Positions 1 to 64,000 of a stretch of DNA of 64,000 bases are shown here, piece after piece. Location: assembly GCA_965112155.1 (NCBI GenBank), contig OZ218099.1. One strand, given 5' to 3'. The DNA is from Podarcis liolepis. Lineage: Eukaryota. Each line of letters starts with the position of its first letter. The stretch's first letter is position 1. The notes beneath the pieces are model-generated. The model did not search any database, was not told the origin of the DNA, and saw only the letters and a program-made list of their open reading frames with translations. Both the position numbers and the translations under genes were made by a program.

Positions 1-34
1 TTTTGCATTCTGCAAATATGAGTTGCTCATAATA

Positions 35-289
35 GAGAGCCAGTGTGGTGTAGTGGTTAAGAGCGGTAGTCACGTAATCTGGGTAACCGGGTTCGCGTCT
101 CCGCTCCTCCACATGCAGCTGCTGGGTGACCTTGGGCCAGTTACACTTCTTTGAAGTCTCTCAGCCCCACTCACCTCACAGAGTGTTTGTTGTGGGGGAG
201 GAAGGGAAAGGAGATTGTTAGCCGCTTTGAGACTCCTGAAGGGGAGTGAAAGGCGGGATATCAAATCCAAACTCTTCTTCTTCTTCTTC
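35..289 (+). mobile_element. tRNA-derived SINE, Squam3-like, with (CTT)n tail
   Basis: A box (tggtgtagtgg), B box (ggttcgcgtct), CORE-like gtgaccttgggcca, ~250 bp, ends in ctcttcttcttcttcttc. Family name recalled, not searched. Confidence 0.8.
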
Positions 290-723
290 CCCTGTGATTT
301 TTTTCTTCTTTTGCTATATATCATTTTATATGTACTGTTATTTTGCTGAAACAGTAATACTTTTACTGTTTAGTATTCCCCCTTAGTATTCAGTGATTTT
401 CATATATATTATCTTGGTAATCCTTACATTAACTCTGGAAAAGAGGTCATTATTGTTTCCAAATTGCAAGTGGATTGAGGGTATGAGATGATGGCTTGTC
501 TAAGGCCACCTAGTAAGGCTATATAACTAAGGTAAGATTTGAACTATAAAGTTATTGACTTTCAGCTTAGACTATTAGGCATTTGACTATACCAGATTTC
601 AGAATATAGTAGACAATGCTAACAAATTGCAAACATAATTAACAACACACTTTAGAATAGCATTTTGCTGTCTGTTTAAAATCATTGTTTTGTAAAATAA
701 TGCATTAATAATTGTTCTTTAAG

Positions 724-1025
724 TAGTAAGAAGGAGCCTGTGACTCTGAAGAACACCAAGCCACCTCCTGCTTATGAGTCTGAGGAGGAGGAGAAATGTA
801 AACCAATGTCTTATGAAGAAAAGAGACAGTTGAGTCTGGACATTAACAAACTCCCTGGCGAAAAACTAGGCCGGGTTGTCCATATCATCCAGTCAAGAGA
901 ACCCACGCTGAAAAACTCCAATCCCGATGAGATTGAAATTGACTTTGAGACATTAAAGGCATCCACATTGCGGGAGCTGGAAAGATATGTAACATCTTGT
1001 TTACGGAAAAAGAGGAAACCTCAAG
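724..1025 (+). CDS. BRD4: BRD4 exon encoding the ET (extraterminal) domain
   Basis: Encodes [88 protein letters not shown]. Acceptor tttAAG/TAG (start 724 or 727); donor CAAG|gtacc. Confidence 0.96.
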
Positions 1026-1914
1026 GTACCTTTCAAGCTCAGAGCAGTTGTGTTACATTCCAGCGCTGTGTATTAAATCTCTTTCCACTGTATAGAGAGA
1101 TGGGGGAACATATTAGTATTCAGGCACTATAAACTCATGCAAGGAAAAAGCATCCCTCATTCCGGAGTTGCAGCCATTCCAGCAAATGATGGATTAGATT
1201 AGTAATAAAGAACAGATCTATTAGATGTTATCACTGGACTTTCTTGATGGCCTATGATACAGGCCATTGAATCATAGTGTTTCTCAGTTTATAACTATAT
1301 TACAAATATTTTCTCTTTAAACAGCTATAAAAACATACCATATTTCTATTTTATGCCATTGTAGCCTATTTCAACTGTTTTGTAACACTTACGAATGTTC
1401 TATTTATTACGAGACTGTTCACCACAACCAAACACAAAAACTTTTTTTTAGTTGCAGATAATATTTCTAAGACCATAGGTTGGTATCTTATAAAGCAATG
1501 AACCAAGGCTCTATGATACTTCTCCATTGCTGGAAATTATTAAAAGTTTTTGTATTAATAATTGACTATTTTCGCATACACATTATTCAAAGGAAGGACA
1601 AACTTTCTAAAAGTGGTGCACAGCAGAAAATAAATGCATTTTGAAGTAGTTATTACTATTTGAGAAATCTGACAGTTTTTAAAAGGTTTCCTTTTTTGTA
1701 TCTAGAGTCCCATTAATTCTGCGTTGTTTTTAAAGGACTATATAACAAGGCAAACTTTTCTTTTACATGTTTTATGTTGAAGCCTTGGAAAGAAAAAGAA
1801 CAGCATGGCAGCTCATTCTCCCTGCCCTTTTGAAAGTATTGCTTCATTTAGGCCAGTTAAAAACATATCAGTATGCACAAATCCTCCACAGGGAAAAGAG
1901 TAGCAAGGCCATAG

Positions 1915-2115
<201 letters not shown>

Positions 2116-3305
2116 TAGATGCAGATTATTTATAGACTCAGTCCTATACCTGTTTCCTGTATAAATAAATATGTTTTTAGTATGGCTTCGTCTTCTTAAT
2201 TTTTTTAATTTTTATTTGGTCTTTGTAAAGCAGTATATACAGTATATTTTCTGTATACGAAGCTTACCCAGTTTGGATCCAACGTTATAAAGAGGGTATC
2301 ACATCTGATTGCTTCAAAATGCACTGAACAATGCTTTATTAATTTAGGATGGCAGAGCCACTTTATAATTCGTGCTACGGTACCATTTTATGTGTCTGAT
2401 GGTTCAGATTCACAGCTTTAAAAAAAGAATATTTTCTAAACCGGCTTCTCATCTAATAGAGAGTAAGATACACTTTTATTAGTGAACGTTCAGTCAGCTT
2501 GCCAGAGGGTAGATACAGTGTATGATCGTGTATTGGAAAGATGGCATTGAGAAGTTATTGGAAAAAATAGACTGAATGCAGGGCAATCATCGTACTGAAA
2601 AGCTTTGTTATTTCTGATTAACATTCCCTCACTATATTTTTGCTGTTAACTTTGAGAGCTCTTACAGGTTTCATTTGATACTCCTCATGTGACCCTAAAG
2701 TTGTTGTTTTTTTATTTGAAGGATGCACTTAGTTTCGTGCTAACAATCAATATTTTAAAATGAATAAGTATGGCAGAATAAAATTCTGTGCACTCTTTGC
2801 ATTAGACCTGCAGTTCTCGCATGAACTGCAAAAGCATTTTACAGTAAGTTCTTCAAAGATTGACTTACCTTAAGGTTTTATTCATCAAAGCCATAGGCTG
2901 GATCCAGACTTTGGATTCAGCAGTGGGTTCCTTCTGGTGGAGAGCAGGGAGGTGATTTTTGTCAATTACATCCTTCTCACTGTAATCCCCAAAGCCACTT
3001 GCCTGTGGAATTGTGTGAGATGTGGTGCTGGCGACTGCAGGGGAAGGTGTAATCATATTTTAGGATAGGCTTGCACATTAGTGTGCTGAGGGTGGGTGGG
3101 GAAAAATTAACATTTTCAATTAGTATAAGCAGTAATAGTTTCACTGACCTTTTCCTATGTTTAAAATGGTAAATTGTGTTCAACTGAAATTCTAGAAGAC
3201 ACTGTTCTGTGTTGCAAAAGGAGCTTCTATAGACTGCAAGAGGCCCATTCCTAGTATCTATATACATATGTGAAAAGGCCCTTGAGTTTGTTTAGAGATA
3301 AAGAT

Positions 3306-3339
3306 TGATGATGATGATGATGACGATGACGATGATGAT
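3306..3339. repeat. (GAT)n microsatellite with GAC interruptions
   Basis: tgatgatgatgatgatgacgatgacgatgatgat. Confidence 0.9.
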
Positions 3340-6300
3340 TCCTAGGGTGTTTTTCCCCAATGTTGGCAGGAATGATAGGAATTTGGCTATGCAGATAATA
3401 GGACAGTCAGATGCAAAAGAGGACAAAGGCCCTTTCCTGCATTTTTAACAACTGCGTAGAAGGAATTTTAGTTGGTGTACCTTATCATGCAATCTACACC
3501 TGCAGAACTTCTCTCTTCTGCAAAACTATTAAAGGTGCATGAGCTGTATTCTCTCTTGCATCTGGTTGCCCTAGCAGGTACTTTTCAGAAGATGCTTTTA
3601 AATGAAAAATTATTTTCAGATTTATTTGATCTTCCATGTTTTGTTTTTTACTCTGTTCCTTGGACTGTCTTGAATTTCAATAGCAAGCTTATTTAAATGG
3701 CAATTAGACTAGGTTTTCTGTGAAACAAAAATGCTCTACCAGTTTATATGTGAGTAAGGTATTTTACAGTATAAGTTTGATTAAATACTTTATTTGTGTT
3801 GTTCTTAAAACATAAATTTATATGATTTAAATGCTTTTTTTCATATTGATCAGAAATTGGTACTAGGAGATGTTCTCCAGCTCTTGATCAGCCCTAAAAC
3901 AAAGGTCCCTGACTGGTAGAAGAAAAAGGTCTCATTTTAACTTGTACAGTTTGTTTTCTCAAAGCAAGTTTGATCTCATTAGAGTGAATTTAACTTAAGA
4001 ATTCTCAAGTGTTCATAGTAGACATAAGAGTAAATTGAGGCTTTCCCCCAGAACATTCATTTTTATGCTTTAAAAAACAAAAACAAGAGAGGCAGAAAGC
4101 TTGGTCTGCATTTTACTATCAGGTCACAAACCTTGCTAGCAATGCTTGTATACAAGAATGTATTTAGTTATCCAATCTGAATGATATTTATGCCTACCCA
4201 GGTGCCTAATAAGCATAATATATTTGAATGACTCAGAAAAGAGTGACATATTCCTGCTTTTCTCTCACCAGTTTTTAGATAATGCTTATAAAAACAAGTG
4301 GCATAAACACTTTTAATTTAAAAAGCAGTTTGGGAATCTGGTGAAAGCATTTCAAAAAGCATCTACCTGTGGTGTATACTTGGTATTTTCCCTCTGGGAG
4401 TCCCTTTAAAAAATTATTGCAAAATTCCTGTTGCTTTTTAAACTTGGGGGATGTTAAAAAGTTTGGTGTTCTTTTGGACAAGTGCCAAGAAGAGGTGGGT
4501 ATGTGCAGGTGCTACAGATACCATGACCAAAGCAGGCAGTAAAAAGAGGAACTTTTCCACAGTGGAACACAAATTATGGAAATTCCATCCTAGATACATC
4601 TTCCCCGTTTTTATTTATTTGCAACAGTTTGACTCACTGTGTTGGTTGTTTTAATTTGCTATGGGTTTTTTTTATATAAGCAACCTTCAAGATGACTTTT
4701 GTGTGGGGGACAGGGTTATCCTGGGATGTCTCCAGTGTATTACATAGTATTTTAATTCTGCTTGTTTTTATACCTGTTTTAGTTAAAAACATTAACCATG
4801 CCTGAGGTAATAGAGTTCTATGTATGGGGAAACTCTGTTGTACTTTTCAAAGTTTGTAAAACTAACAATTGAGACCGTATACCAATTTCACATTAAAATA
4901 TTGTAGCGCAGGGTTATTTCAGATGTAACATCTGATTTTGAGGTTGAAGTCCACTTCAGGGGATTTAAGTTTAGTTTCGTAATGCATTGATTGCCCACAC
5001 ATGTTCTTTGTGCATGTTTGGTTATACGCAATGTGTCATATACTGAGTATAAATAGGAAGTGTGGATTGTGTCCAATTAAATCATTGCACATACAGTATG
5101 ACTTCTGTGACTACAAGTGAACCCGCCCTTCTCCCCCAGCACTCCCAGTCAGCTCCAGGAGTTCCCCTGGGCCTTCAGAGCAGATTGGGAGGAGGGGAGG
5201 AGAGTTCCATTATTTTCATGGAAGTCATTCTGCATGTGCAGTGATTTAGTTGCATATAACCCATTGATTTCTTCCACAATCATCCAAATCAATAGAGCAC
5301 TTTATACTTGGGGAGGGAAAGGGATTTAAAGTGTTGGGGAATCCCTGTTGCACAGAAAAATCATATAAGCCATAGGAAACAATTTTATCTAGTGGCATCA
5401 ATTAGCCATCATTCATATAGGTGAATCCAACTAAATTTATTTGGGATTTTTGCTGCATTAGAAAGGTTCAAAGAGTCTAATAATAAGATAGACCTTTCTT
5501 ACCAATATTTGAATTGTTTTAAACTTTTACTTAAAAGGCTTGTTAATTCTGTCCAACAGTGTTGCTCTGATGACGGTGTCTGTCAACAGAATAGGAAGGG
5601 GAGCAATGTTCATCAATTCTCCTTCCTTCTCTGCTGATCCCTCCACACCTGTAAATCTCTTCTGTCCAAAGGATTTCCCAACCCTCTGGGGCAGGTTTTG
5701 GGAAGGCAGTTGCAGGATGGATCCAGAGTGTCCCATCCGCAGAAAGAACTGAGTGGGGAGGAGGCCTGCCTCACCTCCTGTGCTGTTCTGGTAACGCTGT
5801 GGAGCAGCTTACAGGGGGCTGGCTTCAGGAGGGAGGAGAAATTTGCAAAACTTGCCTCACGCCCAGAGGGAGTGTCCCATGAATAGAACTCCACTCATAG
5901 GAACTCTTAGGTCCCATAAAATATGTATGGTTTTAAATCAGATATAAAACAAGGCATTACCTTGGGTTTGATTGTTGTAAACGGCTTGTAGAGGTATCTT
6001 AATCTCTTAATCTGTGCTGCTGGTGACAGTTAGATGCCCATCTGCTGACCTTGCTGTCTACACCCATGGAAAACTTAGCAAGTGGAAATCTAGCATGGTG
6101 GTGGCCTCACTGGCGGTAGAAAGCACAGGGCCTTGAAATGGGGGGGGGAGCAGAGTTGGCTATGGATCTGCTTAGATTCAAAGCTGCTTCATTTCTCTGA
6201 GAGGGACCTCATCTAGGCCCCTTACCTAAATCAGTCTGGAGCTGGCATTACTAACCCCTCATTATCAAAACAGGGCTATTGAAATAATTAAAGCACTTTC

Positions 6301-6594
6301 AATTTTAGCTGGACTTTGATATGTTGATGCTTTTTTATTTTTTGTGAATTCTTCTTTCTTCTTTTGTCTTGACTTGCAAACAATAGACTCTTGTTACATG
6401 AGCCTAGTTCTCAAGACCCAGCAGGTGAGGATCTAAGAGCAGGTTCAGACTTCAGGTGAAGAGTAGATTCAGTTGTGAATTCACCCCATGTGTCGTAAGT
6501 GGTCTCAGTCCACAAGAGAAGCAAACTTAACTATGAGGTACTCCATCATAGTTTAGACTAGTGCTTATCTGAACCTGAGGAGGAAGAAGAAACA

Positions 6595-6680
6595 GGATTG
6601 TATCCAAGTAAACTCTACTGAGAGTAGAGCTACTGAAATGATTAGATCTAAGTTAGTATGAACTTAGTTGGCTACAGCCC
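6595..6680. mobile_element. Old short palindromic MITE (related copies at ~21100-21190, 48511-48618, 49194-49312)
   Basis: Imperfect terminal inverted repeats ggattgtatccaa...ttggctacagccc and a shared agtagac..ctgaa..ctaagtta core. Confidence 0.5.
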
Positions 6681-7345
6681 AGAGTTTGCCCTGTCCTTGT
6701 AATTAGAGTATGTTCTTACTTGAATGAGCCTTCAGTGTTCTTCAGTAGCATTTGATATCTTGGAATAAATTAGAGCACCTTCACCAAATGAATTTACAGT
6801 AATACTTTCAGTATGACCCCATCTGACAGCTTTCTCCAAATTGCTTTTTAATTCTGGAACCTGTGTTACAGGAAATGAGAAACATTTCCAGTTAAATATG
6901 TTGAACTGTGAAATTTTCAACAACAGATAAACTTCCAAATGTCATGCATTGTGGCTGGCTAAATCTTAGCATATGGTAGACAAGTATCTTTTTGCAGTTT
7001 GCTTCTTTCTCATCAAGCTGCCTTTGATTTGGATTGAGTACAATATTACTCCCTTTTACTGGTTGTCATGTAGCTTGTGGTCTGTTGCAGACTTTGTTCT
7101 GTGTCTGAACTCATGTGACTCCAGTTTCTTACATACATTTATGACCTCTCAGCATGTTACTTAAGAGTTATCTAGGCTGATGGAGACCTTTGCAAAAAAA
7201 ATTTAGATCCCTGTTTTGGTTTATACCCACAGAGTTGTTTGTTACATGAGAAGCCTCTTCTATGAGTAAACATTCTTATATGCTATGACCATGATCTAGA
7301 GGTATGTGCGCACCAGAGTTTTCTTGTCTGTTTCCCTTCCAACAG

Positions 7346-7425
7346 CTCCTTCTACTGAACCTCCTCCAAACTACTTTTTTAAAACCTCTTCCAATTTTAA
7401 AAAGCAGTTTAGTGGTTTGGCATGA
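7346..7425 (+). CDS. BRD4: Candidate alternative terminal exon of a short BRD4 isoform
   Basis: Strong acceptor (ttcttgtctgtttcccttccaacag) in the intron after the SEED exon. A phase-1 join gives ..SET-APSTEPPPNYFFKTSSNFKKQFSGLA*, followed by ~1.2 kb of AT-rich UTR-like sequence and clustered AATAAA at ~8605-8621. No transcript evidence. Confidence 0.4.
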
Positions 7426-10400
7426 AAGCTGCTGAAGGATTGGCTTCACTGGATGACAGCCAATATAAATCAGGTCTTCTGGTTTCATTCTGAATTGTCC
7501 CACTTTGATCATACCTCTCCTAGTAGTAGGAAGGTGGAAGCTCTCTTTTCATGCTGCAGGTTGGAGTAGGCTAGTAACCCTCATTTAGGAGGAGTGATAT
7601 TTCAGGTAGGAAGTCCTCCTTTAAAAAGAAAAAGTGTTTAATGTTAGTTTGCTGCTGCAAAGCTTCACAGGTCTTTGTTGCATCTACAGAGCTTCTATGT
7701 GAAAAAGGTTTCGCTATTCTGATCCATATCAGGTACAGCTCTGCACTAGTTCTGTGGAAGCCCATCTACATGGGAGCTCTGTTTGATAAGCAGCTGCTGG
7801 ATTATCTTCAAGATTATAACATAACCATTAAGTGTATTTAATTTCAAAAAGGGTACTTTATACTTACTGTCCTCTACAATTTCCCCCTACAATCCAGAAT
7901 TTTTTAATTCTTAGAAACTAAGCACCAGCATTATAAATAGTTGCCTCAAAAGTATATTTTCAGTATGGTTGCATATATGCATACCTGAAGGCAGAACAAA
8001 CAATATCTAAAATTTTAATCTTTTTTGTACTAATGACTTGTAATAGAATTATTCAGTGTACATACTGTCAATGGCAAGAAACACTATGTATAAAGCTTTT
8101 AGGATTAGGGAGGCTACATATTGAAATGATTGCCTTTGTGCATTCAACACTACAGCACAGTGCTTTCTAACATTTCAGTAAAGGTTCTTCATTTATAAAA
8201 ACTATTCAGGGCTTTTGAAATATATTGTCTTTATTAGTATTGTTAAATTGTTTTTTCGATTTTGCATTTGTTTCTGTCATTTGTTTTTTAATTTTTCTGA
8301 AGGGATAGATACGATAAAGGCTTGATTTTTTTTATTGGAATGTATAAATGCATGTTTTTAGCAAAGCTGTAATTCTGCTTTCCCTTATGCACAAGTGTGA
8401 ACTGTTCAAAGTGCATTTGATAATGAATTGACTGTCTGCTGTCATTTTTATTCAGCTGTTCAGTTATTTTACCTTTACAAATAATAATTTATCAGTAATT
8501 TATATAATGTTTTTCTATTTTATCTGCATGCTTATGATTTAACAATGATGTAATCACAATAATTTTAAAATAAGTTGTATAGTATCTCTATTTTTGTTCT
8601 AAAATAATAAAAATAAATAAAGAATTTGGTTTGCTACAGAAAATGTACCTGTTGTAAGATAACTAAAATTGTAGTTTTTAACCTGTCATTTCAAAGTGGG
8701 GAAAATTACTTTTCACATTCTATACTAGCACCAGTCACTGTTGCTACTTCTCCTAAGGAAATCAAATAAACATATAAGATGACATATAAACTAGTTGGAC
8801 CTTGATGCTTTTGAGAAAGCACTCACTAGCTTACCTGGAAAATAAAACAACTTTTCTTTTCTTTTTTTTAACACACCAGGCTTATTTTACTGAAAATCCC
8901 TTGTAGGATCTGATGACCAAAATAGGACCTTCTCAATGAACTCTGATTTTCATTCTGCGGGACTGAAAAGTGCAAATGCCAAAGCCTCTCCAAACTACTC
9001 TGTGCATGTGTGAAAGACACTTCTGCACACACAAGGCAGGAAGTTTGACCATTTTTCTACCCTGCCCTACAAACTTTGGGGCCCCCTGAAAGCTATTCCA
9101 GAGGGTCCACCAGCCTTTGGGTGGAGCCCTTCAGCTTGTATGGGAGCTGCCACTGGAACAGGGGAGAAGATAAGCCCCCTTAGCACAAGCAGAAGCAACC
9201 TTGTGATACTTGGAATGCTGGCCAAGGTCTATAGAGGAAGTTAATCAGGTTTTGTATACATGTGGGAAGTGGGGCTTTTGAATTACTTTATGGTCATTCT
9301 AACAGTTTTAAATAAGCTGAAAACTGCATTAAAATCCAGAAAGTGCAGTTCATAAAGTCTGTGTTGTGTTTGGATGTTTTTGTATTATTTAAAATTAAGC
9401 ATTATCTTACCTAGACAAGTGTGCTGTTATCAAAACATTTTAATAACTATTCCAGTTGAAACAAACAAAGAAAACCTTCACTTCTGCCTCTGCTTGTTCC
9501 TTATTTTGAATAGTGAAATGCTGATGGTGCTACTTGATGATCCAGCTTCTTTTCACCTATGTGACAGTGAACATCATAGTATCTTGTGCACAAATTCATT
9601 AGTTTGTCACACATTTGTGTAATTCTACTGAAGGGTGTACTGAATATTTAAATCACAGCATGAAACAGTGACACATAAAGTACCTATTAGGACCCCCCCC
9701 CCCAGAAGAAAGCTGCATTTCAGGAATAGACAGCTGTCAAGTCACCAAGTGATCAGGCTCAAATGATGCCAGAAATAATTTAAATAGCCATGTCAGTTTT
9801 TTCAGGTTGCTTAAGTTGAATGCTTGCCCTTAACAATTCCCTTCTCTCTCTCCCCCCCCCCCCCACTTCGTATTGTTTACACACACAGCTAAATTATATG
9901 GGAGTTGCAGAGTATGGGACCAAGAAAATAAAGCACAAAGAATATGCAGCTCATAACCTTGTATATTTAGACGTTAACTCTGCTTCATCAAACTAAGTTA
10001 CGTTTTCCATAGAAAAATAATCTCCCACTTTACAGGAATTAAATTATCTGACCTGACAATTCATTTAAATAATGCCCTCATCCAAAAATGTATCAAAACC
10101 ACTCTGAGGCCCTATTCATAATACATTATCTCAGGAGTATGTATGCGGCCAAATATAATGTCATTTGAGTTTTCATGCAGTTGCCAAGTTAAAGCGTAAA
10201 TAAATAAATACCTATGTCAGTACAGCGGCAGATATTTATCATGTAATCTCATATAGGAAAGTGTTATCACAAGCCCATGAAGCTTTGGCCACAGTAAACT
10301 GACTTAACAGCAACCATATTGCCGAAATAACATTTGAAATTAGTTTTAGAAGCATCTTACAATAGTGCAGTTAGTTGGAGTATAATATAGACAGATGAGT

Positions 10401-11849
10401 GCAGTCAGCTCAATATACAAAAATATGCTGTGAAAATTTCATTATGACAGGCTTGTCATTGACTAAAAAGCTATTTTAAAAATCCAAGGTGGATTTCTGA
10501 GAAACTGAGCACTGAACAATATTTGCAAGCCAGGTTCAATGGATGCCCCAACAAGGATTCTAGGTGGATTTGACAATGTGTTATACCTGTGATGTTATGG
10601 TAACTCCTAGGGCGATAAAAGAAGGCTGCTTCCTTACAGAAGCACCATATTGTCTATTCAGCTACATTTACAGAAGCTCAATTCTGAAGGCCCAGGTCTT
10701 TTAAATTAAGGGCTGGAAAATCCTTGCTCCTGGTATGGGCTGTGTTTGCATGCTTCACACATGCATCCAGGCTTTCTCCTTTGGAGCCCTTGGAAGCAGC
10801 TACCTGTGTGGTTTGCATATTCAGGAAAGGTTTTTAAATTACTTCCTTAACTCATTCATTGATTAGCTCGTTCTTATAAGGAAGCTGATATTGCCACATA
10901 CAACTATTAGAGAGATGTAAGCACAAGTACAAACACAAGACATCAGCATCAAAACCATAGCTATTTTGCCCCTTTTAGTCAGCTAACAATTCCTCATTTA
11001 TTAAAATGGAATCCCAATATTTATAGTTCTTGTTAGAAATAGAATATTGTCTAATAATAGCACAAGAGGCCAGTGTTTTGCAACAGATCACACATTTTCA
11101 TATATGCATGTGTGCATCATTTACCCTTTATTCTATCTGCTCCATAGCAATGTGTAGCATGTGCTTTTTAGAACATGCTAAGCACTGAGATGTTACTGAT
11201 AAACTGAAAACTTGACATAGCACTGTCCAGTTTCTTAAACAGCTTTACTCTCAAGGTGTCACTTTTAAAAAAGAATTACAGTAGCTAACGTGATCTGTAG
11301 CTGGTGCCAAGCTGTCTTCTAGGGGTGGTTCTACCTATTTTTCATACTATTCACATTCTAACCTACATCAAAGAGCCACCAACTGCTTAAGTTAATTGCC
11401 TCACAGGTAATTTGGCCAATAAACTGCTATCCCCATTTCACAGGAATGCTCTAAATCATTAAACTGCAACATGGAATTTCCCTCAAATTATGATTGCATG
11501 GAAAGTAGAAATCAGTAGCTGGCACAGTAAAGGTCTTTCTCTAATAAAACATCTGATACTTAGAAACCTTTTGGATCCTTGTAACCAAGTAGGGAAAGCT
11601 GAACAAGTTCCACTAACTGCTATTTCCCCAATAAAGGGCCTGGTGGTAAACTTGTAGATTTTTTTCCAAGAAGGATAATATCGGTGCAACTGATAGTAGT
11701 GGTAGAATATTGATAAGAACGTGATACTTGTTGCTATTTGTGGGGAAGGCTATGTGGTTCTGTTTTAAGAGCAGTAAAGGGGTCCTTCATATGCTGTCTT
11801 TATTAGGCTGTGGCTGGTGACAAGTTTTGAAAGGCACCTTAATTTTCCA

Positions 11850-12050
11850 GAGTTGTAGCCAACAAAGTCCCATTAGCACAAGGATTTCCATCTGCCCAGT
11901 GAGACTTGCAGTCCCCACAACACCCCCCAAATTTGCTCTATAGAGTTGGGGGAAACTTCCAGAACAGGTTGTGGGTGTGAAGAGAGGGAGAGAAAGTCTT
12001 GTTGCTCAGGCAGAGGTCCTTGTGCTATAGGACAACTTACTCTTTGCCAG
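11850..12050. mobile_element. Old palindromic MITE-like element (related copies at ~5560-5760 and ~8990-9200)
   Basis: Degenerate inverted symmetry (agcacaagga..tccttgtgct; ccccccaaatttgctc..gaacaggttgtggg) and shared core with the other two copies. Confidence 0.4.
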
Positions 12051-12509
12051 ATGGTGCGCTGTTTCTAACTCTGACCTGTTCTTTAAGTTGGTAGATCTGA
12101 GCCAACTTCCTTTCAACAGAGACTGTTTGGGCTTTTTATAGAGACTAGGAAAACACTTTCCTTCACTGAAGTACCTTCTACAGTTGTCTTTGTCCAGTTG
12201 TACACATGTTTGTCACAAGAAAGTCTCTCACACGCTCACCTGCACCCCATTGCCAGCATGCGAGGGATGAATCCTACCCAGATGGTTACCTTAGCTTTCT
12301 ATTTTTTCTGAGATAGCCTTAAGTACCAAAAAGCCATCAAACTGAGAAAGGCAGAGCATGGTCTTCGTGTGAGGACATTTTTGTAGCAATTTTACTATGT
12401 AATGCAAAGCTTAACCAAATGTAGTAGTAAAAATTCTAGAGCAAAGTGTTGCTCTGAGGCTACCTAGGAAACAAGCCTACATGGGATGGTAATGGCAGTT
12501 AATTCAATA

Positions 12510-12744
12510 CAGTGGTACCTCGGGTTACATACACTTCAATTTGCATATGCTTCAGGTTACAGACTCCGCTAACCCAGAAATAGTACCTCGGCTTAAGAAC
12601 TTTGCTTCAGGATAAGAACAGAAATTGTGCTTCCGGCAGCAGCGGGAGGCCCCATTAGCTAAAGTGGTGCTTCAGGTTAAGAACAGTTTCAGGTTAAGAA
12701 CAGACCTCCGGAATGAATTAAGTACTTAACCTGAGGTACCACTG
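12510..12744 (+). mobile_element. Tc1/mariner-superfamily (Tigger/pogo-like) MITE, family 1
   Basis: TIR CAGTGGTACCTCGGGTTA..TAACCTGAGGTACCACTG, TA duplication on both sides, internal ttcaggtta repeats; 5 copies in the window. Confidence 0.9.
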
Positions 12745-13381
12745 TACAATAGTGAAGTGGCACAGGTGTGGCTGCGTTGCTCTCTTGGCTTCCCAATGCC
12801 AGTTGCTGAGAGGGGCAGGACAGCAGTGAGCCTACAGCATACCAAGCTCCCCATTCCCTTGCCCCTCCTCTCTTGGTAATTGGCAGTGATGTGCAGCATT
12901 GGGAAGCCAGGAGAGCAATGCAGCCCCACCCACACCCCTGGCCACAGCTGATTCAGCTGCTGCTATTATTTAGTATTGAAAGTACAGAGGAAAGCTGTAG
13001 TAAAATTTATGCAGGCAGCTTGAGTTGTTGGAGGAAGATGCTCACAAAAGTGAATTGCTAAGCCCAGGGGTTGCTTTCTTTCTCTTGAGTCTTTGACTCA
13101 ACAGCTTGCATTGGTTGTAATGGCATCTTTGTAAAATAGAAGTGGTTAATTCATTGGGATTGTTCTAGGCATGTAAAGGGATAGAGAACATCTTTCTCTA
13201 TGCATATACGTATTGGGGGGGGGGGGAGGAAAAATCGGGCAGTTTTCTATGGATTCCAGAAATGACTTTTGTGCCTTTTGATTTGAATTTCATAGTCATA
13301 AAATAACTTATATTAAAGAGCATTACATATAAACAATGTTATGAAAAAGCACTGTAATTCTCTGTTGTTCTTTTCCCCCAG

Positions 13382-13434
13382 AAATGCCTCCAAAACTTAA
13401 GAAAAAAGGACATTCTGGACGAGAACAGAAGAAG
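13382..13434 (+). CDS. BRD4: BRD4 first long-isoform-specific exon
   Basis: EMPPKLKKKGHSGREQKK (human EMAPKSKKKGHPGREQKK); strong polypyrimidine acceptor ttcttttcccccag; donor AAG|gtacat. Confidence 0.94.
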
Positions 13435-14428
13435 GTACATTGTTGTATAGGGGAAGATACTTTAATGTTTCTCTGCTTGACATTATGTTAATTTATCACA
13501 AAGAAGCCCACTCCATGTCCAATAGAATGGGCAAAGCTTTGCTCATCTCAGCTCCCTAGACCTGTCTCACATGGGAAGGCAGTGCAAGATATGGAATCCT
13601 GCAATACAGAATATGGAGCCAGTAGGATTCATTCATCTAGGCCCCTAGCATTAATCAAGGTTTGGACTTTGTGAAAGATAGGGTACAGAATGGACAAGGA
13701 ATTATCATTGGGTCCAGCTCTCAGGTTTCCTCAAAGGCTTAATGTTTTTTCCTAGTTGAAGAAGTAAGTGTTTGATTATTGAGGAAGTGCAGCTCAAACA
13801 AGAGAGGCTGTTATAAAAAGATTTTTAAATTGCCTTTTGAAGATTTTTTTACTGAAATTCTTAGTATTTCAGTTAGTTCCATCACATAAGTACAGTTTGG
13901 GAGCAAGAAGCTAAGTATTGAACTTACCTTGCTCTTTGTGCAGTGCTATCTTTCCTGGCAGAATACTTTTATAAATTTACTGATTGCTGAAGCTGGCATT
14001 GAGTATGGGGCTGGGGCAACAGTAAACTTCAAAAAAATACAGTGGGTTTTGTTTTTTTCTAAAAGAGTACTTTATTTGGTTGCATATTTTTCTTCCTAAG
14101 GCTCGGTGGTCTGCTATACTCTTATTAAGGTATACACTTCGCACAAGTGCATGTACGAAGTTTCAGCAACCAGTTTTTGTAAAAGCAAGCAACTTCGGGA
14201 GAAGATTTTTTATGTGGAGAATTATCATGGGAAAGCTAACACATTTCCCACAGTTTTTCCACTGCAGCTCCCCTTCTCCACACTGTTTTTCTCCATCCTA
14301 GCGATTCAGTTGAGTGAATGCTGGGAAGGAGAAACTAGGGACAGGGCGGTCTAACGAAAGGGGTAGCACTCCCTCCCCGTTGTTTCCCATGCAGAAACTT
14401 GATTGTATACTCTGTTTCTTTCCTGCAG

Positions 14429-14756
14429 CATCACCATCACCACCATCAGCAGACGCAGCAACAGCAACAGCAGCAGCAACAACAGCCACAGTTGCAACCA
14501 CAGCAGCTGCCCCCACCACCTCCTTCAGCCCCTCAACAAGCAGCCCCTCCAGTCAAATCCTCTCCTCCAGCTTTTGTTCCAGTGCAGATCCCAGTTATGG
14601 AGCATCCGCTCCCAGGGAATATGTTTGACACTATTTCACATTTCACTCAACCGATTATACACCTTCCTCAGCCAGAAATGCCGCCCCATCTCCCTCAGCA
14701 GCCTGAGCACAGCACTCCTCCTCACTTGAATCAGCATACAGTAGTTTCTCCTCCAG
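14429..14756 (+). CDS. BRD4: BRD4 exon (poly-His, poly-Gln, Pro-rich)
   Basis: [12 protein letters not shown]...[12 protein letters not shown]; acceptor tttcctgcag, donor CCAG|gtgagt. Confidence 0.95.
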
Positions 14757-14954
14757 GTGAGTGCTGTTTCTTGGATGTGCACTAGTTTTTTAAGTTCCTC
14801 ATAGGACATTGTGGACATTTGAGCAATATTGCAGGCCAAGGGAGTACAAATCAAGGGGAAGTTTCTCTTGAAATCAGAGGGCCATTTTAGACATAATGTT
14901 CCTAGTTTGCTAAACCATGGGGTTGTATCCAGTGAAATCATTCAGTACGTTTCC

Positions 14955-15240
14955 AAGCACAATTCAAAGTGTTGGTGCTGACCTTTAAAGCGCTAAATGG
15001 CCTTGGCCCAGAATACCTGAAGGAGCGTCTCCACCCGCATTGTTCAGCCTGAAGTCCACTGAGGTCCAGCTCCGAGGGCCTTCTCGGTAGTGGCGCCCAC
15101 CCTGTGAAATGCCCTCCCTTCAGATGTTAAGGAGATAAATAATTACACAAATTTTAGAAGACATCTGAAGGCATCCCTGTATCAGGAGGTTTTAGCACTT
15201 GATGTCTTATGTTTTTAGATATGCTGTAAGCCACCCAGAG
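14955..15240 (+). mobile_element. L2-clade LINE 3' fragment
   Basis: caattcaaagtgttggtgctgacctttaaagc..tacctgaaggagcgtctc, homologous to the 3' part of the 27.2-28.8 kb L2. Confidence 0.75.
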
Positions 15241-15680
15241 TGTGTGTGATCAGTGTGTGAAGGGGAGGAGGCATGGGATGGGGAATGTCGTTCAGTCCCA
15301 GTTCTTGTTCCCAGCTTGCTAAACTGTGGTTTAGAAAGACTTGAACATTGTATCAACACTAGGCCGTAGTTGAAGGGTCAGGATTTTGAGTTTAAAGAGC
15401 TGGTTTTCTATGCCATAATGTACAGGATCCTTTCTCAGTTGACCTCTTTTACACAGAAAAAGTTGTGTGGGTCTTTTTTGTGTGTGGTGGTGGTGGTAAA
15501 AAAAAAGGTGACCTTCCACCTGAAACCTGTAGTAGTACAATCCATTCTACTGTATCAGAGCTCAGCAACCTTATTCCCATTCAGCTGCATGCATAGACCT
15601 GACCTTAATCTGTGAGAATAATACAACTGTTTTCCGTGTCACAGTGTTGATGTAATGTCTTCCTGCTTTCTCTTCTGCAG

Positions 15681-16211
15681 CTTTGCACAATGCTCTGCCT
15701 CAGCAACCCTCAAGACCTAGTAATCGAGCTGCAGCACTCCCCCCTAAACCTGCTCGGCCTCCCGCAGTGTCACCAGCTCTTAACCAGCAACCCATGCTTC
15801 CGCAGCCCCCACTTCCCCAGCCTCCCCAGGAGCTTTTAGAGGATGAAGAACCTCCTGCTCCTCACCACAACCTGCTGAGTAGTAGCCAGATGCAGCTGTA
15901 CATTCAGCAGCTGCAGAAAGTGCAGCCACAGACTTCTCTCCTCCCTTCAGTGAAGGTCCAGTCGCAGCCTCCGCCATCCCTGCAACCTCCCCCCCATGCT
16001 CCAGTGCAACAGATGCAGCATCAGCCACAGCAGAGGCCAGTACATATGCAACCAATGCAGTTCCCTCCCCATATCCCTCAGCCTCAGCCACCTCCGCAGC
16101 AGCACCTACTCCCGCAGCAACAGCCGCCGCCGCCACAGCCGTCAAAACCCCAGCAAGTCATCCAACACCACCCATCGCCGCGACATCACAAGCCAGATCC
16201 CTATTCAGCTG
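15681..16211 (+). CDS. BRD4: BRD4 exon (P/Q-rich disordered region)
   Basis: [34 protein letters not shown]...HHKPDPYSA; acceptor tcttctgcag, donor GCTG|gtgagt. Confidence 0.96.
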
Positions 16212-17690
16212 GTGAGTAATCTAACGTGAATATAATAAACACTTGAAACGTACCAGGGTGGGGTGGGGGCCCTGAATTGCTTTGCTTCCAAAATCTTCCA
16301 TGCTTTACTGATGTTATTTATAATAAAATCAATGGAGGCTATCACACTACTTAAAAGTCATGAATTGAAGAGAACACAAGGAAGGAAAAGGGGGGTTTCT
16401 AACTGGAGTTATTGTGGGTTTTTAAATCAAATTCATCTCCAATATATTTTTGTTTGACAACGTTATACTATTGTATCCATTTAGTAATAACAATTTCATT
16501 TTGACAAAACATTGACTCTTCAGTAGCCAACAGTTTTTCCTTTGTGCCTGTACTCTGTTCAATTAGTGCCATGCATAGTGTTTCTTTTCAGAATGCCCCT
16601 TGCTCATTTAATACCTCCCCTAGACTTCAGTTTCCCTTGCTTAAAAGACAATAATATTATAAGGTGAAGCAATCCATTGTCTTAGATTATCTGAGCTATT
16701 AGGTAAAATGCATTTGACTCAGGTTTTCTGTTTTTGGATTCAAAAATCCCATGTGTCCTGCTGCATTATTCTGTATTCATATCTCATACATACATACTAT
16801 GTTATGATCAGTGTTAGAAACTAAGATATGAAAGCTAGGAGCTAAATGGCACCTTAAACCTAGGTTATGGCGCAACAACAGAATGTCTAGGCACACTTTT
16901 TTATAACAAGAATACAAAGATGAAAATGAATGAACTTCAGCTAAAATATTATGTTCCTTCCCCTGCCCACCCCCCTAATATTCTTAAGAGGTTCTCTTCT
17001 CCAGTCTTCTGAGAGTAGCTGGAAGTGGGGAGGCAGAAAAAGGTTCTCCTTTCCTTCCATTCTGCCGTTTTAATCTGAAATCTTAGGTGCAGTACTGTAC
17101 CCAGAGCTCAGAAACTGCTCAAACTGCTCATACTAATGAAATTCCCTGTCACAAAATATGCCTAGCCTAGAACAATGGGAGTTTCGAACACCGGTTATGA
17201 TATCTCAAAAGGACTAATACAGTGTAAATGGTGGCCCATCTGTAACTAACCGAAAGAGTCCGCTGCTGAATGATGACACCTTGGGAAAAATATAGCACTT
17301 TAATCATTGTTCCTGCAGGCAATGTAGGAGCAAAAGTTAAGGTGCTATAATGTGCTCACTGTAGGACAGAAGAGCCAGAAAACGTTTTCACAGTCATAGT
17401 GCTGGATTTCTTAAGGAGGCATAGTGAAGTGTTTTGTCTGGGTCTTCACTTCTTCCTCTTCATAGCTAACATTCATTGAGCACGTATGTACTGTATATAA
17501 TATTAACTCTTCCTAAGGAGCTTGCAGTGTACAATAAACAGACAAAACTGAAATGGAAAAAGGGAAAAGTCATGTATTAACTCATTTGTAGTTTGGATGG
17601 GAAAGGACAGAGTCACATAGTGATGGAGGACTAGGTAAGTGAAGTCTGGGTGGCTTTGCAAAGGCTTTGCTAAAATAAAATAGTTTTGAA

Positions 17691-18085
17691 CAGGGGTCGG
17701 CAACGTTTTTTGAGGCCAGGCTGGTCCACTCCCTGGCAGACCTCTCCGTGGGCCAGGGTGTGCGCACCTGTGCGTGCACTCAAGCTATTTCCAGCGCTCC
17801 TCTGTCCCGGAGGTGCACCAGAAATAGCGTGTATGCACGCGTACGGGCGCTCCTCCGGGTGAGGACACACTATTTCTGGCGCACTTCTGGGACGGAAGAG
17901 CACCTGTGTGCATGCGCACACGCTATTTCCGGCACTTTTCCAGAAGTTGGTCTCCAAGGCGGAAAAAATGGTGTTGGGCGGGGGGAGCACAGAATTCCCA
18001 CGCTGATCCACAGAACAGCTGTGGGCTGGTTCCAGGAAGCTCATGGGCCAGAACCTGCCCATGGGCCTTAGGTTGCTGACCTCTG
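17691..18085. mobile_element. hAT-superfamily MITE
   Basis: TIR CAGGGGTCGGCAAC..GTTGCTGACCTCTG; 8-bp TSD gttttgaa/gtcttgaa (1 mismatch); internal gctatttcc..gc repeats. Confidence 0.85.
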
Positions 18086-18638
18086 GTCTTGAAGAACAAT
18101 TGAAAGGCATCAAGGAAGGTAACTTAATTGATTGGCAGATACTGATCAGGGCATAGGTAGCATGCAGAAGTCACTGACAGGAACTGAGGGGGGGATGAGA
18201 GTGGAGATAGGGAACATTAAATGTGAAAAATAGCATTTTGAAGCTTTTGTGAAACACATTCAGAATCCACATACATAGGTTATGGCTAGACCACATAATG
18301 GTGCAGACAATGAAAGATCAACCTCTAGTTTGCACATTGCTTCATTGGGCTGATTCCTGCAAGTATGCAGCAAAACACACCCATTCTCCATTCACTGATG
18401 AGCATATGATAGATAATCTGAACATGCTTGAGAAACATTAGAGGGCAAAAATGCTTTTAATGAACTCATATTTGGTAAATAGCTAATAATTTAGTAAAGG
18501 CGTTCCCAACCCCAGTTGTAACACATTCTGGTCAGAACTTCTACTGCAGATCATTGGCCCATTATCTCAGAACTTTTGGTTAATGGCTCTGACTGAACTG
18601 TGATAAGAAGCTGATGGACTGGTGCTGAATTGTTACAG

Positions 18639-18751
18639 GTCATTTGAGAGAAGCACCTTCTCCTCTCATGATGCATTCCCCACAGATGCCACAGTTCCAG
18701 GGGCTGCAACATCAGTCTCCACCGCAACCAAATGTCCAGCCAAAAAAACAG
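18639..18751 (+). CDS. BRD4: BRD4 exon
   Basis: [38 protein letters not shown]; acceptor ttacag, donor CAG|gtaaag. Confidence 0.94.
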
Positions 18752-18935
18752 GTAAAGACATAGTGTGAATGTAAAGGACTTTCCAGAATTCAGTTTGCCC
18801 ATGAACCTTGAAAACATTATCAAGGTGAGAAAACAGGTATTTGCCAAACACTTGTAGTGCAAGATGGGGTGGGCTTACACAGGGAAAGCTACGTTAGGAA
18901 ATTGTGATTGACATGCGTTTGTCCTGCTGTGACAG

Positions 18936-19092
18936 GAACTGAGAGCCGCATCTGTGGTTCAATCACAGCCTATGGTAAAAGAAGAAAAGATGCAATCCCC
19001 AGTCATCCGAAATGAGACTTTCAGCCCAGCCTTGCGGCAGGATCCTCCCAAACACCCAGAGAGCATCAAGCCACCTACACATATCCAACAAC
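18936..19092 (+). CDS. BRD4: BRD4 exon
   Basis: [52 protein letters not shown]; donor AAC|gtgagt. Confidence 0.94.
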
Positions 19093-19252
19093 GTGAGTGA
19101 CAATTGAAATCTGTTTGTCGAGTGTGATGTGTCATTGTAGATTTGTCCACATAAAAGAGGAAAGGCTAAATTTCTCATACCGATCCATGATCAATCCTTC
19201 TATAGTGCCGACCAACAGGAACAGGTTTTTACAGTGATTATTGTTGTTTCAG

Positions 19253-19380
19253 GAACAGAGATGAAGCCAGTGGACAGTGGGCGGCCTGTTATAAGACCCC
19301 CAGAGCAAAATCCACCACCTGGAGTCCAGGACAAAGAGAGACTGAAGCAGGAACCAAAAACACCAGTTGCCCCTAAAAAG
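19253..19380 (+). CDS. BRD4: BRD4 exon
   Basis: [43 protein letters not shown]; acceptor gtttcag, donor AAG|gtaaca. Confidence 0.95.
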
Positions 19381-19562
19381 GTAACAGTCCCATTATCAGC
19401 AAGTGTCTCTAAAAGTGAATCAAGAGTATTATAACTATCCTTGGAAAATGTGATTTTAGCGATCTGGGCTGAATTGCTGACACTCCCGCTAGGCATTGTT
19501 TCTTAGTGGAACAGAGAGTTATAGTTATAAGCTGTAATGTACTACTTCTTTTTCCTCCTCAG

Positions 19563-19774
19563 GATTTGAAATTAAAGAATATGGGCTCCTGGGCAAGCTT
19601 AGTGCAGAAGCACCCCACTGCACCATCCTCTACAGTGAAATCCAGCAGCGACAGCTTTGAGCACTTCAAGAGGGCAGCCCGGGAAAAGGAGGAGCGTGAG
19701 AAGGCTTTGAAGGCTCAGGCAGAACAAGCAGAAAAGGAGAAGGAGCGGCAGAGACGGGAGCAAGAGAGAATGAG
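19563..19774 (+). CDS. BRD4: BRD4 exon
   Basis: [71 protein letters not shown]; canonical splice sites. Confidence 0.96.
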
Positions 19775-20113
19775 GTGAGAGGAGCCTGTACTGCTAACCC
19801 ATTCACCTGCAAGTAAGGAGCAAGCACATGCTTCATTGTGTTCATATAATTTTATGATCATAGGTGCTGTAATTTGGCATAGGTGTGCTAGGACTTGTTT
19901 TTGCTATGCCAACCTGCTGTTAGGTAGGTTGAAGTCAAGCTATAGCAGAAATCCTATACCCCCGTTGTTTTGTATTTTCACGGTTAACAAGCTGTCGAGC
20001 AGTGCCTTCAAATCAGCATGTTATTCCTGGACGCTGTTAGTACCTTCTCAGGTGCTAAGGAAAAGATGCAAAGAGTAGCGTATGGTTTTAATGGTACTTT
20101 TGGTCTTGGGTAG

Positions 20114-20219
20114 GAGTCGTGAAGAGGAGGATACTCTGGAGCAAGCTCGTCGAGTTCATGAAGAAGTCCGACGGCGCCAGGAGCAGCCACCACAGCATCA
20201 TCAACCACCACCACCACCA

Positions 20220-20251
<32 letters not shown>

Positions 20252-20375
20252 GGTGTCAGCAGCAGCCTCTGCTCCCCAAGCACAGAGCTCTCAGCCGCAG
20301 GCTTCTCAGTCCATGCTGGACCAACAGAGAGAGATGCTCAGAAAACGAGAGCAGGAGCGAAGGCGCAGGGAGGCA
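20114..20375 (+). CDS. BRD4: BRD4 exon (poly-Gln, start of C-terminal motif)
   Basis: [25 protein letters not shown]11..[22 protein letters not shown]; donor GCA|gtaagt. Confidence 0.95.
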
Positions 20376-21694
20376 GTAAGTGAGGGAGAAAGGGATTATT
20401 GGGGTTTGAATGAGAAGCTATTTCGACAACAAGCTAAACAACAGAGGCTCACTTTGCTGGTATAATTTTTAATTTGCTGACTACGTGCCAGAGATCCTCA
20501 GTCTTTTTCACAGGATTCTCACGTTAAGCCTACAATCCCATGTACATGTACCTATGTGTTAAGTCCCACTGAATTGTGGAACTTCTGAGTAAAGTAAACA
20601 TGTTTAGGGTTGTGACTGTAAATCAGGTGTCCCTCCTAGAAATAGTTGTTCCATATTCATTGACAAAGCTCTCAGATTTCCCTCTCTCTAAATTTCTACA
20701 TTTTTCTTTTCTTTGTTTCTTACTGACCTTCTATTTAATATACTCTTTTCATGGAAGTTCCCAGAGTCTGCATTTTACAAGTGCACAGATACTGTCCACA
20801 CATGGTCATTGCTCCATGTGCACATAATGCTAAGTCATGGTTTGTAGTAATGGCTTCAGCAAATGCTGAGTTATCTCACAGATGAACAAACAAGACATGT
20901 CTTGTTTCTTGAAAGCTTGGTTTATGTTCTAAATGCCACTCTTGCCTTGTGCCTTTGTAGCTTGATGAGCATCTGAAGTGCAGTGGCCTAACAAACCAGA
21001 GCTAAGCAGAGTTGTTGGGTTTTGATATAACCCCTATCTGTAGTTAAAACAAGACATGTTCATAAGCCAACAACAACTTATGGTTTCACATTGTGGGTGG
21101 CATTAAGTTTTTCTCAAAGTAGACCCTTTAAAATTAATACGCCTAATTTAGCCATGTTAATTAATTTTAGTGAGTCTACTCAGACTAACCAAACTATGGC
21201 TTGGTGTTATGTGTGAACCGGGCCACTGAGGTTTAATCAGATTTGTCTTCAGCACAAGGGGGACCTTTATTCCACCTAAGCTTTCATACACACAACTTGC
21301 TCTTCTTAGGGCCAAGCCATAGGTGTCTACTTTGAAGTTAAATTATACTTCCTTCTTGTCCCACTTTCGCATCCTTCATTCTCTCTCTTCCTCTCCCTCT
21401 CCCATACCAACACACATTTCTCAACATCATGTTCCCTGACACTGTCACTCTATCCTGTTTCTTTTATAAGGCAGTGGTGTAATAGATAACAGAAAAGAAA
21501 GCACCATCTGCCGGAGCCCTTTTAATGTTGTCTGGTATGATTTCCTTAGACCTGCCAAACATACTGTGCTATTCACTAGGTTTTCTGGAGTCAAGAACTC
21601 AGCCTGCCCCTTTATGGAAGAGACAGTGCGCCTGGCCAAGCAGGCCAGTGATTGCCACTGCCTGGTGGGTTCTGCAGCAGAAAGCCCCCTTTTC

Positions 21695-21760
21695 TAGAAT
21701 CATAGAATCATAGAGTTGGAAGAGACCACAAGGGCCATGGAGTCCAACCCCCTGCCAAGC
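21695..21760 (-). mobile_element. 3' end of CR1 LINE or CR1-tailed SINE (Squam2-like)
   Basis: Reverse strand ends ..cttccaactctatgattctatgattcta, the CR1 (ATTCTRTG)n tail. Confidence 0.75.
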
Positions 21761-21778
21761 ATGGCTATCTGAATATAA

Positions 21779-21895
<117 letters not shown>

Positions 21896-23170
21896 TAGCG
21901 CCTGGTTTTCTTTGCCTGACTCCTTAATTTCCTGGCAAATCTTTGACTCTCCATAGTGTTGTTGGCGGCTGGGAGGAGAGCATTCCTGCAGCCTTTCTGC
22001 ATGTGTGACAGATGCGGCCTCAGAAGGATCAGCAGAGTCTGCCTTACAATGTGATTTTCTTCCCCACCCCGCCTCACTGAAGAAAGAAAGACCAAGACAA
22101 GCCAACTCTGTACTAGGTTTGAGTCGGTGGACATGCAGTTACCGGGAAGGGTGCCCCTGATCACTTGATATTCTCTATGCCAAACTTACTTGCAGTATAT
22201 CCAGGACTTAATGCTGTTCACCCCTTTTCTATTCTTAAGAGTTCTGAGTTACAGAATGTCTTTGACTCTACAATGCTGTGTGCTGGCAGCACAAGACACT
22301 CTGCATTGAGAGGCTGTGTACAAGAAGACATACAAGCTGTTTCCGAGTCCTGTCATCACTGGCTTTGCCTTTAACTAAACTTCCCACAAGCCTGTAGCTG
22401 GGAGCCATTCTCTGTAAGTGTTCGCTTGTGAAAAAGGGAATAATTTAGCGGAGGTGTCAAGTGTACCTGGCGATTTGAGTGAGGTTTCTGTTTTTAGCAT
22501 TGTGTGGAGGTCCAGGAATCTGAGCTAGACTACCAACCAAAGTCAGTTTCTTTCAATCTGTTTATTTTCCTCCAGACAAATTGGCACTGCTCAGCTCATG
22601 AGTGGGTATTCTTGTCTCTTCATTATGGATTGGAGTGGGGAAAACATTAGCACCAGGGGTATCTCCCACCCTGTCAATAGTGTTTGACTGTGGCTGTATT
22701 GTATAGTGAATATAGTTGGCATATATTTGTTTGAGTTTTATTGGTGAGCCCACCAAACTCTGTAAAGACACTGCTTATATTTTGCTCAGTTCCAGACTTT
22801 TCATCTATATTTTTAACTGTAATACCAGAAAGATACATTTTGGGTTTTAAATGTCATGGAGTCTGTTAAATTAGTTTTTATACAGCAAAGGAGCAGCTCC
22901 AAGGAGGGAGTGGGAGTGGACTTGGATCAGCAGGAAGGCCTGCTCCTCTTGCCTTCAGTTGAGTTCTCTCACACACTAGCAGTGATCGTTTTCCCAGCAC
23001 CTTTAGTGTGTTTTTTTTCCATTTTACTCTTTGAATTGTTCCAAGTTTATGTGCCATAAATACCCACTATACAGTACAATACTGGTGTGTCAGTATTGGC
23101 CAATCTCTGGAGTAATTAATTGGTTTTACTTTAATACGGTGAATATGCATTTGGTCTGTACTGATCATGG

Positions 23171-23176
23171 AATAAA
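23171..23176 (+). promoter_or_regulatory. BRD4 proximal polyadenylation signal (candidate)
   Basis: AATAAA with upstream TGTA and downstream T-rich tract (tctctttttttttt, ggtgtcgt). Confidence 0.55.
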
Positions 23177-26100
23177 CTCATCTCTTTTTTTTTAAAGTTG
23201 GTGTCGTACTGACATTTCTTTTAAATCCTGCTTGTGATGAAAAATTACTTAAGGGGGTAAAGCTGCAAAAGGACAGCTTGCCCCCTCACCTGTCTTGCTC
23301 CAGCAGAGAAGGGAATTCTCCGGCCACAATTAGCAGGGTTTCTTTTCTGTCTTGTCACAAACCTGGGAAAAGCTTTCCCTGGGAGCAATCCTAAAGCAAC
23401 AGAATTCCCTAGAAACTGTAGGAAGACAAAGTATCAAGCAGTTGGTGCCTTCTCAGAAGAGACTTTCCCAGAAGGCATCTTACCCCATGGCTGGTTTCAT
23501 GCTGTAGAACTTTCCAAAAGTTGGAAAAGACCATGCAGGGATTGCTCTCAGTTACTTCCTCTTCCTGCAGTGGACAAATCTTAGCAAATGTATGATGTAG
23601 CTTCCAGCAGTGAAAATTGGTCCACTTCAGTTGCAATGAGAAAGAGGCAAGGTTTGTCTGCTTATGGACAATGGTCCTCCAAGCCTTGGACAAGTCCCAT
23701 GTTGTCAGTGAAATTCTTTTAAATTTGGCTGCCTGAAAAGTGTTTAGGTTTGGTGCATTTGGACTGGCTGCAGCTGACCCCTGGAGGATCCAGTGAAAGG
23801 AGAGGAAGGAATAGATAGTTCACCTTTCTGTACTCTTCCTCCAAACAAGTGTTCTCGGAGGACCTCCTGGCCCCAGAATTTGACAGTGTAGAGCTTGTGT
23901 TGATACCTCTCTTGACAAAATGTGACTGTTCTGACAGAAACTGTCCTGAGTCTGGGTCAGTGGGGTTGGGCTATTGAACACTGTTATTCAGTGTACTTAT
24001 TCCTGGCAGCTCGGGCCCTCCCTGGCTAGCTGCTGTAGAGGATGCTATCACTTTGCGTGAACACCTCAAACCAACCTCACTTCTGCGCGTTCAGCCAAAG
24101 ACACCCCTATTTTCCCATATGACATAAGTTTTGAAAGACAGTTTGCATAATTTGCCATCATCTTTTCACTCATATGAGATGCATTGCCCAACTAGATTAT
24201 AACTGGCCAAATGGGAGATAAACTCAGCCTTGTATTATATAATATGTATGTTGTGAAAAGGGTGGTGTCCAAAATGACATAAATATAGGTAGCAACTTAT
24301 GCTGGGCTACCTTCATGTCTCCAGACCTGGAAAAGACTGTACTACCCTTACTCCTCATGTGATTTTCCAGTGTATTGGGAGGAGTGGGAAAGGCGATACC
24401 TAAGGTAGCTCTCAACTGCCTCTGATTAGTATTGCCCTTGCATCTTTTGGTCCTTTTCAGCATCAATCTCAGGTCTTTTTGCAACAGGTGTGTATTGTGG
24501 CCTGCTGCACAGCTCCAATACCAGGCTATAGGCTGCCACTGTCAGATGGCATGGCAGACCATGTGTCACCCATTCCCAGCCTAACTTTGGACTTGGCCTT
24601 TCAATGAGCAATTAAATCTCTATGCCCTTAGTTGTCAGAGGTGCATGGAGCAGTAGCCATGTACTGAAGGGAACAGACTGAATTTAGGGGCCAGTGATTC
24701 TTTGGTATTCTTGTGAGCTGTTGGTCTTCACACTGAATTTTTACCTAAAGGTGCCTTTTTAACTCTACATCATTAGAAGATCTCCAAGCTTTTCTGTGTA
24801 GAGTACCAGACAGTTGGGTACTTTGAGGGAGTGAAGGGGTGTCTAAAGAAGAGATGCTCCCAAGATAGCCTCTGTGAAGGCTGTCGAGTATTACCTTGCT
24901 GAAAGGATGTGCAAGTAGGTGTTGGTCAAGCTTTCTGCCACCATGAGTTGCTTAAAGCAAGCAAAATGTTGTCTGTGTTCTCCTTCTTCCTGGTAGTTGC
25001 CAGTCTTGAGAAGGCCAAGGGGGTGTTTGCACTTCCATCTCCAAGCCCAGCAGATCTGTATTAGGAGTGGGCTAGACTTCTGGCCAATAATTGCCCTTAG
25101 CTTTAAAATGCAACTGTGTAGTCCAAAGGATGCTGGGTTTCTGAGGACTGTGCACTGGCCTGGGGGGGGGGGGGTCACTGTATGCTTGGGAACGTGTAGC
25201 TGTTCATTTTTTGGACCAACATAATGGTAGTCACAGTACGCTGGATTGTACACAAAACTAGCTTCCACCCTTTAACTGCTGGCGTGTGAGCATTATTACT
25301 TCAGAATGAACAAGATGTTGAATCTCTCACTCACACAGATTCTTTGTGAAGGTTTAATTGATGGATTAGCCCTTGGTTTTAAATTGTATCCCAGAAATTG
25401 TCAGGGAAAGGGGGCTCATGTTACTGTGGCTACGGCTCAGAATTAAGTAGAAAGAGCCCCTTGCATCCCCTCCTCTTCCCTGTGCCACTGGCGCATCCTA
25501 TTTACCACAAGTTCATTAACTGGCCTTAATATTCTCCTCTTGGCTCTTTTTGTGCAGATCTTTGATGGGGAAGTAGGAACTTTGGCTTCCCTTCTGAACG
25601 TTGTTCTGATCTTTTCATTTCCATTGCCAGTCCTTTCTCACAGTATTCCTTGCCCCCATGTCTCCCCCACCCCCACTTGCCCTTTTTACGAAGCACTTTG
25701 GATGATCATCTCCCTCCTTTAATTTTAAGCTCAGGGTTTTTGGGGTACTTTTAGTGCACATCCGCTGTAAGAGTTGATCACAGATGAGCTCACATCCACT
25801 GTAAGAGTTGGTCACACATGAGCTCATCACAATTGTACATAATAAAACCGCACCATACTGACAAAAATAAAGGCATAACAAAATGGAGATGCTGGAACTT
25901 CTACCAAGAGAGCACCCTCAGCTGTAAAATTTTAAAAATATATAATTTATATGTATGCAAAGAACAACACCCCTTGTATCTAGTCAGTAGTGAGGTTAGT
26001 CCTTTTTTAATGTTAACCCCTCTTTTTGCATTTGACATTTGCCAAACCTTGTCAGTAGTTGAGAGTTCCAAGTAGTGATAGAGTTTTTTAGATTGGTGGC

Positions 26101-26685
26101 TTACTCAGCTGTCTCGTTCTTCTTCCTCACTCTCCTCCCCTCCTTTCTATCTTTTGCAAACTTCTTGAAATGTTTACAGGCTTGCACCTATCTACTTTAA
26201 TTTTTTAAAAGCTGTACTTGGTATTTTATTTTTACACATTTCTGAATGATGAACATAGGGTGATATCGTTAGTTGGGACATGATTCTTTTTTTTCTGCCA
26301 AAGGTATTTTTTGCTATTCTTGTGTTTTATTTTTCTGTTTTTACAAAATGTTTGTGTTTATAATTTGGTTGTCATTCAGACTGAGACATATTTAATTTCC
26401 CTTTCTTCCCCCAACCCCCATGTATGATTTTAACAATTACAGACATTAGATGTAGGAGTCTAGCCTAAATGATGTAATCTTGTTTATTTTTTCCCCTTCT
26501 TCAGTCTTGTACAAATGAATAAGAGAAATGTACAATCCCACTGTACTTAATGCACGGAACGCTTGGCAAATAATTATGTCAGTGAATTTGAAACTTGTAT
26601 TAAACACTTTAGACATTTGTAGAAGGGAATTCATAGAATTTTCACTTATATACTAAAGGTTTTTTGTGCAGTTCTCATTGCAAAA

Positions 26686-26691
26686 AATAAA
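26686..26691 (+). promoter_or_regulatory. BRD4 distal polyadenylation signal (candidate)
   Basis: AATAAA at the end of a UTR-like block with several TGTA motifs and a downstream T-rich tract; transposon-rich DNA begins just after. Confidence 0.65.
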
Positions 26692-27174
26692 CATTTGTAC
26701 TGAAGATATGAAGTACACTTTTTTTCTTTGATCTTTCGCTCTTGTACAGGAAGACTTGGCAAAGGCTACACTGAATGTTGGGTCCCAGCTCATCAACTGG
26801 TTTCCCTCACTGTTCAAATTTCAGTTGCATGTTGTACAAGCTCAGTTCTCTGAAAGCCCTCCCCAGTACAGAAATTGCCACTGCAATTAGTTTTCTAATA
26901 ATATTTCAAATCTACCCCATACCAAATGCTGAAATATCAGCACTGCAACCTATATATGCTCTGATGAATAAACTAATTTGTTCTGTATTTAATAATTTCA
27001 TGATGTTTTAATTATTTTATTGTTTTTTATAAGTTGATGGTATATAAATGCTTATTTTAAAAAAATTAAGTCTGCCCCATACCAAATGTTGAAATATCAG
27101 GACTGCAACCCATTAAAATAGGAGACCACAGTCAAAATCCAAAGCTGCCAGACAGTACTAGAAACAGGATGTTT

Positions 27175-28795
27175 TGTTTATTTATTTATATTAAACTTGT
27201 ATAGATCTCAGGGCTGTTCACAGCATAAAAATACAAGATTAAAGCACAAAATATATAATAAAAATAAGCACAAAACCAAAACACCAGTAACCTCTGTTCC
27301 TCCTGCCCAACACATTTTAAAGGGTATAGGATGTCTATTAGCCCAAGACCTGGTTGAAGAGGAACGTATTCGCTAGGCAGCTAAAGGTGGATAATGATGG
27401 CGCCAGCTGGACCTTCCTGGGGAGAGCACACCACAAATGGAGATCCACTGCAGAAAATGCTCCTTCTGTTGTTGCCACCCTCTCATGGAGGAAGCGCATG
27501 AAGAAGGGCTCATATGATGACTGCAGTTTCCAGGTCAATTCATATGGCGAGAGGCGATCCTTGAGATATTGCAGTCCTGAGCCATTAAAGGCTTTATAGG
27601 TCAAAACCAGCACTTTGAATTGGGCCTGGAAGCTAATTGGCAGCTAGTGAAGTCAGGTCAGGATCGGTGTAATATACTCAAACCGGCTTGGCCCCATGAG
27701 CAACCTGGCCACTGAATTCTGCACCAACTGAAGTTTCCAAACTAACTTCAAAGGCAGCCCTACATATAACGCATGTCAGTAATCTAACCTAGAAGTAGAC
27801 CACAGAAGTTAGGCTATCCCTGCCCAGATAGGGGCACAGCTGGGCCACCAGCTGAAGCTGATGAAAAGCACTCCATTCCACTGAGGCCACTTCAGCCTCA
27901 AGTGACAGCAAAGGATCAAGAAGTACCCACCCCCCAAGCTACATACCTGCTCGTTCAGAGGGAGTGTAACCCCATCAACAGCAGACAACCTCCCATCCAC
28001 CCAGTCTAAAGAACCGCTTCAGTCTTACCTGGATTGAACTGCAATTTGTTAGTTCTCATCCAGTTAATTACCAAGGCAAGACAACATTCCAGCACATCCA
28101 CTGCCATACCTGTAGACGTAAAGGAAAAGTAGAGCTGAGTGTCATCAGCATATTGCTGACAACATACTCCAAACATCTGCATAACCCCACTCAGCAGTTT
28201 CATGTAAATGTTAAGCAGCATAGGGGGGAAAGCAAATCCTGAGGAACCCCACACTGAAGGCTCCATGACGCAAAAAAACCACACTCAAGCATTATCCTCC
28301 AGAAATGTCCATCCAACTAGGACTGGAACCACTGCAAAAACAGTGCCACCCATCCTTAATTTGGACAGCCGCTCCAGAAGGATACCATGGTTGATGGTAT
28401 TGAAAGCTGCTGAGAAGTTAAAGAGAGTTAACAGGGACACATTTCCTGTCTCCTGACAGAGATCCTCAAACTGGGCAACCAAAGCAGTGTCTGTGCCAAA
28501 CTTCGGCCTAAACCCTCTTTGAAATGGATCTAGAAAATCAGTTTCTTCCAAGAGCACCTGAGTATGATCTGCGACCACCCACTCAACCTTGCTCATGAAA
28601 GGGAAGTTAGCAACTGGCTGGTAGTTGTTAGATTTTCTGAACTGAAGGTGGGTTTCTTGAGCGGTTTTACCACTACCTCCTTCAAGCAGGCAGGGACCAC
28701 CCCCTCTCACAAGGAGGCATTAATCACCTCCCTGCTAGCTTTTATCAGCCAAGAGGGGCAAGGGTCCAGAGGATGTTATAAGGTCAGCAGTGTGC
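27175..28795 (-). mobile_element. Degenerate L2-clade LINE (RT and 3' end)
   Basis: Minus-strand ORF pieces LDPFQRGFRPKFGTDTALV, FSAAFNTINH, YADDTQLYFSF (28141-28152), LQFNPGKTE, VLTYKA..YLKDRL; frameshifted; (TAAA)n-like tail at ~27175. Confidence 0.9.
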
Positions 28796-29812
28796 CATAA
28801 CCCCCATAATCTACCTGCCTCGAGTGAGTGAATTGTGTCCTGCCTTTAAATATGATTTAGATTTTTTCTCTATTTCATTTTATGCTAGTTTTAATGTATG
28901 TTATTCATTCATTCATTTGCTGTTGTTAATTCACTTTGAGTGAACTTTTGTAAAAAAATACCAACTAGTAAGTTTTTTTATTATTGTTTTATATAACCCA
29001 TTATCCAACCTCCCTAACCATAGCTGCTTACAACCAGTCCAAATACAGTAAAAAGGGTTTACAACAATCCTGAAACATCCTCAGATGCTGCCGAGTCTTC
29101 AGGGGAAGGAAGTCCTGCAATTGCAGATGTTGCCATTGAGAGTGTACACAGATGGTAATCTCAAGCAGGCTGGTATCAGCTGAGTGTTAAGACCACCAGC
29201 ATCTTTAAGAGGTGTACACCATCAAAGGGCTTTACAACCCAAACTAGCATCTTGAGTTGAACTGTATCCAGAAATCACTGAGGAAGAAGTGGAAATACTT
29301 GAAAGGGCTGTAACATGTTCCTTACAACCTGCCCCTGCCAGGAGATACACTCCTGCATTCTGCTCAAAGTTTAAAACGCTAGAACAGCTGGTATTTTGGC
29401 AATGATGAATTATCATGATGGGCACTCCATTGCTACAGAAATGATAAAAACAGTAGTGATGTGACAACCGTTTGAAGCTGCTATGTGACTGACTACATCA
29501 AATATCAGAGCAATAGTAATAGGGTTGCATGGCCAGAATATAAAATGGGGAATCAGTGATGCTCAGTGTGCAGGTGCCTACAAAACCACTAGTAGAAGGA
29601 AGAACTATAAAACATTCAAGTCTCTGTTCTGTGTGATCTCCCCAATTCGCAGTTTTAAAGGGCATTTTGATCAGATGACCCCTCTTTCAAGGGAAGTGTT
29701 ACAAATTGGAAAAAACTCTGCTATTAGTCCCACTTTACAACAGACTACTGGATTAAGTCATACTTTTTACTACAAATGGTTTTGTATGTAGTACAGGCAG
29801 CAGTTGGCAATA

Positions 29813-29972
29813 CAGTGGTACCCCGCAAGACGAACGCCTCGCGCGTCTTCCCCGCTGTCCCCGGACCTCTTTTGAAGCAAGGGGCGGCGGGGAGAAGATC
29901 GCTTCTCCCCGTTGCCAGCCCCTCTCTCCCCGGACCCCTTTTGAACCAAGGGGCGGCAACGGGGAGAAGCAA
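29813..29972 (+). mobile_element. Truncated Tigger-like element (one TIR plus GC-rich internal repeats)
   Basis: TA-CAGTGGTACCCCGCAAGACGAA (family-2 TIR), then two copies of cccggacc.cttttgaa.caaggggcggc..ggggagaag; no second TIR found. Confidence 0.7.
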
Positions 29973-30472
29973 TTACCACAGGGTACACACAATGATACAA
30001 TTCTCTTCATAGTGGTGGAATGATTATACCTCATATAATCAAATGGGTTATTGACAGGCTCCCTTACTAGAGCGTATTGTTAAATTTCTATAACATCCAT
30101 TTGAAGATCACAGGGCAGTTATAATATAAAACCACAGAAACGCATACCATAATAACAAACAAAACCAATAACTCCACACACATAGTTTAAGAGGCCACAG
30201 CTTGTTATTTATAACAGTATACAAACAAGCACATTATTATTCATATCAGATGCACATCAGTGTCAGTTTGCATATAGTAGTATGGGGGGGGGGTTCTAGA
30301 AAGGGGTGGTGAAGCTTGCTGAGCATCCACCCAAATTTGTTGAGCTGAAAGGCTGCCAGAACGCACCAAAAAGGTTCTGCTGAGTTCCAGCTTTAAAAAA
30401 AGCCCTGGTATTATATACCTGTTCCTAGTAATGGCAAGCTCTGGAAATGTTCCCATGTACCACAAGTAATTA

Positions 30473-30714
30473 CAGTGGTACCTTGGGTTACATACACTTC
30501 AGGTTACATATGCTTCAGGTTACACACTCCGCTAACCCAGAAATAGTGCTTCAGGTTAAGAACTTTGCTTCAGGATGAGAACAGAAATCGGGCTCCAGCG
30601 GCGCGGTGGCAGCAGGAAGCCCCATTAGTTAAAGTGGTGCTTCAGGTTAAGAACAGTTTCAGGTTAAGAACGGACCTCCGGAACAAATTAAGTACTTAAC
30701 CCGAGATACCACTG
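30473..30714 (+). mobile_element. Tigger/pogo-like MITE, family 1
   Basis: Same TIRs and body as 12510-12744; TA flanks. Confidence 0.9.
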
Positions 30715-30761
30715 TATTGCCAATAAGTCTGTAATCCTTAACTGAGGATACATTCATTATA

Positions 30762-31015
30762 CAGTGGTGCCCCGCAAGACGAATGCCTCGCAAGATGAAA
30801 AACTCGCTAGACAAAAAGGTTTTTCGGTTTTGCGTCGCTTCGCTAGACGAATTTCCCTATGGGCTTGCTTCACAAGACGAAAACGTCTTGCGCTTTTTTT
30901 AAAAAAGCCACTTGAAGAGGCGCAGTTGCGACGGACCGTGCTTCGCAAGACGAAAAACATCGCAAGACGAAAAGAATCGCGGAACGAATTCTTTTCGTCT
31001 TGCGAGGCACCACTG
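30762..31015 (+). mobile_element. Tigger/pogo-like MITE, family 2
   Basis: TIR CAGTGGTGCCCCGCAAGACGAA..TTCGTCTTGCGAGGCACCACTG, TA flanks, internal cgcaagacga repeats; near-identical inverted copy at 54399-54651. Confidence 0.9.
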
Positions 31016-32679
31016 TAGCTGCTAATAACGCGAGTGACATGTTCTTAGCCACACTAGCAGCAATAGTCATCTTAAGCCTATAGATGGCACATTTGTGTTC
31101 ATTCATGCACACCAAGGAAAGTATCAGCTGGCATGGAGGAAGTATAAGAGACATGTGGGATGTGGGTGGAAACACAGTTCAATGAGATTGAGCACACTCA
31201 GTGGCCACAGAATGCTGTTTTAAGTTTGGGAATAAGAACACATGGAGGGATGATGGATAAGCGTACCCTGGAAGACAGCACTCCATACTGCAACATTTTG
31301 TTGCAGATATAATAAGCAACTTTGTTTTATTATTGAATTGTCCAAAGTGCTGAAGAGCTGGTTTTAATGGTGACACCTAGGACTATTCCTAGAGCTGCAA
31401 GTATCCCTAACACAACTGCGCAGTCTTGGGTTTCTTACCTGTTTTGCACTGGGAGCTGAGTATTATTCTCCTGGGAAAACTGACATCTGAAGCTGTCATC
31501 TGAAGGATGAAACAAATAGGTAAGGTCAGGCATATAAGCAGCAGGATAGCCTAGGCCTGCAACTTAACTTCTGAGCAGATAGATGTCTCAGTAATCAGGA
31601 TTTTGACCATGTTTTATCAAATGTCTATTTTCTACAACATGTTGCAAGTATTTGAACAATTGTGATACTCCAGTGGCAGGCCCATGCAGAGCTTGTCTGA
31701 AGCCTGGGAAGTGTCTTGTCAGAATAAAGTTATAAACTCAAACAAAAAAGCAGCTGGTCCATGGAGGCCGCCTCCCGCCAACTTAGTCCTTCAAGTCCCA
31801 GGGCAAGTATACCTGGCTTCCCACCCACTTTTGCAGGAACATGCCACTGAAAGAGGGAGTCCCCATTTTCTGACACATTTCAGTCCCCAAGATTGCGTGG
31901 GAATAGCTCAGTAATGTAAGGGTTCACTTAATGCCACCCATTTAGTTGAATAATTATGGTGTGGTTGGTACCAATCATTGAAACAAATAGTTCTTATACC
32001 AGGGAGGTGCAGTGAGTGAAGTCTTGTGGTTTCTGATAGTATTGAGGCCAGAGCCAGATGTAAAACACTGGTTTCTGCCATGTGCAAGGGTGGAATTCAA
32101 CTTTTAAAATCTTTCTGTTCACCAATGATGTATAGCTGAAAGCACCTTGGGGAGGGGAAGCAATAACTCAGCTTTGTCCCTTGCTCTTTTTTTACAACAG
32201 GAAATCTGGGGAAGCAATGTGTGTTTGGGGGGGGGATAGCTTGAAAACATTCCTTTTTAAACATTAAGTTTTGTATTCTTTTTCTCTTTAATATATTGTT
32301 AGTGCTGGCTCTTGACATTTTTGCTTCTGTTTTTAATTCAATAATATGTTATATATATATTCAGATTTCTCCCTTCCAAGTAAAATGGTTTTTTTTTATT
32401 ACATGCATACCACGTATCAGGACTCCAGTTCACGGGCAATTTCACAACCTCCATGAGCTGGTGATGTCCAAATCAACTTATCTAACAAGCAATACTATTT
32501 ACATATGAACTAAGCCGAGGATTCCGTTTCCTCCACCCATTTTAGCATGTGACGCTTAAGGCGTCCTGAGAATGAGGATGTGCATCCTGATATTTTCACC
32601 AGCTATCATTGCTGAACTTAACTCTTGAAAAGCCCACAAGCACAGCATGACCATGACAGAACTCTGCTGCTGTTACCAA

Positions 32680-33360
32680 GGAACTAGTATTCAGAGGTAG
32701 AATGAAGGTAGAAGGTAGCTACCATGACCTTGATAACCCTACCCTCCATGAATTATTTAATCCCATTTTAAGCTAAAGGTAAAGGGACCCCTGACCGTTA
32801 GGTCCAGTCATGACCGACTTTGGGGTTGCGGCGCTCATCTCGCTTTATTGGCCGAGGGAGCCGGCGTACAGCTTCCGGGTCATGTGGCCAGCATGACTAA
32901 GTGAACCAGAGCAGTGCACAGAAACGCTGTTTACCTTCCCGCCGGAGCGGTACCTACTTATCTACTTGCACTTTGACGTGCTTTTGAACTGCTAGGTTGG
33001 CAGGAGCAGGGACCGAGCAACAGGAGCTCACCCCGTCACGGGGATTCGAGCCACCAACCTTCGGATCGGCAAGCCCTAGGCTCTGTGGTTTAACCCACAG
33101 CGCCACCTGCGTCCCTTAATTCCATTTTAAAGCTGTCTAAATTGGTGACTATCACCATTTCCTGTGGTAGCAACTTCCGCAATTACTATGCATTGTGTTA
33201 AGAAGTACTTTTGAATCTCCCACCATTTAACAGGTTATAACGTTATATGAAGGAGAAACCTTCCCTATTGTCCCTTTCTCTACACCATGCATAATTTTAT
33301 ACACTTTATTATATTCCCCCTCCCCAGCTGCTTTCCCCGCAAGCTATAAAGCCCCAAATG
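32680..33360 (-). mobile_element. Old CR1 LINE 3' fragment interrupted by a Sauria SINE
   Basis: ccctccatgaatt..aatcccattttaaagc..tcacca..tcctgtggtagc..aagaagtacttt..tctacaccatgcataattttatacac resembles the antisense 3' region of reptile CR1. Confidence 0.6.
32775..33115 (-). mobile_element. Sauria SINE (Squam1)
   Basis: Reverse strand begins gggacgcaggtggcgctgtgggttaaacc and ends ..ccctttaccttt; ~15-bp TSD ttaatcccattttaa/ttaattccattttaa. Confidence 0.9.
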
Positions 33361-33779
33361 AGTAGGACCAAGCATTTTACACCTACTGTAAAACATACAA
33401 CTAGTTGGGAATGAATGTTTTGTTTAATATCAAACTACATTTTTGTATTATGTTCTGTAACTAATAATACGCTTCGGCCCCAATCCACCTGTGGTGGTAT
33501 GTGGGTGGTTCCTTTTAACTCGCCCAGGTTGAATTCCTGTCTTTTCCTGTTTATATCCCAAAGTACACCTGTCAGGACGCACCTATGTTGACGTGCTTTA
33601 ATCTCCTTCACCAGTAATTTTAATTATGTTTAAATGTTTTAATTGCTTTGTTTTTATTGGTAATTTTAATATTTATGGCAAACCGTTTTGGGGTAGATCT
33701 GTTAGATATATAAACAAAACTAAAGGAAACTTGCTCAGTCTCTGTGCCCGGGAGAGCTAAAAAAACTTAAATTTGGATC

Positions 33780-34800
33780 TGCTTGGAGTCTTAACAACGG
33801 GGTCGGTTACTCCGCTCTATAGGAACGACCATGGGTCGGCGTTGAGGTGGAACCATGGCCGTAGCCAGGATTTTTGTTAGGGGGCAGAACATCAAATCTG
33901 TATGGATTATGTGGGGCTTGACTACGCCCACGGTTTGAATCCGAGTGGGGCCCTTCAGCTAAATGAAAGAAAAGGCCGTTTGTGCGTCGGGCGGGGTGCC
34001 ACTTCCCTTCCTTGAATCCCTGCGAGGTTCCTGGGAGTTAAACGGGCCTGAACAGATGGGGGTTTTCTTGAGGAAAAAGAACTCGGCCAATACCCGGCTC
34101 TTTCTTGCCAGCCACCATGCTAGAAACGGAGTCTCCTTCGGGCGAGGTCAGGCACCTCTCGGCGGGCTCGGAGTCAAAGCGGCGCCCTGAGCTCCGCCAG
34201 GCGAGCGGGGAGCTGCCGGGAGCAACAACAACCGCCTCTCAAACCCCGAGCGGGCTTTGCCCTCGTGGTCGCTCTGACGGGGCGGAGCTCTGCGCCCGAC
34301 GCTGCATTGAGGAGAGCTCGAGGCCCCGAGGCGTGAGGCACTCCAACTCCTTCGCCTTCCCCGCCCGCGGCTGCAGAGCTTCTTCCCACTAGCGCAGAGA
34401 TAGCGGCCTTCGCAGGGGGGAGGAGCTGGAGGGGCGGCTTTTTAAACGGAGGCAGGAGCGGCAAGGTGAGAGTGTAGGTAGGAGACCGATGGGGGAGCAG
34501 GCAGAGCTACTTACGGGGCTCACCTTCTCGGGGAGCTGAATTCGAGGCACCGTCTACCAAAGGGTTGCTTGGCGCCAGAATTTGAGTGGCTTTCCTCCCT
34601 TACTGCAGGTAGGAAAAGTGGCAAGACGGGTTAGGATTAGCACTCTTCTGACTGGCAGGAGGAATTGCATGGACTCCGCCACCTGAGTCAGCGGGGCGAT
34701 CATCCGACGTGGGTTTGGGGAAGATTGCCGACGGGAGACTTTCTGTGGAATTTCCATGGAAACAGCCTCCTAGCCTTTGGCCCCAAGGCAGGACTCCGTT
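33780..34800 (+). promoter_or_regulatory. CpG-island promoter of EPHX3 copy A
   Basis: GC/CpG-rich block ~0.6-1.6 kb upstream of the ATG; GGGCGG boxes at ~34279 and ~34432; TTTTTAAA at 34439-34446; homologous to the copy B promoter. Confidence 0.75.
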
Positions 34801-35252
34801 TGTAACAAGCCTGGCAGGAAGATAAGATAGCGACCTCTCTTATCCAGCCTTGCTGGAAGGAGGCGCTGTCGTTAACTATGTCTACTGAGAAGGAAGTCCT
34901 GTTGATTTCACTTGGGTTGGCCCCCAGGTATATGGGGTTAGGATTGCAGGCTTAGTGAACTTCGTTTGTTGTGCCAGGGGATTCCCCCCGCCCTCCCCGC
35001 TATGCCACCTGTAGCTTTTGTGCGAGATTCTGCCCTGCTCATTATAGGTCGCATCCCGAGAGAGATTTTGCATCTTGTTGCTTCAAAGGGAAGAACTCGA
35101 TTTCTGACGTCGACCTAGTAATGTCTGCCTAGGCACCCTGTACCATCCTTGAAACTTGAATAATGTTTTGTTAGTTACTTAAACTGTCATGTGTGTGTTT
35201 GAGTGTGTGGCCTAAAGACATTCTCAATAGCATCTAAAAAAAGAATCCTCCT

Positions 35253-35380
35253 ATAAGAAACTACCTTATACCAAATCAAGCCACTGATTGGCATCTTGTC
35301 CCAACTGGAGATGCCAGGCATTGAACCTGAGACCCTTGACATACAAAGCATGTTATCTACCCCTGAGCTGTGGCCTCTCT
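35253..35380 (-). mobile_element. Old tRNA-derived SINE (antisense), abutting the first coding-exon acceptor of EPHX3 copy A
   Basis: Reverse complement ggccacagctcaggggtagataacatgctttgtatg..caggttcaatgcctggcatctcc is a tRNA-like head with A and B boxes; degenerate homolog at ~46650-46715. Confidence 0.65.
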
Positions 35381-35406
35381 CTTACAGCGCTGGACAACAG
35401 GAGGGG

Positions 35407-35649
35407 ATGGCATCTCTCACACATTTCTTACTGGTCCCCACACGCCTGATGCTGAAGGTCTTTAATGTTATGTCCTGGCTGTCTATGTATAGTGCCGGTT
35501 GCCTTGCTGCTGTCTTCTACTGTTGGTGGGCCCTATGGCAGGTGGTGTCTACGGGCCCTTTCCAGGTGCTCCGCAAGAAGAGGCGGGGGACTCCACCAAG
35601 ATGCCTCACTGATGCCTCGCATGGGGAGCATGGCTTTGTCACGCTAAAA
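35407..35649 (+). CDS. EPHX3: EPHX3 copy A coding exon 1
   Basis: MASLTHFLLVPTRLMLK...PPRCLTDASHGEHGFVTLK (cf. human ..CLSDPSLGEHGFLNLK); acceptor at 35387, ATG in gggATGG context, donor AAA|gtgagt. Confidence 0.9.
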
Positions 35650-35792
35650 GTGAGTACAGTGGCAGGAAAGTGGGGGGGGGGGAGAGGCCATAGTCAGGTG
35701 CTCCTAGCCACAGTCAGGTGCTCACGGACAGCAGCTGAAGCAGGATGTGAAGGCAGGATTCTGGGCTGCTGGTGTATTTGAGAGACTGGGAG

Positions 35793-35990
35793 TAACATAG
35801 GAAACAGCCTATTTCCAGGTCAAACTATTTGACTCTCTAGCTTGATGTTTTCAATGGTGACCGACAGCTGTTCTTCAAAGTCTTAGGGGCAAAGAGTCTT
35901 TCTCATCAGCTGCCTCTTAACAGGAGATGTCACAGATTGTGAACCTGTCACTCTATGCATGCAAAACTCTTGAGCTATTGTCACTGAGCT
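35793..35990 (-). mobile_element. Old tRNA-derived SINE (antisense, same family) in EPHX3 copy A intron
   Basis: aacataggaa..cagcctat..gtcaaactat..ggagatg..gaacctg..atgcatgcaaa..cactgagct; homolog at ~47087-47258 in copy B. Confidence 0.55.
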
Positions 35991-36038
35991 CTTGTCTGTG
36001 TGTAACTGTCCTATTTCTCTGTCCTTTGGGGGCTCAAG

Positions 36039-36124
36039 AACTCAGGGCTGCGTCTCCACTATGTTGCTGCTGGCGAGGAAGGAGCCCAGCTGATGCTTTT
36101 TTTGCATGGTTTTCCCCAGAACTG
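36039..36124 (+). CDS. EPHX3: EPHX3 copy A coding exon 2
   Basis: [29 protein letters not shown]; AAG acceptor, donor TG|gtaagt. Confidence 0.92.
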
Positions 36125-36759
36125 GTAAGTGTCGCTGTGCTGTGTGGTAGTTAGAAGAAGTGCAGTGTCTGGAGCTGATATCAATTTACTGCAGGTGTGG
36201 CTCATGCAGGAAGTCAGCCCACAGATCTGTTGGCCAATGTGTTAGAGGAGTTTACTGCAAAGTTAAGGAGAAGGTATTGAACAAAAGGATTAACTTCCCT
36301 AAGGAAATGACCTAGAGGAGATGATGCTACTCAGCTACATGCTATCAAGTTTCTATGATGCACAGTGAATGACCATCGGGTGTTCACCATTAGTATTGCT
36401 ATTACCATGCCTTTCTTCCTGACAAGACTAAAGGTGGCTTTCGGATTAAAAACAAGAATAGCTAAAAACATAGACAAAAGCTATCATTAAAAACAATTAA
36501 ATCTTAATAGAATTAAAACTATATACAGATATAAAATCTATTTAAACCATATGAATAAGTACAATAAAAACAACACCAGTCCTTTCATTAAAAGCAGTCA
36601 ATTCCCAAAAGCCTGATGGAACAGATGAACAACAAGGGGTGAGCCATTATTCAAAACATATATATACAACAAATGGAGAGGCAAAAACTATAAAAGCTGC
36701 AGAGCAGGGAAGCTCTCCTCTCTACTTAATCCCATTGTGATTTGGCTGTATTTCAACAG

Positions 36760-36935
36760 GTTTGCATGGCGCCATCAATTGCAGGAGTTTAAGCGGGCAT
36801 TTAAGGTGGTGGCCCTCGATTTGCGGGGCTATGGCTTTTCCGACGCACCAGCTGGTTCTGAGCACTATCAGAGGGAAGCTCTGCTGGCAGATGTACATGG
36901 TGTCATTGACGCTCTGAGCCCCAGTGAGAAGAATG
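36760..36935 (+). CDS. EPHX3: EPHX3 copy A coding exon 3
   Basis: [30 protein letters not shown]...ALSPSEKN; donor ATG|gtgaga. Confidence 0.92.
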
Positions 36936-37169
36936 GTGAGAGTGAAAATGGTTGTTTTGGAGGAAGGGTCCGGTTTGCCACTGCAGTGGCTTGGCTACTG
37001 CCAATGGGAGGAGAGGGCCATGCATTCAACATACTTAAGCTTTCAAGTGTTACATTGATGCTTAATGGGGTTTCCTTGAAATGAATCAGTGTTTGGGTTG
37101 GGGAATTGTCAAGCAGGCTGATACTTGTCCACATTGTCCCTGTTCTGATGCCTTCTGTTTGTCTTTTAG

Positions 37170-37298
37170 AGATTTCTAAGTGCATCCTGGTGGGACATGA
37201 CTGGGGTGGATCCATAGCTTCTGAGTTTGCTGCCTGTTACCCCAATTTGGTAGAGAAGCTTATTATTATGAATGCAGTTCAACCACATGTCTTAGCAG
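37170..37298 (+). CDS. EPHX3: EPHX3 copy A coding exon 4 (nucleophile Asp)
   Basis: [43 protein letters not shown]; Asp codon GAC at 37199-37201. Confidence 0.93.
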
Positions 37299-37905
37299 GT
37301 GAGTTGTGCTATCGGGATTTGGTACTCACTACGATTGTGTGCAGCTTTTGGCATTCACTAATTAATTCTAAGCAGGATTGGAAAAGGGAGAGAGGAGCCT
37401 GAATCTGCCAGGGACTAGTCCCTGCTGCACAGTTAAATGGTCACTGTGACTGCATTGCCCTTAGGATGCAGAGCCTGCATAAGCCATCACTGTTACGCTA
37501 CAGCTCTTTTTGGAGGAAGAAGGGAGGTTGTCTGATCTATCTAAGTGCCTGACACCAACACACCAACACGGCTTATGATTAGATGAAAGCCTTGTACTAG
37601 GAGTACATTTAAAAACACAGCCACCCAGCTCCCCCCCCCCCACTGCTTGGACTGCAAGTTGATCCAGATGTTAAAGGGAAATAAATGAGAGCAACCCCAG
37701 TTGAGCCCTCTATTTTGAAGATAGTTTTCTGGTTGTGGTGATTTTGTTTCTTTTTTTTTATAAAGTATTTTTATTTCAGTAATGCACAAAATAGATCCAA
37801 AAGCAAATAAAAAGAACAAAGGGCCATATATTGGTTCTCTTGATGAGTAGTTCTGGTGATATTTAATGTGTGGCAGGGCAGCTTATTTTCCCTTCCACCT
37901 TGCAG

Positions 37906-38009
37906 AATATTTTTCACGATATCCCACCCAGCTGCTGCGCTCCAACTACATGTTCCTGTTCCAGCTGCCAAAGCTGCCAGAGCTCCTGTGGTCCTTAGAT
38001 GACTTCTAT
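37906..38009 (+). CDS. EPHX3: EPHX3 copy A coding exon 5 (first lid Tyr)
   Basis: EYFSRYPTQLLRSNYMFLFQLPKLPELLWSLDDFY; Tyr TAC at 37947-37949. Confidence 0.93.
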
Positions 38010-39138
38010 GTGAGTGCAGGGTGGGGAGTTTGCCTCACCATTCATGCCTTCTTGCATTAGGAATATAAATACAGCAAATCTCTTTTCCAAGCTGTCTGTG
38101 TAACTTTGTGAAGCCAAAGCGCTTTATTCTCTGCTGGTGACTGTTCATTCACTTCGCTCAATGCTGAGCTACAAATCTTAAATGTGTTTCATGGGCATAT
38201 CCCAAACCCTTCTGCCAGGCTGCTTTCAGCTCTGCGTGAAGGGTGATTCTCTCTGCTTTGCTTTGTAAGAAGCATAACCCTGTCTCTTCTGCCCCCTCCA
38301 CCCCAGCCTCACTCCATATAGAGAGTGCCTTGTGTTTAAAGCTCACCTGTAATAAATCTGAAAGAGTGGTGTTCCAGTTTTCAAACATTCTTTGGAACCC
38401 GAACTTCCAACGCAGCTTCTGCAGCTTCCAATTGAGTGCAGGAAGCTCCTGCAGCCATTCGGAAGCCGTGCCTTGGTTTTAGAACATTTGGAAGTCAAAT
38501 GGACTTCTGGAATGGATTACATTCTAGAACCAAGATACAACTGTATTTACGCTAAACAAGGGGCAGTCATAACCTATTCAGACATTGCATACTATGAACT
38601 AGTGGGATATGTGAGCAGGCACAAGTACATTTGCTTTGATACCCTCTCTGGATTATTTGGAGGGTGCCAATCTGTGACAGGGAGGCTGCTCTTTATGTAG
38701 GCTCCTCTTGTGATGTAGAGCCCTGGAAAATCTACATTGCATGGGAGGCCTACCTGAGTCAAGTAGAAAAGTCTCCCTGCTGCAGATGGAGCTTGTGGAC
38801 ATAGGTAGGAGCTAGTGCATTTGTCTTCACTCATGTGAAGATCAGTAGCAGATAACCTTTGTGTGGATAGTGGAGGAAGGCAGGCTGGGAAAAGCTTTAA
38901 ATATTACTGAGCTGATCTATCAGGTAAAGACATATGGGCAGGGACAGTTTTTTGTTTTTAAAAGGAAGCAACACTGTTTACTCCTTTGCCCTGCCCAAGG
39001 TGGTTTAAGCAAATATTTTTTACAAAGCTTTCTAGTAGCATGAGCTGCCTCTGCCTTATTGAGGAGACTGTATTGTACAGGACGAGGAGGTGTGCATTTA
39101 ATTAGCCTCTACATGCTGCTGTGTCTTTTTCTCTACAG

Positions 39139-39278
39139 CTAATAAAGTCTGTTATGACTAGCAAGAAGACGGGAGACCAGAATCATTTGACAGAGGAGGA
39201 GTTGGAGGCTTACCTGTATGGCCTTTCAAAGGACAGGGGTCTAGAACCACCCATGAATTACTACAGGAACATGTCCAC
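39139..39278 (+). CDS. EPHX3: EPHX3 copy A coding exon 6 (second lid Tyr)
   Basis: LIKSVMTSKKTGDQNHLTEEELEAYLYGLSKDRGLEPPMNYYRNMST; canonical splice sites. Confidence 0.92.
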
Positions 39279-39705
39279 GTGAGAGCCCATTTATTCCCAG
39301 CTTTGATAATGGGTGGGATTGGCATTTTTTCGCAGAGGAAGAAACTGCTTGGCAGCAGTAGCCTTCTGCTCCTAATAATTGGAGGGCACCAAATTCTTTG
39401 TTGGATCATGTGGTGCTGAGGGGCAAAACACTCTTCCTCCTCCACAAATCTGTGTTTAAATTTCAGGAAAGGGGATGAGAAAATCTTGTGACCATTCTGA
39501 GATACTTTAATTTCTAAAAGAATGTTCATTTATAGAATTGGAATTAAAGTGTGGGTGTGCTGCCTCCCGATTATGTCATGGCTGCAGTGCATGAGCCTCC
39601 CTAGGGTGGAAAGCGACACAACTCTGATAAGTGGCACAAAATGGTGAACTGATTTATGTCCAATGCCAATTTGCAGATTTCTTTTCTGTGTATCTTCTCC
39701 TACAG

Positions 39706-39925
39706 TTGGGTTCGTGCAAAGTGCAAGGATATTGTGGTGCCCACCCTGCTGATCTGGGGAGAAAAGGATGTATTCTTGGAAAAAGGGCTTGTCATACCCA
39801 TGGAGCAGAAGGTGTGCAAGAACATCAAGGTGCAGCTCATCCCTGAAGCCGGCCACTGGGTCAGTGAGGAGCAACCAAAGAAAGTCAATCAACTGATGTG
39901 GGCTTTCCTCCTTCAGAGAGACTGA
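39706..39925 (+). CDS. EPHX3: EPHX3 copy A coding exon 7 (catalytic Asp and His, stop)
   Basis: WVRAKCKDIVVPTLLIWGEKDVFLE...IPEAGHWVSEEQPKKVNQLMWAFLLQRD*. Confidence 0.93.
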
Positions 39926-40130
39926 GATGGAAAGAGGCAGTGACTGCTCTGTGCACTACAAGCATTCCTACCACCCAGCATGCAGGAAATTACAAGAACA
40001 GCCATTTGACCTGACACTGGAGATCTGGTCCTTCTCTGTGCCCAGTGGAATGTTTCTATCCTATATTGGAACATGAGTCACATGCAACTTTTAACTGGTT
40101 TTGCTGCAAGTCTGTGTTCCGTTGCACTAC

Positions 40131-40136
40131 AATAAA
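40131..40136 (+). promoter_or_regulatory. EPHX3 copy A polyadenylation signal
   Basis: AATAAA ~205 nt after the stop; same position in copy B (52550-52555). Confidence 0.7.
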
Positions 40137-41527
40137 AATGATTTGCTTCAGGGTTTCTGATATGGGCTTCCTGATGGTGAAACTGCACAGCAGTTGCATT
40201 CAACAGGTCTTCCAGCTCCCTCCCTCTGTAGTATACAGGCATTAATACTCACAGAAGAGCACAGCTTTTCCTTCTGTATTTTTTTTTTGTTGGGTGTGCC
40301 TTAGCACAGCAGAATCTGGAGCGAAGCTATGTTCCCTGTTGCTGTTTCACACCCATTTTCAATGGCATCTTACTACCCTGGCAAACTACACAGGAAAGCG
40401 ACCCTTGGCATGGATCATATTGAAATAAATGTTTTCAGCCTTCTTACTTCACTGTCTACCTGGAATGAGTTAATGACACATTAGGAGGAAGCTGCTTCTT
40501 AACATGTAATATTACCTGGGAACATGACTGTGCCTGAGAACATCTTGGTAACGCTTGGGGGAATTAGTTGGATGTCTTAAGAAGAGGCTTGAATTAATCC
40601 ACTGCTCATGCCAAAGAGAGGGTGCAGTGATTGATCTCATAGTGTGTGCCTCATCCTGCATGTGGTGGACTGGAGAAACGACAAGAAAACCCCCAGTGGG
40701 TGTGTACATATGTGCAAAAGGAACATATATAGGTGACTTACAGGAACACAACTGGGTGGAAACTTCACATCTGCCAGGACTAAAGCTAGTCATTGCTCTG
40801 GGAGAGAATGTCTGCCCATGAGGCAGCCTCCATAATAAAGAGGAGTTTTGATACTACAGGTATTGTTCCCCAGTGTTGTGGACCTGATGCTCCAAATGGT
40901 GGCAGTCTGAAGTTGGTACAAAGCAGATGTGCCCTTTGGGCATATTCTCTAGAATTACAAGGTAAAGGTACAAGAGTGTCTAGTGTGAATTGTGCCGCCA
41001 GCTATGCTGCTGCTGTGCAGAGGCAGGAATTGAGTCAGGGATGGAGTGGCAGTTCCTAATACTACTCTGGGCCAAATTACCTGTGATGTTTTGTGTTTAA
41101 ACAAGTGTGCTTGACTTGCCTATTTTTATTTTGGAGGAAAAGCAGCCACAAGGCCCTAATCTGTGATATGCTTCCAATCCATTTGAGTTACCAGGACTGG
41201 TTTTCTGCTGAACATTACTCCCGCCAAGCTGCTCTGTGCCCTTGAAAGTTGCATGTAGTTTTGACCCTCGGCGGACATCTGATAGCTCAGAAGTACCAGG
41301 ATCTGAGGGCCAGGTTAGGCTCAAGGCAACCTGCGGCCAAAGCACAATCAGCAAGTTCTAGCGGATGAGGAAAGGCTTCTGCCTTTCCACCTGTCTGTTT
41401 CCGCAGACCAAGCTTCAAGACTTCTTGAAGACAACAGGCTGTCTTGTTTGACCTTCAGCTTTCTTTAACTAGGGTTTATGTTGGCATTCAATTGCTGTGG
41501 TTAATGCTGCATATTATCAAATAAATA

Positions 41528-41741
41528 CAGTGGTACCTCGGGTTATAGACGCTTCAGGTTACAGACTCCGCTAACCCAGAAATAGTACCTGGGTTAAGAA
41601 CTTTGCTTCAGGATGAGAACAGAAATTGCGTGGTGGCAGCAGGAGGCCCCATTAGCGAAAGTGGTACCTCAGGTTAAGAATGGTTTCAGGTTAAGAATGG
41701 ACCTCCAGAACGAATTAAGTGCTTAACCCGAGGTACCACTG
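41528..41741 (+). mobile_element. Tigger/pogo-like MITE, family 1
   Basis: TIRs cagtggtacctcgggtta/taacccgaggtaccactg; TA flanks. Confidence 0.9.
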
Positions 41742-43152
41742 TAATGATAATATGGTCTAGCATCATCATTATATAGCTCCCAGAAACAACTGCATTGTTC
41801 TTATATTGACAGGTCTGCTACCCTGGGCTACTTTGGAGAAAGGGTGGAATATAAATGTGTAACTTAAATATATAAGTAAATAAATATATAAATAACATAA
41901 ACAAAACATGGGGCACAGTGGCGCTAATGTTAACACACATTTTAAAATGTAGAGCAGAGCATCTTTTGCTTCAGCTTAGGGTATAATGTATTAGCAAATA
42001 TGAAACTCGTGCTATTTTCCATTCCAGAATCACTATTTTCTGCCAGGCATGTGATCAGAGGTGCTAATGAATCATCTGCAGTCAAGCTAGGAGGCAAGTG
42101 GTTGCTTCAAGCGAGCACATGTGTATGTGTCTAAACCTGGAACATGTAAAGTTAAATGTCAAGGAGAGGAGTTCTTGATTAGCATTTTTCCCAGACAAGC
42201 TTTTTAATTTTCTATGCCAGGTAATTATTTTTTAAATGGGGGAGCATTTAATTCAAGAACCATATATATCAGGCCTTGGAATCTTGATGAAAATATTGCT
42301 GTCTTGCAGCTCCACTACCAAAATCTATCTCCTTTATGGAAATCTGTAAGGGCAGCATTGAGGAAGGGGCAGTTAAGGTGGGTAGGACACAAAGATGGTT
42401 AAGTTATTGTAGCGTTAGAAGCAGAGGAAATCCCACGATTTTTATACCCCTCTCTGGCATTAAAAATACAATGAGAATAAAGTAACAAAACATTTGCTTC
42501 CCCTTCCATGACACTCAAATCACACTGCCTGTCATTGTTACTAGATCTCCTTGTGTACCAGTTCACACATGCCCACGATCCGTATCTCACACATATATTT
42601 ACAGAAAAACCTGTAATGGGGAAAGAGCAATATCATCTTTTGGAATCTTTAGTGGAGACTGTTGTGAGCCACAGACTTTCTTGCAATGGACCTGATTATC
42701 CAGCTTAAGTTTGGGGGAAATTGAAAAAAACACACACAATAGCATAGCTCACTTGGGGAAACTAGCAATAACCACACCAATGCTACAATCAGAGTATGTA
42801 TGAACAAAATACATTAAGGCTCATGACAGCAACTGCTGGCAAAGTTATACAGTGCATGCTTGGTTTCACTCTGAAGCTAGAATACAATCAGTACAGTACT
42901 GTACTTCAATGTTTGCAGGGGGAGCCACCTTGTGGATTCTGTGTGCAACACCTACTCCTTTAGTTCTGAAAGTGACATTAAAGCGAATGGGGGAAATTAA
43001 ATTTCCCAGGTAGGGACAGGGGACTGATCAGGGCCTCATGTCATTTTGCCTTCAGAAAGGGGTGGTGGTGCTAGTGGGACAGGGAAAAGCACAAAAGGTG
43101 CCCAAGAGTAGTGCAGCTCAGTCGATGCCCCTTCCAACTTAACCCTCTAGGT

Positions 43153-43377
43153 CAGGGGTCGGCAACATGAGGCCCATGGGCCCCAAGGGGCCCAAGGGGG
43201 TTGTTTAACTAGCCCCCAAGCCGCCCCCGAACTGAGCAGTCTGCATGCGCAGATGCCAAAAATCGTGTCTGCACAGATGCAGACGCCGGAAATCACAGGC
43301 ATGTGCACGATCCGGCCCACAGAGGGATCTCCGCTGGAGTGAACCAGCCCAGGCGAGGTAAACCTTGCCGATCCCTG
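43153..43377. mobile_element. hAT-superfamily MITE
   Basis: TIR CAGGGGTCGGCAA..TTGCCGATCCCTG; perfect 8-bp TSD ctctaggt. Confidence 0.9.
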
Positions 43378-43531
43378 CTCTAGGTACTTGCTTGGCGTAA
43401 CATAATTGAAAGTCCCACAGGGAGAAGTGATTGAAGAGAGAGAAGAAGAAAGGAGATGGTGAAGGAAGCAAAAAGATAACAGAAATAAAAAGACTAGAGG
43501 AGTCCTCTGTACAGAGGTTGCTTCCTTAGCA

Positions 43532-43884
43532 CAGTGTTTTTCAACCTTTTTTGGCCAAAGGCACACTTGTTTCATGAAAAAAATCACGAGGCACACCACC
43601 ACTGTGTGCGGAGAGGGAGATGTCAGAGCCCCGCTGCTCTCTATGGGGAATCGGATGAGAGTGGACCGCCTGTCCGCTCTCATCCGATCCCATCCGATCT
43701 GATCTCCACCCAGGACGGATGGGAAATAGGGTGGACACAGTCCGGCGCCCACGTAGCGGGCGAAAATTTGACATTTTTTTTTTTAAAAAAAATCTCTTTT
43801 GAATTTTTCAATTTTTCCCACGGCACACCAGGCAACATCTCGCGGCACACTAGTGTGCCGCGGAACAGTGGTTGAAAAACACTG
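43532..43884. mobile_element. hAT-superfamily (Charlie-like) MITE
   Basis: Perfect 15-bp TIR CAGTGTTTTTCAACC..GGTTGAAAAACACTG; perfect 8-bp TSD ccttagca. Confidence 0.92.
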
Positions 43885-44773
43885 CCTTAGCAGATGGAAT
43901 ATGACTGAAAAGAGAGAGCAAGTGTGACGCAGTAAGTAGAGCAAAGGTCACAAACGTCTTTTGGCCCATGGGCACATTCTGAATTTTGAGAGCGAGTGCC
44001 ATGGAGGCATGGCATAACACAAAGCTAGAAAGAGAATCATTTATTTATTACATTTATATCCCCTCTCTCCTCTAAGGAACTCAAAGGCATGGTGAAGCTT
44101 TTCCCAGTATTGTTATTTGCATATAAAAAAAACAACCTGCTGAGTTTTTGCCTGCTAAATAAAACAAAGCCCTGTTCCCCCCACCCAAGCACCAACCTTA
44201 AACCAAAGCCTAGGCTGCCATCCTTTGCCCACTTAGGCCAACAGGCTCTTCTTCTCTTCACTTAACACCATTTTTAAGTGCACCACCAGACCACCTAGCC
44301 CGCTGTATCCCCACCAAGTGCCTCAGCTTCCAAAGTAATCTCAGTTGTCTTGCAGCTTACCTGTAGGAAATATAGCATACAGTTTAGTTAGAGAATGTTT
44401 TGTTTATTGTCAAGTTGTAGTTTTGTGTCCTTACATTATACTACCAATAAAATACTTTGGAACCATTTCAGCTGTAGAGGTGAGCGGCTCTAACTACCGC
44501 CCACTATACCTTTAAAGCACATTCAAAGCACATCCTTTCCCTCAAAGCATTCTGGGTACTGTAGTTTACTCAATCCAGGTGGGAGGGAAAGAATGTGTTT
44601 CAAAAAGCGGGTTGTTCCCTTGCCTGATCATGGACAGTTCAAAGAGACTCTGATGATCCGGTGCGTGAATATGTGGGGTGGTAAGCATAGCTCTGCAGCC
44701 GAGTTGAAAGAGAAGGTCATTTATGTGTCAGGGGCAGGGGCCATCTCGCCTTCCTCGGACCAATCTCCAAACT

Positions 44774-44868
44774 GTGGGTTCGAGCCCCACATTGGGCAAA
44801 ATATTCCTGCATGGCGGGGTGTGTGTGGACTAGATGACCCTCGTGGTCCCTTCCATCTCTATGATTCT
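44774..44868 (+). mobile_element. 5'-truncated tRNA/CR1-tailed SINE (Squam2-like)
   Basis: B box gggttcgagcccc, then ggactagatgaccctcgtggtcccttcca.ctctatgattct (CR1-type tail). Confidence 0.75.
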
Positions 44869-44869
44869 T

Positions 44870-45660
44870 GCCGCCGTGCCTGACTTGTAGGAGGCGGGGT
44901 CTCCTTTGGGTGAGATCCGGCCCTGCGCCCGGACCCTCCAGGCCTGGCTCCCTGGGCGCTCGCTCTCTCGGCGCGCCCTCGAGATCAAGCAGGCGAGCGG
45001 GCAGGGAGCAGTTGTGGACGAGAGCCGCCCCCGTCCCTGAGCGGGCTCAGCGCAGGCTTCTCATCCCTCTGCCGGAAAGAGGCCTGGTCGGCCGAAACCC
45101 ATTCGCCTTCCTGGTCGCTCCGACGGGCGGAGCTCTGCGCCCGAAGCAGCCGCGGAAGGAGCAGGAGGCCCCGGGAGGCGGGGAAGGAAGCTCTGCTGCT
45201 CCCTCGCCTTGCCGCCGCGTCTTCCCTTGGCGCGCGGGGAGGAGCTGGAGGGGCGGCGCTGCCTTTATAAAACGGAAGCCGGAGCGAGTGGGTCGCGGGA
45301 GCAGGGGGAGATTGAACGCGCCCGGGCGGCGTCGAGTGACTCCCCGCTCCTTGAGGTACCGAGAGAGAGAGTTTCGGTTGCCCGCGCCACTGACTATCTC
45401 AGCTTGGGAGCCCCACCGCTTTATCCGAAGGCAGCCAAGAACCCAGCCGTGTTAGCAGGCGAGCACCCCCGCTTGGGTTTGCTGGATACCGAGACCTTGC
45501 TCGGTTGAGTTCCTATAGACACGCGTCGTGCCTACCGTGCAGGACTCCCGTTTGTAACGCGGCTGAGTCCGAGTTTCTGGTCTTCTGAGAAAGGACTTGC
45601 AACCGGTAGTGTCGTGGCAGATCCCGAAGTGCAAGGTCCTCATAACAGCCGCGCCCCTTC
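44870..45660 (+). promoter_or_regulatory. CpG-island promoter of EPHX3 copy B with TATA box
   Basis: Very CpG-rich; GC box at ~45250 followed by TATAAAA at 45266-45272; candidate non-coding exon 1 donor GAG|gtaccg near 45356. Confidence 0.8.
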
Positions 45661-46740
45661 TAAGATTTTACAGTAGCTAAAAAATTATACAAGAATCATT
45701 ATTAGGGTGCGTTGTAACAATGAATGCAGATCCCAACGTGTTGCCTTTCAGTTAGCTTCTATTTTATGTGCACATACATGGGCAAATGTTTTGGAATGCA
45801 GTTTAAAGTGGGTTCAGTATCCCATGTGTGCATAATTGTCACATTTGCACAATGTTGTCCTCATCCAAGTGGCAACCTGCACTCCCCCCCCCCCCATTTA
45901 GTTAAGATTTGTCCATTCTGTGGATAATGCAGTAAGGGTGGGGATCCAACATAGACCTGTATGATCCCAGCCATAGGTGTACTGAAGCACATTGTGTGGG
46001 CATTTTTAAAAAGGTGTGTAGTAACTTTTGCTTGGGTGCCATCTATCATAGCGCCCTCCCTTTACTTCAGTTAGTGAGAGGTGCTTCTTAGTGGGCTGCT
46101 GGTGGGGCTGTTTGGGAACACACTTCTTTTTACATTTTTCCAACAGTGTTTTGTGCAAGTCTGGTATATCCAAAAGCTTGTGTCTAAAAATAAGCAAATA
46201 CTTGCATGTGCAAATATATTCCATCAAGCACTGCCCACTAGTGGTGATGGTAAATGCCGAGATGGAGTTCACTTAAAAGTGCTCTTGTATGGACAAAAGT
46301 GCACAGGGGAAAAATAGGATCTGTTAATTCCATGCATACATTCACACTCTGGTGTATCCTCAGCCTTAGAGCAAATCAGACCATTGGTTTATCTGCCTCA
46401 GGACTGACTACTGCAGCAAGTAACTTTTCTTAGGCTGTATAACAGTGGTGCATACAGATGAGGGAAAAGGTTGCATTCTAACCATGCAAAAGTAAGAAGT
46501 TTCTACAGACAATTCTACACACCAAGAAAAGTGGCAGTGGCTCAGGAAAGTCTCACAGGGCTTTTGCCCAGTGGACCTGAGGTTCCCTACCCCTGACCTA
46601 CATTAACTAGAAGCAGCTCTTGGGCAGGGTTCTTGCCCAGCTCTACTTGTAAATGCCAGGCATTGAATTTGGGGTGCAAAGCATGTTCTCTTTCTTCTGA
46701 ACTGCAGCCTCTCTCTTGCAGCCCCAAACAACAGGAGGGG

Positions 46741-46983
46741 ATGGCCTCTCTCTATCGCCTCTTACTGATCCCCACACGACTGATGCTGAAGGTCTCTAAT
46801 GCCGTGTCCTGGTTGGTTGTGTACAGTGCCGCTTCCCTTGCTGCTGCCTTCTACTGTTGGTGGGCCCTGTCGCTAGTGGTGTCTAGGGGTCCTTTCCAGG
46901 TGCTGCGCAAGAAGAGACGGGAGACTCCACCAAGATGCCTCACTGATGCCTCGCATGGGGAGCACGGCTTTGTGACACTAAAA
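46741..46983 (+). CDS. EPHX3: EPHX3 copy B coding exon 1
   Basis: MASLYRLLLIPTRLMLK...HGEHGFVTLK; acceptor at 46721; donor AAA|gtgagt. Confidence 0.9.
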
Positions 46984-47305
46984 GTGAGTACAGTGGAGGG
47001 GAATGGGGAGGCTTCCAGCCATAGTCAGGTGCTCACAGACAGCTGCTGAAGGCAGGATCCTGGTCATGTACTGTACAGGTTGGGAGGAACATAGGAAGCT
47101 GCTTATTGCCAGGTCAAACTATTTGTCCCTCTACCCTGATATTTTCAAAGGTGACTGGTAGCTGCTCTTCAAAGTCTTAGATGCAAAGTGTCTTTTCCCT
47201 CAGCTGTCTCTTAACAGGAAATGTCACATATTGTGAACCTGTCACTATCACTGAGCCCTTGTCTGTGTGTAACTTTCCTATTTCTCTGTCTTTTGGGGTA
47301 TCAAG

Positions 47306-47391
47306 AATTCAGGGCTGCGTCTCCATTATGTTGCTGCTGGCAAGGAAGGAGCTCAGCTGATGCTTTTCTTGCATGGATTTCCCCAGAACTG
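47306..47391 (+). CDS. EPHX3: EPHX3 copy B coding exon 2
   Basis: [29 protein letters not shown]; donor TG|gtaagc. Confidence 0.92.
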
Positions 47392-48108
47392 GTAAGCGTC
47401 GCTGTTCTGTGCGGCAGTAGGAAGAAGTGCAATGCCTGGAGCTGATATCAATTTACTCCAGGTATGGTTCATGCAGGAAGTGACAGGCTACAGATCTGTT
47501 GGCCAACGTGTCACGTAATACCTCTCTGGCCAGCAAATTCCTGCAAAGTTGGGGCAAAGGTCTTAGACAGAAATATTAACTTCCCGAAGGAAGGGACTTG
47601 ATTGCTGCTATCCTCTCATGGTGAATGACCATAAGGCCTTCATCATTAAATTGTAATTAATACAACTTTTTTTTAGTGTTGACCTTATGCTGCATAGAAT
47701 CAGAAGCAACATGATTTACAGTAGACTTACAGTTTTAACAAATGTAAAAGAGGTCATGATAAATTAAGCAAAAGCTTGGTGGGGGTTTCTTGATTTTTAG
47801 AGGGTGAGGAAGCGAAACGAGGTGAATACTTATATTTAATTAAAATACCTTTAAATTGTCTTTCATCTAAAGATCCTAGGGTAGTGTACAATAAGCATTA
47901 ATAAAATCATTTGTACACAATATAGAAATACAGTTCAGACCAGCAACCTTTGTAACAAATAATAAACAAACCAAGCAGCAAAAACTGTAGAAGTTACAGA
48001 GCAGGACTAAAGCAACACAACAAAAGTAGGCACTGATGTCCTGGAATTTTCAGTTAGGGAAGCCCTCCTCTCTGCTTATCTCTTTATGGTTTGGATGTAT
48101 TTCTACAG

Positions 48109-48284
48109 GTTTGCATGGCGCCATCAATTGCAGGAATTTAAGTGGGCCTATAAGGTGGTGGCCCTTGATTTGCGGGGCTATGGCTTTTCCGACGCACCAG
48201 CTGGATGTGAGCACTATCAGAGGGATGCTCTGCTGGCAGATGTACATGATGTCATTGAAGCTCTGAGCCCCAATAAGAAGAATG
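48109..48284 (+). CDS. EPHX3: EPHX3 copy B coding exon 3
   Basis: [58 protein letters not shown]. Confidence 0.92.
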
Positions 48285-48510
48285 GTGAGAGTGAAAATGG
48301 TTGTTTTGGAGGAAGGGTCTGGCTTGCCATTGCAGTGGCTTGCCTTCTAGCAATGGGAGGAAAATGCCCTCTGCTCAGTCTTGCTAAGCTTTCAGAAGTG
48401 TTGCATGGGTGCTGAATGGAGCATTGTGGGGATGAACTGGTATGTGGGTTTGGGAAATTATCTAGCAGGCTTGTAGCTTCCCATAGGCAGATACTTACTT
48501 GTCCATGATA

Positions 48511-48618
48511 GGTTGTGTCCAACTCAAAGTAGACTCACTGAACTTATGAACCTAAGTTACTCATGTCCATGAACTTCACTTGGTCTATTTTGAGTATGAT
48601 AAGCACTGAATACAGCCC
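48511..48618. mobile_element. Old palindromic MITE in EPHX3 copy B intron 3
   Basis: ggttgtgtcca..tgaatacagccc ends with inner ctcaaagtagac/gtctattttgag symmetry; absent from the matching copy A intron. Confidence 0.6.
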
Positions 48619-48657
48619 ATTGTCTCTGTTTCATTGCTTTCTATTTGTTCTTTATAG

Positions 48658-48786
48658 AGATTCCTAAGTGCATCCTGGTGGGGCATAACTGGGGAGGAAT
48701 CATAGCTTTTGCATTTGCTGCCAGTTACCCCAATATGCTGGAGAAGCTGATTGTCATGGATGCTGTTCAACCACATGTTTTATTAG
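48658..48786 (+). CDS. EPHX3: EPHX3 copy B coding exon 4 (Asn at nucleophile position)
   Basis: EIPKCILVGHNWGGIIAFAFAASYPNMLEKLIVMDAVQPHVLL; AAC at 48687-48689; acceptor tttatag, donor TAG|gtaagt. Not in the supplied ORF track. Confidence 0.92.
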
Positions 48787-49193
48787 GTAAGTCTTGTACT
48801 GCCCCATGATTTTAGTTCTCACCATGGCTATTGGCATTTTCTAGCTCTAAATAGGATTGTGGATGGAAGAGAGAAGCCTGCAGAACTGTAAAAGGCCACC
48901 ATGACTGCATTGCCCTTAGGATGCAGAGTCAGGGTGGGCCATCATTTCACACCACAGATCTTTTGGGAGGAAGAGGGAAGGAAGTTGTCTGCTTTGCTCA
49001 AGTTCCCAACCCCAACACACAAGCATTGCTTGTGAATAAATGGGAGCCTGGCAGCAGGGCTTTTTTTAAAAAAAAAAAACCCCGATCCTCCCTGTCCTCA
49101 TTGCTTGGACTGGAAGTTGACGCAGATGTTAGGGGAAAATAAGAAGCAACTCCAGTTGACATCTTTCATTTTATTTTGAAGATTGGTTTCTGA

Positions 49194-49312
49194 GAGTGGC
49201 ATTCAACTAAGTTTTACATAGAGTGCACCTGTTGAAATGAATGGACCTAACTTATTCACATTCACTAATTTCAGTGGGTTTGCTCTAACTGAAACATAGT
49301 TGAATACCACCC
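49194..49312. mobile_element. Old palindromic MITE in EPHX3 copy B intron 4
   Basis: gtggcattcaacta..tagttgaataccac inverted ends. Confidence 0.6.
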
Positions 49313-49389
49313 AGTATCTGGTGGCATTTCATGTGTGGAGAAATTGGCACTGCCCTGACACACAACTTACTTTCCCTTCAACCTTGCAG

Positions 49390-49493
49390 AATATTTTCCA
49401 CGACATCCCACCCAGCTGCTTCGATCCAACCACATGTTTCTGTTCCAGCTCCCAAAGCTACCAGAGTTCCTGTGGTCCTTAAATGACTTCTAC
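49390..49493 (+). CDS. EPHX3: EPHX3 copy B coding exon 5 (His at first lid-Tyr position)
   Basis: EYFPRHPTQLLRSNHMFLFQLPKLPEFLWSLNDFY; CAC at 49431-49433. Confidence 0.92.
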
Positions 49494-50657
49494 GTGAGTT
49501 GAGGGAATGGTTGGGGAGTGGGTTCAAAAGCTCATGTTCTGTCATGCAGATTAACCAAAGGGTCCAATCATTTTATTCTGCTCTGGGGTCTGATGGTTCT
49601 CTTCCACAATCCTAAAATACAGTTCTCCACTGTGTTTTATGTATTCATCCCGAATTTCTCTGTCAGTCTCCTTTCAGCTCTGGGTGCAGGGTTATTATTA
49701 CTATTATTTCTAAAATTTCTATACTGCCCTTCATCCAAGGTCATGCACTGGGCTCTCTGTCTTGGTTCATGAAATGCATAATCCTGTGTCTTCTCCCACC
49801 TGCCTACCTTTAGATACACATGGCCTGGCTTTTAAAGTTTATTTCTAAGGTATTGGCAGTGCTTCCCCCCCCCCCCAAATTAGTGTTTAGGGGTACTCTC
49901 ATTTTGACTCAAGAAAATCACTATTTTATAATTCAGATTAGAAGAAATAAATACAGTAAATGGACAAAAGTGCAAAGATTCACAAAATGTTTGGGGTATG
50001 CATACCCCTGCGTCCCCCCAGAAGAAAAGCACTGGGTGAGATGTGGTGAGATTATTACCTAGAGTCTGGGATGAAAAGGCCATGGCAAGCTATGACATGT
50101 TCTAGTGCTGCCAGAGGGAGGGAGGACTATGACCTTCTTATTCCTTCACTTCCCCATCCATTCTCCCCCCCTGCCGCTTGGCATACGAAAACGTAGCATA
50201 CAAAGTTTTTTAGTCAGTGTGGAGATGAGTGCTGGGAAAGGCTTAAACTGTAGTCCAAAACACAGTCCTGCATCCTGTTCTCACAGTGACCAGCCACGTG
50301 CCTATGCAAAGCCCCAAAGCAGAACCTAAGCACAATAGCACTCTCCCCTCCTGCAGTTTCCAGCATCTGGCATCCAGAGGCAGGCTTCCTCCAGCTGTGG
50401 AGGCAGAGCATAGCCATAATGGCTCCTGGCCATTCGAAAGCCTTCCCCTCAATGTCAATGCATATGTCTAATCCTCTTTTAGGATCAGGGCCAGCACAAA
50501 GGGAAAGGGGGGAAAAGAGACAATGCTGCTTCCTCCTTTTCCCAGCAAAGACTAAGGGAGAGTAAATATCTAAAAATGGCATGAGCTGCCTCTGGGTCAG
50601 ATAATGGGGCGTGCATTTAATCAGCTTCCACATGGTGCTGTGTCTTTTTTTCTACAG

Positions 50658-50806
50658 CTAATAAAATTCATTATGACTGGCAAGAAGACAGGAGCCCAGA
50701 ACCCAGCACGCCGTTTGACAGATGAGGAGCTAGAGGCTTACCTGTACAGCCTGTCAGAGTGTGGAGGTTTAACACCAGTCCTGAATTACTACAGGAACCT
50801 GTCCAC
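50658..50806 (+). CDS. EPHX3: EPHX3 copy B coding exon 6
   Basis: LIKFIMTGKKTGAQNPARRLTDEELEAYLYSLSECGGLTPVLNYYRNLST; 9 nt longer than copy A, in frame. Confidence 0.92.
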
Positions 50807-51415
50807 GTGAGAACCCATTCCTCCCCAGATTTGCTCACATGTGGTATTGGCACCATATGCTTTTCCTCAGTTGTGGTGCACCAGTACATTCAGGCTTTCC
50901 CCTTGGGGGTGGGTGGGACTTGTTTGGCAGCAAGAATTTTCTAGTCATAATATTTGGAGAGGTCACAACATTCTTCACTGGATTATGGGATGCAGGGAAC
51001 AAAACACTCTTCCTCCCTAAAATATATTTCTAAATGGTGGTAAAAGGGGATGAGGAAATCCTGTGACTGTTCTGAAGGGGATTCTGAGATATTTTAACTT
51101 ATGGTGAAATGGGAAAGGTTGGGTTCTAGAATTGGAACTGAAGTGTGTGCATGCTGTCTTTCTGGATTTCTATTGATTTTTCTCATCACTGCTGTGCATG
51201 AGGCCTGCTAGTGTGGAAAGTGGTACGGTTGGCCGCAACTTGGGTAAGTGGCCAAAGTGGTGAGTTGCCTGCTGTCCAGTGCAGATTCGCAGGTGTCTTC
51301 TCTGTGGCTGCATTCAGATGTGGGGTTTTTTTTTTTTGGTTTTTTTTTGTTGGTTATAATGCTAGTGCTTCTCTCCTAGTTGCTAATGATCCTTTTACAC
51401 TGCAGTATCTCTGTT

Positions 51416-51779
51416 GGGACGCGGGTGGCGCTGTGGGTAAAACCTCAGTGCCTAGGACTTGCCGATCGTATGGTTGGCGGTTCGAATCCCCGCGGCGGGG
51501 TGAGCTCCCGTCTTTCGGTCCCAGCTCCTGCCCACCTAGCAGTTCGAAAGCACCCTAAGTGCAACTAGATAAATAGGTACCGCTTTATAGCGGGAAGGTA
51601 AACGGCGTTTCCATGTGCTGCGCTGGTGCTGGCTCGCTAGAGCAGCTTCGTCACGCTGGCCACGTGACCCGGAAGTGTCTCCAGATAGCGCTGGCCCCCG
51701 GCCTCTTAAGTGAGATGGGCACACGACCCTAGAGTCGGACACGACTGGCCCGTACAGGCAGGGGTACCTTTACCTTTAC
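51416..51779 (+). mobile_element. Sauria SINE (Squam1), full length
   Basis: gggacgcgggtggcgctgtggg..ggttcgaatccc..ggggtacctttacctttac; perfect 10-bp TSD tatctctgtt (51406-51415 / 51780-51789). Confidence 0.93.
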
Positions 51780-52132
51780 TATCTCTGTTGCATTATGTAA
51801 CTGTGGCTTTTTGAGTGATATGGCACCATGCCACGCTACATTTTAAATGGTGTGGGAAAACTGTATGCCAGGATAGCACCCCAAATCTTATCAATGCAAA
51901 ACTCCTAGTGATTTTCTCAGTTAACGGGGTTGCAAACAGGTTTTGGGTTTTTTGGAAAACATTAACATGAAAATGAGCTCTAAACTTGTGCTAGAGTGCA
52001 CTAGATGTCCAGCAGTAGCTTTCATGTCATGTGGAAGATCACAAAACACACACAAATAAACAGGCAAGTAAACATTGTGAAGGCTGAACAAAGTGCCATC
52101 TGAATGTGGCCTGTGTATCTATATCCCTACAG

Positions 52133-52352
52133 TTGGGTTCCTGCAAAGTACAAGGATATTCTGGTGCCCACCCTGCTGATCTGGGGAGGAAAGGATGGAT
52201 TCCTGGAACAAGGGCTTATCCCATGTATTGAGCAGAATATGCGGAAGAGCATCAAGGTGCAGCTCATCCCTGAAGCCAGCCACTGGGTTTGTGAGGAGCA
52301 ACCTGAAAAAGTCAATCAACTGATGTGGGCTTTCCTCCATAAGAGAGACTGA
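52133..52352 (+). CDS. EPHX3: EPHX3 copy B coding exon 7
   Basis: WVPAKYKDILVPTLLIWGGKDGFLE...IPEASHWVCEEQPEKVNQLMWAFLHKRD*. Confidence 0.93.
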
Positions 52353-52549
52353 AATGGAAAGAGGGAGTAACTGCATTCTGCACTGCAAGCATCCCTCCCA
52401 CCCAGGAAATGACAACAGCAGGCATTTGACCTGATACTGGAGGGCTGATCCTACCCTGTGTCCTGTGGAATGTTTCTACACCATATTGGAACATGAGTTC
52501 CATGCAGCCTTTAACTGGTTTTGCTGCAAGTCTGTGTTCTTTGCACTAC

Positions 52550-52555
52550 AATAAA
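52550..52555 (+). promoter_or_regulatory. EPHX3 copy B polyadenylation signal
   Basis: AATAAA in a 3'UTR homologous to that of copy A. Confidence 0.7.
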
Positions 52556-53114
52556 AAGGATTTGATTCAGGGTTTTTGATACGGGCTTCCTGATGGTGAA
52601 TCTGCACAGCTGTTGCATTCAGCAAAAAATCTTCTATCTCACTCCCTCTGTAGCATGGCGGCATGAATACTCATGGAAGAGCACAGCTTTTCCTTCTATA
52701 TCGCTTTTTGTTGAGTGTGCCTTAGCACAGCAGAATCCAGAACTAAGCTGTGTTTCCTGTTGCTGTTTCACACCCATTTTCACTGGCATCTTACTACCTT
52801 GGCAAATGGTACTACACAGGAAAGCGACCCTTGGCATGGATCACATTGAAATGTTTTCAGCCTTCTTACTTTACTATCTACCTGGAATGAGTTAGACACA
52901 TTAGGAGGAAGCTGCTTCTTAACATGTGATATTGCCTGGGAGTGTGACTCTCCCTGCGAAAGCATGTCAGTTGGTTCATGAAGCAGCCTCCATGGTAAAG
53001 AGGGGTTTTGATACTGTTCCGTTATTGCTCATCCCATTGTTTTGGATCTGACGATGCTCCAAACGCCTGCAGTCTGTGAAAGTAGGTAGAAAGTACAGTT
53101 GTTCTTTGGGTATA

Positions 53115-53323
53115 CAGTGGTACCTCGGGTTACATACGCTTTAGGTTACAGACTCTGCTAACCCAGAAATAGTACCTTGGGTTAAGAATTTTGCTTCAAG
53201 ATGAGAACAGAAATCGTGCTCTGGCGGCGTGGCAGCAGCAGGAGGCCCCATTAGCTAAAGTGTTGCTTCAGGTTAAGAACGGACCTCCGGAACGAATTAA
53301 GTACTTAATCCGAGGTACCACTG
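53115..53323 (+). mobile_element. Tigger/pogo-like MITE, family 1
   Basis: Same TIRs and body; TA flanks. Confidence 0.9.
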
Positions 53324-54398
53324 TATTACATAATATTGCAAGTTAAAGATGGAAGAGGGTTTCTAGTGTGCTGCTGTTGTGCAGCTGCTGTGCAGAAGTG
53401 GGAAATGTTTCGGGGATGGAGTGGCAGGAGCTAGTATTACTCAGGGTCAAACTACCTGTGATGTTAGCTGTGTGTTTAAACAAGTGTTGATTTATCTTTG
53501 CTCTATCTGATCACCTTTATCTTTGAGGAAAAAGCCACAGGGCTCAATCTGGAACATCCTTCTGCATCACAGCCTGCCCCTGGTTTTCTGCTGAACATTG
53601 CTGTTTGTCCTTGAAAGGATCATGTAGATTTGGCCCTTGGCAAACTTCTAATAGTCCAGGAGGACCAGGATCTGAGTGTCTAATAAACAAACCAATGTGG
53701 GTTTTCCTTGGGCCAGTAATTCAGCTAGATTGGGGTTCAGCTGGAGCCACCATAGTGCACCACCTCAATGCCTTGGCTAGCCTAGCTCTTACTCCTTTGT
53801 GCTTTTTCACAAACCATTGTGTAAAGGCTGCCATAATTGCTTGGACTAATATTAGGTGAGGGCATATACTGAGCTGATTTGCTTCTCCAATGTCTGTCCC
53901 TTTCAGGCTAACATTCTCTTGTTTCCATCCACCCAATTTTCTTTTTAAGTTCAGGGTTAGTTTAGTACCATATCAGAATATGTACTTGCGTCCCTAAAAC
54001 AGAGGTAATAACATATTAGTATAAATCAGGGAGCCTGGAAATGGTGTGCCAATATTTCAGGATTCCGGGCAGCTTTTTTACTGAGCACAAACTATAGCTG
54101 GTTAGTCTTAGATGTGACAACAGCTGTCTTCATTGTGAAATGTCACATCAGCTGTCATTTTTCTCTTCCAGTCAAGCATGTTTCTTCCTCTGTTTCTTGG
54201 TGAGGAAACCATGTGATGCCTCACAGACATTTAAACGAGGGTCGGAGAACCTGTGTTTTTCTAGATTTTATTTGATTACAACTCTTCTCATCCCTGACCA
54301 TTGGCCACGTTGGCTTGGGCTGAAACTGGGTGCCACAGCATCCTCATCTCTGAACTAAAAAAAAAAAATCACCTTGCTTATATGTCCCTTTATATGTA

Positions 54399-54651
54399 CA
54401 GTGGTGCCTCGCAAGACGAAAAGAATTTGTTCCACGAATCTTTTCGTCTTGCGATGTTTTTCGTCTTGCGAAGCACAGTCCGTTGCAACTGCGCCTCTTC
54501 AAGCGGCTTTAAGAAAAAAGTGCAAGACGTTTTCGTCTTGCGAAGCAAGCCCATAGTGAAATTTGTCTAGCGAAGCAACGCAAAACCGAAAAACCCTTTC
54601 GTCTAGCGAGTTTTTCATCTTGCGAGGCATTCGTCTTGCGGGGCACCACTG
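54399..54651 (-). mobile_element. Tigger/pogo-like MITE, family 2
   Basis: Reverse-complement near-copy of 30762-31015; TA flanks. Confidence 0.9.
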
Positions 54652-57600
54652 TACTGATGAAGCAGAAAGCATCTCTTAGACCATAACCTTTGGCTCTCCA
54701 GCAAGCATGGCTAATGCATAATGATGATGGGAGTTGTAGTTCAGCAACATCTGGAGGGCCAAAGGTTCCCCACCAATATTTTAGACTTTATCTCTGTCGT
54801 ATTATCTTCCCTGTATGTACACTGCTCATACAAAATGATGCTTTTAAGCTTAAAATGCTATGCTCTGCCATTCCACTTTTCAACCAGAATGATCTTGGCT
54901 ATAATTTGCTGTGCTTTTGAAATGCCACTAGGGGGTGTTGTTGCAACAGATTTCCTGCTTAAGCCAATTTACATACAGTATTGGGGACTAGCAGAGAGAG
55001 AGCCTAGGTGCTCAAAAGAGCTGTGCAAAAAGGCAAGGAGAAAAACAACTGAAGGGTACAAAGAATCAAGTTTAGTTGAACTTCTGTTTCAAAAATCACG
55101 GGTTGTGTTCAACCTCATTTTTGTGTGAGTGCACGTGCAAGGAGATATATCTTCCCTCTCCTGCTCCTGCCATGAGCCCAGCACCATCTCCAAATCTTTT
55201 CTGGAGAGTTGGGGGAACTTTCATAACAGATTTAGGAGGCGCCCAGTAGGAGAAGAAGGGGAGATCAATCCATTGCACAAAGAGAAATCCTTGCTCTAAT
55301 AGAGCAGTCTGCTTAGCACTATATGAAATAAAACTCAATATTTATTTTTTAAAAATATATAGGTACAGTACAGGAAAAATACAAAAATAATAATAATGGT
55401 TACTTACTTCTTCCAGCAAATAACCTATTTTAGCATATGATTTTCCTCAAGAACACTTGTAGACAGTGTTTTGTTGTTGTTGTAAATAACAAATTGGCTG
55501 TATGTACTCAAATCATAAAATGCTTGTCCCACCCCGCCCCGCTTTCTGTGGCACCCTTCCCCTTTTCTGTTGAAATCATGATGAACTTTTCATTTTAAAA
55601 ATTGATAATAAAAATAAAAAATGTTTGATATGCTATAGATGCTGCTTATTACTTTGAGTTTTAAAGAATAAAAAATGAAGATTGCCTCAAGGACACCAGT
55701 CACAAAATGGCCACTGTGGCGTGAGTGGCATAGCACAAAATGGCTGCCATGAGGGCAAGGCATAGCACAGATTTGGGTACTGTCGCTGCTGCTCCCCTCC
55801 CCCCCAGTCCCCCCTCCGCCGCCGCTGCCATGCTTACTGTGGGAAGTCAGCTATGTCCTACTGGCCCTGGTTGTGGAGATAACACAATATTGATTGTCCT
55901 CCCCTACAAACAATTGTACTGTTGTTGTCTAATAACAGCATGGTGAAGGCCACACAACTTTCCCCCCAGAGAAGCAACTATGACAGCAGGGACGCCTCCT
56001 GAATCAAGGTGAGACACTTTTCTGTTTAGTTAGGTGCCAATTATTTGTACAACTGCAAAGCTTAAGAGTCCACAATATCCCTGCAAGGGAGGAGGATTGA
56101 GAGAAAACCAAAACCACTTGGCCCCACCTTATATGATCTCCTTGGCCACCAAGCCACCCCAACAAGTCAGTTGCCTCTGATACTCTTTTACTAATTATAA
56201 TGGGTAGCTAGAATAAAGAACTCCAGGCCTAGCCTATCGTGTGAAAGGGGAACAGGGGGGCTGGAAATCATACACTCCGTTATGCTTACTTTTATTATGT
56301 CACCTCTAACAAGCCATTAACAATGGCTTTAACTAATCTCATTTAACAAAAATTACAAGTGATTGCAACTTTGCCTTACGTGAATAGGTGGTTGTAAAAT
56401 GATTCATGCTACAGTGGGGAACATCTTCAAGAAGAGTTTATTTATGTTTGCAGAAATGGAAGTTAAGGATCTCAGCTTTTCAGAGCCATCATTATGTAAT
56501 CCACACAAAGCCTTCCTAGAAATTTAGGGCAGAGTGAGACAGAAAACATTCTGGGTTGTCAGATACTCCCAGTGAATGCACAGCATATACCTACAAACCA
56601 CACAGAGAACATGCCTGCAGAAAGAGCATGATTAGTGGTTTATCTGAATGGGGAATATTGTACAACACTTGCTCACCCGTTCTGCTTTTCTGCCAAGTTG
56701 TGTAAGCTGTATAACAGGACGGTGTCATCTGGGCATCATTTAAAAGGCAGTCCCTACACTTGTATATGGATCCAGACCACGTTCTAGAGCAATGATCCCC
56801 TGTGGTCTGCCCAGTAGATCCTTTGATCTGAAACAGAACCAAATACCACATTTCTGGAGCAGTAGCAGCTCCAGCCCTTTGAAAAGAAGCAGTAGCACAA
56901 TGGGCGACACCTGCCCCTATAGCAATGACTATGGATGACCTCTTTTTGCTCCCTGAAACAAAACTAAACCTATACCTGACCCTATAAGCAAGAAAGAGAA
57001 GTTACCATCCCAGCAAATCCTCTTTTTTGGAAGGGAACAGGGAGAGAATCTTTTCATCCTTTTTAGGGAGTATCTAATACAGTAAGCCCACAACTTAATG
57101 CTTTTTTATGGGACTGCAGCTTTAGGCAGATAGATAAATGAAAGAATGAAAGAATGAATGAAACGAGATCCTTGCTTACCAGGCTCTGGAGGCTCTATTG
57201 AGATCTTGTGGGGCTGTCCAAAGGGTTTCCCCTCAAAGAAACAGCTTTTTAAGCCCTGCACCTTGTTTATAGCGCTCTGGGATAGTCACAGTAGCCTCTG
57301 TCAAAATCTTGGATATGGCGGGCAGTTCAGGGGAGTCGTTCTGACTTTGCCTGATGTTGCCTTTGGGTTTACACTGCAACCTCAGTGTAAATTATGGGAC
57401 TGCTGTACTTCTATAGCAGTGGGAGTATGGATCTGATCAGTATACCTAGATAAAGGCCAAGGAAAATCTCTTGCTCACTGCTCTGAATTTTCTAAAGGAA
57501 GGACAAGGAGTTGCTTGTATCCGGTGTGTGCATGTGGAAGAGATGTTCCTGTGAATCTCCTCATGGCCCTGCATTTACTGCAGGAGTATTAGTGCCATTT

Positions 57601-58639
57601 CAGATACGGAGTGGAATTGCAGAACGTTCTTTGGAGTTCCTACGAAAGCCTTTTGAAGCTGCAGTTGGGCTGCTGAGGGCGGCTGGCTGAAGCAGGGCCA
57701 AGTCCCTCCGATGCACGGCCAAAGGGCATGGGCAGCTGTGACCCTGAGAGCAGATGAAATTTCTCCCTGAAGGAAGTGGTGCCCTCTAGCTAGGGAGCCA
57801 GGCCAGAGGTTGCTGTGAACGTGGCTCTGCCGAGACCTGGGACCAAGCCAGCTTGAGACTTATCTCCACACGTCTGGCTCTCAGCCAGCACCCTCCCCTT
57901 ACCACGTTCTGCTGTGGGAACATTCTTCGTCAAGCACCAGAAACGCTTTGCTCTGCCTAATAGCTTGCACATGGTGGGCGGGCCTAGCCTTGGGAATGTG
58001 CAGCTTAGCTACTCTGTGCTAGTCATGTCACATCTCCCCCCTCCCTCCCATAAACCAGGCCTCACTTCATTCTTGGGGGCTGGACATGAGTTACCCTGTT
58101 GTCTCAAGGGGGTGCAGGCTGGCTGCCACTGAGAGGATTCAGACTAAATCCATGGGCTGTTCGAGGAAAGGAAATCTGTGTCCCTAGCTCTGCTCTGCCT
58201 TTCAGAGTTATGAAACCCAGCCTAGTAAAGGGGATGGAGGTGGTAGCCAGAGTCTCTGACCAGCGGAAATCAGCAGCAATAGACTCCTCGCATTAAGCAG
58301 GGCCTGCCTCTGGGGTGGGTGGAGTAGCTTTCAATGTAAGAATCCCATACACAACAGCACTGAGGTGCCACTGCCTCTGCAGCTATACAGGGATCCCCTC
58401 AACAGCAAGGTCCAGATGCAGCTAAGTGTGGTCACCATGGATACAGGAATGCACAGAAATGGGCCTGTTCAGTAATGTTTCTAGCAGGAACTCTTGGGAG
58501 ACTACTGTTTTCAGCTCGATGACTTGATACATTTTCCAGCCTGATACTGAATTAGGAATTTGTGCACCATAAGAGCTTACATATTTCTCTTGGTTCTGTT
58601 GCACACTTTATTATGGCATTGGTGTGCATATATGTTATA

Positions 58640-59880
58640 GATCCATTTCATTTGGGGCCTAGGCCCGGTTTTCATTCAGAATCTGCCTTGGTCCCTTTGA
58701 TTACTTCTGTCAGGAGAGAAGCAGGGGAGTGGGCCCCTGTTAATTCTCCTTGATCTCTCAGTGGTTTTCAATACCATTGACTGTGGTATTCTGCTAGAGC
58801 AGCTGTCCGGGTTGAGGATGGGTGGCACCTTGTTGCAGTGGCTTCACTCCTACTTGATCATTTTTAGAGGGTGGTACTTGTGGAGTATTCAGCCCTGTGG
58901 GGTATACAAGGTGGCATTCTGCAGGGTTCGGCCATATCCCCCATGTTGTTTAACATCTATATGAAACTACTGAATGAGGTCATCAGGAGTTTTGCAGCAT
59001 GTTGTCTGTGATATGCTGATGAGACACAGCTCTACCTCTGCATCTCCATGTGTGGCAGTGGATGTGTTAGATTGATGTTTTGCCTCAGTAATGGACTGGA
59101 TGAGAGCCAATATACCTAAGCTTAATCCAGACAAAACAAGACTGAAGCACTATTAGTGGGTGGTTTGGTAGACTGGATGGATGGGAGGTGATCGGCATAC
59201 CCTCTGAAGGAGCATGTAAGTAGCTTGAGGCTTCTTCAGTTCTGACTGGTGCTGTAGACAGGGGCAGCCAACTACTGTTGTCTGTGCTCTGGTAGTCTTT
59301 ATGTTGGACAACTGTAACATTGGGCTGCCTTTGAAGATAGTTCAAAAGCTGTAGCTGGTGCTTTCATTTTGTATTCTTATGCTGTAATCTGCCCTGTGAT
59401 CTTTTGAAGAAATAAGAACAATGTTAATTTTGGCACAACTGCACTAGTTACCAATTAGTTTCTGGCCCCAATTCAAAATGCTGGTTTTGACCTGTAAAGC
59501 TTTATGTGACTCAGGACTCCCATACCTCAAGGACCACCTGTCCCCACATAAACTAACCTTGACCCTGCAATCACCATCTGTGCCCCTTCTTCGTGTGACC
59601 CCTCCCACAGGAAGTTCAAAGGGTGGCAGCATGAGAAAGGGTCATTTCAGTAGTGCCCCCCCCACTTGTGGAATGTTCTACCTGGGAAGACACACCCAAT
59701 ACTATCTTTATCCAGTTTTAGGCACCAGACTAATACTTTAATTTTGTGAGCTGGCCCTTAATCTGAAGAATGTTGTGGCCTTTTTTAGTAGGGTGGAAGT
59801 TGAAATCTTGCCTTGTTGTTTATTTGTGTTTTTAGTCTTTTATTTGAATTGTGCTTTTAGATTTTTTTACTGTTGTTTTT
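58640..59880 (+). mobile_element. Degenerate L2 LINE
   Basis: DPF..RPGFHSESALV, DLS..FNTIDCGILLEQL, atatgctgatgagacacagctcta (YAD-TQL), LNPDKT, QFKMLVLTCKAL..YLKDHL; many stops and frameshifts. Confidence 0.8.
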
Positions 59881-60180
59881 AATAGAACATGTCACCATTT
59901 CTGAAAAACACAGAACAGCATGCACACTCTTTGTCCCAAACAGTAAAGGTTATTCCACAGCAACGTAGCATAAGCTGCTCCAATGAAGCCTCTTTGAGGT
60001 TGGGGTTGCTTCCCACTTCCTTATTTGCTCTTCTAGTAATTCCCTTATTTTATTGGTCCAGCAGTAGGAAAGGACATGACTTAAGAGGTGGATTGCACCA
60101 GTGGCCTGACCACAATCTTCTTTGTTAGGGTTGGTTTGTTCTAAGAGAATGAGAGAGGAAACAGAGACAGAAAGGAGCAG

Positions 60181-60192
60181 CGTGTGTGTGTG

Positions 60193-60228
<36 letters not shown>
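60181..60228. repeat. Compound (TG)n(CG)n(CA)n microsatellite
   Basis: cgtgtgtgtgtgcgcgcgcacacacaca... Confidence 0.95.
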
Positions 60229-60229
<1 letters not shown>

Positions 60230-60699
60230 CAACTGGTGGAGGAGAAAGACAATAGATGCACACAATTTAAAAACAAAAAATGTAGAAAGGGCTAATGGTT
60301 TGTTCCGGACTTGAAAAAGAGAGAAAGTCTTGGATGTGTGTAGAGGAAAATGGACAGCAGGAATTTGTTTGCTCAAACCCCTGATGGGAAGTACTGTATC
60401 ATAAGTATCCTGGAAAGGGGGTGGGATTGAGGTTATGAGGATGAATGCCATCACAATAACGCTCTCCAGTCTCCACTAAAAAAGGGAAAGCGGGTGAAAG
60501 ACACACATATTTCTTTTTACACTCTCAGCGGAGGAGAGGGAGAGAAGATGTAATTTAGTCCTTCATTGCTTCTTCAACTCCTCTCCACTCTCCACCTACC
60601 CCATGTACGACAACACTCCTATTCCAGGCTGTTCTATCCTGTTCCAGGATGAATGTCTCTCATTCAGATGTGTAGATAGATTTTTCAATGAAAAGAACA

Positions 60700-61870
60700 G
60701 ATAATAATTGAATGAATGTCTCCTTGAAGGAGCTTGTAATTTCATCCAGCCTTAAGATGGCTATAGTAAGACCTCTACTGAAAAAGCTATTTCTGGACTC
60801 CACCAGCTTTTGAGACTAAAACACATTTGGCTGCCTTGGTAGGCAACCTGTGCTGGGATCTAGATAGGGGAGATAGTCTCCGTTGGTTTTGCTCGACGTC
60901 TTAGTGGTATTCAGTACCATTGGCTGTGGTATCTTTTTAGACTTCTGATTGGGGGTGTCATTGAGGTGCACTCTATCACAGTGGTTCTGGTCCTTCCTCA
61001 TGGGTCAGTCCCAGAAGGTGGTAATGGAGGGTTCTTATTCAGCATCTTGGCCACTGGTGTAGGATGTCCATCAGGGATTAGTTCTGTCCCTCATGCTGCT
61101 CCACATCTACCCAAAATTACTAGTTTAGAGTATTGTGTCATCAATATGCAGATAACATGTCGCCCTGACCCCCACCTCCATGTAGGCTGGCACACTAGTG
61201 GTACCCATTCCTGAGGAAGGTAGACCTGGCTCAGGTAACATACACTGTAGTTATAAGGTAACTGCAACATACTCTACATGGGGCTACCTTTGAGGAGTCT
61301 TCAGAAGCTACAGTTAGTCCAGCAACAAAGATGTTAGTGGACACACACCATAGACCATGTGGGATCTGTCCTGTAATTGACTGCCATTTGGTTCCAGGCA
61401 CAGTTCAGGGTGTTAGGGAGCACATTTAAAGCCCCAAAAGGGCTTAGGTTATGGATACCTGGGGAAGTTGCCTCCTCTCATTTCATCCTTCCCCCCTCTA
61501 AACTCAGACACAGACACCCTTTTCTGTGTCCTGCTTAGGATGGAGGCATGACTGGAGATGACAAGCGATGAGTTCTTTTCAGAGGCTGCACTAATATTGT
61601 GGGGTGCTTTGCCTTGGGAAGCATTTGTGCTCCCCTCTGTCTCTTGTTTGCTGGCTGGCAAAATAAAGTTTGATTCTAGCAGGCTGCCTCTTGAGACAGA
61701 CAAATGCAAACAACAGCAACAAGCATTGCCTGCAAAGGTCATTTTTGCTTCTCATCTCTTGTTTTTTTGAAACTGGATTTAATGTTGTGTATATTATTTG
61801 CTGTGTATTTTATGTGTCAGCATTGTTATATTTTATCATTTTATAGTATTGTGTTTTTAAAGTGTTGTAA
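60700..61870 (+). mobile_element. Highly degenerate L2 LINE
   Basis: ccttaagatggctatagtaagacctctactgaaaaag, caatatgcagataaca, catggggctacctttgagga..tcagaagctacagttagtccag, gcacagttcagggtgt resemble the other L2 copies in the window. Confidence 0.6.
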
Positions 61871-62214
61871 GTACGGGCACTAGAAGGGCAGGATGGAATT
61901 TTTCTTATAAAACAAGCTAGCTTTGTGCTGCCAATTCCACTTAGAAAAATGGTACCGGGCTCTCCATGAGCCCAAATATGCATCCTTGGCACTGGGAACC
62001 TGTGATCTATGAGGCACCCTAGCAACATGGCCTGGCCCAAGGCCTCACTCCCCTTGAAGGAGCAAAGTGGGCTGATCCTAGGAATGTCATTGTAAATCAA
62101 TGGAGTTTGCTGGGGTCAGCTCACTGGGGAGCACTTTGTGCCAGAGTGACGCTTGTGCTTCATAGGCGCAATCCATTGTTGGGAGTGAAGCATAGTTTGG
62201 GAAAGCCTAGTGCA

Positions 62215-63850
62215 CATTTATTTTTCTTTATTTATAGCATGTATAGACCTCTTTCCACCATCATGATGTTGTCCCAAAGTGGTTCCCAACACAGTATACC
62301 AAATACAAGTAAAAATCAACAAGCAGATGCAGGAGTGCAATAAAGAGAATATTGACCACCAAAGCAGACTCAGCCAGACTCCCAAGAGATGGGGAGAACA
62401 GTTTTGTTTTAACTAGGTGACAGAAGTTCATCTAAGATGTAGCCATCCGTACTTCTGGGGGGAGGGAAGTCTAGAGTTGGGGCACAATTACCAAGTGCAG
62501 CCTATTTTCACACAGCAGCCAACACTCGTTGGTGGAACAAATATAAGGGCTCCCTCTGCTGATCCAAAAAGCCAGAGTGGATGTTAAGGAATAAGGCATT
62601 CCATCAAGTACCTAGATCCCAAGCTGTGCAGGGCTTTAGATGTTAACACCAGCATGTTAAATTGGACCCCGGTACCATATAGGTAGCTAGTACAAAGTGC
62701 CTCCTTTTGCAGTTGCCTGTGAATATGATCCTACATTCAGAGCCATCTTTCCTATTGGGCTTACTGGTATGTGTCACCAGGGCGCTGGCCTCTCAGGGGC
62801 GCCCAGCGAGTGGGGGAGCTGTGCAGCTTTGCCAGCGGCCTCCCTTCCCTGCACGCCCGCCAACTGTGCCCCGTCAACCATATGGCTGACGGGCATGCAG
62901 CTTCATTCCCAAGCCTCCGCAGGAGGCGAGTGATCCCCACAGCGGCTTAGGAAAAGGTCTACAACTCTGGGAAACGGGAGGTGCTGGAGGGATCTTTGCA
63001 CCACGAAGCCGGATATGCTTAAGACGGCCTTGCCTACATTGACAGTACAGTGGTACCTCGGGTTAAGTACTTAATTCATTCCGGAGGTCCATTCTTAACC
63101 TGAAACTGTTCTTAACCTGAAGCACCACTTTAGCTAATTGTGCCTCCTGCTGCTGCCGTGCCGCCGGAGCACGATTTCTGTTTTCATCCTGAAGCAAAGT
63201 TCTTAACCCGAGGTACTATTTCTGGGTTAGCGGAGTCTGTAACCTGAAGCGTCTGTAACCTGAAGCATATGTAACCTGAGGTGCCACTGTATTCTGCACT
63301 AGCTGCTGCTTCCAGACCATCTTCAAGGGCAGCCCCATGCAAACCATATTACAGTAATTAAGATGGGAGGTTACTAGTGTGCAAAACTGTGGTCAAGCTA
63401 TCCTGATCCAAGAGCAGTCAAAGATGACAAACCAGCAGGTACTGGAAGGAGGCAGTCCTTGCCACTGTAGCCATGTGATACCTAGCAGTAGTGGATCTAG
63501 CAGCATCTCCAGGGAGAGTGCAGCTCTGTCCAGAACAGGTTGCACATCCAATTCCTTGACACAAGAGCTGCATACCAACAGTGCCTCTGTCTTGCTGGGG
63601 TTCACTGTCAGTTTGTTAGCCCTCTCCTAGTCTATTACTACCTGCAGGCACCGGTTCAGAACTGACAAAGCTACATCTGCTTGAGATGGTATGTATATGT
63701 TCATCTGAGTGTTATCAGTGCTCCAGACCTGTGACAATGGTATTCAACAATTCCATATGATGTTAAAAATCATTGGAGATAGCATAGAATCTTGGGGGCA
63801 CCTGCAGCATGTTATTACCTTGAAATAAAAAATCCCTAGCAACTGCAGAT
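62215..63850 (-). mobile_element. Degenerate L2 LINE (minus strand) interrupted by younger insertions
   Basis: gggctttagatgttaacaccagcatgttaaattggacc and catcttcaagggcagccccatg..attacagtaat mirror the 27.5-28.2 kb L2. Confidence 0.6.
63048..63289 (-). mobile_element. Tigger/pogo-like MITE, family 1 (inverted)
   Basis: Reverse complement of 30473-30714; TA flanks. Confidence 0.9.
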
Positions 63851-64000
63851 GTGTGACTGAGAACCATCTTCAGACTCTTACCCCACAACTGAAAAATACA
63901 GAGGCAGTAAACCTGTATATATTTAATGCTACTGAACATTAGTCTTGCTTGCTTCTGAAGCTAGAGTGAAATGGGATCTTCCCCTTGCCCTCATCGGTTC

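Follow-up and report, generated by a model that had tools for sequence, protein, structure and literature searches.

An EPHX3 paralogue of wall lizards with asparagine at the nucleophile site, probably a working variant

Vertebrate EPHX3 (ABHD9/EH3) is a membrane-anchored epoxide hydrolase of the alpha/beta fold that acts on fatty-acid and ceramide-linoleate epoxides. In mammals, EPHX3 hydrolyses EpOMEs as well as epoxy-alcohol linoleates and has a supporting role in the skin barrier (PMC7948417, PMC13162623). The window analysed here, a 64,000 nt stretch of the Podarcis liolepis genome (GCA_965112155.1, contig OZ218099.1), has two EPHX3 copies only, designated as copy A (35407-39925) and copy B (46741-52352, coding span), both on the + strand. 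Upstream, on the same strand, are exons of BRD4, and with this neighbour the locus of copy B is orthologous to the vertebrate EPHX3 locus. Wall-lizard copy B is a real EPHX3 paralogue, intact, transcribed and well conserved, and probably a working variant rather than a dying gene, because the Asn at its nucleophile site is also fixed in the sole EPHX3 gene of most snakes.

Gene structure and transcription of copy B

The coding part of copy B, read directly from the sequence, consists of seven exons on the + strand with a total of 1107 nt (368 codons and TGA), and all six introns have GT..AG borders. The first coding exon (46721-46983, coding from the ATG at 46741 to 46983) encodes an N-terminal membrane-anchor helix, and RNA contigs begin at 46721 and 46727. 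Exon 2 (47306-47391) has the HGFP oxyanion-hole motif at 47372-47383, and exon 3 (48109-48284) is joined to exon 4 by RNA contig X19 record 19. Exon 4 (48658-48786) encodes the nucleophile elbow GHNWGG and strand beta6. Here AAC at 48687-48689 places Asn179 at the site of the Asp nucleophile (GAC, 37199-37201, in copy A), and GAT at 48759-48761 places Asp203 right behind strand beta6 (AAT, 37271-37273, in copy A). The lid starts in exon 5 (49390-49493, also read in an RNA contig), where CAC at 49431-49433 within RSNHMF gives His226 at the first lid Tyr site (TAC, 37947-37949, in copy A). Exon 6 (50658-50806) carries the second lid Tyr in NYYRN (TAC TAC, 50787-50792) and retains an ancestral Pro-Ala-Arg segment lost from copy A. 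Acid Asp317 (52194-52196, WGGKD), base His346 (52281-52283, SHW) and the stop codon (52350-52352) are in the last coding exon (52133-52352), past which the 3' UTR extends. Copy A, the tandem twin, has the same exon structure, and its residues at the three sites are Asp, Tyr and Asn. A preliminary description had given copy B seven exons with canonical splice sites, a lesion-free ORF of 368 aa, the replacements GHDWGG to GHNWGG and RSNYMF to RSNHMF relative to copy A, and retained HGFP, NYYRN, WGGKD and SHW motifs; for the coding part, all of this was confirmed.

The ends of the gene differ from that description. A CpG/TATA promoter had been placed at copy B, but no TATA-like hexamer was found in 46001-46741, and the CpG observed/expected ratio there is only 0.0-0.24. 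A CpG island (GC 0.54-0.69, CpG observed/expected 0.73-1.02) is found at about 44800-45700 on the + strand and is the probable promoter and 5' non-coding exon region; its segment 45102-45286 has a homologue at 34256-34460, upstream of copy A. RNA contig X19 record 15 has 104 extra 5' letters spliced to the acceptor at 46721, and these are absent from 46550-46720, which means one or more non-coding exons upstream and no fewer than eight exons in all. At the other end, the proposed polyA signal exists as AATAAA at 52550, but RNA contigs X19 record 20 and X15 record 14 extend at least 1.7 kb beyond 52549, and the main polyA site is therefore probably farther downstream.

Transcription of copy B runs along the + strand and its splicing follows the prediction, with exon joins taken from RNA contigs of related species. 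In the stranded RNA data, reads fall on exons only and on a single strand. Exons 4, 5 and 6 are joined in X15 record 12, a spliced contig of a related species, which covers 48657-48784 of exon 4 with no difference from the window and differs in exon 5 at 49421 and 49457 only. At least the Asn and His codons are present in spliced RNA contigs of one related species, and transcription and splicing were seen in at least two.

In the AF2 model of the copy-B orthologue P0334 (pLDDT 92.1), residues 2-49 form one helix, Asn179 is right behind strand 173-178, Asp203 right behind strand 196-202, and His226 within lid helix 225-229. Epoxide hydrolase CH65-EH matches the model best in structure (TM 0.90 on the target). 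Asn179 aligns with the Asp of VGHDWGG in the solved epoxide hydrolases 5ng7 and 4o08, and His226 with the Tyr of 'kswyvfffq' in 5ng7.

Tandem duplication and fixation in lacertids

Copies A and B have 79.5% aa identity, close to the protein divergence of about 20% estimated before. In the tree, copy B is placed inside the squamate EPHX3 clade, where the two copies form sister clades (100/99) to the exclusion of Rhineura (99/92). The duplication was a tandem one of about 11.4 kb comprising promoter, gene and 3' flank, and it took place in lacertids once their lineage had separated from that of amphisbaenians. The two-copy arrangement has so far been found in lacertids only.

Both Asn and His are present in all annotated copy-B proteins of five other lacertids, namely Podarcis raffonei, P. 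lilfordi, P. muralis, Lacerta agilis and Zootoca vivipara, and the frame is intact in six lacertids, window included. The AAC and CAC codons are neither assembly errors nor private alleles, as these five orthologues and the spliced contig of the related species agree. Asp203 is likewise common to the window and the five database orthologues and is derived in copy B; all lepidosaur and turtle outgroups have Asn at this position. The presence of Asn179, Asp203 and His226 in each of the six lacertids examined makes the copy-B stem their most likely point of origin.

Possible function of the Asn-type protein

Asn at the nucleophile site was found in all 21 snake sequences read (about 17 species) outside Thamnophis and Erythrolamprus, whose EPHX3 has returned to Asp, and also in two birds; Asp and Asn toggled at least five times on the tree. 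Among 220 aligned proteins, isoforms and bacterial homologues included, the Asn nucleophile is confined to sauropsids. Every full-length Asn-type sequence retains HGFP, His178, Trp180, Asp317, His346 and the second lid Tyr, and two Asn-type snakes have another residue for the first lid Tyr, His in Crotalus horridus and Asn in Notechis. In no snake species was a second, divergent EPHX3 cluster found. On these alignments the Asp-to-Asn change is not special to the copy B paralogue, and the flip back in Thamnophis and Erythrolamprus fits an Asn that is tolerated in function better than it fits a dead site. The first lid site is variable too: the fish EPHX3 of Rhinichthys (P0218), Sardina (P0299) and Denticeps (P0308) combine His with an unchanged Asp nucleophile, alligator and a parrot have Phe at the site, and His at the first ring-opening position is the norm in the Cif class. 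The premise that copy B lost two catalytic residues is weakened by the lid His of Asp-type fish and the recurrent Asp-to-Asn change in snakes.

Our preferred reading, a tentative one with a rough probability of 0.45, is that copy B still uses the hydrolase machinery and that water activated by the His-Asp pair would turn Asn179 into Asp, so that a His/Tyr epoxide hydrolase results. Asn179 at the nucleophile elbow would have its carboxamide carbonyl in the oxyanion hole of HGFP and the backbone that follows the nucleophile. Water that His346-Asp317 activates normally cleaves the alkyl-enzyme ester at the same carbonyl; here it would hydrolyse the amide, which would make the protein a latent enzyme that slowly matures itself. 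When matured, it may open fatty-acid or ceramide epoxides via the His226/Tyr pair, as Cif does, and would probably be unlike copy A in substrate preference, pH dependence or timing. With HGFP, His178, Trp180, Asp317 and His346 intact, the prerequisites for amide hydrolysis are in place. Repeated toggling, with no second cluster found in any snake species, is what an Asn of almost the same function as Asp would lead one to expect. Spontaneous deamidation is slow in an Asn-Trp context, so conversion of Asn179 would need active-site catalysis. Nucleophile Asp-to-Asn mutants reportedly reverted themselves to Asp in mouse soluble epoxide hydrolase (sEH D333N; Pinot et al. 1995, J Biol Chem) and in haloalkane dehalogenase DhlA (D124N; Pries et al. 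1994, Biochemistry). A counter-example is fluoroacetate dehalogenase, whose Asp110Asn form was crystallised, both substrate-free and with substrate, as a mutant with a stable Asn (PDB titles 3r3w, 3r40, 5t4t, 5k3b), and the conversion is thus not general in this fold. It also counts against self-maturation that a fully neutral Asn should be commoner than its restriction to sauropsids suggests, and that the lid Tyr changes in C. horridus and Notechis could be relaxed selection on catalysis. The kept catalytic residues in snakes are weak evidence (rough P about 0.04 for four sites), and structural roles are possible for them.

Early slow decay, in which copy B is redundant and its frame is intact for want of time for disabling mutations, is highly improbable. 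The Lacertini are close kin with copy-B orthologues 3-20 residues apart, so that absent stops are weak evidence alone, and the total A-B dN/dS is 0.41. Against this, amino-acid differences between B proteins do not exceed those between A proteins in any of 10 species pairs, unique changes relative to Rhineura number 24-27 in the B lineage and 31-35 in the A lineage, and the copy B stem is the shorter one (0.101 vs 0.123); copy B has therefore changed less since the duplication and inside the crown group, and purifying selection on it is at least as strong as on copy A. Seven of the nine exonic differences listed against related species, leaving aside four that match copy A, are synonymous. The duplicated unit is old (non-coding identity 65-85%, dS 0.26), yet frame, splice sites and remaining catalytic residues are intact in six species. 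The preliminary description had also argued against simple decay, and a gene intact in six lacertids, transcribed and spliced in at least two related species, and evolving no faster than its twin bears it out.

The main rival to self-maturation is a pseudoenzyme in which Asn179 stays Asn, no alkyl-enzyme is formed, and the intact pocket holds epoxy-fatty acids or epoxy-ceramides, so that copy B could serve to carry, sense or buffer them, or keep substrates away from copy A. The preliminary description had also put forward, as hypotheses, that copy B may regulate copy A and may have a role in squamate skin or gland lipids. The encoded nucleophile is indeed absent, Asn mutants serve as stable substrate traps in the related dehalogenase according to the same PDB titles, and copy B is expressed and under purifying selection beside a copy A that could do the catalytic job; the first lid Tyr is variable in three Asn-type lineages, and the long snake stem branch (0.46) fits a functional change when Asn arose there. 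We nevertheless consider such a binder less probable than self-maturation, as no second EPHX3 cluster that could be a catalytic backup was found in any Asn-type snake species, His346, Asp317, HGFP and the second Tyr persist in all full-length Asn-type sequences, the return to Asp in Thamnophis and Erythrolamprus would make a binder an enzyme again, and the stems reveal no burst of change in copy B. Less probable still is a changed chemistry, in which Asn179, Asp203 and His226 form a rewired site with His346 polarised by Asp203 and/or Asp317 for one-step attack by water, or in which the substrate class is different. All three changes are derived on the B stem in six of six lacertids, Asp203 is 24 residues past the nucleophile position and directly behind beta6, and the distances from nucleophile to His (47) and to Tyr (111-112) resemble those of Cif (48 and 110). 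In Cif (Glu153) and class-II haloalkane dehalogenases the catalytic acid is at the beta6 spot. However, Asp at this position is usual in bird EPHX3 with an Asp nucleophile, and snakes combine Asn179 with beta6 Asn and the lid Tyr, so the three changes are not a coupled set; moreover, no epoxide hydrolase of the alpha/beta fold is known to us to dispense with the covalent Asp step.

Comparison with known systems

Copy B resembles vertebrate EPHX3 in its N-terminal anchor helix, alpha/beta fold with lid, HGFP, second lid Tyr, acid Asp and base His, and differs from it by Asn for the Asp nucleophile, His for the first lid Tyr and Asp for Asn after beta6. Snake EPHX3 (P0165 Python, P0167 Crotalus, P0364 Naja, P0358 Pantherophis) shares the Asn nucleophile (GHNWGA) with the other catalytic motifs kept, and is conserved within the snake clade. 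Its Asn is of independent origin on the snake stem, no Asp-type twin was found for it, and it has Asn after beta6 and, apart from C. horridus and Notechis, the first lid Tyr. Cif of Pseudomonas aeruginosa, an active enzyme, has the alpha/beta fold and a ring-opening pair of His then Tyr (His177/Tyr239) as in copy B, with the His equivalent by spacing only. It matches P0334 over residues 83-366 (E 5e-17) and is a distant homologue only, being bacterial and secreted, with nucleophile Asp129. Engineered Asp-to-Asn alpha/beta-hydrolase mutants have the same substitution at the same structural position and two opposite reported behaviours, self-reversion and stable Asn. Unlike these laboratory mutants, copy B occurs in nature, and selection has kept its change.

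Gene structure of copy B and its tandem twin

Copy B, the EPHX3 (ABHD9) paralog with Asn in the nucleophile position, is located at 46741-52352 on the + strand and has seven coding exons (46741-46983, 47306-47391, 48109-48284, 48658-48786, 49390-49493, 50658-50806, and 52133-52352) separated by introns that are all of the GT..AG type. The coding length is 1107 nt, i.e., 368 codons and a TGA stop. Its nucleophile elbow reads GHNWGG, with Asn179 coded by AAC at 48687-48689; copy A, the Asp-type twin at 35407-39925 (+), has GAC there (37199-37201). The first lid site reads RSNHMF, with His226 coded by CAC at 49431-49433 in place of TAC (37947-37949) in copy A. The oxyanion-hole motif HGXP in the form HGFP (47372-47383, +), the second lid Tyr in NYYRN, the acid Asp317 in WGGKD (52194-52196), and the base His346 in SHW (52281-52283) are present in copy B. 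The preliminary description was therefore accurate for the seven exons with canonical splice sites, the intact 368-aa frame, the AAC and CAC codons, and the four retained motifs. The window sequence was analysed exon by exon, and database orthologs such as P0334, the Podarcis muralis copy-B protein, were used in whole-protein steps (structure, PDB search, and tree).

When each copy-B exon was used in tblastn, copy A, with identical exon structure, was the only further EPHX3 copy in the window. The two proteins are 79.5% identical in exon-by-exon comparison, in agreement with the ~20% divergence first estimated, and dS, dN, and dN/dS summed over exons are 0.26, 0.107, and 0.41, respectively. 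Similarity between the copies spans 34256-41753 vs 45102-53676 and comprises a CpG-rich upstream segment, the entire gene, and at least ~1.4 kb of 3' flank. From this extent and a non-coding identity of 65-85%, the duplicated unit is about 11.4 kb long and old. Intron identity is 65-78%. Identity reaches 85.5% across the last exon and the adjoining ~600 bases of 3' UTR (39686-40540 vs 52111-52960), which suggests either conservation of the 3' UTR or past gene conversion. A tRNA-derived SINE-like element is present in intron 6 of copy B (51410-51780) and a second repeat in intron 5 (49750-50150), both with very high depth in all DNA and RNA runs and with many chimeric joints.

The CpG/TATA promoter described earlier for copy B is absent from the ATG exon. 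The CpG observed/expected ratio is 0.0-0.24 across 46000-46900, no TATA-like hexamer was found within 46001-46741, and the CpG island is situated at ~44.8-45.7 kb, upstream of the ATG exon. An RNA contig (record 15 of public sequencing run X19) carries 104 letters 5' of the acceptor at 46721, indicating a non-coding exon upstream of the ATG exon. The polyA signal AATAAA described for copy B is present at 52550, but RNA contigs extend at least 1.7 kb past 52549, and transcripts probably end mainly at a site beyond this signal.

Upstream of both EPHX3 copies, ORFs on the + strand at 740-1132 (ET-domain-like) and 14399-16219 (Gln/Pro-rich tail) were recognised by eye, and we take them to be BRD4; the ORFs resembling 3' exons of this gene, also identified by eye, are at 740-1132, 14399-14785, 15683-16219, and 20082-20465. 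BRD4 adjoins EPHX3 in mammals and is the expected neighbour. A reverse-transcriptase-like ORF resembling a LINE fragment lies between BRD4 and copy A at 28285-28710 (-).

Orthologs, transcripts, and constraint

A search with exon 7 recovered full-length relatives, and later searches, supplemented by a cluster listing, yielded the annotated copy-A and copy-B proteins of five lacertids (Podarcis raffonei, P. lilfordi, P. muralis, Lacerta agilis, and Zootoca vivipara). In all five species, copy-B orthologs combine GHNWGG with a lid-site His, and copy-A orthologs have Asp and Tyr. Asn and His are thus fixed in copy B of 5/5 annotated lacertids. The window exons differ from Podarcis copy B at 4-9 residues. 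The source annotation names two copy-B isoforms of Zootoca (P0329 and P0335) "epoxide hydrolase 4", yet they fall within the EPHX3 copy-B cluster.

In an RNA contig from a related species (record 12 of run X15), exons 4, 5, and 6 are joined precisely at the predicted borders, with zero differences in exon 4 and with exon 5 differing only at 49421 and 49457. The spliced RNA of this species consequently carries both AAC and CAC, which are not assembly errors. One contig from another species (X19 record 19) has exons 3, 4, and 6 contiguous, the exon-5 part being outside the parts listed. Stranded raw RNA reads (X23) cover exons only, at a depth of 1.6-7.2 vs 0 in introns, and their first mates are all on the minus strand, so the RNA comes from the + strand. 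The read differences used are the best-supported ones, 81 others lying outside the listing, and on this basis the Asn and His codons are proven for X15 but only uncontradicted for X1 and X19. Differences at 48136, 48143, 48148, and 48150 in exon 3 of X1 were not accepted as copy-B variation, as their letters equal copy A and were taken as copy-A sequence. No sign of A-to-I RNA editing from AAC to GAC was seen, the X15 contig being identical in exon 4; rare variants are lost from contigs and raw reads reach a depth of only ~1.6, so low-level editing could escape such a check.

In a carefully built maximum-likelihood tree covering 46 EPHX3 proteins of sauropsids, copy A and copy B form sister clades (support 100/99). 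The EPHX3 of Rhineura is placed outside of them (99/92) as sister to A+B, within squamate EPHX3. Stem lengths are similar (0.101 for B and 0.123 for A), and terminal branches are shorter in B. Ortholog rates were compared at protein level. Residue differences between copy-B orthologs are equal to or fewer than those between copy-A orthologs in 10/10 species pairs, e.g., 4 vs 14 between P. raffonei and P. muralis and 18 vs 18 between P. muralis and Zootoca. With Rhineura as outgroup, 24-27 unique changes fall on the B lineage and 31-35 on the A lineage. The ancestral Pro-Ala-Arg of exon 6, whose codons are also present in Rhineura and other squamates, is retained in B and missing from A (50658-50804 vs 39139-39276). 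Copy A is, on the whole, the faster-evolving of the two. Among the exonic differences to related species that were listed, after removal of four copy-A-like ones, seven are synonymous and two nonsynonymous, a small, incomplete sample. Residue counts and tree together show copy B to be at least as constrained as copy A, which argues strongly against decay, a reading that the preliminary description had also disfavoured.

Recurrent changes at the nucleophile, lid, and beta6 sites

Thamnophis and Erythrolamprus apart, the nucleophile elbow is GHNWGA in 21/21 snake sequences read, from pythons, vipers, elapids, and colubrids. The Asn-type snake proteins are P0165, P0351, P0166, P0167, P0354-P0366, P0370, and P0007. 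The full-length sequences among them all retain HGFP, NYYRN, WGxxD, and SHW, and equivalents of His346 and Asp317 are kept in every full-length Asn-type sequence. Among snakes, Asp was found only in two species of Thamnophis and in two near-identical genes of Erythrolamprus (P0168, P0368, P0169, and P0371). A search with a rattlesnake protein found no second snake EPHX3 cluster, so that no Asp-type EPHX3 is known alongside the Asn-type one in these species. Snakes sit on a long stem branch (0.46), and the tree requires at least five changes between the Asp and Asn states. That the nucleophile Asp of squamate EPHX3 has repeatedly been replaced by Asn in nature is the main surprise of the analysis and a more interesting result than copy B by itself. 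In the library searched, no paper linking EPHX3 to snakes or squamates was found. The EPHX3 of hoatzin (P0191) and Rostratula (P0222) reads GHNWGG, and that of the side-necked turtle Pelusios (P0164) reads GHGWGS, i.e., with Gly at the nucleophile site; each is a single sequence.

The first lid site was compared in an alignment of 220 proteins gathered from the homolog searches. It is occupied by His, on an Asp-nucleophile background, in Rhinichthys (P0218), Sardina (P0299), Denticeps (P0308), and EPHX4 of the gar Atractosteus (P0288), and by Phe, again with Asp, in alligator (P0181), the parrot Melopsittacus (P0207), and Polypterus (P0302). On the Asn background, Crotalus horridus has His and Notechis has Asn. 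Coupling of the lid-Tyr loss to the Asn nucleophile was therefore rejected, as fish pair Asp with His, and alligator and parrot pair Asp with Phe. Of the "rewired active site" attributed to copy B, the change of both residues stands, but the lid His also occurs in Asp-type fish EPHX3 and is less exotic than claimed.

The third derived substitution of copy B is Asp203 (GAT 48759-48761), directly after strand beta6 and 24 residues past the nucleophile, where copy A encodes Asn (37271-37273). The six lacertid copy-B sequences all share Asp203; the site is Asn in copy A and in every lepidosaur and turtle outgroup, Rhineura and other lizards included. In Cif and class-II haloalkane dehalogenases, the catalytic acid is at the beta6 position. 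Bird EPHX3 combines Asp at beta6 with the Asp nucleophile, and in snakes both residues are Asn. A coupled swap of Asn179 and Asp203 is thus unsupported as a rule, and the active-site changes of copy B are not a coupled set.

Predicted structure, possible mechanism, and comparison with known epoxide hydrolases

The AF2 model of P0334 (pLDDT 92.1, pTM 0.91) has an N-terminal helix (residues 2-49), an alpha/beta core, and a helical lid. In this model, Asn179 follows directly after strand 173-178, His226 is within lid helix 225-229, Asp317 is after strand 309-314, and His346 after strand 336-341. Epoxide hydrolases 8agn/5ng7 (TM 0.90 on target) and 4io0 were the top Foldseek matches, and the best matches by structure and sequence were the solved enzymes CH65-EH (5ng7/8agn), Bacillus megaterium EH, and soluble EH. 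In these matches, the residue opposite Asn179 is the nucleophile Asp, which stands in VGHDWGG in 5ng7 and 4o08, and that opposite His226 is Tyr. Precomputed Pfam assignments are PF00561/PF12697. Copy B has the alpha/beta core with helical lid, the HGXP motif, and the His base with acidic partner of epoxide hydrolases; it lacks the Asp nucleophile in the Sm-X-Nu-X-Sm-Sm elbow and the first of two lid Tyr. It groups with the EPHX3 of relatives in the tree and lies in the conserved EPHX3 locus beside BRD4. As in pseudoenzymes, an essential catalytic residue is absent from the encoded protein, and the gene is expressed and under purifying selection. Activity of the mature protein would depend on post-translational conversion of Asn179 to Asp. 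Copy B is a member of a known enzyme family in a new form. Its earlier interpretation is partly supported, in that the gene is not decaying but its active site is less exotic than described.

In mammals, EPHX3 is the epoxide hydrolase linked to the ceramide-linoleate pathway of the skin barrier. In the normal cycle of epoxide hydrolases, the oxyanion hole with the His base and its acidic partner cleaves the alkyl-enzyme ester at the carbonyl of the Asp side chain. With oxyanion hole, His346, and Asp317 intact, copy B has all parts needed to hydrolyse a carbonyl in the nucleophile position, and an Asn carboxamide there could be attacked likewise, to give Asp and ammonia. When Asn was engineered into this position of mouse soluble epoxide hydrolase and of DhlA, the mutants reportedly underwent this conversion to Asp. 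The leading reading is that copy B is a latent, self-maturing enzyme, to which we assign a probability of about 0.45. Asp/Asn toggling, including the snake return to Asp, the fixation of Asn in the apparently sole EPHX3 of most snakes, and the retention of every other catalytic residue all fit self-maturation better than a dead enzyme. Stable structures of Asp110Asn fluoroacetate dehalogenase in the PDB speak against it, as do the Asn-Trp pair, a slow context for spontaneous deamidation, the restriction of the Asn type to sauropsids, and the altered first lid Tyr in three Asn-type lineages. The main rival, less likely than self-maturation, is that copy B is a non-catalytic binder of epoxy lipids. 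A changed chemistry is improbable, and slow decay, against which the constraint on copy B argues, is the least credible reading of all.

Slightly more tentatively than self-maturation of copy B itself, Asn could be a "safety catch" that makes EPHX3 latent in most snakes and a few birds, and likewise lacertid copy B. Water activated by the enzyme's own His-Asp pair would slowly turn the Asn carboxamide into an Asp nucleophile, the delay could time lipid-epoxide hydrolysis in epidermal differentiation or shedding, and the repeated Asp-Asn flips of squamates might be the evolutionary trace of self-maturation. What stands out is a conserved, expressed vertebrate EPHX3 without the textbook nucleophile. 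It occurs as a lizard paralog, as what seems to be the sole EPHX3 in most snakes, and, on present sequences, in two birds as well. Natural self-activation from Asn to Asp, if true, would be a new route to a latent enzyme in the alpha/beta-hydrolase fold. A long-lived epoxy-lipid binder, if that were the case, would be a new class of pseudoenzyme in lipid signalling and would leave most snakes without EPHX3 catalysis. The lacertid pair is a natural experiment in one genome, with Asp/Tyr/Asn in copy A vs Asn/His/Asp in copy B at the nucleophile, lid, and beta6 sites, and the return to Asp in Thamnophis and Erythrolamprus is a second one.

Epoxide hydrolases with one Tyr and with a His/Tyr pair exist. 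According to PMC12918957, Cif is an active epoxide hydrolase with His177/Tyr239 as ring-opening pair and Asp129 as nucleophile, and the title of Bahl and Madden 2012, cited there, presents the His/Tyr pair as defining an epoxide-hydrolase class. Compared by spacing alone, the distance from nucleophile to His is 47 residues in copy B and 48 in Cif, and that from nucleophile to Tyr is 111-112 (Tyr290/291) and 110, respectively. Cif was matched by HMMER at E 5e-17, a distant homology in which equivalence of the His residues is judged from spacing. Copy B differs from the Cif class in having Asn179 where Cif has its Asp nucleophile.

Follow-up and report, generated by a model that had tools for sequence, protein, structure and literature searches.

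Copy B of a tandem pair of EPHX3 genes in Podarcis liolepis is a conserved and expressed lacertid duplicate, and we favour, with middling confidence, the reading of its sequence as that of a near-inactive, substrate-binding pseudoenzyme. Its nucleophilic aspartate is replaced by asparagine, and the aspartate that it carries after strand beta6 is likely to be incidental. The earlier note on this DNA had pointed to these two Asp/Asn exchanges as a pair. We regard the swap itself as of little importance; the convergence of the nucleophile change with snakes, together with its retention and likely reversion, is the stronger finding.

The window, that is, the whole 64-kb stretch of DNA analysed, holds the 3′ end of a BRD4-like gene and then two tandem seven-exon EPHX3 genes, copies A and B, on the + strand. 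The features are as follows.

701-20465, + strand: 3′ exons of the BRD4-like gene, including Gln/Pro-rich low-complexity exons
35407..39925, + strand: EPHX3 copy A, seven coding exons, 365 aa, canonical D/N/Y active site (gene model, RNA-read splice joints, tree)
35407-35649, 36039-36124, 36760-36935, 37170-37298, 37906-38009, 39139-39278, 39706-39925, + strand: coding exons of copy A
37199..37201, + strand: nucleophile Asp179 of copy A, GAC, in GHDWG (six-frame scan, gene model)
37271..37273, + strand: post-beta6 Asn203 of copy A, AAT, the ancestral squamate state (gene model, alignment)
45290..45353, + strand: 5′ non-coding exon of copy B in a GC-rich promoter region, start approximate, joining at about 46720 (X1 contig joint 45353->46720, sequence)
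46741..52352, + strand: EPHX3 copy B, seven coding exons, 368 aa, intact ORF (gene model, RNA joints, orthologs)
46741-46983, 47306-47391, 48109-48284, 48658-48786, 49390-49493, 50658-50806, 52133-52352, + strand: coding exons of copy B
48687..48689, + strand: nucleophile position of copy B, Asn179, AAC, in GHNWG (six-frame scan, gene model; unedited in spliced contigs)
48759..48761, + strand: post-beta6 position of copy B, Asp203, GAT (six-frame scan, gene model, structure model)
49431..49433, + strand: first lid (epoxide-polarising) position of copy B, Tyr changed to His226, CAC (aligns with the Tyr of 5NG7 and 4O08)
50790..50792, + strand: second lid Tyr291 of copy B, kept (alignment)
52194..52196, + strand: canonical charge-relay Asp317 of copy B (WGGKD), kept (alignment)
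52281..52283, + strand: catalytic His346 of copy B, kept (alignment)

The name BRD4 is presumed from its sequence, and BRD4 and EPHX3 are neighbours in human too. Every intron in the gene models of copies A and B is bounded by GT-AG, and the two proteins are identical at 291 of 368 positions. Database relatives are named epoxide hydrolase 3 or 3-like, and the closest are Podarcis proteins with 98-99% identity. Both gene order and phylogeny place the copies in the EPHX3 ortholog group: the BRD4-like gene adjoins both of them, and in a squamate EPHX3 tree (with EPHX4 absent) A and B form a clade with an SH-aLRT of 99, or 97 with Rhineura. A tree of 51 rows pairs A with B and leaves Rhineura (D/N/Y) outside. 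Copy B is clearly EPHX3 by descent. When the lizard's own genome was searched with exon 4, four candidates were scored and three matched, namely B, A and a distant locus (C6) that reads GHDWGG; this last locus, with 51% exon-4 identity, is likely to be EPHX4.

The similarity between A and B reaches into the introns, the 3′ UTR and the promoter, which indicates a whole-gene duplication. Two regions are more alike than the other parts: exon 7 with the 3′ UTR (39686-40540 vs. 52111-52960, 85.5%) and exon 3 with its flanks (36706-37119 vs. 48056-48471, 84.4%). The A-vs-B dS was 0.13 in exon 7 and 0.11 in exon 3, against 0.29-0.49 elsewhere, and gene conversion between the copies in these two regions is possible. 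Elsewhere in the window, short ORF fragments at 27300-29500 (− strand) look like those of a decayed LINE reverse transcriptase. Short interspersed repeats, several with inverted ends, lie at 41525-41743, 51416-51777, 53114-53325, 54400-54650 and 30750-31050, and the first two of these have a very high RNA-read depth.

The exchange described in the earlier note was seen again in coding exon 4 of both genes, where copy A reads GHDWG...KLIIMNA and copy B reads GHNWG...KLIVMDA; N179 and D203 of copy B are 24 residues apart. A third active-site change in copy B, from lid Tyr226 to His, had been missed. For the structure, the P. lilfordi B protein (P0007; 364 of 368 residues identical to copy B of the window) was examined as an AlphaFold model (84-row alignment, mean pLDDT 92.7), in which residue 179 directly follows strand 173-178 and residue 203 directly follows strand 196-202. 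The alpha/beta hydrolase fold with its cap is present (8AGN is the best match, with E 1.4e-27 and a TM of 0.90 scaled by target length), as are the H-G-X-P oxyanion motif (HGFP, residues 104-107) and the catalytic His and charge-relay acid (His346, Asp317). The lid pair His226/Tyr291 is that of Cif-type enzymes and not Tyr/Tyr, and Asp203 in the model matches the position of the acid in beta6-acid enzymes (DhaA/LinB, Cif), with Asp317 present too. In all described alpha/beta epoxide hydrolases, the nucleophile is an Asp that forms an ester intermediate (PMC5340866). Copy B lacks the G-H-D-W-G of a catalytic epoxide hydrolase and has Asn179 both in the DNA and in spliced contigs. A catalytic residue is lost in a gene that is intact, expressed and constrained, as would be expected of a pseudoenzyme.

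Two further residues were noted in copy B. Glu187 (48711-48713), found in all 22 Asp lizard rows, is now Ala or Asp, and residue 287 in exon 6 is Val where most rows have Pro. The difference GHW vs. SHW beside the catalytic His was set aside; it is variable family-wide, and copy A holds the derived state.

We surveyed the nucleophile in the wider family. Among the 146 alignable sequences of the 150 best 50%-cluster representatives, it was Asp in 142, Asn in 1 (a snake) and another residue in 3. Single models with Asn were seen in hoatzin and painted-snipe (P0063, P0134), and Gly was seen in the turtle Pelusios and one other representative (P0035/P0226, P0314); all of these could reflect either errors or additional losses. 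Several EPHX3-like models are listed for Emys and for Chrysemys (P0032 cluster), suggesting separate turtle duplications. The literature searched, in which most subscription journals are missing, yielded no paper on the lacertid EPHX3 duplicate or the snake substitution, and neither a natural Asn-nucleophile epoxide hydrolase nor EchA Asp131. The label 'epoxide hydrolase 3' or '-like' on copy B and on the snake proteins is likely misleading.

The B cluster has 17 members, of which 15 are listed, and every one of these 15 carries N179/D203/H226. They come from five lacertid species (P. raffonei, P. lilfordi, P. muralis, Lacerta agilis and Zootoca vivipara), and each of these species has an A copy with D/N/Y. 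The agreement of these members with the spliced contigs excludes sequencing error for N179/D203. The ORF of copy B is intact in six genomes. In the 51-row tree, the stem length was 0.095 for B and 0.12 for A, and in 15 species pairs the divergence of B was smaller than that of A in 12, equal in 2 and larger in 1. Copy B is altered only at 179 among the 67 columns that are invariant in 26 non-snake Asp rows. We found no excess of copy B changes at conserved columns (7 of 21 in B vs. 7 of 24 in A, p = 1), on which ground its general relaxation or remodelling at such columns was rejected. The changes at 179, 203 and 226 were fixed together on the copy-B stem, along with S183I and the loss of Glu187.

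For expression, 6-12% of the raw RNA reads in each run were examined, together with contigs; no indexed run listed for the sequence is catalogued as RNA, and the evidence of expression comes from mapping the raw reads. Copy B was spliced in all three raw-read runs examined and in contigs, and four of its six coding introns have RNA joints among the joint rows listed. At the exon 3-4 joint, the reads of B and A numbered 4 vs. 49 in X23, 2 vs. 20 in X24 and 1 vs. 0 in X21. Both spliced forms were found in X1 contigs with a B:A depth of 59.8:56.9, contig depth being a poor measure. The variation of the B:A ratio among X23, X24, X21 and X1 hints at different regulation. The rarity of B reads in X23 could be taken as a sign of a relaxed duplicate drifting towards a pseudogene, as could the fairly high A-vs-B dN/dS of 0.41 (dS 0.26) and the ratio of about 1.0 in exon 7. 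However, the exon 7 ratio is owing to its low dS, and the intact ORF, an evolution no faster than that of A and the single change in 67 invariant columns make such drift very unlikely.

RNA editing of AAC to GAC, which the earlier note had named as a thing to check, would restore Asp in the copy B message. When copy B was the sole mapping target, A>G at 48687 was seen in 9 of 13 reads of X23 and in 4 of 8 reads of X24. The apparent A>G arises because these reads derive from the paralog, copy A. Their loose 5′ ends are the end of copy A exon 3 with two run-specific letters, and immediately past the stretch of exon 4 that A and B share, the read depth is down from 13 to 3.8. The first 37 bases of this exon differ between the copies at two places only, counting the run's own letter at 37195, and copy-A letters from cross-mapping appear also at 49431, 49460 and 49482 in exon 5. 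The spliced B contigs of X1 (depth 59.8) and X13 (6.0) retain AAC and have no other letter across exon 4, and about 4 + 4 B-derived reads, estimated in bulk by subtraction, retain A at 48687. At the majority level, and judged from RNA set against the DNA of the window, 48687 is not an ADAR recoding site, and restoration of Asp by editing is scarcely credible. The RNA around this codon folds into a paired stem, which was computed without a shuffle control and is not counted as evidence.

Of 18 snake species, 15 likewise have an Asn nucleophile in EPHX3; they belong to Python, Liasis, Crotalus (three species), Protobothrops, Vipera, Ophiophagus, Naja, Notechis, Pseudonaja, Laticauda (a poor model with the beta6 site unaligned), Pantherophis, Pituophis and Ahaetulla. 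It is Asp in two Thamnophis species and in Erythrolamprus (two copies, both Asp). The snake EPHX3 rows are P0031, P0040, P0045 and P0205-P0224, and P0042, P0219, P0043 and P0225. Topologies were tested on quick trees with the trait columns left out. A single source for the Asn of lacertid B and of snakes was rejected (p-AU 8.5e-10), and the Asp→Asn change arose twice in squamates, independently in these two lineages. A clade of Asn snakes only was rejected as well (p-AU 0.002), which means that the Asp snakes nest within the Asn snakes, and a clade of Thamnophis and Erythrolamprus is allowed by the AU test (p-AU 0.375). These two genera share K44, S71 and D212 in 4 of 4 rows and T207 in 3 of 4, all absent from 14 Asn rows. 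In a published phylogeny, Natricinae and Dipsadinae group together with weak support (PMC3682911).

The snake stem is long (0.40), and one gain of Asn on it followed by one reversion would be the simplest reading of the sequences; several parallel gains of Asn in snakes are possible. A reversion from Asn to Asp in Thamnophis and Erythrolamprus is likely from the nesting and the shared residues. Both genera prey on toxic amphibians, and a link between the reversion and this diet is speculation. Among the 120 listed matches of the snake query, we found no second, Asp-bearing EPHX3 of the Asn snakes, and most sampled snakes seem to be without any Asp-bearing EPHX3.

We compared the rest of the active site in the Asn lineages. 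His346, Asp317, HGFP and Tyr291 are kept in all 14 Asn snake rows and in all six B rows. This retention does not discriminate between an active and an inactive protein, because 61 of the 67 deeply invariant columns are unchanged in Asn snakes too. Three changes of lid Tyr226 fall in squamate Asn lineages (to His in B and in Crotalus horridus, to Asn in Notechis scutatus), and none in the 26 squamate Asp rows. The association has a p-value of about 0.008-0.019 by branch length in a post hoc test, and of 0.04-0.07 leaving out B. Such drift in Asn lineages suggests that the ring-opening chemistry may be relaxed.

It had been proposed that the Asp after beta6 compensates for the loss of the nucleophile, so that Asp203 was selected after Asp179 was lost and preserves active-site charge or catalysis. 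D179N and N203D do fall on one branch, the copy-B stem, and not on separate ones; squamate rows have a beta6 Asp in copy B only. The expected co-occurrence across squamates holds in six of six B genomes, but it breaks down in snakes, which have Asn179 without a beta6 Asp wherever the site is aligned. We counted nucleophile/beta6 pairs in 256 aligned rows of at least 150 aa (8 shorter rows dropped; isoforms included, so that rows are not independent) and found D/N in 98, D/D in 58, D/S in 43, N/N in 23, N/D in 17 and others in 17. The N/D rows are 16 lacertid B rows and one painted-snipe model, and the N/N rows are snakes. A beta6 Asp stands beside a normal nucleophile in 58 of 209 rows, those named being birds, and with a normal nucleophile the site tolerates N, D, S, G, A and C. 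The nucleophile has been lost in five lineages of EPHX3 orthologs (lacertid B, snakes, hoatzin, painted-snipe and Pelusios, the last three being unverified single-species models), and a new beta6 Asp accompanies the loss in one of the five, lacertid B.

An acid after beta6 assists the His and not the substrate, and is unable to replace the nucleophile; DhaA and LinB have their catalytic Glu there, and EchA has a back-up Asp. A second acid is unneeded in copy B because Asp317 and His346 are retained. The beta6 Asp of Cfl1 points away from the catalytic His (PMC8244358). With N/N snakes and D/D birds as well, the compensatory swap is very improbable; Asp203 may have a small local stabilising role.

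The pseudoenzyme reading supposes the following mechanism. In EPHX3-type enzymes, Asp179 would attack the epoxide to form an ester, which His346 and Asp317 would then hydrolyse. Asn179 would block ester formation and leave the fold, the N-terminal helix, the pocket and the HGFP motif intact. Copy B would thus hold epoxy-fatty acids or epoxy-acylceramides without turnover, buffering or shielding them, and hydrolysis would be left to copy A. Snakes would have arrived at this state on their own, in an EPHX3 that has no sister copy. We infer the activity loss, the ligand binding, the tissue and the substrate; reduced ring-opening in copy B is supported by the drift of lid Tyr226. Several points stand against this reading. 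The retained His346, Asp317, HGFP and Tyr291 are what a latent enzyme would need, although, as said above, they are not discriminating. Cif-type hydrolases function with a His as their first lid residue (PMC8244358), and the likely reversion in Thamnophis and Erythrolamprus implies that the machinery stayed usable. The Tyr226 test weakens without B, and copy B has no excess of changes at conserved columns. A purely regulatory role beside a sister copy fits poorly with most snakes, which seem to lack an Asp-bearing EPHX3.

The main rival to the pseudoenzyme reading is a latent enzyme, in which Asn179 would become Asp inside the folded protein through a His346-activated water or a substrate adduct, so that Asp→Asn would be nearly neutral or a timer. 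It would explain the repeated gain, the long retention and the reversion of Asn, and the nesting of Asp snakes inside Asn snakes that seem to have no second Asp copy. There is also a precedent: Pries et al. in 1995 reportedly saw DhlA D124N reactivate by deamidation. The kept His, acid and Tyr291 would serve it too, but their retention is the background of conserved columns. Moreover, the reactivation of engineered mutants is said to be slow, lid Tyr226 drifts in Asn lineages (even to Asn in Notechis), and the rarity of Asn family-wide (1 of 146) argues against near-neutrality. We consider a latent enzyme unlikely, but the snake data make self-deamidation more worth testing. In its full form, which we hold slightly more doubtful, lacertid EPHX3-B and snake EPHX3 would self-mature through their own His-Asp pair with a built-in delay that arose twice and was hard-coded back in natricines/dipsadines; the delay may be of use, for example, in epidermal renewal. 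A changed chemistry is more improbable again. Here the His346/Asp317 (or Asp203) dyad and His226/Tyr291 would activate water or substrate without a covalent ester, or carry out another epoxy-lipid reaction. The joint fixation of changes on the B stem speaks for it, as does the combination of a His/Tyr lid and a beta6 acid, which copies the Cif arrangement (PMC8244358). However, the Asn179 of snakes comes without the two further changes, the beta6 Asp of Cfl1 is directed away from the His in the same source, and no precedent for an Asn-nucleophile epoxide hydrolase turned up in the literature searched or in the family survey.

We compared copy B with known systems. It is like EPHX3 (EH3/ABHD9) in HGFP, Tyr291, Asp317, His346, the BRD4 neighbour and its place in the tree, and differs by the Asn nucleophile, the first-lid His and the Asp after beta6; copy B and the snake change are a new variant within the known EPHX3 family. 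The substitution is the same, at the same elbow, as in the laboratory mutants DhlA D124N and fluoroacetate dehalogenase RPA1163 D110N, whereas in squamates it is natural, fixed in lineages and arose at least twice. Asp→Asn is the usual substrate trap for this enzyme class, and PDB titles show fluoroacetate dehalogenase (FAcD) Asp110Asn crystallised with intact substrate. Copy B shares with Cif, Cfl1 and Cfl2 an acid 24 residues past the nucleophile and a lid pair of His and Tyr (PMC8244358), but those enzymes retain the Asp nucleophile and copy B has Asp317 as a second acid. Cif-like enzymes are remote bacterial homologs of copy B (E 1e-17 to 1e-25). NDRG, neuroligin and GID1 are alpha/beta-hydrolase pseudoenzymes which have kept the fold, lost a catalytic residue and taken a binding role. 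In contrast to them, copy B is altered only at the nucleophile and one lid Tyr, and its nucleophile change is chemically reversible and has likely reverted in one snake group.

Nature has twice fixed a textbook laboratory knock-out, once in a lacertid duplicate and once in what is apparently the sole EPHX3 of most sampled snakes. The matched natural pairs, A vs. B and Pantherophis vs. Thamnophis, would help to tell a lipid-binding pseudoenzyme from self-deamidation. In mouse, EPHX3 hydrolyses the epoxy-acylceramides of the skin barrier (PMC7948417) and may control flux against SDR9C7 (PMC7948417, bioRxiv 10.64898/2026.04.08.717327 and PMC13162623). It is speculation that a non-cutting binder shifts the epoxy-acylceramide balance in squamate skin, and the finding bears on whether squamate skin handles epoxy-ceramides unlike that of mammals.
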